Origin: Azolla caroliniana
Lineage: Eukaryota; Plantae; Polypodiophyta
Direction of reading: 5' to 3'
Assembly: GCA_043228905.1 (NCBI GenBank)
Contig: JBHGNT010000072.1
Coordinates: forward strand, 1 to 64,000
DNA: 64,000 bases
Shown: in pieces, positions 1 to 64,000 of the stretch
How positions within the stretch are numbered: the first letter of the stretch is position 1
Layout: each line of letters starts with the position of its first letter
The notes under the pieces: generated by a model
What the model was told of the DNA's origin: nothing
Seen by the model: only the letters and a program-made list of their open reading frames with translations
Database searches by the model: none
Program-made: the position numbers and the translations under genes

Positions 1-4
1 CCTC

Positions 5-280
5 ATGGCATCTCTTAAGATATGGCCCTTCATTTATACAGTCCTTTGGGTGTTGTTTTTGTTGTCTGTTGTATATGCAAACAAGGAAATCGAGTCGGAC
101 ACAAGCGTGGAAACGTCCAAGTGGTATACCCACCATCAACATGGTGCATGGCCAAAGAAGGGTGGCTATAACCATGACCATCATGAACACCACCATGGAG
201 GGTGGTCTTATAGGAAAGGTGGTTATCACCATGGTCATGATGGTCATGATGGTCATGATGGACATAGTGGACACCCCTAG
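5..280 (+). CDS. Small secreted His/Gly-rich protein (GRP/shepherin-like), 91 aa
   Basis: Intact ORF with an N-terminal hydrophobic signal peptide (MASLKIWPFIYTVLWVLFLLSVVYA), a short acidic spacer, then two W-x2/3-KGGY-x-H units and (GHD)3. About 16 His in the last ~50 aa. Upstream context lies outside the window. Confidence 0.7.
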   Translation: MASLKIWPFIYTVLWVLFLLSVVYANKEIESDTSVETSKWYTHHQHGAWPKKGGYNHDHHEHHHGGWSYRKGGYHHGHDGHDGHDGHSGHP

Positions 281-420
281 TGTTTGGATCAACAAAGGCT
301 TTTCTACGGCTTTTTCTTAAATAATGTAAAATAATTATGCCGTTTTATTAAGATGTTGATGTTATGCTTGCTTTCATTATCTCACAACCTAATATGTTAT
401 TAATATGATTCCATTTGAGC

Positions 421-422
<2 letters not shown>

Positions 423-507
<85 letters not shown>
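423..507. repeat. Compound (GT)n(GA)n microsatellite
   Basis: Directly visible. Confidence 0.95.
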
Positions 508-1390
508 GTAACACACATCCAATCCCTTTATTTCATTGCTAATCTTGTTTAAAATGTTGTGAAAACGTGACATTTGTGTTTCAAGGAGAATGTTGATACT
601 TATCCACTCTCGCAAGGATGCTTAAATGATATGATACCATGATGCGTGTGTTGTGCTTCCATTGATTGTTGCTATAGGTGGCGCTATGTCTTGTTAGGAA
701 TCATCACACCACGATCTTAGAGATTAAACTATTTGTTAACATGCAATCCTCCACCTTGAGGTAACATTAAGATATAATACTAACATTCAATGTTAGGATA
801 TTCATGACTCATGAGTTAATTGTTATTCAGTGATATCGAGACCACAACAAATGATGCGCATCATGAAACTTCATAATTTAGTATGTCAAACATCTCTTAC
901 CCATCAATGATATAATACTAACCACCTTAAAATGTGTTCGGGAATTACACTTATTTAATGGGTGGTTAAAGAGAATGGCACCATCAGTCCTATTCCAATC
1001 ACAATTATTTGCAACCATAATGTTTTGATGTTTCCAATTGAATATATTCCAAATCTTTGATCAGTTTGGTATTCATTCTTTACTACTAGCATTAACTTTA
1101 TAACAATAAACCAAACTCCCAATTCAATATTGAGAATATGCTTTTATCACGAATGGGGGTATATGCAAAAAATTTGCGTATCTTGAGTAATACAACCAAA
1201 AGACCTCTGGTGATGCCTTGATAAAAAAATTAACAATTAATCGGGATTCAGGATCTCCACAAACACATTATTCTGACTTCTCGAAAGGAGAAGCTATAAA
1301 ATCTTTATGTCGGGATGTATTGCATTCATACAAAATTACTAAACTTCTTCACTTATTAATATCTTCCAATATCGACATTGTGCAGCACGA

Positions 1391-4300
1391 TCAACTGATT
1401 GTACACAGCCCACAGCACCCCAAACACTTTGTTGCAGGATAGTCTTTCAAATAAACCTCTCGACTCAAACCGATAATATAGAACATAAAAGACCTGTTCC
1501 CCTTGCCCATAACAACTCTAGTCACGGGCACAAGGCTGATCCGATGCCTTTCGCAGATAACTCTGGCAGCGGGTGGAATGGGAACACGCTCCGATATTAT
1601 CGATGATGAAAAGCTTCCAAGACTTGGTGAATTTGGGAAATATGCAGGTTCACACTTGTAACTTTGGCTTTGATATAGCTCGGCTCCTTTGGCTCTATGG
1701 AAAACATCGTCAGGGACCGAGGTTGCATTCTTCGTGGCACTAACCCGCTTATGGAGTATCGTTCTCCTTCAATTCCAAAACAATACGATTAGACATGAAG
1801 AACAAAAAAAACACAGCAAATAGAACGTATGGCAAAAAGCAAAAACAAAGAATATAGCACAAGTTCTCACCATCTGACCACGAGGATCTTGCGATGAAGT
1901 AAGGCACCTTCTCCACGACACTGTTCACATCTAATAAGACCTCGTGAAGTGCATGCTGGACATGCAAGTTTGCCCTCCCCTCGACAGTTCTTACAACTAT
2001 CACAAATGATGGAAAAAAGAAACCATATAAACATGCATTTGATTTTTTTTAAAACCATATAAAAAGAACCACGCATTTGATCATTATGTTGTATGAAATG
2101 TTAAAAGGAGACTGAAATGAGAGAGTTATATATAAATGACCTACATGGTATCAGAACCATCCAGGTGTGCGATAAGACCCCTTCCACGGCAAAATGAGCA
2201 GACAGTCATCAATCCGGCTACGTATTTTCCTGGCTCAGGGTTTGGATTGCATTTAGGACAAGGAAGTTCACCTCGCCCCACGCAACCTAGTAGGAATATT
2301 TAAAAATGGCTTTTAGAAATATACATTATGGTCATCACACTTTGAACTGGTTACAAACTCTTGTCACAATTATGCGCTAAACACTAGTCCCTGTATTATT
2401 ATTAACAGATGGCAGTTTATAGTGCTAAAGGAATAACAGAACCTAAAAGGATTAGATAAGCACAGTGTGAACTGGTTACAAACTCTTGTCACAATTATGC
2501 GCTAAACACTAGTCCCTGTATTATTATTAACAGATGGCAGTTTATAGTGCTAAAGGAATAACAGAACCTAAAAGGATTAGATAAGCACGGCCTCATAGTC
2601 TAGCATTAAGTTTTCCATTTTATTTACTACTAGTGATAAACCAACCTTAATATGATTTAAAAGGTCACAAACAGACATCAAACAACACGCATACATCCTG
2701 TGTGCCTTTAGTTTTTGGGAGGCAAGCTTTAAATCATAATCATATCATGTCTTTCATTGTTCGCATACAACATCTTTAGGACTTTAAGAGAAAGTAAATA
2801 CATATCTTCATTCATACATCTCTGGATGACACTCATTGACACTAACTACATCTTTCTCTTTCTAAGAGAAAAATGGAGGAGGTTTAAGGCAAGGAGAAAT
2901 AGTACCTGGACATTTCTCCACAACTTCTGAGTGTGGAAGTTTCCTTCGAGCCTCTTTTCTCGAAACAAAGAGGAGCGGAAACTCCTCTTTCATATCCACT
3001 TCCCACGCGCCTAGCATTCTCCCACCATTTTTACTATCAATCCCTCCTCCACCATAGGGCTCAACCTCATCAACTACATCTCTTTCTTCAATAAATGTCT
3101 CTAATGTACCAATATATGAGTTGCAATCCTCTATTTTCTGGATGTTCCATGTCCTGGCAGGTGACCTACCCCAACAGCAATGATGGCCAACATGGTCTAT
3201 CAGCAACTCCCTTACTTCTCCTTCTTCTAAGACCTGGAATCTTAAGACACAAAACAAGTTGCGTTAAAATATGAAGCTCCAAAATATATGAGAATATTGC
3301 ATTTGGGTCTTGTCGAAGAGTGACAAGAAAATTTGCATTGTATAAAAGTGACATGAAATTTGCATTAGATTTTTGTAAAAGCGACAAAAAAATTTACTAT
3401 AGAGTTTGGAAATGAGAAGAACCTTGCGTGCTCCTCATCATGAAGTTGTGGTACAGGAATACTTGGAGTTGTGAGTGTCTGCGTGGTTCCTATAAATAAC
3501 GAAAATCATTTTACAATTTCAGACACTGAGCATCAGAATGGTCCATATGACATAAATCGACGATAATGCATGTGGTATGTCATAGATAAATTGATGCATG
3601 ATGTCCTACACCTAATCATGTGATTCCTGATGGCCTATTTGAATATAACTTAATCATACCTCAGTCTTGATATATTTTTGCCTTTTTCTAGTAATCCCAG
3701 ATGTTATGCATGCGTATGAATCAATGCATCAAGATACTGGATCTCTCCTAATTTCATATAATTATTGCTACATGTTACCACACTGCTACATCATCTTGCA
3801 TAACATCTAAAATCTCTTCATTCGCACTCGGATTGATGGCAGAGGTACTTGTCCCACATCAACATGGCTACAATCAATATCACAACCTACAACAACTGAC
3901 TACCATTCTCATCCATCGCCATAATCAGCATCGTAGCTCGACATACCTGACGCATTGTAGGAAAACTCTAGCCATTTTGAATCATGGCAAGGTGTAACTT
4001 CTGTACTCCCATCTTCCTAACTCTTCCACCGCTTCCAAAGTGCTCTGCAACTCTCTTACTACCAAAGCTACTATAATCCGATTCCCCAGTAACACAACTA
4101 TTCACAAATCAGCACTACCACTTTATGCATCATGAATTATAATCTTTCTCTTCTTCATAGAACTCACAAAAAATTTCCGCAGGTCTAGAGGCATAGATAA
4201 ACCTGCTTTGATTTTTCACCTTCCTTTCTTGATGAAAATCTTCTCCACTTCTTCCTCTATCGACAGGGGATGCTTCAACTTAAAACTTCATCTGCATCCA

Positions 4301-7300
4301 TCAATCCAACTTCTACATTAAAATCTGCATCTCCATTACTTAAACATATTTTCCTGCTTGAAATAGTATCTAGTAAATTCCCCTGCCTTCTCCCAACGAT
4401 TCCAAATATAAACAAATCTTACCAAAAAATCAATAACCATTTCCTGATTATGCATAGAAAAACCTTCATCTACTTCTAAGAATCCATGTAAGGCAACAAG
4501 AATTGCTTCATAATATCACTCTTAAACAACACCCACTCCTCTTTCGGTAGCTCAATCAAACCATTCTCAAGTTTATATGCATTGCTCATCAACCATAAAA
4601 ACTGTGCCCTCTTTCGAGATAAACACGTGTCTTCATTTTTTCTCCCCTCTAAAGTAGCCATTCTCTTGAGTATAAACACCAAATGGAATCCTTGCTGAGA
4701 GTATGCATGCAGAATTTGTAGATCCATGGTGTCCCATTAAATTTTTGAAGGCCATAAAACCTTTACATAAGAAAGGTATTATAGGTACAATCTTTATTAC
4801 GAGACTTGGAGAATCCATAAAACCTTTACATAAGAAAGGTATTATAGGTACAATCTTTATTAAAGGCTCATAAAGTTTTACAACACCGACCAGCACATAA
4901 GCTGCCGCACAAAGTTGTGGCCAAGCTTCCTTGACTATGAGCATGGAAATGTCGTTACCTTGCATCAAAAAGATCATGATGCCATTATCGTCTATCTGAA
5001 GGACACATTACACTGGAGTCTTTTGAAAGTCGACATACATGCAGATAACTTGCACAAGTCAGTTGGTGGTGTTCATGAGATGAACAAATTGGGGAATCCA
5101 ACTCGAATTTTGCTGGGTGCCAAATACGAGACTACCCTTTCGTGTTTTAATTAATTTTCAACATCACTCCTATAATTAAGCCCATTTGGACCTTTGCCCT
5201 ACTCTCTCTTGCAATGAAGACATCGACAGTCAAACCAGATCTATGTGATTGTATAATACCGTTTTACCAAAACCCCTTCCCCTGTCAACCGTTTTACCAA
5301 ACCTAAAGAAAACCTATCATCCGCTTCAAGAGCTTAGAACCTCCAACATGTGAACGAGATCAATATGCATCCTCCTAATTTGAACAATTTAGTCCACAAC
5401 AAGGAGATCTCATGGTCACAAGCTCAGATCTTGGTCATACACCCCCCTCTGAGCATATAGATATGGGTCCAACAAAATTCTTTCATATCTTTAGAGACCC
5501 TTTCAACTTGTGGATGCTGGGGCCCTTGGAAGTTGGCATGGCAGTGAAATCTTGTAGATGAAATGTCTCTTGCCTTCGATGTTGTGTTTTTCCCAAATTT
5601 ATCTTTTACTATGTTGGCTGATAGGCACCTAAGATCAACAAAGACATGCAAGTCTATCTCTTCCCAATTCGTACCCAAACATTGAAGATGATGAGGTTTG
5701 TTGGTAGAGATTGATCAGGCAATCCCAAGCACCAATTCTATAATCACGATGGTTTATCTTGATGGAGTGCTGCAACACCATTGATTGGACAAACACAAAA
5801 CATAAAATTCCTAGAGATAGGCCAACCACAATATAGTCTGGGCATGCTACGGACAGGAAATCCATGGAATATGAAATATAAAAAGGCACCCTTGGAGCAC
5901 CGAGTATTGTTTGTTATTACTCTCCATGTGTTCTTGATATGGGCATTTCCCTCTATGATGATAATGGATATATAGCTTTAATACCTTTATTTTTGTGCAA
6001 GATGGATATATAAAATTTCATCAATCTCATGCATAAAACGCAACCAATCACAACTTAATATAATTAGGAGAGATCCTTCTAGTATGAACCAATCCTGGCG
6101 TCAATACATTGCTTCTTGTTCTTTCTAGATTTTCCTCCAAGAACACTTCTGTTTTGCAAGATAGATACACAAAATATAATCCAACAAATTTACAGAATAT
6201 GATCAATCATATGCATAAAATATAATTAATCACATAATTAATGTGATTCAGAGAGATCCCCCTAGTATGGGCCAATCTCACTTTTTGTCTCTAGATTCCT
6301 TCCAATACGCACTTAGTAAGAATTTTTGGTGCAAGATAGATGCATAGAAGCTAATAAAACACATGGATAAAATATTATCAACCACATTTATCAAATATAA
6401 CCTATCATATGTTTTAGAGGAGGTTATTTTTACCATGGACGCCTCCTGGTGCTGCCTCTGGCTCTTCAGGAGTAATAAGAGCTCCATAGATCCACACTGG
6501 GTAAGGATCTGTCGATGCGGCGGCTCGGATCTCATCGCCACTCACTGCAGTGGTGGCTTCCACAGCAACAAGTTTTCGGAGAGAGTTTCTTACATATTCA
6601 TCTTGAGCCCATTCAGAGAGCTTTCCTTCCTTCTCCACTACATAATAATTAATAAAAATGTGTTCTTCAAACATATAACAAACAATATTCCAAGATGCTT
6701 TGATGGATTTGATACGGTCTCTCCACTACATAATAACAACATACAGGGGTCGTCCAATATATACCAACAAAATTTCTATCAATAATTTACAACTTTACCA
6801 CATGGAATTTATAGTGGTTCTCCACTACATAATAATTAATGCACATGGAATGCTCAGATATATAACAACAATTTTCCATCAAAATTTCCAAATTTTTTGA
6901 TGGATTTGATAGAATTTCTCCAACAAGGGATAATCAATGCACACTAGTTCTTCAAATATATCTAACACATTTCTGTCAAAAACATCTGAAGCTTTTTCTG
7001 TGCATTTGATAGAATATCTCTACCACACGATAATCAATACACATGGGTTCTTCAAACATATTTAGCATACATTTCCATCAAATTTCCAGGTTTTTTCTGT
7101 GAATTTAATAGGATTTCTATGCCATGTATTAATCAAATTTGTAGTCGGAATTTCATGGATTTTATAGTGTTCCCATCGATTCAATGGGCACATTGAAATT
7201 TCCATAGAATATATCCATGAAATTCCCTATTTATCCATAGATGCGATACTTCTTTTCTAATTTGAAGAAAGTTTCCATCAAATTTCCCCCAAAAACTTAG

Positions 7301-7574
7301 CATTCTTGTTTTTATCTCGAATGAATTTCGCAACAAAAGGTCCACTTCCATGGATTAGATAGAAGGTTTTCGTTTTCCTCTTTAACTTGAATAATGGATT
7401 TTGCTTGTCTTCCATGGATTATTTACCATGCTGCTTTCTTTTTTCTATTCTATTTTGTTTTGTTTTGATTTTTTTTTTGGGTTTTTTACCTGAAGCTGGA
7501 AGCGCTCGCAAATCTGCAAAGAGGGGAGCAGAAGGAGAGGAGGATAAGAGGGGCTGCCTATGATCATCAGCCAT
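1391..7574 (-). CDS. SSUH2-like protein with DnaJ-type CxxCxGxG zinc-finger repeats, ~444 aa, 7 exons
   Basis: Exons 7574-7490, 6637-6434, 3489-3423, 3240-2906, 2286-2145, 1996-1871, 1766-1391 join with GT-AG borders and matching phases (1335 nt). Motifs include HCCWGRSPA, CPGCVGRGELPCPKC, CSFCRGRG, CKNCRGEG, CEQCRGEG, and a C-terminal YPATKCFGCCGLCTIS*, as in SSUH2 family members. Confidence 0.88.
2343..2588. repeat. Perfect 121-bp tandem duplication (period 125) in an SSUH2-like intron
   Basis: 2343-2463 equals 2468-2588. Confidence 0.9.
4752..4862. repeat. 48-bp direct repeat (period 63)
   Basis: ccataaaacctttacataagaaaggtattataggtacaatctttatta at 4752 and 4815. Confidence 0.85.
6631..7140. 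repeat. Diverged ~90-100-bp tandem repeat (5-6 units) in intron 1, overlapping the exon-2 acceptor
   Basis: Recurring (t)tctccactacataata...ttcttcaaacatat...atggatttgata units starting near 6631, 6720, 6818, 6917, 7017, 7115. Confidence 0.75.
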
Positions 7575-10500
7575 GGGTGCAAAAAAAGCCCTTGAAAAAG
7601 CTTCCTTCTGTCCTGGGTCTCCTCTACACAAGCTCTGATAAATAATAGTCTCACATATGATTTTCACAGAGAGAGAGAGAGAGAGAGAGATGAAAATATA
7701 TCATATGTTCACCATTGAATGCATTTGGTGGCCCTTTTCTTTTTCATTCTCTGTATTTTTTTTTTAACTCTTTCAAGTGGGATGGCCATGGGGCCCCTGC
7801 TCCTGCTCCTAGTCCTGGCCCTGGCCCGGCTCTGTCCTGCTAATCGATGGCTTTGTCATGTCTTCCGAAGGAAGGAATCGGATGGCCGGCAATACTCACA
7901 TCTCATGCCAATCACTCACTCCACCGAACCCAACCCTATCTTTCCCGACCACGGGGCTTGGAACCAGTCGATCCGGCACCACCTATCTGTAGAACCCACC
8001 ACACCCTATCATGCATGACCCTGGGACTTAGAGCTAGTCAATCTGGGGACACCTGTCTGTAGTGTGTGGGTGCAGTAGTCGGTATCTTTCACGGTCAAGG
8101 ATCTCGTGTTCCACACCACAGAACGCCCACATCCCATAGGAACCCCCCCCCCCCCCCCCCCCAAAGTCATGTGTGATAGTTATTGGTGTCATACCATTAA
8201 TGGTCTTCCGAATGGTGGAAAGGGTATGAGTAAAAATTGTTTTTCTCCTCTTCGGTAAATCTTGGTCAACCCACCTACGGTCGGCCTTGCTTTATCCGTA
8301 ATACACACATGGGTTTTTTGATAGATCCACTTTATTCACATGTTTCATGGGAGTGGGGTATACAATTCCACGTCCAATGTCCATTTGTCTCATTTGTTGG
8401 AGTAATCCTTCTACACACTGAATCGAAATTTAGTGAAGGAAATGTGCATTAGCATAGGCAACTCTTTTTATATACCCAAACCATAGGACATGTATGTGTT
8501 TATGGGGGCATAGAAATAGTTGCTCATTTGCTAATTGGGCCTCTACCTAACCTTAAATTGAGTCCTAATGCATTGTTCTACGTGTAATAACATACCATGC
8601 ATATATGTTGTCTCGTAATGATGCCCAATATCTCCAAGTTTTTCTCATATGTATTTATGCAAGTGATGTATGTGTGAGTGTGTGAGCACACACACGTGCA
8701 CACATTATAATTTAGTATCATGTGTCACCAAAATATCACTACTTGTACATAAAGTAATATATCGCCTCACTACATTCTAGTGTTGATTGATAATTGAATG
8801 AATGATCTAATGAGGTTGAATACATCCAAACAATTCTTAGTTTGACCTTAATGAGGTGACACAAGAATCCATTTAACTAAAAGAATTATTACTTTACTTT
8901 TAATAAGGAGGCATACAAGCTTATCTAACTAATGAGGTAGATTCATCAAAACAATTATTAGCAATGAGGTAAAATTCATCAAAATAATTGTTAGTTTGCT
9001 CCTAATATGGAGTCCATCTACAATCGTGTGTCAAACACCAAAAACATTGAAGTAACATAATGGCACACCTAGTTATCACTCGAAGTAATAATGAGTGCAC
9101 AAAATTCAATCTATAAAAAGCATGTTCACACTCGACAACATAGAAATCATTAGTGGTTATGCACAAAATATTAATGTTAGATTGTTACACATTTGATAGC
9201 AAGCATTCCATGTAATGAACATACATGCAAATCAAACAAACAAAAGATGTTGAGTTCTAATTGCCAAATTTCATGTGAAACTTCTATATGTTTTTCAAGC
9301 AAATGAAACCGAAGTACATAGTATGCAATATTATTAGTAGCATATTTTAACAATGTGACATTAGCATTGAAATTTGAAGGCCTAGTTCCAAACCCTGTTT
9401 AATTGTAAATGTAAATATTTAATGACGCGTGCAAGAACTTTTTTACATGTAAAAAATATTGAAACAAATTTAAATATGCCTTATTTTGAACTCACACCAT
9501 GATTGTTACACATCATACAACATAAACATCTAACATAAAGATAGTTTACAAAGCAAGGCTCCCATTTATAGTCATCTCAAAGCTTAAGGGGGTTTGCTAG
9601 TGGTGGTAGCATAAAATTGTGATCTTTGCACCAAGATATTGTAGATGTATTTGCATTCTAACTGAGATTGTATCTAGAATATGATTAAGGCCTAATTTAT
9701 TGTAAATGTAATTGCACACTACTATAAATATAGAATGAGGGGAGGTAAGAAATTGCAAACTAATTTATAATAACCTTGAGTAAGATTCTAGTGTATACTA
9801 ACTTAGCCCATAACCATGTCATTACATGTTTAAAGCACAATGAGAAATCATTGCATTAACAAATCATATACGAAGCTTCCATGTCACCATAACCATACTT
9901 ATAAATTTCATCAATTACTATATGTTCACTAAGTTGCATCATTGAATCTCCAAGCCTTCACATATATAAACATAAACCTCTAGTGGCAGAACTTGTCAAG
10001 TCTTCATAGTCATAGTTTGCAAAAATGCATGATTATTGTTTTGCTCCAGAAAAAAGCTTTACAACATTGAAATCCACACATTTCCAACATACAAATCGAA
10101 TGGTATAAGATGTCCATTATACTCTACTCTTGACCAGAATCTTTAAGAGCATACCTGTCACCCTTCTTCCAATGCACAATAAAAACCATCAACAATTACA
10201 CAATGTCTGAAAGATCAACTACAAGAGCTAGTACAATTTCTGAAAAGGCAATTTTCATTATAGTTAAAATCCACATGTAATTAATGATAACTAAACTATT
10301 ATCCAAATTCTTCAAACACATACCTATGGTACATAAATTTGTGGCATTAACTTTTAATCTGGTATAATAGCACACGTCCATTGATTTTTTGTTATACAAG
10401 AGAAAATTATCTCAAGCATGGGCCAATCATGAGTCCATGAATCAACATGCAGTTATATAACATGTGCATATGATCAAGGTGACAATGCCATAGCCAAACT

Positions 10501-10668
10501 TCTCCAAAACATCCAACCAGTCTCTAAACACCGACGGTTTAACCCCAATGCTCAAGTGTCTTTAAGACGGGAGATATTTGACCATTCATGATCAAACAAA
10601 TCACTTCATCATATTTGGTTGTATGTCAAATGTTCCAAACACTTCAACGGTGTCCCAACTATGCATTT

Positions 10669-13600
10669 TCACCAATTCAATTCAATGGCAAGCTTCCGTA
10701 GATCTCGGACTTGCTTGATTGCATGCTCTTTCTGTTGCTGAGATAAACGAATAGCCACAGATTGAGGGTCGAGACCTTCCGGAATTTGGACTTCGGAATG
10801 CACTTGAACTATCTCAGCTAGAAATGCATCAACTTCTTGGACAAAATCTAGACGAAGAAGAATATCATCCTCGGGCATATCTATCGGGCCTTGATGCTGT
10901 TGAGTCAAATCCAGAACTGAATATCAATCAGTATGCAAACACCATCAAAAACTTCCATTTTGTTTTCATTTCCCTCAAAATATTGGTTGGATCCACAATA
11001 TTCACAAGTTAGAGCCATATGTGGTCCATAAAAGAAATGCAATCAGCCATACATGTGGAAAAGAAAAATGAAGCAAGTGATTACAAGTTAAAACATTAAC
11101 AATGCTTATCATGCACAGTATGGTATCTTGAGAGATTCTAGAGTTAATATAAATTTTATTTTGATGGGATTTTCAATCACATTATGTTCAACATACAAAC
11201 ATCCATTAGATTGGATATTTGAGGTATGGAAACCAACCCTTTTCACCCTGCAGATTTTGTAATACTCCCTCCTCTTATATTGTAGCTTCATGTTGTTCTA
11301 GCATCAATAGATTATTATAATCTTGTTTCACTTAGTCTCGTTGTTATAAGTATTAATCTTTTCATAGTCCCATCCCTAACATTTTATCTTCCAAAGCTAT
11401 GCAAGAATATGTCACAATCAATTTCTAGAGACTTACCGATTGAAGGTCAACTCCTGGGGGTGCTAGAACAGTGAACGCATCTTCAGGAGGGAAAGTCTTG
11501 ACCATGGCTTGGCGACAATGTCGAATCCATTCATCATAGCTTAAACCATCATTTAAGTTAAGAAGCTCATCCAAGAATTGCATGGCAGGACTTGCCTCTC
11601 GCCTCATCATTTCTGCCTAGCATGGTAATAAAAACCACAAATACTTTATTGCATTTCAGGTTTTCACAATTTGTTACATATTGCTTGCAAATTGCAAATG
11701 TAAAACCACCATAACAAAGCAGTCACTTCATACACATTATATATAAAACATGATTATTGTATAATACAATATCATTTTGCCTCATGATGTATTCTAACAG
11801 ACATATTATAATAACTACTGGGGCTGCTATCAAGCCTTGAAATCACAAGAGAAGACCCTTCATGGACAAACTTTTAGATAAATAATAAGTTTGGAACAAG
11901 AAACTAGAGAAACAAAAACACATGTAATTGTGAATACCTCAATACGCCTAAAGAGTAAATCAAGTGCTTGAATAACATGCCGTTCATCCTGATAGGAAAC
12001 AATAATCATGGAGACCAAGGATACCAAATCAACATTAAATGAAGTAATAAAAGAAACATTATGGTATTATTTCAATATGTATGTATATGCAACCATTTGT
12101 CCTTGGTTGATCATTCAATTAACTATCAATTTACGAAAGGAATGTATACACTATTATAAACATTACATCATGTCGGGCAAGCTCCATCCGATTTTGTATC
12201 ACCAAGAGCACTAGTGCTGAGAGCTTTCCTTCTTCGGCAGCTTCTTTTATCCTCTGTTTCATTACTCAAAATTATGTAACTTCTAACAAATTCTCACTGA
12301 ACCTAAAGAGATTCCATAACTTCAATACTTGTGTGTCAGCCAAGCACAGGGTCCTACCAATCTAAAGTTATAAGAAAAAATTTGTTATTTTTCTATACAA
12401 ACTAAAGATAGAGAACAAATGTTTCTTACCTCTTCTATTTCTTCCCCAGCTCTAATGAAGCTTGCAACAAGTGCTTTTGCTTCTTTAACTTCTTCTTCAG
12501 CAAAACCTTCCAATCTTTTGCTTATCTCTCGATAACTTTCTGTTTTATCTTCTTCTTCCTGATCTTCAAGCTCCCGTCTCTTCTTCAACTCTTCAGTTTC
12601 TTTTCGCCGCTCTCTTTGCCACTCCTGCACTACAACAGACACATAACTGTTCATAATTTCCTTCAAATAAAAACAAATGTAAAGTGAGATTTTATCAAAT
12701 TAAAACACAGAAGAAAACTCAACTTATCTCTGGTTGGGTTTTCATTATCTCCCCAAATGCCCTAGTTCACATCTCTCTTAAACAACTATATGGTTGATTT
12801 ATTTTTCTTTTTGTCAGTTATATCTGCTACTTGAACAAATTACGTTGTCAGTTCATTCACTTTTCCTCTCTTTCAGGGGTTGACCAGGGGCCTCTAGGAA
12901 TAGCAAAATGTAGAGGCAATCTAAGGAAACAAGGAACGCTTGCAGTATTTTGGTGCAATATGATCCTCTCTTTTATATTTTCAAATAATACTCCCAAACA
13001 AAATCTAATGAGACGTTAATAAGTACATCTTGTATCTACTAATAGATTATGAATAGAAAAAACAATGCAAATTAGAAGTATTTCAGAAAGATATCAATTT
13101 CACGAGCATAAAACACAAAAAAACAGCCATATTTAAAAGTCAAAGCAGCTGTGGAACATGAAAAGGCATCATCTGATATTCATATTTTGTCCTTTAAAAA
13201 GAATCATTACTACGTACATGGATTCCCATGTTTTTTTCCATATATACAACATAGTCCAACAAGCATTTCAAGGAATTTGAATTTTGTACGATCAAATTTT
13301 CCACTGTAAAAGCACAAAACTATATAGCCAGAATAGTTTATATTAAAGAATACAGAGCCTTGTGACACAAAAGAACAAAGGAATTCAACAATAAGTTTTT
13401 TGTTAACAAATGTATTCCTCCATCATTTTTCCTCCTTCGATAAACTCATATTTCATGTCTCCTTTGTATATATTCAGCAGAAAAGGAGGTTGTAAATACA
13501 TGATATACAACTTCCACTAAATCAATTTCCTAATCAAAGACAACAGGCGAATCACAGAAAAAATATTCATTTTAACATAAAAATAGCTAAGAGAAATTTG

Positions 13601-13843
13601 TACAATGTCTATCCAGAATGCATTTGTTAATTTGAATAAAGTCTAAACCTCTACCTCATCATCTATATTGGGATGCAATCCTCCAAGTGGTGCAGTTGAG
13701 ACCTCATTTGGGGATGTAAAGCATTTAAGCTTGTTATTCCCATGAGAGCAAAAAGCAAGGCGTCTACTGACAAATCCGATGAGAATGGGAATGAAAGGTT
13801 TCTGACATAATGTGAAAGTATGGTAGCGGACAAGAGACTCCAT
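10669..13843 (-). CDS. PAC: PALE CRESS, chloroplast RNA/ribosome maturation protein, ~309 aa, 6 coding exons
   Basis: Exons 13843-13655, 12624-12430, 12253-12167, 11988-11938, 11616-11437, 10896-10669, all phase 0 and GT-AG. The translation (EWQRERRKETEEL...SFIRAGEEIEERIKEAAEEG...ALDLLFRRIE...ASPAMQFLDELLNL...HQG...LLRLDFVQEVDA...GLDP...LAIELNW*) is colinear with Arabidopsis PAC as I recall it. The N-terminus looks like a transit peptide. A 5' non-coding exon probably ends at ~14481; an alternative donor at 13649 is possible. Confidence 0.92.
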
Positions 13844-13919
13844 ATGCTCTGATTCAAAATCACAAAAATACTCCAATTAAAAACGTTAAGAGTACTTAAA
13901 TCTATGTGCACATGAACAA

Positions 13920-14390
13920 ACACATGCATACATTAACTACATACATATACATCATTACATAGGCACATACATACATTACATACACACACCTACATATATA
14001 CAAACACAAAAATACACACACAGACATACATACACACGTACACACGTACATATGTGTATGCATGACTATGTAACACTACATACACACATACGTTGGGGCA
14101 TACGTATGTACCATGTACTAATTTACATGCTCAAGTACAGACAGATACACCTAATCAAGTACATGAATACACCTACACATGTTCATATATGCACACTCAT
14201 TCATAGACAAACACCAGGTATACATAGAAACATGCAATTGAGCGCGCGCACACACACACACATATGTATTTGTACATACATACAAATATGGATATACACA
14301 TCCACGCGTACATACCCATATATACATACATACATGATACATACATCCACACACAGTCGTACCCAGCACATACGTATATGCATACATACA
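13920..14390. repeat. Degenerate (CATA)/(CA)-rich low-complexity tract
   Basis: Directly visible; explains several spurious ORFs. Confidence 0.85.
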
Positions 14391-14608
14391 GCACCATGGC
14401 TACCATGAAATTGGAGTAAAGGTGAAATGCCAAGAATCTCTAGAGAAGAAGAAGGAAGAAGGAGAAAGATAGAGTAATACCTCAGGGTAACGAGCTGCAG
14501 GAGCAGGGGGGGCATGAGAAGACTCTGCAAGCGAGGTCTTGGGTTTTTCTTCACGTTGGGTAAGATAAGCCCATATGTTCTAAAACTCCATGTAGAGAAG
14601 AATACTCA

Positions 14609-14708
14609 ATGTATGTATGTACATATGTGTACATACATACATACAACTATATAATGTATGTATGTATGTATGTATGTATGTATGTATGTATGTATGTATG
14701 TATGTATG

Positions 14709-14742
<34 letters not shown>

Positions 14743-14990
14743 TGTGTGTGTGTGTATGTATGTATGTGTGTATGTATGTATGTATGTATGTATGTATGTA
14801 TGTATGTATGTATGTGTATGTATGTATGTATGTATGTGTGTGTATGTATGTATGTATGTATGTATGTATGTATGTATGTATTTATGTATGTGTGTGTATA
14901 TATTTATGTATGTATGTATGTGTGTATGTATGTATGTTTGTATGCCCGCATGTGTATGTATTTATATGTGTTTGTACATACATATGTGCA
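14609..14990. repeat. Long (TATG)n microsatellite with (TG)n interruptions
   Basis: Directly visible; gives the spurious MYVC ORFs in three frames. Confidence 0.95.
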
Positions 14991-16761
14991 AATCCTTTGA
15001 GATATTAGATCCATGAAACCTCAACAACTTGGATCAAATCTTACTGGGATAGCTATGAGCCACATGATCATTATTAAAGCTCAATCACATCCCAAGTAAA
15101 TTTTCTACCACACTGATGTGCACTAGGGATCGTTTTATTATGGCTGCACACCCAATGAACACAATTGTAATCATAACAAATAGGAGATTTTGTCGCCTAA
15201 AGCATAGTGTGAAAGCACAGTTTACACAACTAATATAAGAGACCTTGAACAATCTCGTTATTGCTAATAGATACAAGGTTACCTTGGTCAAATTCATAAA
15301 CATGAAGGTGTCGAGTTAATTGAATCTTGTTTCATGCAACAATAAGGGTTTGGGCTCAAGTTTCAACCCTCAAGCAACTACTTTCACGTTCTATTCATGA
15401 TAAAGAGTCCTCATAATTTTAGCACACACTAACAATTTGCCTTCTTAAAAATGTAGTTTACAAATTGACAATGATCTTTATCATTTTCGTTCATTTTCCC
15501 TTGAGCATTGGTAGTGCATTAGAAGTGAAAAGGAATAAATACATGTTGTCTTAAACAGATTCTTCTTTCTTTTCAGAATCTCCACAGATGACTTAGGTGC
15601 AAAACATGATGAGGTTATAACAATGCATGGCATGTATGAGGTGCAAAATGCTAGGTAATAATAACGCAGTAATAACTAATTATGGAGTGTATCGGTCTTG
15701 GAATCTTAGTCAAATGACTCGATGCAAAAGTGTTTTGACATTTACACCATAACTTGAGGCATAATAGCATGCTCCCCATATCCATGTGAGAATCTTCGAC
15801 AAATACTTAGCATGGATAGTGAGGAAATAATACACTAGACATTGAGGTACAAACAATCATATCTATCCACTATTTTCGTTTTTCCAAATCATGAACAAAT
15901 GCTGGATACAAAAAGAAAAGCATGCAATCCTTTGGAATTAATTACCTTTCACTGATGAGTTTTCATGATATCGATATATTGTAATATGTGATGTTCAATG
16001 TTTTTTTTTTACTTTAGGCAATATTTGAAGCTTCGGATGAGGTTTCATGATATCTATATATTGTAATATATTGTATGTAGGTCTGGGTTTTCACCTAATG
16101 ATGAAATATGAGGTAATATCATATTTCACCTCATTTCTGTAATATCATATTTCTGATTGGAAAACTCAATATGAGATGAAAATCCACAAATTTTTACATT
16201 ACAAAATGACCAGCAGATTTATCGCTATTATTTTTCTTAAGACTAGAAATGTTCATCCATACATTCACGTATATATGCACATGTATACTTATTACATATA
16301 TATATATATATAGGTCGTATGTGTAAATGTATGTATATGTGTGCATGGTACATGCATACATACCTATATGCAAGTTTGGGCATAGTAAATAACACATGCA
16401 TGTATGTGTGCACACAATACATCGATTCCAACTATCATGAGTATGAAATCATCCGAGGTTTACTCTCACTCCTGATTTACAGGAATAAAAACACTCATAA
16501 ATACATTACAAAGTACATCATACATGCATGTATACATATATGTATGCATATATGTAAATGGTACACACGCCCACCTATACACGCAAAATGTACCACAGTT
16601 TATTACTCACTCTCAAAGCATCCCTCTCCTTGCAGTTCAGCTGCTAAATATACACTTTCCATGCAAACATATGCCGAAGCGCACTTTTCATCCAGTCATA
16701 TCGATTGATTGAATGCCCATCTTCCAAATCTTACATTTGTCCATTTTCTACAAGTGTCAAC

Positions 16762-17045
16762 TGTTACACTTGCGTGTTCCTCTAGTAGCTTTGATGTGAA
16801 CCATTTTCCCTATACATGGGCACTTTTTACTCTAGTGCTGGCTAGAGGTTTTTTCCCCATGTTACCACATACATGAGTCACTCATATGTGGTGGTACTTA
16901 GTACTTAGGGATATATATTTCAGCTCCTAATTTTTTTAAGAATCATTCATCAATAGAGAGCTATTCCAGCCATTGCCTTCCTCGTGTGAGTGCTTCTTTC
17001 TTTGAGCTTCTTGTGTGTTTCCCACTCTTTCTCACATACCCAACA
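16762..17045 (+). repeat. 5' LTR of the copia element
   Basis: tgttacac...cccaaca, followed by the PBS. Confidence 0.97.
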
Positions 17046-17332
17046 GTGGTATCAGAGCCAAGTTCTTCATCCTCTCCATCTTCGGTTGTCCGCATCGCGG
17101 TGTCGCGGCGCGCGCGCACTTTTCATTGTGCAAAATCAACTTCCGAATATAGAGAAGTGTATTTCAGCACTTGGAGCGCATTTTCAGCAGGTACCCTGCT
17201 GTTTTACCCCCATTTCGAAGCCGTTCGTGTAGTCGAAATCGTCATCCGAGTGATAGTTTGTGAGCTGCATTTTCAGCACTCATTTCCGATTTGTTGAGGT
17301 AATATTTTACCACTTTCTTGTTCTTTGGTAAA

Positions 17333-20300
17333 ATGGCAAACAATGGTGATTTGTTTGGCATGCTTCAAGCTGAAGATAAGCTTGATGGGACAAACTATCC
17401 AATGTGGTCCTACATGATGAAACACGTTCTTGTTGCCAAACAACTATGGAACATAGTGGTAGATGTAGATCGACGCCCCGCCGGTCCTACTACTTCACAG
17501 TCTACTATCACAGATACAGGTTCATCTTCGAGCACAGTGACTTCATCTACTCCACCAACACAAGAGCAACTTAGATGGGATGGAAAAGATGCTCAAGCTC
17601 ATGCATTGATTGCACTTTCTGTGAAGCGTCATATAGTTCCACATATTCGGTCATGCTCTACGTCCAAACAAGCATGGGACACTCTTGCTTCGTTGTATGC
17701 CGTGCGTAACGAAGCACGTGTTGCATATTTGAGAAAGCAACTTGAGGATGTATATATGGCTGAAAATGAGTCGGTAGATGTGTATGTGACACGCATTAAA
17801 GATTTGAAAGAGCAATTGGCAAACATTGATGAGATCATTTCGAATACATCACTTGTCTCTACGTTGTTGAAAGGATTACCCGAATCTTTTCAAAGCTTTG
17901 CTACTACTATTCGTTTGGTTGCAAAAGGGAATACGGATATGTACGCATTTGATGAGGTTGTGTCTCTTCTTTTGCAAGAAGAACAATCTAGAGTGAATAG
18001 AAGTGGTTTGATAGAGGGAACACAAGCACTTGCTATCTCACAAAAAGGAAAAGGCAAGCATGGTTCAGCTTTTGGTTCTTCAAAACCAAAGCCTCAACCT
18101 CCCTCTTTCACTTATTCCTCTAATGATGGTGATTTGCAAAAGAAGAAAAGATGCAAATATTGTCGAAAGGTTGGCCATACGATTGAAGAATGTAGAAAGC
18201 TTGTTAAGCGCAATGAGAAGAAGAAGGAATCCGGCATGACCATTTCTGAAAATGTTTCAAGTGCAAAGAGTGATGAGGCCAACATGGCTCAAGATTATTG
18301 GGCATGTGTTGTTACATATCATTATGATGCATCATTGCACTCTAAATGTATGGTTGTAAGTGAGATTGATTCGGATTGGTTCTTTGATAGTGGTGCTTCA
18401 AAGCACATTACTTCATGCAAAAGCTTTTTTGCATCCTTGAAAGATGCACCCAAAGGTGGACATGTGGTGTTTGCAAACAATGCCTCTTATCCTATCATTG
18501 GAGTAGGAGAAATTGAGCTTTCGGCTGCAAATGGAGGTGTTGTCATCTTAAAGAATGTATTGTATGTGCCCGGTATCAAGAAGAACTTAATTTCGGTTCC
18601 TTTGATTGCCAAAGCCGGACTTCATGTACATTTTGTTGATGATAAGTGCATGGTTCACGATTATAGCAATGGTGATGTTATCGTGATGTTCGGTACATTA
18701 TGCAATGGCTTGTACCGTTTAGATACATACAAGAGGGCTTCTCTAAATGCCTTGGCTGTACATACTTCTTCCATGGCTGAAATGGAGCTTTGGCATGCTC
18801 GTTTTGGTCACTTGAACTTCAATAGTTTGCTTCACTTGCAAAAGAAGGATATGGTTATTGGGTTGCCTACACTTGAGTCCATTGAAAAATATGCATGTGA
18901 AGGTTGCATTCTTGGAAAAATGCATCGTGCTTCTTTTCCAAAAGATAGTCATACACACACTACAAGAAAATTACAACTTGTTCATAGTGATGTGTGTGGT
19001 CCTGTAAAGACTCCATCTTTTGGAAAGCGTGTATATTTTGTTACCTTCATTGATGATGCTACTCGTCATACATGGGTGTATCCTATGAAAGCAAAGAATG
19101 AAGTCTTTTCTTGCTTCAAATCATTTTTAGCTATGGCTGAAAATTTTTCCGCAAATAAGCTCTTGACTCTACGCACGGATCGTGGTGGCGAATATATGTC
19201 ACATGAGTTTAATGCTTTTCTTTGTGAAAGAGGTATTTTACATCAATGTACGGTGCCATATACACCTCAACAAAATGGTGTTGCAGAACGCAAAAATAGA
19301 ACACTCTTAGAGATGGCACGATGTATGGTTAAAGGAAAGCATCTTCCTAACAAGTTTTGGATGGAAGCGGTTATGTGTGCAAATTATGTGTTGAATCGTT
19401 GCCCTACAAAAGCGTTGAGAGTCATTACGCCATATGAGGCTTGGAATGGACATAAACCTATGGTTAGTCATATGCGTGTGTTCGGTTGTTTGGCATATGC
19501 TCTTGTGCCATCACAACAACGTCACAAACTTGATGACAAGGCAAAGAAATGCATATTTGTTGGTTATAGTGCGGAAAGTAAGGGATATCGTTTGTATCAT
19601 CCATTGACGGACACAATTATTGTGAGTCGAGATGTGGTATTTGCTGAAAATTCAGCTTTCCCTTTTCTTGAATGCAAAAAACAACCAACAGTTAGCTCAC
19701 AAGATGTGTTTGATACACTCATGCCTTTGTTCCAAAGTGCTGCGCTTGACCATGGACATGTAGACCAGCCAAGTGAGTCTCAAAGGGATAAAAATTTCCA
19801 GCAAATAAGTGTTGAAAATGCACGAAATGTCCATCCAAATGTGGCTGAAAATGAGCATGAAATTCAGCCCACGCATGATGTACATATTGAAGATGTATTA
19901 CATAATGAACGTATGGCTATCGAGAGGTCACAAACTATGCCGAGGTGGCTGAAACAAACTTTGCAAGATAGCAAATTGAGTGCACCTTTACTTGGTAAAA
20001 CAAGATCAAGCTCTCGCCATGCATCAGGTAATTTTGTGGATTATTCTATTGTTGCAATAGCATGTAATGAGGAGCCACTTACTTTTGAAGATGCATGTGA
20101 TGATCCACATTGGATGAGTGCTATGCAATCAGAAATGGATTCCATTCATAAAAATGGTACTTGGGAGTTATGTGAATTGCCAAAAGGAAAGAATGTGATT
20201 GGTACTAGGTGGGTTTACAAGATTAAACGAAAGCCCGATGGTAGTATTGATCGCTACAAAGCTAGATTGGTTGCCAAAGGATATGCCCAACAATATGGCA

Positions 20301-21604
20301 TTGATTATGAGGAAACTTTTGCACCTACTTCACGCATGACTACCATTCGTACCGTGGTTGCATTGGCTGCCCAAAGAGGTTGGAAAATGCATCAATTGGA
20401 CATAAAAACAGCCTTTTTAAATGGTGATTTGCAAGAAGAGGTTTATGTGAAGCAACCTCCTGGATTTGCTACGAAAGAGAAAGAGCATATGGTTTGTCGC
20501 TTGCATAAGGCCTTGTATGGTCTCAAGCAAGCTCCGCGTGCATGGTATGAAAAAATCCATAAGCACTTGATTTCTCTTGGCTTCACATGTAGTCCGATTG
20601 AAAGCACACTTTATGTACGCAAAGATGGGGCTGATCTTCTAGTGCTCGTTCTTTATGTTGATGACATACTCTTGACTGGGTCATGTGATGCAAAACTCGA
20701 TTTTCTTATGGCTGATTTGCAGCATACTTTTGAAGTCACTTATCTTGGTCTTTTGAGCTACTATCTTGGCATCCAGTTTGTATCCGTTGAGGGGGGAATG
20801 TTTATGCATCAAGGAAAGTATGTTGAAAAACTACTTCAGCGTTTTGACTTTGAGGATTGCAAGCCGGTTTATACACCTGTGGAGACAGGATTTAGGTTCT
20901 CTGTTGAGGATTCTAGTGATGCGTTTGATACTTCTCTTTATCAACAAGCTGTGGGATGTCTTATATATACATGCAATACAAGGCCGGATATACAGTATGC
21001 AGTCTCCCAATTGAGTCGATTCATGCATAGCCCTGGCACTAAGCATTGGCAAGCAGTGAAACGTGTGTTCAGATATCTTAGAGGCACTTTGAGCTTGGGT
21101 CTCTTTTATGGCAGAGATACTCAGCCATGCTTGCATGCTTTTACAGATAGTGATTGGGCTGGTTGTTATGATACTCGCGTGTCCACTAGTGGTAATTGCT
21201 TTTTCTTTGGAAACTCATGTATATCTTGGTTGAGTAAAAAGCAACCTACAGTGGCGACATCAAGTTGTGAAGCTGAGTACAGGGCAGTTTTCACAGCTAC
21301 AGTGGAGTGTATATGGCTAAGACGCCTTTTGATGGATCTTTGCATGGAGATTGAAGTTGCTACACGTATTCTCACAGATAGTCAGAGTGCATTGGCTGTT
21401 GCACGAAATCCTGTATTTCATGCACGGACCAAACACATTGAGGTGCATTATCACTATGTGAGAGAGCGCTTTCATGCAGGAGATATTGATTTCGTATATG
21501 TGCCTACACAAGATAACGTGGCAGACATATTCACCAAAGCTCTTCCACGAGAAAAGTTTGAAGCTTTTCGCAAAGCTTTAGGCTTATTGCCTTGTGGGGG
21601 CTGA
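17333..21604 (+). CDS. Copia Gag-Pol polyprotein (gag, zinc knuckle, protease, integrase, RT, RNase H)
   Basis: First ATG at 17333. Motifs in copia order, with no stops: CKYCRKVGHTIEEC, WFFDSGAS, HARFGH...CEGC, HSDVCG/RTDRGGEY/NGVAER, LYVDDI, TDSDWAG...HARTKHIEVHYH. Confidence 0.97.
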   Translation: MANNGDLFGMLQAEDKLDGTNYPMWSYMMKHVLVAKQLWNIVVDVDRRPAGPTTSQSTITDTGSSSSTVTSSTPPTQEQLRWDGKDAQAHALIALSVKRHIVPHIRSCSTSKQAWDTLASLYAVRNEARVAYLRKQLEDVYMAENESVDVYVTRIKDLKEQLANIDEIISNTSLVSTLLKGLPESFQSFATTIRLVAKGNTDMYAFDEVVSLLLQEEQSRVNRSGLIEGTQALAISQKGKGKHGSAFGSSKPKPQPPSFTYSSNDGDLQKKKRCKYCRKVGHTIEECRKLVKRNEKKKESGMTISENVSSAKSDEANMAQDYWACVVTYHYDASLHSKCMVVSEIDSDWFFDSGASKHITSCKSFFASLKDAPKGGHVVFANNASYPIIGVGEIELSAANGGVVILKNVLYVPGIKKNLISVPLIAKAGLHVHFVDDKCMVHDYSNGDVIVMFGTLCNGLYRLDTYKRASLNALAVHTSSMAEMELWHARFGHLNFNSLLHLQKKDMVIGLPTLESIEKYACEGCILGKMHRASFPKDSHTHTTRKLQLVHSDVCGPVKTPSFGKRVYFVTFIDDATRHTWVYPMKAKNEVFSCFKSFLAMAENFSANKLLTLRTDRGGEYMSHEFNAFLCERGILHQCTVPYTPQQNGVAERKNRTLLEMARCMVKGKHLPNKFWMEAVMCANYVLNRCPTKALRVITPYEAWNGHKPMVSHMRVFGCLAYALVPSQQRHKLDDKAKKCIFVGYSAESKGYRLYHPLTDTIIVSRDVVFAENSAFPFLECKKQPTVSSQDVFDTLMPLFQSAALDHGHVDQPSESQRDKNFQQISVENARNVHPNVAENEHEIQPTHDVHIEDVLHNERMAIERSQTMPRWLKQTLQDSKLSAPLLGKTRSSSRHASGNFVDYSIVAIACNEEPLTFEDACDDPHWMSAMQSEMDSIHKNGTWELCELPKGKNVIGTRWVYKIKRKPDGSIDRYKARLVAKGYAQQYGIDYEETFAPTSRMTTIRTVVALAAQRGWKMHQLDIKTAFLNGDLQEEVYVKQPPGFATKEKEHMVCRLHKALYGLKQAPRAWYEKIHKHLISLGFTCSPIESTLYVRKDGADLLVLVLYVDDILLTGSCDAKLDFLMADLQHTFEVTYLGLLSYYLGIQFVSVEGGMFMHQGKYVEKLLQRFDFEDCKPVYTPVETGFRFSVEDSSDAFDTSLYQQAVGCLIYTCNTRPDIQYAVSQLSRFMHSPGTKHWQAVKRVFRYLRGTLSLGLFYGRDTQPCLHAFTDSDWAGCYDTRVSTSGNCFFFGNSCISWLSKKQPTVATSSCEAEYRAVFTATVECIWLRRLLMDLCMEIEVATRILTDSQSALAVARNPVFHARTKHIEVHYHYVRERFHAGDIDFVYVPTQDNVADIFTKALPREKFEAFRKALGLLPCGG

Positions 21605-21650
21605 TCTGTCACTCCTTGTACATGTTCACATCATTCGCTCCAGGGGGGTT

Positions 21651-21934
21651 TGTTACACTTGCGTGTTCCTCTAGTAGCTTTGATGTGAACCATTTTCCCT
21701 ATACATGGGCACTTTTTACTCTAGTGCTGGCTAGAGGTTTTTTCCCCATGTTACCACATACATGAGTCACTCATATGTGGTGGTACTTAGTACTTAGGGA
21801 TATATATTTCAGCTCCTAATTTTTTTAAGAATCATTCATCAATAGAGAGCTATTCCAGCCATTGCCTTCCTCGTGTGAGTGCTTCTTTCTTTGAGCTTCT
21901 TGTGTGTTTCCCACTCTTTCTCACATACCCAACA
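21651..21934 (+). repeat. 3' LTR of the copia element
   Basis: Same sequence as the 5' LTR, followed by TSD TCAAC. Confidence 0.97.
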
Positions 21935-21939
21935 TCAAC

Positions 21940-22519
21940 CACCCAATATAGTCATATATAGTGGAACATAGTCATTGTACAATACCCTCTCTTTGCATTT
22001 CAGCTGCTAAATATATACTTTCCATGCAAACATATGCCGAAGCGCACTTCTCATCCAGTCGTATGGATTGATCGAATGTCCATCTTCTAAGTCTCACATT
22101 TGTCCATTTTCTACAAGCACCCAATATAGCCATATATAGCGGATGATGGTCATTGTACAATACCCTCTCCTTGCATTTCAGCTGCTAAATATATACTTTC
22201 CATGCAAACATATGCCAAAGCGCACTTTTCATCCAGTCGTATTGACTGATCAAATGCCCATCTTCCAAGTCTCACATTTGTCCATTTTCGACAAGCACCC
22301 AATATAGTCATATATAGTGGATGATGGTCATTGTACAATACCCTCTCCTTGCATTTCAGCTGCTAAATATATACTTTCCATGCACACATATGCCGAAGCG
22401 CACTTGTCATCCAGTCGTATTGATTCTTCGAATGCCCATCTTCCAAGTCTCACATTTGTCCATTTTCTACAAGCACCCAATATAGTCATATATAGTGGAA
22501 GATGGTCATTGTACAATAC
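21940..22519 (-). repeat. 178-bp tandem array of the PPR 3' end (E1/E2 coding segment); the fourth copy continues at ~16600-16756 beyond the copia element
   Basis: Junction stops at 22328, 22150 and 21972 are spaced exactly 178 bp. The ORF track shows near-identical LYM(T/A)ILGACRKWTNVRL..AAEMQ peptides, and the same sequence recurs at 16621-16754. Confidence 0.93.
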
Positions 22520-25249
22520 TGCTGTGTCAAGCAGTGCTTTCACCTTGTCAAAATGTCCAGCACGACCAAATAAATTGATCATACAACTATAATGTATTAG
22601 TGTTGGGGTAAGGCAATAGACATCAGACATTTCATTGAACAAAATTTCCCCCTCATCCAATAGGCCAGCATGACTACAAACCGTGAGCAAAAGAACAAAA
22701 GTGGCCAAATTGGGCACAATGCCTTCTGTCATCCTCATCATTCTATACAAATTTAACACTACATTAGCTTGACCTAGCTGGGTATATCCACCAATAAGGG
22801 CATTCCACGATCCAGAATCACGCACTGGAAGCTGATCAAATACTTCTCTTGCTTTGTCTGATGCACCATATTTAGAATACATCTGCACCAATGTATTGCC
22901 TAGCACTATATCTTTCTCCAATAATCTTTGAGACCTAACCTCTGTATCTATATCTTGGCCGACCTCTAGGGGCCCTAGAGTGCTACAGGCTTTTAAAATG
23001 GAGATATAAGTTGCCGAATTCGGACAAATCCCTTCATCTTTCATTTGTCTAAAGCGTTGAAATGCTTCATCACCAAGTCCATGTTGTGCATATCCAGAAA
23101 TTAGAGCATTCCATGACACAATATCTGGAACTGGAAGTTGTTCAAATACTTCTTGTGCTTTCTGGATCATGCCGCATTTCAAATACATGTCCACCAATGA
23201 ATTTCCAACCACAACATCTGTGTGTAACAACCCTTGCTTTCTAACCTCTACATCTATGTCTTCCCCAATATCTAGTGATCCTAGAATGCCACAAACTTTC
23301 AAAACACAAATGTAAGTCACTGCATTTGGAGAGATTCCCTTATCTTGCATCTGTCTGAAGCATTTCAATGCTTCATCAGCAAGCCCATGTTGAACATATC
23401 CAGTGATGAGGGCATTCAAAGCTACAACATTAGAGTTCGGAATTTCCTCAAATACTTCTCGTGCTTTCTCCAATGCACCACACTTCGCATACATGTCCAC
23501 CAAGGAAGTACCAAGCACAATGTCTTTCTCCAATAATCCTTGCTTTCTGACTGCAGCACCTATATTATCCCCAATCTCTAGAGATCCAACAATGGCACAA
23601 GCTTTCAAAATGCAGATGTAAGTTACTTCATCCGGACGAATGCCCTCATCTTGCATTTGTTGGAAAAACATCAATGCTTCATTCCCGAGTCCATGGTCAA
23701 CATATCCAGAAATCAAGGCATTCCACACCACAACGTCCCTCAACTGTAATTGTTCAAAAACTTCTGTTGCTTTCTCTAGCGCACCACACTTTGAATACAT
23801 ATCCACCAGTATGGTCCCGAGCACGATGTCTTTATGCAATAACCCTTGCTTTCTTATCTTAACATATATATCTTCCCCAATCTCTAGACAACCTACAATA
23901 CTGCAAGCTTGCAAAACGGATGCATAAGTTACTGCATCTGGATAGATTCCTTCATCTTGCATTTGTCTGAAGCATTGAAGGGCTTCATCACCAAAGCCAT
24001 GTTGAGCATATCCAGCAATGAGAGAATTCCACGACACGATATTGCGGACTAGAAGCTGATCAAATACGTCTCGTGCTTTGTCCAAAACACCACACTTGGA
24101 ATACATGTCCACCAAAGCAGTGCCAAGCACGACATCTTTCCTCAACAACCCTAGCTTTCTCACCTCATTATCTATATCTTTACCAAACTCTAGGGATTTG
24201 ATCACACCACAAGCTTTCAAAATGCATATATAGGTTACTGAATTTGGAAAAATTCCCGCATCTTTCATATGTTTGAAGCATTTCAATGCATCTTCACCAA
24301 ATCCATATTGGACATATCCAGTGATGAGGGCATTCCAAGACACGACATCCTTTATTGGAAGTTCTTCGAACACTTGCCGTGCTTTCTCAAGTGCACCGCA
24401 CTTGGAATACATCCCCACTAATGTATTTCCTATTTCAACGTCTTTTTGCAATAGGCCTTGCTTTCTCACCTCGACATGTATAAATTCCCCCATCTCTAGA
24501 GACCAGGATATACCACAACCTTTCAAAATGGAGATATAAGTTACTCTATCAGGACAAATTCCTCCCAAATCACGCATTTGTTTCAAGCAATTTAACACTT
24601 CATTACCAAGTCCCTTTTGGGCATATCCAAAAATAAGAGCATTCCAAGTCACTATATCTGGTTTAGGGATTTGCTCGAACACTTCTCTTGCTTTTTCAAG
24701 AGCACCACATTTGGCATAAGTTGTGATCAAGGAAGTGGCAATATAAACATCTTTTACAAACAACTCTTTCTCGAGAATGTAAGCATGTATCCGTCTTGCC
24801 TTGCATAAATCCTTGTCTCTACCACATGTCTTTATTGAATTCAGAAGGCGGATTCGATAGCGAGACTGAACTTTGTCAACAACCACATTCTCTTTCTTTG
24901 AAAGATAAACCAATTTGATTTTTTTAAACTCATGTTTGACCCAAGGTGGGGTATGCAATCCATCTATACATAGAATCTCCCCGCTTTCCTTATGCCTGAA
25001 TTCTGCAGATTTAGGGTTTCTCTGTGTATACAGAAAGCATTAAAGGTGAAATGGGCAAGGACCCAAATCAGGTAATAAGGCAAGAAAGTTGTAATGCTTA
25101 CCACGGACTGTTTTCGCCCAAACCAGAATTGTGAGGAATCCTTGAAGAGCTCTGCCCATAGCAAATTGGCCTCTTGGGGGGGCATGGTATTTAGGGTGTT
25201 TTCGCCCATTGCCATTCAACCTCTTTGAAAAACCAAGACTGAGTTTCAT
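22328..25249 (-). CDS. PLS-class pentatricopeptide repeat protein (~23 P/L/S motifs + E1 + partial E2, no DYW)
   Basis: Main exon 24963-22328 holds regular L-S-P triplets (SWNALIxGY, TYICILKAC, LVDMYxKCG), then P2-L2-S2 (CSHAGLLDEG, HYSCMINLFGRAG) and E1 (ILGACRKW). A likely first exon at 25249-25102 (G|gtaagc ... tatag|AT) joins in frame and adds a basic targeting-peptide-like N-terminus. The 5' end is less certain than the body. Confidence 0.9.
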
Positions 25250-25284
25250 ACCTTTACTTGGAGGTGAAGATGAAGATGAAGTAT

Positions 25285-25660
25285 TTAGTGTTAGTGTTGG
25301 TGTTAATTTTAGTGTTAGTTGAGTTCCTGGCTCTTGGTAGTGTTAGTGTTAGTGTTAGTGTTAATTTTAGTGTTAGTGTTAGTGTTAATTTTAGTGTTAG
25401 TGTTAGTGTTAATTTTAGTGTTAGTTGAGTTCCTGGCTCTAGGTAGTGTTAGTGTTAGTGTTAATTTTAGTGTTAGTTGAGTTCCTTGCTCTTGTTAGTG
25501 TTAGTGTTAGTGTTAGTGCTAATATTAGTTGAGTTCCTTGCTCTTGTTAGTGTTAGTGTTAGTGTCAATGTTAATGTTAATTTTAGTGGTTAGTGTTAAT
25601 GCTAATGTTATTTGAGTTCATGGCTCTTGTTAGTGTTACTGCTAGTTGAGTTCTCTTGTT
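25285..25660. repeat. (TTAGTG)n minisatellite with a higher-order AGTTGAGTTCC-T(G/T)GCTCT anchor
   Basis: Anchors near 25317, 25423, 25475, 25527, 25611 and 25644, separated by variable TTAGTG/TTAATT runs. Confidence 0.9.
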
Positions 25661-28600
25661 TCCAAATCATTGTTGCAGTATGTTGTGTGAGTGTGGTCTC
25701 GGAAAGTTATTAGTTTCTTGGGTTCATGGCTTTTAAGTTGGGTTCAGAGTGGATGTCAGCGTGTTCCTGCCATAAAAGTAACAAAAGTATTGCTTGTAAG
25801 GCTCGTGGATTTTGGTTATGTGGGTTCGGTGCATTGTGGTCACATAAATGTTAGCGGGATGCATTTCATGAAGACCAATTGCTTGAAATAAGAGAGTTTT
25901 GCTCGTTTGTCTCATGGCTTAGGTGGGTTTTAAACTTAATGCTCGGTTGACACTATAATAAGAATTGTTGATATGGCGTGAGGGTTTCACAAAGGATAGT
26001 TTCATAGCATGAGTTTCATATCTATTACTTGCAATAAGCTTTTATGAACTTGGCATTTCGTATAGAACTATATTTGCTGATTTTTCTTTCTAGATTTCCG
26101 ATTTTGCTAGCCTCGAGACAAGGAGCCTTATAGTTGTAGTCATTGATGTGGCATGAAATGTTTCATAGACGAAAAAGGCACTCGGTGAACAAAGATTGTG
26201 GGCTAGCTCCTTGTTTTGTCCGGTTTCATATTGCCATGTGTGTTTATGGGGCATGAACATATTACGAAGTACATAAAGTTTACGTAGGTTTTCAATATAT
26301 CATGCACATGATTGTTTCCATAATCAATGTTCAACTTGTAACACTCTTGGCGTAATTGGGTTTCTCATTGTTAGTTATTGCAATTTCCAATAAGTATTTG
26401 ATGTTACGAGAACAATTGTTATTGACACTTGCTTAATAAAAGAAATATTTGCTTACTAAAGTCATGATTTATGTAGATTTCACATTAGCAGCCCCATTAA
26501 AATGACAATAATTGTTCATATGGCCAACCCGTTATTCTCAACATAAAAAAAACATTTGCATTGGAACTTAGTTTCATGGAGAGTTTATGAATAGTTGAAC
26601 TCATTGTATACGTGGCATAAGATGTGGTTGTGAGTGGGCTCTTATAAGTTGTGTGGGTTTTTGCAAAAACAAGGAAAAGAATGTCATACTCTTTAGTTTT
26701 AACAACGGTATAAAGGTTAATATTTAAAATCTACAATATTGGTCATCAAGGCCAAATATTTGTATGAGACATGGTCATATTGTAATTTGTGGGAACTACC
26801 ATTTTTTGGGTAGGAATAACTCATGGCCAATGAGCTTATAACGTGAAAGGGAGCATGTAGGGTTTCCAACTTAAATGAAAGGGCAAACGCTCAAGTGTAA
26901 AAAGGGCCTTTAGGTGCCTTGCTACTTGGGGTTACCTTTTGGTTCTCCTTCTCTCCTTTTTCCTCATGTAGCTTTTCCGCATTAATCAATGGAGATATAT
27001 ACATGTTTTTAACTTAATAATTATCTATTTAATTGAAATATTGACTTAGTACTTAAATATTTAGTAATTATTTGTTTAATTAAGATAACCCTATTTCTTA
27101 AATTATGTAGTGATTAGATATGTGTTAATTTTAGTTTAACTTAAGAAGCTTTTGAGGGTTCAACTATTGCATGGAGTGGAGAGGTAAGTTGTGTGGCTTC
27201 AATGTGTTTACACCAAAACACGTATATAGATCGATGGATTTATGCCTACCATTGATATCCTTGTGACTATGATCCAAATTGCAATATTGGTGGCAAACCG
27301 GGCAAGAGCAATTGTCGGACAATCTTGAGCTATAATTAGCTTACTTAACCTTAACGATTAGTACTTATACTTACCCTCTCTTGCAATAGAAATAGATGTA
27401 TGGACAAAGATGACAAGAAGAAGAAATACACTTCTTATTAGCAAAGAGTTTTAGCACCATACAATAGTGGAGGGCTTAGGGTTTTGCTTAACTAGCTCTT
27501 AACCCTAAACACTTTTAGCTCTAATAGAAGATTAGGGATATTGCCCAAAAAAAAGGAAGAAGAAGAAGATTAGGGAGATAGAGTGAAAGATCACAATACA
27601 CTATAAAAAGGAGAAAACCTAAGATGTTGCCCATTGGTGGGTTCCTTTCATACCAAAAGGTGGATTTTATAGTTTTTTATGAGGTTGGTGGGTTCCTTTC
27701 ACACTATGTTGCCCATTGGTGACAATGTTTCCTATTTGGATTTACTCTATCCCCATTTTCCTATGGTTTGTTGAGCTCGGTGTCCCTTGTTGGTGTCTTG
27801 GTCTCCACAACCAGTGTCTCGGGTGCTAGGTACTTAACATAAATGCTTCCATGTGTTAAAGTATGACATGGTCTTTGCCATTGGGGATTGACACCCCCAA
27901 ATCCCTCGGTTAGCCCCCCATGAGGAAAGCAACCCTCAAGACTTGATAGTGACCCTTAGAAGTGCAAAACTCTAAGGTATGAGTTGTGCTACCCCTGTCG
28001 AGAATTTAAACTCTATCATGTTTTGAATCTAAATGACCTTAATCAAGGGGCCATGCAACTCCATGATCAACTTTATATATTTTTTCCTTGACTACATGCT
28101 AGATACAAGCAACTCGTTGGTAAAGCCCTTGTTGATAATAAGTACTCATAAGACATTTTTGAAGCATGAATTATCATGATTCATGAATGTAATGAGAGTC
28201 ATGGTCTTAATCATTTGATAGTGCAATTTGTGCCCTACTCAATTTAGTTAGTTAGTTAAAGTATATTCAAGTTGGTCCTTGTATAGTGCAACGCAAGAAA
28301 GCTCCTCTAAGCAAAGAATTCCATAATTTTTGGGAGCCTGGCATTCAAGGAATCTTTGTGCTATTACCTCATTTGGTATCTCCCTTATATGTGTGACTAA
28401 CTAATCATGCATTGTCATCATAACTTAGGGTATATTGGACCTAATATCATTCAACCTTTGACATTGGTTATCAATTATCCCTTTAGTTTTCCAGTTGTGG
28501 CTCATGAGTCACAAATTACAATACAAGGAGGAAGCAAGGACAAGAAAGAAACATAGAGTGGGGACTATGAATGTAACTCAAAGTAACTACCATAATTTAC

Positions 28601-30099
28601 ATATGTGTGGATATAAATGTGAAATATTTATACTTTTCATATTTCATTATAGCGAGAATGGATGCAGTTGTCAAGTTCTACTTTTGAACTTTTCAAGATA
28701 TTCATTGAAATTTTAATTCCAAAAGCTGAGCACAACAACTTTATTCTTGTTGATGTATTTATTAACTATAGACTTAATGAGAGAAAACTAATGCATACGG
28801 GTCAAATGATTCAAAGATAGGATACTCGAAAATCTCCATGATGATATCACTAATAGATCCATAAAAAGTGTTATCCTTACTATAATATGTAGTAACAATA
28901 AATTTACTCATCTTAGAAGTTGATGCATCATAGCATGTTCTTCCCCATGTTCTTAATGAAAAGTACGATGAAATGAGGTAAATAAGATTTGCTAAGACAA
29001 TTGACATTAAGTTATCGGTCGTGGAACTCACATAGCAACATAAATATGCTAGCAACCTTCATTATATATCCAATTCACTAATTTCAATGATAATTACAAG
29101 GACAATCACATAACTACCATACTATTTTCCCTTTTCTATAGTAGAAGATATTGGCATTCATGTGTTACTCATGTTAATTTTCTTCCTCATAATTAACCCA
29201 CTATTAACATGTCAAGCTCTCTAATCACATAATTTTCCTAATAAATGACTGATTTTGTGGAATAATGATTATGCGAAGTATTAAAATATGAATTAGTTCA
29301 TTTTACCATGACCTTGAATGAAAGGTTTCCCTTTTCAACAACAATTATCAAATGGCGCATGTGTTTTAGCCAACTTTTCATTCTAAATTGTAAACTAAAC
29401 TTGCCCTAGTACATTGATTGCTCTTATTTTTAAATAAAGTTAACTCAAACCCTCTTCCTTGGAAAGTTTTCTAGAATGTGATAAGTTTACTTAAAGTTTC
29501 ACACTCTTTGTAAAAAATGTAATAATGTACTCACAATCTTTTGTAGTTTATGTAATTATGCAAAAATAATACATGGCTATGAAATTTAGGCACACACATT
29601 ACATGCCTACGAATATGCCACCAATAAATATTTGTATAACAATCAAGTCTTCTAAGATAATACATATACATTAATGATGTTAAAAACTATCTTGGTACTT
29701 GGAAATTATTAATTGCGTGCTACATACATTTTCCTAAAGTATTGTAGTATGATTGCTTATCTCTTAACTTGCTTCCTCTGAATAATTAGTTTTGTCTCTG
29801 TGCAAGTACGAATGAACAAAGTCTCTTCTTTTTCTCGTTAGTATCTTTTTGAGTGATCATGTTCAACAATCGTATTTTATCTGCTTCATAATAATATATG
29901 TATATTAGCCTTATAGGTTTAAAGATTTGTAAATCATTCAATCTGGGTTTGGTTTGCCATGGGGCTCAAGGGCTTTGTTTAAACCTTTATCAATTTAATA
30001 GTTTGCACTTTATTTGGTTTCAAACTATGGCTTAATGGCTTGATAATTTTGGGGAACAATTAAAAAAAAAAACACTGCATCACATTAGTTAACAATCAA

Positions 30100-31050
30100 A
30101 GTACATAAAAGTTCAACCATTAAGATCCACAAGGACTAACCTTAGAGAGATCTAAATATCCAACAACTCCGAAAACCAGCAGCAAATTCAACAAAACTCA
30201 CATTGGCCTTCTGCTCACAAATCTAATCATAATCCCCACCCCCTCATTTACAACAAAATTATCCCACCTACTCTTTTACAACAAAGTTATCCAAGCACTA
30301 CAAGTATGGTAACTTACTTGTACCGCAACTATATATATTTACATCACCTGTCCACTAATGGGAGCCATTGGCGGAAACAACCACTTGGGTGCTTGGTAGT
30401 TCCATTTAGGCCTTGTCGAAGATTTGACTATCATAGGAGAACCACCCCATTTCAATAGAAACTTTGATCGTGCCCTTTTTGCTTCATCCGATTCCCCCTG
30501 AATCAAGTCATACTGTCTGCGCAACTAGGATACCAACTCGAATTTGATATTTAGCAACAACTCGCCGCTTGCGAGATTTTGTTGTTGAAAAACAAACTTA
30601 CAACGCCTGGTCCAAATGTGGCAGATCAATAAGCACACCACCATCATCCATATCTCCTCAAAAAATGCAAAGTTTGTGCCAGGTCGCACTCCAACACATT
30701 GGAACATGCTACCACCCTGCACTATAAATCCATGACCATGTGGGTTTAACTGTTCCGCCCAGTCTTCCCCTATTAACTTCAAACCTTGTAAGTACCCCCG
30801 CACAACCTTCCCATCCACACCGCAAGCTACCATGATCCTTAGACTTCTACCCCAAATGGTAATTGCCTCTACACAAATTCCAGAAACGATGAGGGATCGA
30901 CTCCAAAGAGTATCCACATAACTTGCAACCAGCCTCCCCACCACGACACCTCATCCACTCCCCATATCGCCTTATGGCTAAGAAGTCACAACCAAACCTT
31001 GATTTTTTTTTTGGCATATCCAACACCCTTAGTCTCCGCCGAAATGATGC
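30100..31050 (-). mobile_element. Decayed 3' fragment of an L1-type LINE (zf-RVT region)
   Basis: Frameshifted minus-strand translation KIKVWL...CKLCGYSLESIPHRFWNLC...IWGRSLRI...HIWTRRCKFVFQ matches the plant L1 ORF2 C-terminal CxxC...ExxxHxFxxC motif. Boundaries approximate. Confidence 0.7.
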
Positions 31051-32440
31051 ATTAGTAAGTTTTAACTTTGAGTCCTAAGATCTTATTTTATTTTAAATTT
31101 TAGCTTTAAAACAAATAACCCATTCTTGAAAAAATGAAAATTGAGTGTATATTTGCCAAAAAAATTATTTGAGCCAAAACTATACTTGAGAACTCTTCAA
31201 CAACTTGGTTTGAGCTTGAAAAAACTCCAACCAGTTCAATTTGAATAGTTTCAATTTCAAGGTTTGACAAATTGTTTGGTTTGTCTTAAGTTTCAAAATG
31301 ATCAAAGAGTTTGAGTTTGAGACACCTGATCTAAACCAAACTATTGTCAATTATTACTAACAAGAGTTGGTCATCAATAAGCGGTGTTGGCCAATCAACA
31401 ACTATGTTCAAGTGACAACCATATATCTTAGCAGTCTACTTGTCATAGTGCTTCAAGATTTTCACACTTGCTCAAAGCATCAAAGACTCCCTAAAGCGGG
31501 ATATCATTCTCAATCAATGTCATTTGTGTCACTTTCACAAAACCACACAATGCAATTCAAAGCACTAGCCCTCATTATATAATTACTTACCAATAATCTT
31601 CATCAGGTTACATGGTATACCTTATTCCCTCTACCCACCTCCTACTTGTCCCCTATAATTCTCACAGATGGATGGCTTTATACACATGACATTGAGGCCT
31701 CCATACACGACTAAACCCAAATGTTATAGACAATATTGCATCAAATAAGTGTTCCATGATGTGGGAATGTACCATGTGATGGATGCAAAAATAATGGGTA
31801 CTAATTGGTGTTCATTGCTTTCATTTCTTTGTACATTCACACGGCAGGGATTGCCAATGTTCTTGTACACTTCAACTAAGCTAGCGCATAAGCATGTATA
31901 TAGAGAGCTTTTGAAACTAAAAGCCATAAAATTATAATAACGAGTGCATATCTCAAAATAAGTGATCGAGCATTCTGGGGACAAAAACACACCTTTAGAA
32001 ACAAAGAGACATGTTGTGACAAGTTCTTGAGCAACGACAAAACAAAAATGTGTCCGATCCTTAAAAATGTAAGGCCAAGAATGTTGAAATAAATATAAAA
32101 GGTCAACCTAAATCTAGCTAGCCATGTCAACAACATATTTGTAGCAATATATGTTAGTTTTCTTTACATGAAAATGATGTTATAGAATTGTTTAGCTTAA
32201 AGGGTTGGAAACATACTTGTGCAAAACAGTTGGTTAACACTATAATAAACAATCACATTAATGACTACATGCATAAACACGACGAGACCAAGTCTTATGT
32301 CAAACCACAAACATTGGTTCAAAGATAGCACCCAAAATTAGATTCGTGTTCAATCCCAAGTTGTCACCCAACCTTGTTCATACTAGATTACCCCTCGCCT
32401 TTGGGTCTCAATCCACTCCCACACTTATTTAATAGCCATG

Positions 32441-32556
32441 TTTCTTTCTACATCTACGACAACCAAACCATTGACTTGAAGGTGTCACATATGGGTCTTT
32501 CTTTCTACAACTACGACAACCAAACCATTGACTTGAGGGTGTCATGTATGGGTCTT
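32441..32556. repeat. 57-bp tandem duplication
   Basis: tttctttctaca(t/a)ctacgacaaccaaaccattgacttga(a/g)ggtgtca..tatgggtc twice. Confidence 0.85.
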
Positions 32557-34899
32557 ATATTACCCATTGAAATGTATATAAACAATTCTAACATTTTAGC
32601 TTTCCACATATGCCTTTCCTTCTCCTATCCACCATTCTGTACTTAGTTTCCCAAGAGTTTTCTTTGTCGTAGTTAGTTTATCCTCCACGCACCCAACTCC
32701 CTCTCGTACTTTGTCCCACTTCACCTTGTATTGATCCTCCACTCTTACTCAACCCCACGTCCCTCCATTGCTCACTACTTTTCACATCTTCATTGACCTT
32801 GATTTTAACCTTTTTGGTCATCCCCTATGGTGGCACCTCACCTCCCTTAATGCATATGGAAGTGTGCATGCATTAGGTTGGGGGGGATGTTGAGTATCTT
32901 GGCAAACATCTCACCTCTAATGCTATAACATTGTAATATACAATTATTTATATAAAACTTTGTACCCTCCCAAGTGTGAAAGGGAGATAGTTGCAATATA
33001 CCTAAATAAGGTAGACGTATAAATGTATAATTATAAACTTATATGAGGGTTCTTCCTTATTTCACCGTACTCTTAAAGGTAAACCTTAAGTTCCCATCCC
33101 CTTCTCTCCCTTTAACCATTCTCTTAATTCTAAGTTAAGAGTGTATTTGTGTTTTCTTATTAGTACATCCCTCTTATCAAATGACTAACAATTATAATTT
33201 AACTAGGTGGCCAATTCCTTTCTGATTAATAACTTGCATGCTTCACCATTGCTTTTTTTGCTCCCATTTAAGTTGTCGGGTTAAGAAAAGCATAGGTTAA
33301 GTCATCCTGCTAGTGTTTGAGGATTGGCCAATGGTAGTTTTGATACTACGAAAAATACTAGGACTATTGTTCATACTACCCCATAGATAAGGGAAGGGGT
33401 GTTTATAAAAAGTAACCCATCTGAACACAACGAGCATATGTATGTTATTCTCAATGAGAAATATAGGTTTGAGGTAAAACGACATTGATAAAGTACTCGT
33501 ATCTTTATTTATATAAATTGGCAACCCACACCACAATCATGCACATGCAAATATAATATGCCCAATAGACATTTGTGTAGTGCACATGTAGCAACACACA
33601 AACCCAAACACAACAAAGGAAAGATACCGGTGATTTATTTTACAACTTAGAGATGTACACATAAGCATAACATGTGATGATGTTTTTTTTATGAAAATGC
33701 ATTATACTATTGGTGGGAAACCTCAAATTGAGGTGACAACATGTCATATTGGAACCATCCCAATAAGTCGTGCATAAACATGCTCACGAAAGTCACAATA
33801 GACATAACACAAATAAAAGGATTGTATGCGAGGAAAACCTAAATAACACACGTGGATTTGAAGTTTATTGCTGAAAATTCTATTCATTAGGAATAGTATG
33901 GAGTATCCATAAAACCTACTATCATCTAATATGTAAAGGATGACAAGGGTGTGAATGTCTCATAATTGAAATGGTTAAAGGAAATTTCCAAAATAAGGAG
34001 CATGGAATGTAATGGTAGATTTGCGGGTAACTTGATGTGAGAAAAATATTTTGTAATTCATGACCAAAAGGACATGAAGAAAGGTCTCATCGACTTCTCC
34101 ATGGGGTCCTCCTACAAGTGACCAAAGCAAATTCATTTGATTGTAATAAGTTATAACATAGTAACTTCCAAGATCCAAAGTATACATCATCAAATGACTT
34201 AATGTCCCTTTTAAACTCCTTTCTTGTCCCTTTCACTAAACGAATGACTTTTCCATATGCTACACATCAATACAATTTAATATCATGCTATGGGGAAAAT
34301 GTACTCCATATTGATTAATTTGGTCCATTGAGTAACTACACGAAAACTAGGAATTAGCAAAATATATCAATCTTCGAGCTACATTTCGTCAAATGACCAC
34401 AACATGCACATTTTAATCATGTGTCCGTTTGATCATAAACCAATGTTGATCCACTTTTGCATATGGCATCCATCATTGCTCACACCACCTTCTTGCTTGA
34501 TATCACGTCGACCACAAAAAATATCGAGTAATTGGCCATCATTGTCATTGCTTCATGTTCTGATATGTAGATCCACATCACTCCCTCACCCTCTGTACTT
34601 AGTTTCCAACATATTTTCTATTTGCTCAAATTTCCTACTCTAGTTATACATTACACATCTAGTTGACCGTGTTGCAAATCTGCCACTTTTTTATCACAAT
34701 GATAGTGTTCTCTCTCCGTCTCTCTCTGTAGCAATCACTTCACCATGATGTTGACTTGAACTTGCCTTAACAGATGAGCTTGAGGTGAACCAAAAGGAGG
34801 ACTTCATCCATAATGCAATCAATGGGTTGGCACTGGTTGCAATTATGAGATGGGAACGAGCGGAAAATATAAAAGGAAAAAAGGGGACCAAACACACAT

Positions 34900-34978
34900 A
34901 ACATGTGTGCGCGCACACACAAACACAAACACAAACACACATATGTGCAAAGATAGAGAGGTAGACCGAGAGACACAA

Positions 34979-35017
<39 letters not shown>

Positions 35018-35880
35018 GGGCCACATGGCTGCGCACAGACACAAACTTGATAAAGTATGGAGTTATGAAACACAAACATGGACCTTATAAAGAGTATCGA
35101 CCCGATAAAAAGAGTATGGAGAGCGGAAAAGGGCCGAGGTAGGAGTGTGATGTGCAGGTTGATGTCCCCCATGAGATGAAAGCCTCCTTCAGACTCTTCT
35201 TCTTCTTCTTCTTCTTCTTCTTCTTTTGTTCTACCCCCCCCCCCATGTGTTGTGTTTTTTGTTTTTTTGTTTTGTTTTGGAGAGTGAAATGTAGTTCTCC
35301 TTTTTCTTCTTCTTTCTTCCCCCTTGTATTTTTATTTATTTATTTTCTTCTTTTTAATTTTAATTTTAATTTGTGTGTAGTATGTTTATTATTATTATAT
35401 TATATTATATTTTTATTTATTTAAATTATTAGTATTATTATTATTATTATTGGGGTGTCTCTCAAGAAACAAGAAGCTTTGTTTTTTTTTCTTCTTCTTT
35501 GTTTTTCTTCTTTGTCCTAAATTAATAATTGTGTGACTTGTGTGCTTTTCTTTGTGCAGAAAAAACAAAAGCAAAAAACAGAGGAAACAGAGTAAGGGAA
35601 GCAGAGAAACAGAGAGACAGAGAGAGACAGAGACTCTTTTTGGTTAGAACGTTTCTTTTGCGGATCAGAGAGAGGTATTATTATATAGGTAGTGAGTGAG
35701 AGTGAGAGAGAGAGAGATCGGGAGGTACTGTGAGAGCCCAAATCGGGAAAACAAACCAGCACACGCAGAGAAATCCAGAGAGAGACACTGATCTTCTCTT
35801 CTCTGCTTGAGTTGCCTGCAAAATCAGAGAGATACAGGGTTTCAGAAGATACACGCAGCTGTTTTCTTCTTCTTCTTCTT

Positions 35881-35911
<31 letters not shown>

Positions 35912-36100
35912 TATTTCCTTGCACGTCAGAGAGAATTGGAGAGAACCCGAATTGGAACACATACACATACATACACATATAGAGTTCATTTGATCTTTCT
36001 TGCTGAAAATTCTTGCAATTCAGAGATACAGATAGAACAGAGGACCCAAAACCAGGGGGAATTGTTTCAAATCAGAAACAAATCAAGATAAAGGAAAACG

Positions 36101-36132
<32 letters not shown>

Positions 36133-36135
36133 AAA
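34900..36135. repeat. Microsatellite-rich promoter/5' region of HMGS: (GA)n, (CTT)n, (CA)n, (TTA)n
   Basis: Directly visible, e.g. GA at 34982-35012 and 36108-36132, CTT at 35195-35225 and 35864-35910. Confidence 0.85.
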
Positions 36136-36205
36136 AGACGCACATTTTGTCTTTAGAGTTTATATAGAAGCCTTTTTGTTCTTCTTTTTGCTAATTTTTA
36201 TCGTA

Positions 36206-36580
36206 ATGGAGAAGAGACCACAGAATGTTGGCATCCTTGCCATTGATATCTACTTCCCTGCTACCTCTGTCCTTCAGGTATTTATTTATTTAAATTATTT
36301 TTTGGCTTATGTATTTAAGTATTTGTTCTTCTATAAAAAGGCGGCATTCTGTTTATGAAATCTCCATCGGCAGAAGAAGGGTCTGAATGCCATTTTATTG
36401 TTGTTGTTTTATGCCATATTTCAATCATCCTTTTTTTTTTCTCTTTTTTTTTGCAATTGCTGAACCAAAACTTTATTATCCTGCAAGACAAAACCCTGTT
36501 AATCTTTGCAGGGAGAAACCTTAATCTTTGTCAAGGCAAAAGATTTATAACGTAATATTCTCACGTGTGTCAAAGTTCTT

Positions 36581-36612
<32 letters not shown>

Positions 36613-39600
36613 CTTATATATATGCATACATAGATACCCACACAGATACATATTTATATATACGTGTACTCAAAATTTGAGGCAATTATGTACATTTTCT
36701 TCTTAGCTGTATACGAGAGAGTATGCATGCATGTTATGTATATGTATATGTGTATGTGTGTGTCTTTTTTCCTAGCAGATGGTGATTAATTGGACATTTA
36801 GATTATTGAATACGAAAATTTTGTGTTCTCTTTGATTTGTATACACGTTTTGATGGAAACCATTGAATCTCATGCATGTTATTTGTGAGGAACAAAAAGC
36901 TCACCACTTCACAAAATTATGTAGAAACATGTGGAAATCTATTTCAGAATTCTAAAAATTGTTTATACTCAACTAATTTTGTTTTCTAACCTGTAACAAT
37001 TATCTGTGTTGTTAATATAGATTATTTTTTTTCAATGTAAAAAAGGATGCACTAGAAGATTATGATGGAGTTAGCAAAGGAAAATATACTATCGGTCTTG
37101 GACAAGATCGGTTAGCTTTTTGTACTGACCTTGAGGATGTGATCTCCATGAGGTATTAAACAAGACTTTCAATGTCTAATCTCTCTTTCTCTCTCTCTCT
37201 CTCTCTCTAGATTGGGCAATGTCAACTTGTCATGCACGTAGGCCTTGGCCTCATGGACCATGATCTCACCACCCTTGCCATCAATAGATAAATACCATTA
37301 TCTCTCGTCATCGCAGCACCTTCCTCTCGTCAGAGATCTCTCCATTCTGGATCAACCTATAGTAGAGATATTTCAAAAACAAAATTACAATAGATCTGAC
37401 TTGAGACTTTTACATTTAGTGATGAGGAGATTATTTAGTCACTTCTAATTCTATTTCTATGTAGTTTTTTACTTGGTTACATTTATTTTGGTTTGTTATT
37501 ATCAAAGACGAGACCAAATTTTAAGATGTAATCTCTTGTTTGGTCTTAAGGCCGTTCTGGCCTCTTAAAAGGCATTAACATATCTTTCTTTCTTTCCTTC
37601 TCTCTCTCTCTATACACACACACACACACACACATGTAAAACAGAAAAGTTATGAAATATGCTTCCAAGTCTTAAATATAATTGAGAAGTCTGACTGAAA
37701 GTCAATTTTATTTATTTATTAAATAATAACAGTTTGACAGTGGTTCAGTCACTTCTCAACAAGTACAATGTATCCCCATCCCAAATAGGAAGGCTTGAGG
37801 TTGGAAGTGAGACTGTGGTGGATAAAAGTAAATCCATAAAAACATGGATTATGCAACTCTTTCAGGTAATTTGATCTATGGAAAAAATCCAACATTTCCC
37901 CAGATCGTTTTGGTATTTACCAAAGTATCCTTAAGTTTTTAAAAATCATGAAAAGTCGGTCTGGTAATTTTGAAAACTTAGGGCGTGGTAAATATGCAAA
38001 ACGATAGGGGTATTTTGGTGTTTTTGCCCATTGGGTTACATTGTATGCAATTTGTAGTTTCAATAAAAAAATTTCTTTTTAAGAGACATTGTAACAACGG
38101 TTCATGGATTTTCGTCACGCATTGTATAGAAATCTGGGAATACCGACATTGAAGGTGTGGACTCTACAAATGCATGCTATGGAGGAACTGCAGCACTATT
38201 GAATTGCTTGAATTGGGTAGAAAGTACTGCTTGGGATGGACGGTATGGACTAGTCGTTGCTGCTGACAGCGCGGTAAGAAGATTTTCATATCATTTTCTT
38301 AAGCTGGTCTAAAAAGGCTTGGATTCTCCTAAATTATTTGGTCTATCTATGAATATTGTGTTAGTTGGTTTATAAAGCTTCTTGAGTAGTTGTAATAACT
38401 GATCCATGAATCCTGGAAAACCTAAAACTTCTATAATGTTATATAAGTACTCCATAAAGCTTGGAAACCTGAGATCTGGTTTATAAAGCTTTTAGAATTT
38501 GTATTTTAGTGTCTAGAATTTTTTAGTTATTGGTCTATAAAACTTGGAAACCTTAAAATTAATTTGAAAAGCTTTGTTAGTTGTCCTAAACTAGTTTGGA
38601 AACCCTAATGTTATTAGTGAATAAAACTTGTAGTAATTGATCTATAAAGCTTCTAGAATGAATGTTTGTAATAATTGTTTATCAAGCTTGGAAACTGTAA
38701 ATGTTTTCCTTAAGCATTATAATAATTTCTAAGTAATCATATTAAATTGCTGTATTGAGAATCTGCTGTTTTAAGCATGCGAAATGTCGACGTAATGTCT
38801 AATGGCTTGGGTTTGGGAGTCTGTTTGTAGGTGTATGCCGAGGGTCCGGCAAGACCAACTGGAGGGGCAGGAGCTATTGCCATGTTGATAGGACCTAATG
38901 CACCGCTAGTGATGGAGCGTAAGTACACTGGAACTCATATGGAACATGTCTACGACTTCTACAAACCCAAGTTGGCGAGCGAGTATCCGGTTTGTTTTCT
39001 TGCCTGAAAAGCAAAATTAGTATCTCATAGCAGCAAATAGACTTCTTCATTATTATCAAAATAAAAATTCGCATCGATTTTCTTACAAACGTTTCCTGCA
39101 TATCTTGGTAGAGCTTAGAGAGTTTCATTATTATATCTGATTTGGCAAAATTTTGATTATCAGAGGTTCATTGTCCACCTGATTTGTCTTCTTGGAAAAA
39201 TTAATCATCTTAGTAAAGTTTAAAGAGTTCATTGTTTCAATCGGTTTGTTTTCTTGCTAAATTCTTAGTCATCTAATCGGATATGATGAGGATTTCATTG
39301 GTTTATTGGGATTGTGATGGGTGTAATAATGTCTTTTCATATGTAGGTGGTCGATGGCAAATTATCACAAACGTGCTATCTCAAGGCCTTGGATTCATGC
39401 TATGGTCGTCTAAGTGAAAAGTATGTCTGCTCCTATATTTCTATACACCCTGTAACTAGTTGAAAAAAGTTGTTTATAAGTTTGTTCATTTCAGTATTTC
39501 TCACGTCCACTTGGATGGACAGGTTTGAAAAGGCGGAAGGGCGATCATTTTCTTTGGCAGATACTGACTATATAGTTTGCCATTCACCTTACAACAAGGT

Positions 39601-41178
39601 AACACTCACACCTCTCTCTCTCTCTCTCTCTCTTTCTACATACATGCTCATATATTGTTTGTATATATATAAAATATGTTTTTATTTCTTTCCTGATATT
39701 TTGTCAGCTTGTGCAAAAAAGCTTTGGCCGTATAATTTACAACGATTTCTTGCGGAATGCAAGGTGTGTGTATTCTTGAATAGGAGTTTTATGTTTTAAT
39801 GCTGAATATATTTCTGATCTTTCGTTTTCTTCGCTTAATGGGAGGGGAGCTTTACTATGGGTGGTGGAACTTGAACTCCAGGCCTATACTTACAGCTTAT
39901 AATCCCTGAAGAGCCACTAGGCCAATTTTTGTTGGTGTGTTGTTAATATTTTGTTTTCGATTGTCCTAGTTATTTGGAAGCATCCTCAACTGCATTGTTG
40001 GATCCTTTTAAGACTTTATCTATCGAGGAAAGCTACACAAACCGTGATCTTGAGAAGGTAAACTTTTTACTGTGTCAATGAATGTGCTTTTTAATACAAT
40101 ATGTGTGTGAGCCATGTCCTGCTAAGAATTAATACCATTCTGAGAGGTTTTCTTTTCTTTCTAAAATGTTGTTAAATTTTAAGCTCACATATGATAACAC
40201 TAGGATATAAAAATAAATATAGAGGTTTCACACTTGAAAAATAAAAGGAAAAAGATTGTACCTGGTATATGCTTTTACACAAATAATGTTTACGATCTTA
40301 TATTTTTCAATTTTACTGGATAGGTTTCACAACAAGTGGCAAAATCTCTTTATAAATCAAAGGTAGAGCCTGGAACTCTGCTTCCCAAACAAATTGGCAA
40401 CATGTATTGTGCGTCCCTTTACGCCGGCCTCATATCTCTAATCCATCAACAAAAAGACATCTTGGTATGACCCACTCGCTTTTTTTAATAGTTTAGTTGT
40501 CATTTGTGACAACTGAGGTTAGGGTCACAAAAATATGTTTATTTAAGATGTCTACTTCACAATGCTTTTTGATTAAGTAATTAATTAGCTTGAGAAATGC
40601 CGACTCGATATTGGTTTGGAGATTTTCTTGGCATTCTACTTTGTATAGATTTTAAGACTTTTCGATCATTTTGAACATGTACTTCTGCATATTTATTTGA
40701 TTGATTCTTGGCTTGACAGAATGGCAAACGAGCGCTGTTGTACTCTTATGGTAGCGGTCTTGCGTCAACTCTCTTTTCGGTCCGTTTTTTTGAAGGTGAA
40801 GGAGAGTTCTCTCTCGCGAATATTGCCTCTGTCCTTGATATTTCAAGCAAGATTAATTCCTTTATCGAGGTAATTGTAATTGTAATTGTAATCGTAGGAA
40901 AGTTCATCTTCTAATGGTTGAGCAAGGGGATTGAATTCAAGTTGAATCTCTCTTTTTTTGTTTAATCAATGATTTGTGTAATGCTTTAGGTTTCACCCGA
41001 CGAGTTTGACAAGACGATGAAGCTAATGGAGACTCGCTATGGAGCCAGTGACTACAAATCTCTTGGCGAGAAGAGCAACCTTCGACCTGGAACGTTTTTC
41101 CTTGTGGAAGTTGACTCGTTATATCGACGCTTTTATGATGTGCTACAAGCCAATCCCGTGGCCAATGGTGCCTATTGA
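36206..41178 (+). CDS. HMGS: Hydroxymethylglutaryl-CoA synthase, 462 aa, 12 exons
   Basis: Exons 36206-36277, 37046-37152, 37733-37865, 38130-38273, 38831-38989, 39347-39420, 39523-39598, 39708-39763, 39970-40057, 40324-40464, 40720-40869, 40990-41178 (1389 nt, in frame). Motifs: [24 protein letters not shown], catalytic [46 protein letters not shown]. Confidence 0.97.
37210..37595 (+). mobile_element. 5'-truncated 3'-end copy of the RTE/RTEX-like LINE family, in HMGS intron 2
   Basis: Colinear with 62635-63010 (gcacgtaggcc...catggaccatg...ccattatctc...ccattctggatc...aagatgtaatctctt...ggcctcttaaaag). Flanked by (CT)n on the 5' side and (TTTC)/(CT)/(CA) on the 3' side. Confidence 0.85.
37878..38031. 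mobile_element. MITE-like imperfect inverted repeat (Mutator-type TIR flavour) in HMGS intron 3
   Basis: Left arm atggaaaaaatccaacatttcccc..atcgttttggtatttacca..ccttaagttttt pairs with right arm aaaacttaggg..tggtaaatatgcaaaacgat.ggggtattttggtgtttttgcccat. No TSD recognised. Confidence 0.65.
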
Positions 41179-42100
41179 GTTCTTCTTACTACATTAATAT
41201 TCATATTGATTTTGATTGATTAGTGTTAGGATGCCACAATTTCTAAGATGTAGTTAACAATGAATTTATGTACTAGTGCATGATCATAAAAAACACTTAG
41301 TCTGATTCTAATAAAATGTAGTTTACCTCGGCAACAATTGAATGTTACTAACATTTTTCTCAAATACTTGACAAACTTGCCTCATAGTTCAGCGGGCAAA
41401 GCTTAGTCTCTTGGTTTCAATGATGTGGTAGACCATGTAGGGAACCTCGTTGATATTAATTATACGTAGGGCAGTTCACAATGGATAATGAGCAGTGAGG
41501 AATACACTATTGAGTTGTGTTGTCGGTGTTGTGAACATGCCTCTTAGCAATTGGTTAGTTTGAGCAACATGGGACACCAATGCGTTTGATAATGAAGTGC
41601 ACAACACAATCTCGAGCACATGGGACAAACCCAATCTCCCATATACACTTGATGTGACATTGACAATTAACTTACAACTTACGTGAAGATTTTCAATATT
41701 GATACCTACATATGAGCAACTATGGATCACCCCTAGAATTTGTGTCATCTCTAAATGTGTCACAATGAGTGCATATCTTTGTTTAATTGGAGTTTTGTCC
41801 CCTTGCTAAAATTGAATGAGATAGTTCATATACCCTCTTGATGGTGAGTCACGTGAGCATGGTTGCTATGCACTCTTGAGCTACTAACACACTTACACTT
41901 TGACTTAGTGAACTCTCACTTTGGTCTCTTATTTAGGTTGCCTAACTAAGAAACTATTTAAGGCCTCAATAGGGCTTAAGCATTATATTTACTAAGCATA
42001 TAAGAAATTCACAAGTCATTAGTTGGGATACACCAATAACACATACAAAGATATTAGTGATTGGCTTCAAATGGGCACTTAATACTAATCTCATAGTAAG

Positions 42101-42150
<50 letters not shown>

Positions 42151-42318
42151 GGGGTGAAAGCATGTGGGGATCATTTCCTCAAATGCATATTTAGGTTTTT
42201 TAGTAACATTACAGAACATCCCTCTCCCTACATAGGCATATGATAGGTAGGGGAGTCTAAGAAGTGTTGTAACTAAGTGGATTTTACATACAATTAATAT
42301 AATTGTGTGCTTTTACCA

Positions 42319-42390
42319 AGAGAGAGAGAAAGAAAGATATATTAACGTCTTCTAAGGCCAGAATTGGCCCATGAGACAATTGGTTTACAA
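42319..42390 (-). mobile_element. Very short terminal fragment of the same RTE/RTEX-like LINE family
   Basis: gagagagagaaagaaagatatattaacgtctt..aggcca is the reverse complement of the family tail ggcc..aagacgttaatatatctttctttct. Confidence 0.65.
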
Positions 42391-42456
42391 CAAAATGGGA
42401 TATTTACCCATTCATCGAAAGTAAAAACAAAAAATAGAGCTTAAGCTAAATAGTTA

Positions 42457-45400
42457 GAGAGAGAGAGAGAGAGAGAAAGCAAGAGTGGTGAGGAGGAGGA
42501 GAAGAAGAAGCGAATTTGTTTTTGTTGTTGCGCTCTCTATCGACAACAGAATTGGGCACAAAGACAAGGGTTGGAAAGCCCTTAGTTAGAGCTTCGTAAG
42601 GAGATATAGCAAGTTTAATTTGGTGGTCTGTACTAGAAGCAACGATTGAAAGTAGAAATCGTGTGTTGTCGGCATACACATACTCAATATGTATTGCGGA
42701 CCTCCTATTGTCTTCTTCATGTTCGATCGGGGGAGTTTTGGTTTTCTCTCTTATTCATGGAAAATTATGTTTATCATGGATCGATATCACATCAAGAATA
42801 ATGGATATAAGCATGGATTCCTCATAAACTGTGGGGGACATCGATATGGGAATCATTGATCCAATAAAGAGTAATGTGATGATTGAATGTAATTGTGAAA
42901 GGGAAGAATTTGGAAGCTCTAAGAGGTTTAAGGATTTTGAGGAAGTTAATGAGAACAACTTAGCATATGTTGAGGCAATACATGTAGATGAAGTTGACAA
43001 GGATCATCGTAATTGGGATAGTTTATGGGGAATTGCCTATACCTTGTGTTTGATATTGTAGAAAAAAATGAAAATGTAGCAAAAGAATGCATCGATGAGG
43101 ATGTGCATGATGTGGAAGTTGATGCTAAGGCAATATTGCAATCTTTTGATGTATTCTATGATCGTGCGGTTATATTATTTTTTACCGAGAAACTCCCATA
43201 TATATATAAATTGGATTAAACAGTGGTTGAACACAATAGTGTCACCAATTGTGTTGAGGATACATTTGCAGGACCACGAGGGTTTTATGATGTAGTATTT
43301 CGTTCCCCTAAACATCGAAGTGCATTATTGGCTAAAGTTCCAATATTTTTTGATAAACGATTAGTGCATGTAATGCAATGGTCCCCCCTAGTGGACTATC
43401 ATGCTTTGTTGAAACAAGAATGCCCCGTTTGGGTACTATTGGATTGTAAGCATGCATTTTTATGGCCACTTTTACTAGAGTTAATGAGTCAAATGGGTAA
43501 AGTGTTGGTATCTCCACATGCAAATGTTACAAATAAGTGCAGATTTTGTGTGTTATGGGATAAAGTCGTAAGAGGTCAAGATGGGTGCATATGAACATGC
43601 ATGGTATGAAAAGACTTTCTTTTAAATTGAAGTGGGAGACATTTGCAGGTCATTCTTTTGGATGTGATGAATGGTGTCACTTTATGGCGGAATGCCAACG
43701 TCATTGTCCTTCAACTTTAGAGGTTCCTAATGAAGGGAATGGTAAGGAAGGAGTTGGAAGAGATGTTGGTGTGTTAGATATTGTGGTTGTTATGAATCAT
43801 CTAGAGCATGTTATAAAGAGATCTCATTTCAAGGTTTGGGCCCTAAGAATAAGGGAACTCACTCTATAGATATGGAAAAACAAAGTTTAGTGGTTATAGA
43901 TAAGGGGAAAAAACAGTTGGATAGATATAGTAGTGATGTTATTGTTGATAAAGATTGGCATCGGGTTAAGGGCAAGTCGAAGGGGAAATCAATGAATATC
44001 TAACGTAATAGTTTGCCCACTACTCGTGTGACTACTTGGCAAGGTAATTCAGGAACTAGGGAGGGTCCTCGAAAAGTTCATTGGCAACGATAATTTAGGA
44101 ATAAGGGATTACCCCTTCACATTCAATTTGATTAATTGGGATGGGTTGTAAATTCAACGAATCTCGAGGTTTTCGTCAAGCGGGAGGACCTAAACAAAAT
44201 ATTTTGATAGACAACCCTAAGGATGTGGTGCATGAAAATCTATATGCAGCATTGGAACATGCTTTGACTAGTTTCATGACATCGGTTGCTCTAAAGGAGT
44301 AAGTGCACCCATAACATTGTTGATTGAATAAAAGTGGTAACATGGAATGTGAGGGGGACATGTTCTCCTCATAAGAAGTATATATTATGGGAAACTTTGT
44401 TAAGTAAAGAATGGGATGTATTATGTACAATTGGGCATAAGTGTCATGAGTTAGCAGGATTTATAGTTCATTTGCGTGGATATTCATCATTCTATGCAGG
44501 ACATCTTAATAATCATTATTCAGGTGTGGTATTAATCGTGCGGGATAAATATTATCCCCAAGTGGTGTATAATGATCCTTATGATCGGTTTTGGTTCTAG
44601 AAATCTATTTTTTTGGCGAGGTTGTGTGGGTGGTTGGGATTTATGCTCCTAACCAAGCCACTCAACGTATTGCATTATGTGGCTCACTCCTTCAAACCCT
44701 ATGTATAGGTCGTCCAAGATTATTTATGGGTGATTTTAACATGTGTGTTGATGCATCTCAATCTACGTCTGAACATTCAATCATGAATGATCTTGAGCAA
44801 CTTGCTTGGGAGGTTTTGAAGTTGGATGTTTGGACATGTTTGCAAAGGAATGATCTAGGTTTTACTTTCCAATCCGCTCAACATAGACAAACATGGAGTC
44901 AGTTAGATAGAATGTATGTGAGGCACGATGATTCTTTTTTACCGACATCACTTCGTATGACAATTCTACAAGATGTAGGAATTTAAGATCACTTTCCTAT
45001 TTGTTTGGAGGTTTATAGTCATGCAATTGACATGTATAAATCCTTACTTGGAAAGCCTCCATTACGCTTTAACCCTTCTCTTTTGCTTCAACCTCACTTT
45101 AATTCTCTCATGGAGCAAATTTTGGTAAATTTTTCATAACAAGTGAATCTTAAAGGAGTTAAAGTATGGGATATCATGTTACGAAACATTAAGATCATTC
45201 ATCGTATGTATGGAGTAACTAATGCTTAACGAAGAAGAGGTCTTTTTCGACAATTCTCACAAGTTCTCTCCAGGTGTAATGCATTTTTGATACATGCACC
45301 ATTCATTAAATGAGGAGCTTTTGGATATCCAGAGTCAATTGCATATTATTATTTCTCAGTTGTAGTGCCAAAGTTATCATTATGCTAAGATGCGACAACT

Positions 45401-48400
45401 CAGGGATGGGGTCATAGATAATCAATTTCAATATCATTTGTTTTTTTCAAGCATTACATCCTACTTTTGTCTAATGTGGTACATGTGAAGCAAGGGGATG
45501 ACAATAATTGACATATGTGTTCATTACTTTAAGGAGTTAATTGGCCCACAATTGTTAATGACAAATGAGGTGAGTAGAACACATCATGAGTTTTATGATG
45601 CGGTTGGATGTATTGTGCATGATCTTATTAGTCATGAATTGGATGCGGATATCGTGGAGGATGAGGTGGACATGGTTTTAAGGCATCTTCCTAGTAGTAA
45701 GAGAACTTGTTGGGATGGCTTGACAAATGAAGTTTTTAAGCGATATTTGAACATTTTAAATGGGCCCTTAACTTTGATGTTTCAATATTCTTGAGATTCT
45801 AGGTGTATGTCACAATGTTGGAAGGTTGGTCTAATTAAATTAGTTCCAAATGTGGCATCTCCCGAGTCATTTCATCAATGGAGACCTATTCCTTTGATGG
45901 GGAGGTTATATAAGATATTTACAAAGGTCTTGGCAAATAGATTACAAAAGTATTTGCCAAGGTTGATACATCCTGCCCAATATGGTTTTATTGTAGGTAG
46001 GAATATATTACATAATGTGTTGAATATTCAAATGGCCATGCATTATGCTCGAAACACTCATCAAGAATTGATTATGATACAATTAGATTTGGAGAAAGTT
46101 TATGATCATGTTAATTGGCCCTTTGTTTCTGGATTAATGCATACAATGGGCTTTGGACCTCGTATATCTCACCTCATATTTTTATTAGGACAATATGTGG
46201 TGTCTCGAGTAATGCGTAATGGGGGAGTAACATCAAATATTGCCCTCACAAGATCTGTTCGTCAAGGATGCCCACTTAGCCCATTGTTGTTTGCTATTGT
46301 TACTCATCCCTTGTTAGTGACGCTATCAAGGCTTGCAACAAATGGTGACATTCTGGATCTACACCTTCCGTTTAGAGGGCAACTAGTAGCACAAGCTTTG
46401 GCTAATGATTCTTTTATGTTTCTGCAAGCCTCACAAGATAATCTTGAGAGGGGGATGCTTGTATGCAACCAATTTAAATTGGCTTCCGGATTACATATTA
46501 ATTGGAGTAAGTATAGTCTCATGTCATGTATCGAAAGGGATTTAGAATGTTTCGAATGGCAAGGATCCGTGGTGAAGAAAGGTTCTATTTTTCGACACTA
46601 GGGCTATCCATTAGGAATGAATGTTACAAATAATCAATTGATTGAATATATGTCTAGTAAGTTGAGGGATAAGTTCATGTATTGGAAGTCACAATCTTGG
46701 CCATTTCATGTACGCTTGAAGGTTGTAACCCATGATATTATATTACTTGCCATTGTTGCCATGGACAAAGAAGGCTTTGCATTCTGTTTTGCAATCTCTT
46801 TGATATTTGTTGTGGAAGAAGAGGGATAAGATGGGAATCACATGGGTTGCGTGGAATCATCTAGCAACCCCTAAGAGCTTGGGGGGAGCTGGAATATTGA
46901 ACTTATCTATGCATATGATGGCTCTTAGATTTTCATTATTACAAGACATGTGTTCAAACTCGCAACCATATCTATTTGTGCAATATTTCATTGAGAACAA
47001 GGGTTTAACACATGGGAGGACAACGATTAAGGCTTCATGGTGGCAATGATTAAATGGATGTATTTCACTTAGGATTCCGAGCTCTTCATGTGTTCAATAC
47101 TTGGTTACCTAATGGCAAGAACCACTCTTGTTATGTGTATGAAAACTATCATCTAGTATAGAGCATTGTAATTCTTTGCAAAAAGAGTCACTTGTGTCTT
47201 CTATGTTATTATGTTGGCCAGGAAAGGAGAGATTGTGGTCTCAATTTAATCGTTTGTTTCGTTTGGGGGTCAAAGAGGTGGGAGATATAGTTGAGGCTTC
47301 ATCGCAAATAATTTTGGAGTTTGTTGAAGTACGATAATTATTATGAATCTCACCTAATTATGGGTTTATTTGGCAACAACTACAAAATATTGCATTGATA
47401 CAAGGTCCGTTACCTCTACAAACAGGAGAACAATCGTGGATTGATTGGTGTTTACGGGGTCAAACGCTATTGAACATTACAAGTGACTACTAATCTTTTC
47501 TACCATTGCTCTGTTGAGTCTCTTGGATGGTTATCATCTAAGGCTGAAGAAGAATGGAAAATATGCAAATTTGATCATGGGTGATGGCAGATTTAAATTG
47601 CCACTAGTAGCGAAGGTCTTCATTTGGAGAGTTTTGATTGGAGGATTGCCTTTGGGATTAGCTCTACAATGTTGTGGACTAGCAACGGGTAATTGTTTTT
47701 TTTGCATTGTTCCAATGGAAGATAATACTCATTGATTTATACAATGTCTGATTGCTTGTCAGATTTGGACTTATATTTCTCAAATTTGGCAAGTTTTATC
47801 ATGGCGTTATTTGACACCTAGACAATGGGTGTTTGCAATGGTGGAGCTTTCGGTGAAGGTTAGTCAAGTGAACCATAAAGACCGCAACTACTACTGATGG
47901 TAACAATACCTAGATGTCAGAGTAGTGTTCTTGGGCCACTTTGTGCTCCCTTCAAGGAATGGTGGTCGAATGAACCAAACCCTTTCCGTCAAAGTTGCAA
48001 CATGTAATGGCGCTCATTAGTGAACAAGAAGACCCCTAAATACTCACAAATCCAAACCTTAAATTCTCAAGTAGAAAAACAACAAGAACAAGAAACCTAA
48101 ACCCTCATGAAGATGAGGGGGAAAAATCATAAAATCCCCACTAAGCTGAAAAGAAGAATACGAAGAAGAACTTCCAAAAGAAACCTAAGGGTGCACTCTC
48201 AAAACAAAAAATGTACGACCTAAAATAAGCCCTCTTCTCCTCATTTTATAGAGAAAGAGACCCTATTTTTGGCATTCAATGCTTATATCCCATTTTCTTC
48301 GAAAATGCAAAAAGGAATAATTCCTTAATACGCATGCGGCACAAGTAATTCGAACTCTACACCTCTTGTATATAATTAATGGCCCAAAAATAGAATAATT

Positions 48401-49000
48401 CCTTAATAAACACTAACAATTTGAACTTTAAGCCTCTTGTACATAGTTAATAGCCCTCACCAGGAAGCCATTTAATTTTATTTGTTAAATATATATATCT
48501 TCTCATATATACATATTTACGTTTCTACTACTTTCTACATTCGGGCCCACCACATCATAGCAAAGCGAATGGAAACAAACACGGGATAAAAAAGCTCTTG
48601 CATTATAATCACAACTCAAAATATTACAAAGTCCCATTATTGGGACAAAAACAAATTTTGAGTTGGAAGAGGTCGAGACAACTCCAAAATGAATTCAAGG
48701 AAGAGAGAGCACCCACACACTCCTTGTGTAAAATGAGAGAATCTGAGAATGAAGGAAAATGAGGAATGACTTGTATGGGTCTAAATGTGGCTATTCGGAG
48801 TAGTCGTTGATGGTTAGCTATTGGGTAGTACCTTGGGACTACACATTGGGACACATAGTTGCGACAGACCATGGTGGGGCACCTTTTGGGACTAGGATTG
48901 GGCTCCCTAGTGAGTCCCAATCGGTTTTGGGACCCTGTCGTAGTCGGGACAAAATAGGGACACCACACCAGTGATTATGCAATTGTTAATATTCTTTATT
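42457..49000 (+). mobile_element. Decayed near-full-length L1-clade LINE (ORF1 + EN/RT/zf ORF2) with many stops and frameshifts, interrupted at ~47839-48967
   Basis: ORF1: GPRGFYDVVF...VMQWSP...CPVWV and a knuckle GCDEWCHFMAEC. ORF2 endonuclease: VTWNVRG, IYAPN, GDFN, LDRMY, DHFP. RT: WRPIPL, LDLEKVYD, VRQGCPLSP, LANDS. zf-RVT: CFFC..ED..H.FIQC. Begins at a (GA)n tract. Confidence 0.92.
47839..48967 (-). mobile_element. LTR-like insertion (probable solo or truncated LTR) nested in the L1 3' end
   Basis: L1 coding similarity stops after QWVFA (~47838) and seems to resume at SDYAIV (~48970). The minus strand starts TGTGGTGTCCC at 48967 and carries a TATA-like CTATAAAATGAGGAGAAG (~48235-48252). 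No TSD seen. Confidence 0.6.
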
Positions 49001-50069
49001 AAGACAATGAATCTATTGCTTTGAAGAGTAAAAATCGTAAAACCTTACTCAACATTGGCATTCGGTTGAAGGAAAAGAACTTTTTTATGCTCGTTCATGC
49101 AGTTAAGACTTGGACAAATTGTTTATAGTTTTATTGTTTGGTGCCACAATAGACAATTAATCTTCAAAATAGTTTCGAGATCAATGGGATTTGATTGGCA
49201 ACAAAGGTAGATGGGTAGAACATATTTAAGACTTTGATATTTCCATTGATGATCACATTTTTCATTGATTATTGCCTTTTCAATTTAACACGTCAAATTT
49301 TCTCTACATTTCTTTGCTCCATTCATTAGAATTTTTATCGTCCATAAAGAGGCCAATTTTGACCTATGGGAGATGGGGAAAACCACATTGTTAAAAACAA
49401 AATTGATCGGCACAAAACCAATCAACAAAAAGTTAAAGAAAAAGATATCATTGTTAGAATGGAAAAGTAGGAGAATTGTGTTACTCATTAGAATAAACAT
49501 AGTGTTATTGCATTGCTTATTAAAGCAAACACATATCAATCATGACATGACATGACACTCCACAGAATAATACTCTTGAGTCTTAACAAATCCTAGTAAT
49601 GTTGTAATCAAGAAGGTTTGAACTAAATCCATTGGCAGTTTTGATTCTACCTTTCCTATTTATGAAAGGTTTGTTGATGTGACTATGTCAAAGTTAAATG
49701 AATAGAGAGATATTTACAATTACATTGAAATTTGAATTATGGTCAATATAACCTAATGCGGTTAGTAATCATGGGCTCTCATACATTAATAATCAACATG
49801 TAGTTACCACATTCAAGATATCTTATGTTATTTAGTCTTGTATAGCTTGATCTCAACATTTGAGTCCCGTTTAATTACCACAATCAAGATGAATATTGGT
49901 TATAACATATTATAAAGCACAATCTGAAACAAATAAAAGGATTATATAAATGTTGGTTAATACTATCATTATTCCTACCTTCTTTATATTCCTCTTATTA
50001 TTGATTATTATTGTGATGTATGGTGTGGTTTGGAAAAGGGGTATACATATGATTTCTCTTCATCTCTTT

Positions 50070-52907
50070 TTAAGAATCTTGGTAATGAAGCCAACAATCA
50101 TTGGAATGGAAGCTTGCCATGGTGGAGTATGTGCAACTCCGAGCAATGATGGATATGGCAAATTGGAGGCATCGCGTGCAGAAGAATCTCGGAAGAGAAG
50201 GCCGACAATATGCGGTAGCGGAAGCAACATTCCCGACTCGCACTTCAAGTATCCCATTGGACCTCCCTCTCCCCACACTTGCTTGTGTTACCACCTCTCC
50301 CATCATCCATGCCACATCCCTCTCAAATTGCCCATGTGGTTCAAATCTCTCTAGACCACATATGTAGTCATAGGGTGTGGGTAAGTTTGTGATATGTTCG
50401 TTTTGTTGCGGTGATGTTGATGGCTCCCCTATTATGCTTTGCTTAGGCAGACTTATCCATGGTGCATCATGATGATGAATTGGTGATCTAGATGGTGATT
50501 TCGATGGTGATTTCGATGGTGATTTCGATGATGATCTATGTGGTGAGGTTCTTGACTTCATTGGTGTTGGAGAAGGTGATGGTGATGGAGGTTTCGATCC
50601 TATCGCCTTATTCCGATTTGTCGGGATAGTGAGATATGGTGTTTCATGTGTAGAAGAGGATGGAGATGGAGATGGAGAAAGTTCTTCCACAATTGTGGAG
50701 GGTATTGGAGGAGGGGCATATGTTATTATGCTTGATGGAGGACTAGAGGATATAATTGGGCTTGGAGGAGGAGGAGAGATGGTAGATGATATGATTGAAG
50801 GAGGGATAGAAGGAGATATACTTTCTCTAGAGGGAGATGGGGAGATGGTAGAGGATATGGTTTGACTCAAGGGAGATGGGGAGATATTTGAAGGTATGGT
50901 TTCTCTAGGGGGAGATGGGGAGATAGTAGAATATATGACTTCACTCGAGGGAGATGGAGAGATAGTAGAAGATATGACTTCACTCGAGGTAGAGGGAGAG
51001 GGAGAGGGAGAGATAGTAGAAGATATGACTTCACTCGAGGGAGAAGGGGAGATAGTAGAGAATGTGTTTGGGCTCTCACTAGAAGGAGCAATGGTAGATG
51101 GAACCGTTGGGATTGAGGGAGAAGAAGGAGAAGAAGGAGAAGAAGGAGAAGGAGAAATATTGTATGACACAATTGAACTTGAAGGAGTAGGAGAGAAGGC
51201 TCCAATTGATGTACTTGAAGTTGAGGGGGGAGGATAAGGAGCGACATTTCCCGTGTGCTTGGGATGATTTCTATGTGTGGGACTATGCTTCCAAGACGCT
51301 TTAGGATATTGAGGTTTAGAGGGATCCTCAAGTGTTGAGGGAGATGGAGGAATCGGGGACACAATGCTCGATAGTGAGCTTGAGGGAGAGGGAGAGGGAG
51401 AGGGAGAGGGAGGCGGAGGAGAGTTGGACGTCGAAGATTCAAAGCTTGAGGGCGATGGAGAATCAATAAATACAAGGCCCGAGGGAGTGTTAGACGTACT
51501 ATAGGATGAGGGAGAGGGAGTGATATAAGAGGATGCTTGAGAGGGGGAGATGGTGGGTGGAAATGTGTTTACTGGAGATGAAGATGGGGATGGAGATGGA
51601 GATGGAGTATTTGAGATAGATAATGGTGTAGGTGTCAATGCTCTAATGGGGGGAAGGGGAGTGATGCTTGGTGAAAGAGAGAAAGGAGACTCTGAAGGAG
51701 AGGGAGAGGGTACGGAGGAAGTGAGAGGGTGACCTATAGGAGGGAATGTGGCTACCGGTGGTGAAGCATTGGGGGGGTTAGAAGATGACGAAGATATTGA
51801 AGTTATAGGAACAAAATTTGATGACGATTCGAATGATGGGGGTGGGGCTATGGAGTTGCTAGGGGTCAAGGCCAAGGTTGGGGTTGGGGTTGGGGGAGAA
51901 GAATGAGGACTAAAGTTGGTGTGAGATGGAGAAAGAGATGGGGATGGGGATGGGGATGAGGGATGGGGATGGGGATGTGAAGTGGAAGGAGTGGAGTGAA
52001 CATGTGAGGGAGAAGGGGAAAGGAGATGTGAGTGAGAATTGGAAGGAGAAGGGGAAGGAGAGGAAGGTGCATGTTCTATGGAACTTGTTATGCCCTTAGG
52101 AAGAATGTTAGGGGTTGATAAAAGAGAGCTAGAAGGAGATGGAGATTTCGATGGTGGTGTTGATGGGGTTGGGGTTGGGGATAGAGAGGATATGGAACTT
52201 GTCTCATTTACAAAAATGTTAGCGGTTGATGAAAAATCATTGGATGGAGATGGGGACGGAGAGGATATGGAACTTATCTCATCGTCATGAATGTTTGGGG
52301 TTGACGAAAAATCACTGGATGATGGAGATGGAGATGGAGATGGAGTGGATATGGAACTTGTCTCATTGGCAAAAATATAAGGGGTTGACAAATAATCGCT
52401 AGATGCAGATGGAGATGGAGAGGGTATGGAACTTCTCTCATCAGTAAGAATATTTGGTGTTGACAAACTAGATGGAGATGGAGCTAGGGATAGGGATGGA
52501 GAGGATGCAGAACTTGTATCGTCAGCAAGAATGTTAGGGTTTGAAGATAAATCTCTAGAAGGAGATGGGAATGAGGATGAGGGTAATGTAGAATTCGTCT
52601 CATCAACTAGAATATTAGGGACTAGTGAAAAATCACTAGATGGAGATAGGGAGGATATAATACTTGTGTCATCGCCAAGAATGTTGGGTGTTGATGAAAA
52701 GTCACTAGGAAAAGATGGAGATGGGGGTGGGGGTTGCGAGGATATGGAACTTGTACTCTCTTCAAGAATGTTAGGGGTCAACAAAAAGTTGTTAGACGGA
52801 GATGGTGCAATTTCCTCTTGGGCGATCACATTTATGAATGTGAATTGCATATTGACTAACATAACCATTATAACAACTTTCATGGTCGTAGACCTCTTTA
52901 TTGCCAT
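50070..52907 (-). CDS. Secreted Ser/Pro-rich (AGP/extensin/mucin-like) protein with a single C-terminal DUF26/Gnk2 domain, ~945 aa, intronless
   Basis: 2.8-kb open frame from ATG 52907 (alternative ATG 52883). Signal peptide MKVVIMVMLVNMQFTFINVIA|QE, then ~800 aa of SP/TP/AP/SPn repeats. The last ~100 aa have six Cys including C-X8-C-X2-C (CRPSLPRFFCTRC) and end in DCWLHYQDS*. Confidence 0.88.
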   Translation of the reverse strand: MAIKRSTTMKVVIMVMLVNMQFTFINVIAQEEIAPSPSNNFLLTPNILEESTSSISSQPPPPSPSFPSDFSSTPNILGDDTSIISSLSPSSDFSLVPNILVDETNSTLPSSSFPSPSRDLSSNPNILADDTSSASSPSLSLAPSPSSLSTPNILTDERSSIPSPSPSASSDYLSTPYIFANETSSISTPSPSPSPSSSDFSSTPNIHDDEISSISSPSPSPSNDFSSTANIFVNETSSISSLSPTPTPSTPPSKSPSPSSSLLSTPNILPKGITSSIEHAPSSPSPSPSNSHSHLLSPSPSHVHSTPSTSHPHPHPSSPSPSPSLSPSHTNFSPHSSPPTPTPTLALTPSNSIAPPPSFESSSNFVPITSISSSSSNPPNASPPVATFPPIGHPLTSSVPSPSPSESPFSLSPSITPLPPIRALTPTPLSISNTPSPSPSPSSSPVNTFPPTISPSQASSYITPSPSSYSTSNTPSGLVFIDSPSPSSFESSTSNSPPPPSPSPSPSPSSSLSSIVSPIPPSPSTLEDPSKPQYPKASWKHSPTHRNHPKHTGNVAPYPPPSTSSTSIGAFSPTPSSSIVSYNISPSPSSPSSPSSPSIPTVPSTIAPSSESPNTFSTISPSPSSEVISSTISPSPSPSTSSEVISSTISPSPSSEVIYSTISPSPPRETIPSNISPSPLSQTISSTISPSPSRESISPSIPPSIISSTISPPPPSPIISSSPPSSIITYAPPPIPSTIVEELSPSPSPSSSTHETPYLTIPTNRNKAIGSKPPSPSPSPTPMKSRTSPHRSSSKSPSKSPSKSPSRSPIHHHDAPWISLPKQSIIGEPSTSPQQNEHITNLPTPYDYICGLERFEPHGQFERDVAWMMGEVVTQASVGRGRSNGILEVRVGNVASATAYCRPSLPRFFCTRCLQFAISIIARSCTYSTMASFHSNDCWLHYQDS

Positions 52908-54290
52908 CTTAATCCTATAAACAACAAAGACCACAATTATTAAACATGTAATTATATATCAACTACACAAAGTCATTGGATGTGGTCATAAAGAAACATG
53001 TAATAACTCTTCTTAGCATACATGTGTGAAGGATTGCTAGCTAAATTTTGCATTGAAGAGTTTAATTTAAGGGTGACAAAATTATTTTCTGCTATTGAAC
53101 CATTAATATCACAACTCCCTACTGGACCATTCTAAGTAACATTGTGCATCTTAACTCTTAACATTCTCCATTATTTGGTTATATTATTATCACGGTTCTT
53201 TGCAAGACTCTCTCAGCTTAGTATTCCAATAATTGAAATTGTATTACATATTAAATAGTGATGTTCATCATCACTTTGTTAGATGTAGTGATAAAACTCA
53301 CAACTCAACCCGTAATGTTAAAAATGTGTGAATTGTTTCAACACATGTTCATATTAAAACATGTAAACATGTGCATTTAGTTTTCATAATGTAAATAATT
53401 TTCTATCATGAAAACATGAATTTGATCCCTTGATTTTCCTATTGAAAAAGAAAATGTTAGTTATTCAGATGTTGCCCAAGCTAGAGTAGAGAACCTGCAT
53501 GTAAATGAACACATATTTTGAGAATCACTATGTAGAACCTCGTATATCCACATAGTTTCAAAGCTCGATATTTCTATTTATAATACAAGCTCACCATCAA
53601 CCTAATGAGCAACAATGAACGAGATTTTTAAATTGTATTGGTAATAACACCTTTCTTTCATGTACATTTTATATTATATGACATGTTCAATCACAATTAC
53701 AGACACAATTCTCTTTCTCTTTGTGTGGGGCAATAATATATCAATATATGAGAGTGAACTTTTCACTACTTAATTTTTTAAGTAGTGAAACTTTGAGTTT
53801 TTTTATATGGTTTCGTTAAATATATGAATGTGAAAACTATAACTTGCATATACATATGCGCAAATAAACCGTTGTAATTGAAATACCACATAATCATCAT
53901 TATGTACTAAAAGGAACAAAAAAACAATGTAATCAAAATTCCAATAACATTGTTTACTATTTAAATAAACACAACAAATGCACATGTTATAAATTAGGGT
54001 TAGTGTGATCTTGTTAGTAAACATTAAAAAGCTTTCCCAATTTTACTACACGAAGTCAGTAAATGGTTGCTCATGTGCAACACTTTGAAATGGTATTCGA
54101 AATTTCGCTTTCAGATCTCTCTAACTTTGAAGAACAAAAGGATTAGTATATTTATATGTATGGGCTTCCTTTTCAGATTTGGTTGTGTGAAAGTGTCAAT
54201 GTATGAATAGGAGGCTAAAACGAAAAACTTATGGCTAGTACTATAAAAGAAATGCACCTAATCTTGCATGTGTTCAAGAGAGCATGGTTT

Positions 54291-54294
<4 letters not shown>

Positions 54295-54330
<36 letters not shown>
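54295..54330. repeat. (CT)n microsatellite
   Basis: Directly visible. Confidence 0.9.
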
Positions 54331-54333
<3 letters not shown>

Positions 54334-55118
54334 GACGAGTTGTCATCATAGAATTGCGTGAGAAGCAAGAAAAAATATCCACAAAACACGCAAAAGTAAA
54401 ATTTTGTGGTTTAGTTGGGTTCAATATATGGGGAAATGGTTTTGAATATGGGATGCAACAATCTTGTATCATGATGCATCAATAGATTCCTCTATGACTA
54501 AGACCTTCTTGGAATGTCAGTTCATCATGACATGGGAAAAATGTGGAGGCCCATCCTCCACACGTTACACTACATATGTTGCACCAACTACAAAACACAT
54601 TCTTCGCCAAATGGGGAAACTACACAAATCAATACAAGTTAAAGCCCATCATGTTGTTTGCCATTTGAACCACTGCTTCTAAAGAACATAGTTCACACTC
54701 ATTTCAATGTGAGCCAAGACATTGGGGCACAAGTGATGAGACTATTTGACCATTTACATTTTACCCTAAAGAAGTTTGGGGGTTTAAGTATCACACTTTG
54801 ATAAAATACTCTACTTATGATCACATCTGACTATGATTTCCACGTATCTTTGAGCAAACCAAATCCTTGTATGAATGTCAGTCACAATCATTCACAATAG
54901 GGGCATTTCTTAGTAAAGTTCTTGAGTATCGAAGAACCACCTGTCACCTTCACATGTATTACGTGAAAACATAATGTTTTTGGTCTTATAGTTCATATTG
55001 GTATGCAATGGTGATAATACATTCTATCTATCTATCTCAATGTTGAGAAATATTAAGCATATTGCAAGAAAATGGTATGTATACGGCAAAACATACACTA
55101 TATCTAATACAAATCACA

Positions 55119-55328
55119 TAATATCCCTATGATGATATTCATTAACATCTTTCATCAAATTTAAACAAGCTATATGTGTATAATTTTGTGTGTATCCACA
55201 TACATATAAGTCTTGAAGACATTATCTACAACCTACTTATATGTATGTGGATTACACACAAAATTATACACATATAACTTGTTTAAATTTGATGAAAGAT
55301 GTTAATGAATATCATCATAGGGATATTA
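55119..55328. repeat. Near-perfect inverted repeat/hairpin (93-94-bp arms, 23-nt loop)
   Basis: 55119-55211 is the reverse complement of 55235-55328 except for one substitution and a 1-nt indel. Confidence 0.92.
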
Positions 55329-57267
55329 CCTAAGACTACAGGTGAGAAGCCCCAAGAAGAGGTAAAATTCCACAATCAATGAATACATACATAAATTCAT
55401 GCATAATGTATGTATAAGGGCATATTGACTATAAAGACAAATACATATCAATGGTGTTGCAAAAAATCTACAAATTGATTCAAATGAAAAAAACATCTAG
55501 GACAATGTTGTCCTTAACATCGACTATTATTATAAAACAGGTTATATATGTATATGTATAACAGTATATGTATTACAAAGACATAGACAAATGTATCTAG
55601 ATGTGGATGTAAATGTATATGAAGGTATATTATACCAACCCGTAAATCTCCACTTTAAATCATGTGGTTGTTTAGCTCGTTGTTTTCCTGCAAAAGGGAA
55701 GTGCCATCGTCCTATTAAAAGTTTTTCTTAGTGGAAAACATGAATATTCATATTTTCCTTGTTTTTCTTTGAATATCCATGTAATGATTCCAATCATTAA
55801 ACGATATGTACTTGCCTCTCCCTTGCAATAATATTTATTTACATTATGTACATGGGAGAAGTAGGTGCATTACATTTCATGATATGTACATGCTCCATTT
55901 TTTGTCCTCTCTTTGTTATTCTCCCATGTAATGACTTTCATGTTTGATTAGTGTCTTTCTCATGTCTCTTTGCTTCACCTTGTCCATATTTATTATAGAT
56001 GCTATCACATTTTATCTCCCACAACTCTCTCTTCAGGAAATATACACAATTCAAGCCTAGGGTAGGTGTCAATTACATCGAGTAATGATAAAAGCGTGAC
56101 ACAACAACAAATGTTGCTACGTCAAAGCCTATGGAGTGTTGGTCAATCTCCTTTCCTTTGTCTTCCTTGTTGCTTGCCAATGAGCATTAGGGTCTTTGGC
56201 CTTCCTTCACCTTCACAAGGGGTTCTCACATAGGGGTCCTTCATGGAATTTGCCACTTGATGAGCCTTGAACTAAAGGCTAAATGAATGCTTAATTGGGT
56301 AAAGGCCCTTAAAATGAAGACCAATACCTGAAGGCCCTTAGGCTTTAGATATTTTCTTATCCAAAGTTCTCTTCATCCCTTGTAGACATGGGTATTGCCT
56401 AGTTGGTTGGGCGTCAAATTTTCCGAAATTTGAGATTGTGGGCTCGATTCCAAGTGCTTATCAAATTATCTCCTTCATAATTTCTCCTTTAGGCTCGGAA
56501 TCATGAACAATTTTTTTCCCCATGTTACTTGCAAGGACCACAAGACAATGACGCTTTGCCATCTAAATGTACAAAATGGAATCTTGTTTCCCATGAAATT
56601 AACATATTTTGTGTGTAGTTTAATCCTCGATGCAAGGGTTTTCAATTTGAAAATTTCATGGCAATCCTCATTCAGTAGTGAATCACAATTGCAAATCTTT
56701 CTTCTAATACATAAAACTGATTGCATGGAGACAGAAATATGTTTTGACTATTGCAATCAACTTAGAGAGGTTTGTTTTTAAGATACAATCAATTTTTCTT
56801 TTACAATAATGTTCAACCATATTACATATGGTGTAAGAGATTAAGAAGATGAAAGATATAAGTTGCAACAATGTCAAGAGGAGACCCGAAACTCTTTCAC
56901 AATGTCCAACCTTGTCATAGAGGGTGTTAGAGATTAAGACAATGAAAGATATAAATTGAAAGATTGTCAAGAGAATATCATTTCCCCTAGCAAAGTTCAA
57001 ATCCTTGACCTTATAGTTCTAATGGTTAGATCTCACCATTCGAGCGATCTTTAGTTGTTCGTTTGATTCTCATCTCCTCTTTTCTCTTTTCAATTACTCC
57101 TTCAACCAAAACATTAACCTATATGAAAGGGATTTAGGAATGTTTGACCCAATGTTAATATGGCACCTTGATTGTTTCTCCCACGATGTGTGACGTTGTT
57201 GTTCATGTAAAAGAAAAGTGGGTTTTAATCCTTGAAATCCTACCCTTGCCAAGGCTCCGATAGCTAT

Positions 57268-57335
57268 GATTAGTGTGTCTTAAGCAAGATGCAAAGATGG
57301 GCGATTAGTGTGTCTTAAGCAAGATGCCAAGATGG
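57268..57335. repeat. 35-bp-period tandem duplication
   Basis: gattagtgtgtcttaagcaagatgc(a/c)aagatgg twice. Confidence 0.85.
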
Positions 57336-57755
57336 AGTGCATTGCATGTGCTTTGTACCACTTGGGCATGCTAAGGTATGTCTATAATGCTTACTTAAGA
57401 CCACCTTAAGCTCCATCGAATTCTCAATAACATCCAATCCAACTCTCTGAACAATGTACTAATCCTCATCCGAATTTCCATTTCCCTTGCATCTCTAGTG
57501 TCTACTATGGTCATGCCCAAGCAGTGGCCTAACCATGGGTGATTGATTGGTGGTGGTTCTAACGTCTAACCTTGTTGGCTAGCAAATATGCACAGAGGGG
57601 TATTTGGATAATTATTGAAAACCTAGGGGGTATTTTTGGTAATTAGTGAAAATGTAGGGGTATTTTGGTAAATAATTATGGAGGGTGCAAACTGGCATGC
57701 CATGCGGCAACTGCCTGAATACACAGACACACACACATACAGACGCAGAGACCTG

Positions 57756-57807
57756 AAACCCTAATTTCACACGGACAGAGAAGTACAGGAGACAGAAGAG
57801 AGAGCTC

Positions 57808-57856
<49 letters not shown>
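57756..57856 (+). promoter_or_regulatory. Telo-box (AAACCCTAA) plus (GA)n tract just upstream of the kinesin ATG
   Basis: AAACCCTAA at 57756-57764 and a GA repeat at ~57809-57856. Both are common plant 5' motifs; function is not shown. Confidence 0.45.
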
Positions 57857-57860
<4 letters not shown>

Positions 57861-57864
57861 AGAT

Positions 57865-60800
57865 ATGGCGGCGGAAGGAGGCGCTTCCAACATTCAGATA
57901 TACTTGCGAATGCGACCTATATCGGGAAACCCCGCGACTTATGAGATCGATCCCGATGAAGGTAGAGTGCAGTGGCATGTGCCCCGCCATATCTCCCTCG
58001 GCATGGTGAACCATCAGAAGGAGCGATACGATTTCCTCTTCAACCATATCTTCGATATAGATGGCAAGCAAGAGGATGTTTTCGAGAAAGTTGCTCAGAA
58101 GGTTAGCTGCTACACCCATACTTTTTCTTCTGTATATATGTATGTTTATACCTATGCATATGCCTGTATATAGGTGTAGGTAATTGTATCCGTATAGCTG
58201 TATTGTGTGTTTATACCTATGCATATGCCTTATGTATTCGTACCTATATACATGTACGTATGTAGATTTTATTTGCATGTATATAAATCGTATTATCATT
58301 CTAAAGGCCAAATAAGTGACCCATGTGACCCAAAGATGTATGTATATAAATAGTATTATCATTCTGAAGGTCAAATAAGTGACCCATGTGACCCAAAGAA
58401 CTATTTCTATGTAGTGTTTGGAGGTAATAAGGGATTTTTGATAAATCCATCAGTGCTTATTCTGTATCCAGTTTGATATTTTCTGTTGTGCCCACTAGAT
58501 TCTTCTCTGTTTGGGTGATCTCTAGACATGAACTGTTAGTGATCCATTGAAATGGACGCAGAACATCTATCTTCATGCCATGTAAGTGAAACAATTGTTG
58601 CATTTGAGCATATTAATAATAATTGCCCCCTGGTTTGTCTAGTTTTTTGGATGAATTAAGTAAATCAGTTCTCCAGTAGGCTTCCATCAGTGGGGGTGAG
58701 AGCAGCCCCAATAGGATCAAGGCATTATTCCAATCTGTGATCAATATTCAATGGATTTGGGAGCTCTGTGAGCAAATCTACTCAAGAACGGTACTGATGT
58801 CATCAAACCAACTTGTTGAACTTGGTAATACATTTTTGGTATCCTGAAATGCGAGAATGGTTCAAGTTGAACAACATAAGTATAAACATACTTAACCCTG
58901 TGGATTGTCCACATCAAAACATGACTAAGTGTAAAATAATAGATTGGTTTGAGCTGATATCATTAATTGGATAATGAGAGAGTGTGGAGGAACTCCACAA
59001 CTTCTCTTGGTAGGAAGATGGCCCCATTGTAAGGCACTCTTTTCAAACACATAGCGAGCTGGATTTATTCCCAGGCTTTCTTATATGGATATACATCTGT
59101 CATGTCTGCTGCAGTGTGATAGGGAAGCACATCTGTTAGAAATTGAGATAGGCATGTATGCAGTCAAATCTATGGGATAATGTATCTTCCAATTGTCTCG
59201 TTGTGGGTGGAATCGGAAAAACATTGTTTGCTACGGTGATATTACTGCCTTCTTGAACAAGCTTTGGCCCACTACACAAGTAAATGGAGTATGGAGGTAG
59301 TGTTTGGGACAGTTCTTGCCAGAACTGAAGATATGTAGAGAGAGGTTGAATGACAGCAACACAACCACAATAACTCATCAACAGAGGACAATCATGACTT
59401 GTTTCAGCTCCATCACTCCTTATACCACAAGTCAATCAAGGACCAGACAAGTGGGGTCTTGATGAGGAGAATTGAAAGAGATTACAACAGAAAAGGTAAT
59501 AGCAGTTTGTCATGAACGTAGGTCATGACCATTTTAGACCGTGGCCTTGCCATCCTTATCTTTGGAAAATAAAGGTCATTATCCACATCTTGGAATGGCC
59601 CATGTTAGAGATTTTTCGAATCCAAAAGTGTCATCTATCTACTTCTAGAATCTTAAATGCTTAGATAACTAGATTCTTTACTTACTATATTTAGTTATAT
59701 TTGTTTTGGTCTATTTTTCTTAAAGACGAGACAACATTTTAAGATGGAATCTTTTGTTTGGTGTCTTAAAATACCTCAATACAGTTCACTTTCTTTCTTT
59801 CTATTAATGTCACAACCTGAAACAAAGCCTCTATACAATTTGGGGACACCTTTTCTCAGCTTCAAATAATGCCCCTCATAAAGAGACTGTGGCCTGCTAG
59901 AATCCTGCTAGAGATTTTGAACACAGTAATATCTGCAGATAGTGATATAGTGATGAGTGCTGTAAGGAAGAACCGTGCGATGCTCAATCTATCTGATTAG
60001 TTAGATATCTCACAATACAAGCTTGAAGAGAGAGTAAGTTCAACCTTAAGTACTTTCTGATTGAGCCAGCAATTAGTTAACATGTCACCTTGGAAGAAAT
60101 CTCCTGCTAAAGAAGAAATATCTTTTTAAGACTTGGGCTCACTAAGACCTATTTTCACACCCAAGAAGCTAAATTTCCTATAAGCAAGGAATAGGACACC
60201 CTGAAAACCCCAATGAACTCTGACCATTTTGGTGAGAGGCAGAGATTGATGGAGAGGGAGGGAGAGAAATGAAATGTAACATTGAGGTTTGGAACAAATT
60301 ATTATGGAATTGTATTTTTATTTGCAGGTTGTGCTAGGAGCTTTGGATGGTTATAATGGGACGATCTTTGCTTATGGGCAGACAGGATCAGGAAAGACTT
60401 TCACAATTACTGGTGGTGCTGAAAGATACGTTGATAGAGGGATTATACCTCGAGCTATCTCCCTAATTTATAGTGAGTTGGGAAAGAGAAGTAACTATAC
60501 ATATACAATACATTTCTCATATCTCGAAATCTACAATGAAACTGGGATTGATTTGCTGAATCCTGATCATGAAACAAAGGCTTTAGAAGAGTTGCCTAAG
60601 GTTCTTTTATTTCTCAATCAATCTAGTAGTAAGTTAAGGTTATGTTATTTTTCTGCCTGTCTAAATGATGACATTATCAAGCTAATTATTTAATTTTCTA
60701 GAATATAAGGATATACACACTCTTTCTCTTTCTCTCTCTCCCGCCATCGTAGGTGCTTCCCTCGCTTCGGAGACATTTCCATTTTGGATTACCTATGCTA

Positions 60801-63800
60801 GAGATCGTTCGAAGACAAAAGCTACAATATACCTACCTTAAGAATCTCACATGTGCCAAAAACCAGATTCCCTCGTTTCTTCTCTTTTCATCTGATTTAC
60901 TTTTATATTTATTGTGTAATATTTATTTTATTTTGATTTGTTCTCAACCATTTTGGCCTCTTAAAAGACGTTAATATATCTTTCTTTCTTCTTCTTCTTC
61001 TTCTTCTCCTAGAAGCCCTTGGTGTTCCTACATATATGCAATGGGGAGTCTATGCACTCTATGAATCCATGTCAGGAGAAGTGCGGTCTCCCAAGGGCTT
61101 GTCAAAGGATGTGGCTAGTAGAATTGGAGTGAAGCAAGGATGCCCACTATCCCCCACTCTCTTCGGTCTCTATATAGATGAGGTATCACATTACATAGAG
61201 AGATTCGGGGGTTCCAGAGCATGCCTAGCAGGTATAGCTATACAAATATTACTATATGCTGATGACATTGTGCTGATTTCTGACTCTCCGGAGGGACTAC
61301 AAAGGCATCTAAATGCCTTAAAACTATTTTGTACGGACAAAGGTTTGTCAATCAACATGGACAAAACTAAAGTGATGGTGTTTAACACCACTCAAGCATG
61401 GGTAACAAGATCAGAACCAGAATTCTTCTTGGGAGAGGAAAAGGTGGAATACACACACTCCTACACATACCTAGGAGTAACATTTACAGGACCTAGGTTC
61501 TCCTTACAGGAGGCTGCTTGTGCCCGACTTTCTCGTGGATATGCAGCCCTTGGTGCTCTCGAGAGACAATGTGCACATTTGCAGTTCCAAGAGCCACGGA
61601 TTAAGCTATGGTTATTTGATACACTTGTCACACCAACTCTTCTCTATGGAGTAGAAACATGGGGACTAAGTCTTAACAAGGCAAATCATTGGAAAGATTT
61701 AGAGAGACCTTTAATGTCAATGATTGCTCGCATGATAAGGAGCAAAGCATCGGTGCCCCACGATATAATCCGGGCAGAGATGGGAGCAGCACCTATAATA
61801 ACCGAGGCATTGTTCCGATCAGTGAAATTTATCCAACGTCTTTGGGAGTTCCCTAAACGAAGGTACCCAAGGTTGGCACTTATGTCATCAAGACAACTGG
61901 CTGAAAATGGAGACACTCATTGTTGGTATGCTGAAATGCAGCAATGGTTCGAGTCATATGGCATGAGGATAAATGCACTACCCCTGTTCGAATATAGCTT
62001 GGATTTTCCCCACCTAAATATGACCAAAGTGGAAAAGAATAGAGTGATCCGAACTGATAGTATTAACTTGGAAAACAAGATAACATGGATCAGCCCCAAA
62101 ATACCACTTGGTACAAAGATGGCCCACTATAAGACACACTTCTTACATACATCGGCGGATGGATTCGTCATGAGGCCACCTTATATGGACATACATCTAT
62201 CCTATGCGCTGCGTAGTGTGATAGGGCAGCTGCAAACTTCATCACATCAACTACAGATTGAGGTAGGAAGATATACACGACTACCTCTAGAAGAGAGAAT
62301 TTGCCAATTGTGTCATCAAGGAGTGGAATCTGAGGAACACTATGTTTGTCATTGTAGTGTCTTTTATGAAACCAGAGGGAGATACCATTGCCTCTTTAAA
62401 CAAGGCTTTGGCCCACTACGCAAGGCAATGGAATATGAGGACCAACGATGCCTAGGACTTTTCTTGCTAGAGCTCAAGAGACATCGGGGAAAGTTGTTGA
62501 AGAATACAACCACACAAGCTCATCCACAAAGAACAATCATAACTTTCTTTAGCCCCATCAATCCTACTAATGCTACAAGTCCATCACGGGATACACAAAT
62601 GGGCTCTAGACCAGGACATAACAAAGGGGTTACAATTGATCGGGCAATAGCAATTTTCCGTGCACGTAGGCCCCGCCCCCATGGACCATGCCCTCGACAC
62701 CCTTGTCATTGACATATAAAAGCCATTATCTCCCGCCATCGTAGGTGCTTCCCTCTCTTCGGAGACATTCCCATTCTGGATCGACCTATGCTAGAGGTCT
62801 TTCGAAGACAAAAGCTACAATATACCTAACTTGAGAATCTCACATGTGCCAAAAACCGGATTCCCTCGTTTCTTCTCTTTTCATCTTATTTACTGTGTAG
62901 TATTTATTTTATTTTGATTTGTTCTCAAAGACAAGACAACACTCAAGATGTAATCTCTTATTTGGTCTTATAGGTCATTTTGGCCTCTTAAAAGACGTTA
63001 ATATATCATTCATTCATTCTTTCTTTCTCTCTCCCAATCCTAATGCTCAGGCTTGGGTACCTTCATTCTTGATTTCATGTTGGCTGACTGAACTTAGCTT
63101 GGTCTACATACAACGGCCAATCTACATCCTGTTAGATAAATTGGGATAATAGACTTTTTGCAGTTTATTTTTAAGAGGTAGTTTAACTTGGATTGCTATT
63201 TTGTCTTTATTAAGAGAAATAAATTTGGGTTCATTCAGATAAGGGCATCCTTATCAGTCGTTGCTCTAGCTGTAACACTGAAGCACTCCTATGATAAAAC
63301 TATGATTAAGTATACTTCTGCTGCAAAGCTAATTTTACGTGTCAATCATAGCACTTATGATGCTGGATGGCAAAGATGGTGGCAGAGAATATATTAAAAT
63401 ATAACTTCACTCTAATGTCACTGAGTTTAGGGGAAAATTTGATTTTTTATTATTATAATTTAAATGGAAAGCCTTTCTGGCTCATAGATCTTTATGAAAA
63501 CTCCAATTTAAAGCTTAACATTTGTTTCTACGAGCTTCATGGTATTCTCTGAAATGCCAGACCATCGTAGAATGGTGTAGCAAAAGTTCTAAAGTAAAGC
63601 TTGACATTTATCTGCGACAAGCTAACACAATGCCATCATAGAGTTGTGTGTCAAAAGCTCTAATTTAAAGCTCAACTTCTAGTTTCTATGAGCTTCATGA
63701 TATTGGCTTAGATGCAACAACATTGTAGAATTGTGTGTTACAAGTTCTAGAAGCTAGTAAAAACAAGGCTGTTAAGATTTTAATTCAGTTACTGTTTGTG

Positions 63801-64000
63801 AATGGTTTAAACACTTGATATCTTGAATAAATGTATCTAAGCATCTATGCCATTTTATGAGATATTGAATCACCCAAATTTATAACTTCTTTTGATGGAT
63901 TATTCTTAGGCCAATTATATACTTTCTGAAATTTCTGTAGGTGGTGCTTCTTGAAGATGATGAAAATGTGATTCACATGCGGAATTTATCATCACATCTT
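57865..64000 (+). CDS. KIF6: Kinesin-9 (KIF6-like) motor, 5' part only (3 exons, continues beyond the window)
   Basis: Exons 57865-58101, 60328-60600, 63941-64000+, all phase 0. [56 protein letters not shown] and LEELPKVVLLED..IHMRNLS closely match KIF6 signature segments as recalled. Confidence 0.9.
58277..58399. repeat. 63-bp-period tandem duplication in kinesin intron 1
   Basis: atgtatataaat(c/a)gtattatcattct..agg.caaataagtgacccatgtgacccaaaga twice. Confidence 0.85.
58620..59800 (+). mobile_element. Old, heavily decayed copy of the RTE/RTEX-like LINE in kinesin intron 1
   Basis: Remnant similarity to 61780-63000 (gcagccccaata..aggcatt.ttcc.atc.gtga, tgatgtcatcaa..caact, tggtat.ctgaaatgc..aatggttc, gctttggcccactac.caag..aatgga.tat, aaagacgagacaac..aagatg.aatct), ending in TTTC repeats. 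Confidence 0.75.
60735..60985 (+). mobile_element. Short 3'-end copy of the RTE/RTEX-like LINE
   Basis: Near-identical to 62729-63006 with an internal deletion. Preceded by (CT)n and followed by (TTTC)(CTT)n. Confidence 0.9.
61009..63033 (+). mobile_element. 5'-truncated non-LTR retrotransposon (RTE/RTEX-like LINE) in kinesin intron 2
   Basis: Starts mid-RT directly after the previous copy's (CTT)n tail and ends in a 3' UTR plus (TTCA)(TTTC)(CT) tail. Confidence 0.9.
61036..62712 (+). CDS. Truncated LINE ORF2: RT C-terminal half + C-terminal zinc finger (uninterrupted 558 aa)
   Basis: GVKQGCPLSPTLF, LLYADD, INMDKTKVMVF, YTYLGV, SHQLQIEVGRY...ICQLC...ESEEHYVCHC. Confidence 0.88.
   Translation: MQWGVYALYESMSGEVRSPKGLSKDVASRIGVKQGCPLSPTLFGLYIDEVSHYIERFGGSRACLAGIAIQILLYADDIVLISDSPEGLQRHLNALKLFCTDKGLSINMDKTKVMVFNTTQAWVTRSEPEFFLGEEKVEYTHSYTYLGVTFTGPRFSLQEAACARLSRGYAALGALERQCAHLQFQEPRIKLWLFDTLVTPTLLYGVETWGLSLNKANHWKDLERPLMSMIARMIRSKASVPHDIIRAEMGAAPIITEALFRSVKFIQRLWEFPKRRYPRLALMSSRQLAENGDTHCWYAEMQQWFESYGMRINALPLFEYSLDFPHLNMTKVEKNRVIRTDSINLENKITWISPKIPLGTKMAHYKTHFLHTSADGFVMRPPYMDIHLSYALRSVIGQLQTSSHQLQIEVGRYTRLPLEERICQLCHQGVESEEHYVCHCSVFYETRGRYHCLFKQGFGPLRKAMEYEDQRCLGLFLLELKRHRGKLLKNTTTQAHPQRTIITFFSPINPTNATSPSRDTQMGSRPGHNKGVTIDRAIAIFRARRPRPHGPCPRHPCH

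What the first reader, a model, noticed from the sequence alone, without database searches (positions are those of the whole stretch)
50070..52907. Giant HRGP/mucin-like stalk fused to a single C-terminal DUF26 (Gnk2) domain: a candidate undescribed chimeric cell-wall protein
Seen: an intronless ~945-aa ORF with a signal peptide, ~800 aa of Ser/Pro/Thr-rich sequence (SPSPSP, AP/TP dipeptides, SP3-4 blocks, an HPHPHP segment, a basic SKSPSKSPSKSPSRSP + HHH patch), then one DUF26 with six Cys and C-X8-C-X2-C. There is no TM segment, kinase or obvious GPI tail. Established: DUF26 normally occurs in small secreted CRRSPs/Gnk2, PDLPs and CRKs, while the familiar chimeric AGP/extensin partners are fasciclin, phytocyanin, nsLTP, PAC, LRR, formin and kinase domains. 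Inference: a lectin-fold head displayed on a long O-glycosylated spacer, like a mucin or fungal adhesin, possibly for mucilage, wall adhesion or pathogen trapping. I do not know this architecture as a described class.
Basis: partly seen in the sequence, partly recalled or inferred. Interest (0 to 1): 0.78.

Follow-up and report, generated by a model that had tools for sequence, protein, structure and literature searches.

The report
Giant proline-rich stalk with DUF26 head
An intact plant gene encodes a 945-residue protein in which a roughly 815-residue serine/proline-rich stalk ends in one DUF26 domain; it is likely a secreted, heavily sugar-coated cell-wall protein whose head, which lacks the known mannose-binding residues, would grip some other partner, a new combination of familiar parts.

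Summary
50070-52907 (-) is one 945-aa ORF: a likely signal peptide, an 816-aa stalk (65% P/A/S/T, mostly isolated Ser-Pro) and one terminal DUF26 (PF01657 29.8 bits; six Cys; predicted Gnk2 fold, TM 0.79). No TM, kinase or GPI tail. It is a constrained gene: dN/dS 0.09 and 0.28 in the head, pN/pS about 0.34 in the stalk. An independent contig bridges stalk and head, and a 54%-identical relative also has a Ser/Pro stalk, a shared HHH-x2-PW motif and the same stop position. Corrections: the stalk is AGP-like, not extensin-like, and all three Gnk2 mannose-binding residues are replaced, so a mannose lectin or pathogen trap is unsupported. I did not find this arrangement catalogued: 58 of 58 single-DUF26 proteins in the reference set are short, and 19 of 19 catalogued DUF26-AGP chimeras have the reverse order. 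But DUF26-AGP chimeras are a listed class, stalk plus Cys-rich head is the AGP31 design, and a Castilleja protein has a stalk before two DUF26. Transcription, glycosylation and ligand are not shown. Verdict: new variant of a known kind; interest 0.42.

The parts
50070..52907 (-). Single-ORF gene, 945 aa
   Evidence: shuffle control; purifying selection
52821..52907 (-). Likely signal peptide, aa 1-29 (basic n-region, hydrophobic core, V-x-A cleavage pattern; Met9 is an alternative start)
   Evidence: hydropathy peak 2.12; no dedicated predictor available
50373..52820 (-). Ser/Pro-rich stalk, aa 30-845, 64.6% PAST; 112 isolated S/T/A/V-Pro sites; 12 clustered AG-motif spans; 7 N-glycosylation sequons
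52038..52796 (-). Nine degenerate acidic repeats of 23-37 aa around a PNI-like core (aa 38-290; pI about 4.0 for aa 30-270)
   Evidence: periods 75 and 159 nt
51888..52097 (-). His-rich segment, aa 271-340 (14% His), includes HPHPHP
51228..51317 (-). Short Lys/His-rich segment, aa 531-560
50805..51059 (-). Tandem 13-aa repeat (39 nt, 6.2 copies), aa 617-701
50481..50535 (-). Basic SKSP repeat (12 nt, 4.6 copies); aa 771-845 has pI 10.6
50442..50486 (-). SP-x-HHH-x2-PW-x3-PK motif, aa 808-822, shared with the 54%-identical relative although the flanking stalk is not alignable
50073..50372 (-). Single DUF26/Gnk2 domain, aa 846-945, six Cys, mannose triad replaced; stop follows directly
52953..52958 (-). 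TATA-like sequence 51 nt upstream of the ATG (weak: AT-rich DNA)

Best explanation
The gene encodes a long Ser/Pro-rich stalk ending in one DUF26 domain; the product is likely a secreted arabinogalactan-type proteoglycan held in the wall or a wall-derived gel by non-covalent contacts, with the head predicted to bind a partner other than mannose. Shown: the ORF, the composition, the domain, selection on both parts, and the lack of TM, GPI tail and Tyr cross-link motifs. Inferred, step by step: (1) the signal peptide sends it through the secretory path; (2) the roughly 112 isolated X-Pro sites are hydroxylated and carry type II arabinogalactan (Hyp-contiguity rule), giving a hydrated bottle-brush with a contour length of up to about 250 nm (816 residues at about 0.3 nm, a textbook figure); (3) the His-rich and basic patches bind acidic pectin; (4) the disulfide-stabilised head binds a wall glycan or protein. 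It would work like type-3 PAC proteins such as AtAGP31, with DUF26 in place of PAC and a far longer stalk.
For: ORF and composition. 12 AG-motif spans under my re-implementation of the strict dipeptide rule quoted in 10.1101/2022.12.15.520549. Isolated Hyp to AG rule in PMC7511660. Head: PF01657 above cut-off; AF2 model pLDDT 88.7, pTM 0.81; the 6 Foldseek hits at E<=0.001, of 500 listed, are all PDLP5/8 or Gnk2 chains, TM 0.78-0.85. Selection: against L001, 9 synonymous and 3 nonsynonymous changes in 106 head codons, dN/dS 0.09, p=2e-4; against L003, dN/dS 0.28 over 103 codons; the 40 listed of 55 X1 differences give 6 of 6 synonymous in the head and 18 synonymous to 16 nonsynonymous in the stalk, pN/pS 0.34, p=0.0014; all 4 listed X1 indels keep the frame. 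An X1 contig of 785 nt runs unbroken from about aa 643 to aa 907. Relative L003 has an open Ser/Pro frame (78 aa, 64% PAST, to the contig edge), the HHH motif, the head and the same stop position. AtAGP31 design and PAC-galactan binding in PMC7177597. Many DUF26 proteins bind neither mannose nor CBM1 (PMC9521807); PDLP5 bound none of the tested carbohydrates (PMC6368629).
Against: Transcription is not shown, and no ligand is known. Ala is scarce (2.6%) for a classical AGP, and fern AGP fractions are low in Hyp (1.5-5% of protein), so heavy glycosylation is an extrapolation from seed plants. The signal peptide core is short and polar. The relative's stalk is known for only 78 aa, and a second contig of that locus (L002) has different upstream DNA with no long open frame. 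The frame-keeping indels are multiples of 6 nt, and in a gene rich in 6-nt repeats slippage would favour such lengths anyway. Pectin binding by the His/basic patches is by analogy only (recalled for AGP31).
Confidence: 0.5

Rival explanations
1. Tethered defence protein: the head binds a microbial protein or glycan (as OsRMC binds fungal CBM1 or Gnk2 binds mannose), and the stalk holds it in the wall or in surface mucilage.
For: The characterised secreted DUF26 proteins are defensive (PMC9521807, PMC5923269). The head sits on a long branch (1.59 changes per column). Maize AFP1 tolerates single changes in the triad.
Against: All three Gnk2 mannose residues are replaced in both the gene (G/S/Q) and its relative (G/S/H). 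The head is under strong purifying selection among close relatives (dN/dS 0.09), not diversifying. No tandem DUF26 cluster in the 64-kb window. A single OsRMC domain bound neither ligand.
Confidence: 0.2
2. Reproductive or exudate mucilage protein: the same molecule, but secreted into a specialised gel (archegonial canal, spore or sorus mucilage, root cap) for adhesion, swelling or sperm recognition, as a plant counterpart of algal shaft-and-head agglutinins.
For: Very long unanchored stalk with a terminal globular head. Narrow distribution: 1 close hit among 16 in 1.84 billion representatives. The neighbouring kinesin exon best matches kinesin-9/KIF9 structures, which by my recall points to a plant with swimming sperm.
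Against: No tissue expression data. Narrow distribution may only reflect poor database cover of this lineage. The agglutinin comparison is recalled, not tested.
Confidence: 0.17
3. Pro-protein: the stalk is a carrier that aids secretion or keeps the head inactive, and it is cut near the conserved HHH-x2-PW motif or the basic patch to release a small Gnk2-like protein.
For: The motif lies about 30 aa before the head and is kept in the relative while the rest of the stalk is not alignable. SP repeats raise secretion of fused proteins (PMC7511660). 58 of 58 catalogued single-DUF26 proteins are small.
Against: An 800-aa stalk under purifying selection is far longer than a carrier needs; no recognisable protease site was identified.
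Confidence: 0.1
4. Artefact: a chance or mis-assembled fusion of a repeat-rich ORF with a DUF26 exon, or a pseudogene or truncated CRK.
For: L002 differs from L003 upstream of a hexamer repeat, so misjoins do occur in such sequence. No RNA proof.
Against: An independent contig bridges the junction; the relative has the same junction and stop; purifying selection in both parts; the only GT in the last 60 nt lies in the codon of the sixth Cys, so splicing on to a TM exon would break the domain.
Confidence: 0.03

Closest known systems
Single-DUF26 CRRSPs (Gnk2; sdCRRSP class of PMC6368629)
   Same: Signal peptide, one DUF26 with six Cys and the Gnk2 fold, no TM or kinase.
   Different: 58 of 58 sdCRRSP entries in that paper's sequence file are short, with the domain right after the signal peptide (read by eye). 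Here 816 aa intervene and the mannose triad is replaced. Ferns were omitted from that study.
'Chimeric (Stress-antifung)' AGPs (PMC5266747, Table S7)
   Same: PF01657 plus AG glycomodules plus signal peptide.
   Different: 19 of 19 are angiosperm proteins of 280-528 aa with the DUF26 region first and a short Pro-rich tail after it, CRK-like. Here the order is reversed, there is one domain, and the glycomodule region is 816 aa.
Type-3 PAC-domain proteins (AtAGP30, AtAGP31)
   Same: Signal peptide, His stretch, Pro-rich/AGP region, C-terminal six-Cys domain, no anchor (PMC7177597). Best model for how it works.
   Different: The head is DUF26, not PAC (PF01190 not hit); the stalk is Ser-Pro and much longer; unrelated by descent.
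Castilleja foliolosa KAL3624686.1 (P0016, 601 aa, hypothetical protein)
   Same: Hydrophobic N-terminus, about 360 aa of 62% PAST stalk, then terminal DUF26.
   Different: Two DUF26 domains; AP- and SP2-4-rich stalk; its first domain does not group with this gene's head with support, so probably a separate origin (not formally tested).
PDLPs and CRKs
   Same: DUF26 fold; PDLP8 domain A is the best solved sequence match (E 4e-7).
   Different: They have tandem DUF26 followed by a TM helix, with or without a kinase; none of this is present.

Membership tests
DUF26/Gnk2 domain proteins | PF01657 above the curated cut-off | tested here: met
   29.8 bits against 25 for the domain alone; 24.1 on the whole protein
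DUF26/Gnk2 domain proteins | C-X8-C-X2-C, six conserved Cys and Gnk2 fold | tested here: met
   model pLDDT 88.7, TM 0.79 to 3a2e
sdCRRSP | Signal peptide | tested here: inconclusive
   hydropathy peak 2.12 and V-x-A pattern; no SignalP available
sdCRRSP | One DUF26, no TM, no kinase | tested here: met
   same stop position in L001 and L003
sdCRRSP | Small protein, domain directly after the signal peptide (true of all catalogued members, not part of the written definition) | tested here: not met
   816-aa stalk against 58 of 58 short entries
sdCRRSP | Falls in the sdCRRSP clade | not tested
   the tree held no Gnk2-type or spore-plant sdCRRSP rows
Gnk2-type mannose lectin | N11/R93/E104 triad | tested here: not met
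   G851/S932/Q943 by alignment to 3a2e; triad
Gnk2-type mannose lectin | Mannose binding, antifungal activity | not testable with these tools
   needs protein
Chimeric AGP | Clustered [STAGV]P spans outside the domain plus a Pfam domain | tested here: met
   12 spans by my version of the strict rule; PF01657
Chimeric AGP | Hyp-linked type II arabinogalactan, Yariv reactivity | not testable with these tools
   needs protein
Cross-linking extensin | Repeated SP3-5 with Tyr cross-link motifs | tested here: not met
   two SP4 blocks; no VYK; the only YxY is at the head boundary
GPI-anchored AGP | Hydrophobic C-terminal signal | tested here: not met
   last 25 aa average -0.49 and belong to the domain
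PDLP / CRK | Tandem DUF26 plus TM helix | tested here: not met
Type-3 PAC-domain protein | C-terminal PAC domain (PF01190) | tested here: not met
   only PF01657 hit; the resemblance is in design only

The most novel reading that the evidence does not exclude
A small, lineage-restricted family of giant stalked single-DUF26 proteoglycans in a spore-bearing plant: a plant mucin or adhesin whose head has traded the Gnk2 mannose site for a new ligand and is displayed up to about 250 nm out, with a conserved HHH-x2-PW motif as a second binding or processing site; with the Castilleja protein, stalk-before-DUF26 would have arisen at least twice.
Probability: 0.35. Interest if true: 0.62.

Novelty: new variant of a known kind. 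Interest (0 to 1): 0.42.

Why it matters
The ligands of most DUF26 domains are unknown, and ferns were left out of the main DUF26 survey. A single, soluble, strongly conserved DUF26 head without the mannose site, fixed to a wall-type glycoprotein stalk, is a clean handle for asking whether DUF26 binds the plant's own wall. It would add a fourth layout (stalk first) to CRRSP, PDLP and CRK, and show the AGP31 design arising with a different head. It does not imply new chemistry.

Tried and rejected
Expression: no RNA holder was listed. X1 is of unrecorded kind; it lies on the ORF and on the LINE in the kinesin intron and not on most flanking DNA. That fits a transcriptome, but I do not count it as evidence. 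X2 shows a joint between two kinesin exons (58103 to 60335), so it likely is RNA; it lies only on repeat bits of the ORF, and X3 laid nothing: blanks, no evidence. No whole genome is held, so copy number was not tested beyond the window (no second DUF26). Word-based homolog searches: 0 of 55 candidates at near-full length, 0 of 45 longer, 1 of 3319 with the alignment; weak for absence. Viral contigs: 0 of 22 candidates. ESM Atlas gave only PF01657 clusters under 0.9. The first fold with 4 sequences was poor (pLDDT 46) and its fold search uninformative; VIA-align was not run. Head homodimer prediction: no answer, score 0.02; neither for nor against. Earlier scan findings: nothing. The search for the original Gnk2-mannose paper found nothing; the triad is taken from two secondary papers. 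Rejected: extensin (no cross-link motifs), truncated CRK exon (no usable donor, shared stop), an intron read as stalk (stop-free, selected), the antisense ORFs (by-products of the repeats).

Full report
OBSERVATION. 50070-52907 (-) is one 945-codon ORF from ATG to TAA; 300 base shuffles gave at most 265 stop-free codons in six frames. Residues 1-29 look like a signal peptide by hydropathy and a V-x-A pattern (no SignalP available). Residues 30-845 are 64.6% PAST, Ser 31.7%, Pro 21.8%, Ala only 2.6%, with no Cys. Prolines are mostly isolated: 79 SP, 23 TP, 6 AP and 4 VP single-Pro sites, two SP4 blocks, no VYK. The stalk is ordered: nine acidic repeats of 23-37 aa, a His-rich stretch, a short Lys/His stretch, a 13-aa tandem repeat and a basic SKSP repeat. 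Residues 846-945 are one DUF26: 29.8 bits for the domain alone, above the cut-off of 25; 24.1 on the whole protein, below it, so whole-protein pipelines could miss it. An AF2 model from 15 sequences (pLDDT 88.7) matches PDLP5/8 and Gnk2 at TM 0.78-0.85; these are the only 6 hits at E<=0.001. There is no TM segment or GPI tail.

IS IT ONE REAL GENE? Run X1 (kind not on record) has a 785-nt contig from 50189 to 50979 with 10 substitutions and a 12-nt deletion, bridging about 200 aa of stalk and 60 aa of head. Of the 55 X1 differences, 40 were listed: 6 of 6 in the head are synonymous, and the stalk has 18 synonymous to 16 nonsynonymous, pN/pS 0.34, p=0.0014 (the unlisted 15 could shift this). 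The metagenome scan confirmed 3 of 111 candidates. L001 is a close ortholog (93.6% over 503 nt, including 3' flank; head dN/dS 0.09; the contig begins at the head, so it says nothing on the stalk). L002 and L003 hold a 54%-identical relative (dN/dS 0.28). In L003 the frame is open from the contig edge through 78 aa of 64% PAST sequence, the shared SP-x-HHH-x2-PW-x3-PK motif and the head, to a stop at the same position. L001 and L002 come from one assembly at similar depth by their contig names, so these are likely paralogs, though two plants in one sample is possible. Against: L002 is identical to L003 only from a hexamer repeat onward and has no long frame upstream; I read this as a misjoin, but a truncated allele is possible. 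Transcription was not shown.

CONTEXT. The window holds no second DUF26. Neighbours are a copia element, a PLS-type PPR gene, LINE pieces, a glycine-rich protein and a kinesin. The kinesin exon best matches kinesin-9/KIF9 structures. DUF26 is confined to land plants (PMC6368629), and kinesin-9 goes with swimming sperm (my recall), so the host is likely a spore-bearing plant; fern is my guess, not shown.

THE HEAD. Aligned to Gnk2, the six Cys are kept, but the mannose triad N11/R93/E104 (PMC5923269; 10.64898/2026.07.30.741491) reads G851/S932/Q943, and G/S/H in the relative. In a tree of 58 domains (left out: P0018, P0020-P0023; no Gnk2-type rows) the gene, L001, P0002 and P0019 form a clade (100/100) on a long branch on the DUF26-A side. 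Its place among sdCRRSPs is not resolved.

HOW IT LIKELY WORKS. Secretion, Pro hydroxylation and arabinogalactan addition at isolated X-Pro sites (rule in PMC7511660; 12 clustered spans) would give a large hydrated bottle-brush. With no anchor or Tyr cross-links it would be held by His/basic patches and by the head. This is the design of type-3 PAC proteins such as AtAGP31, whose PAC domain binds galactans in vitro (PMC7177597). I give this 0.5; defence tether 0.2; specialised mucilage or reproductive gel 0.17; cleaved pro-protein 0.1; artefact 0.03. All steps after translation are inferred.

COMPARISON WITH WHAT IS KNOWN. All 58 sdCRRSP entries in the PMC6368629 sequence file are short, and ferns were omitted there. 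A motif search of that file showed 11 of 29 places, all after the DUF26 pair. PF01657 is already a chimeric-AGP partner (PMC8471777, PMC5073881), and PMC5266747 Table S7 lists 19, all angiosperm, domains first and a short tail after. Among 16 hits in 1.84 billion representatives, one is the close relative and one, Castilleja P0016, has a 360-aa Pro-rich N-terminus before two DUF26; the other 14 do not. I found no paper describing a stalk-first DUF26 protein (searches; open-access library only). Supplement 1 of PMC6368629 was too large to read.

WHAT I SAW OF EACH PAPER. PMC6368629: passages, section 6, searches in supplements 3 and 7. PMC5266747: passages, section 17, 19 rows of Table S7. Passages only: PMC8471777, PMC5073881, PMC12209756, PMC9521807, PMC5923269, PMC7511660, PMC7177597, 10.1101/2022.12.15.520549, 10.64898/2026.07.30.741491. 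PMC12590268: term search, no hits. Recalled, from no call: algal agglutinins, His-pectin binding in AGP31, polyproline rise per residue, kinesin-9 distribution.

VERDICT. A real, selected, probably two-copy gene family with an uncatalogued layout of known parts: new variant of a known kind. A cell-wall or DUF26 specialist would find it worth a look, not startling.

Noticed in passing
window 16762-21934 (+): Ty1/copia element with an unbroken 1433-codon gag-pol frame and a 284-nt terminal repeat that is 100% identical at both ends: a very recent insertion.
   Followed up: partly
window 21936-22519: Tandem repeat of about 178 nt, 93% identical, between the copia end and the PPR gene end; a 133-nt piece also matches 16622-16754.
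   Followed up: no
window 22328-25039 (-): Intronless PLS-type PPR gene, about 900 codons, internally repeated at about 306 nt; best solved match a synthetic PPR-DYW, no DYW family hit.
   Followed up: partly
window 57862-64000 (+): Kinesin-9/KIF9-like gene; exons near 57865-58103 and 60331-60600, joined in run X2; continues past the window end.
   Followed up: partly
window 60737-62928: LINE-type RT element inside the kinesin intron, flanked by a 210-nt direct repeat at 89% identity; an older related copy at 58697-59583.
   Followed up: no
window 43220-46826 (+): Broken LINE (DUF4283, endonuclease, RT pieces) 3 kb downstream of the gene.
   Followed up: no
window 2-277 (+): Secreted glycine/histidine-rich protein fragment, PF07172 38.2 bits.
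   Followed up: no
window 52908-52930 (-): U-rich tract ending in TAG 8 nt before the ATG: could be a splice acceptor of a 5' UTR intron, or simply UTR after the TATA-like box.
   Followed up: no
L002:1-667 against L003:1-133: Two contigs of the same locus are identical downstream of a hexamer repeat and unrelated upstream; database protein P0020 takes its first 17 residues from the L002-type sequence and is probably a wrong start.
   Followed up: partly
protein P0016 (Castilleja foliolosa KAL3624686.1): Hypothetical protein with a 360-aa AP/SP-rich N-terminus and two terminal DUF26 domains; a second stalk-first DUF26 layout, in a flowering plant.
   Followed up: partly
window 55119-55328: 210-nt near-perfect inverted repeat (93%), MITE-like or hairpin, 2.2 kb upstream of the gene.
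   Followed up: no
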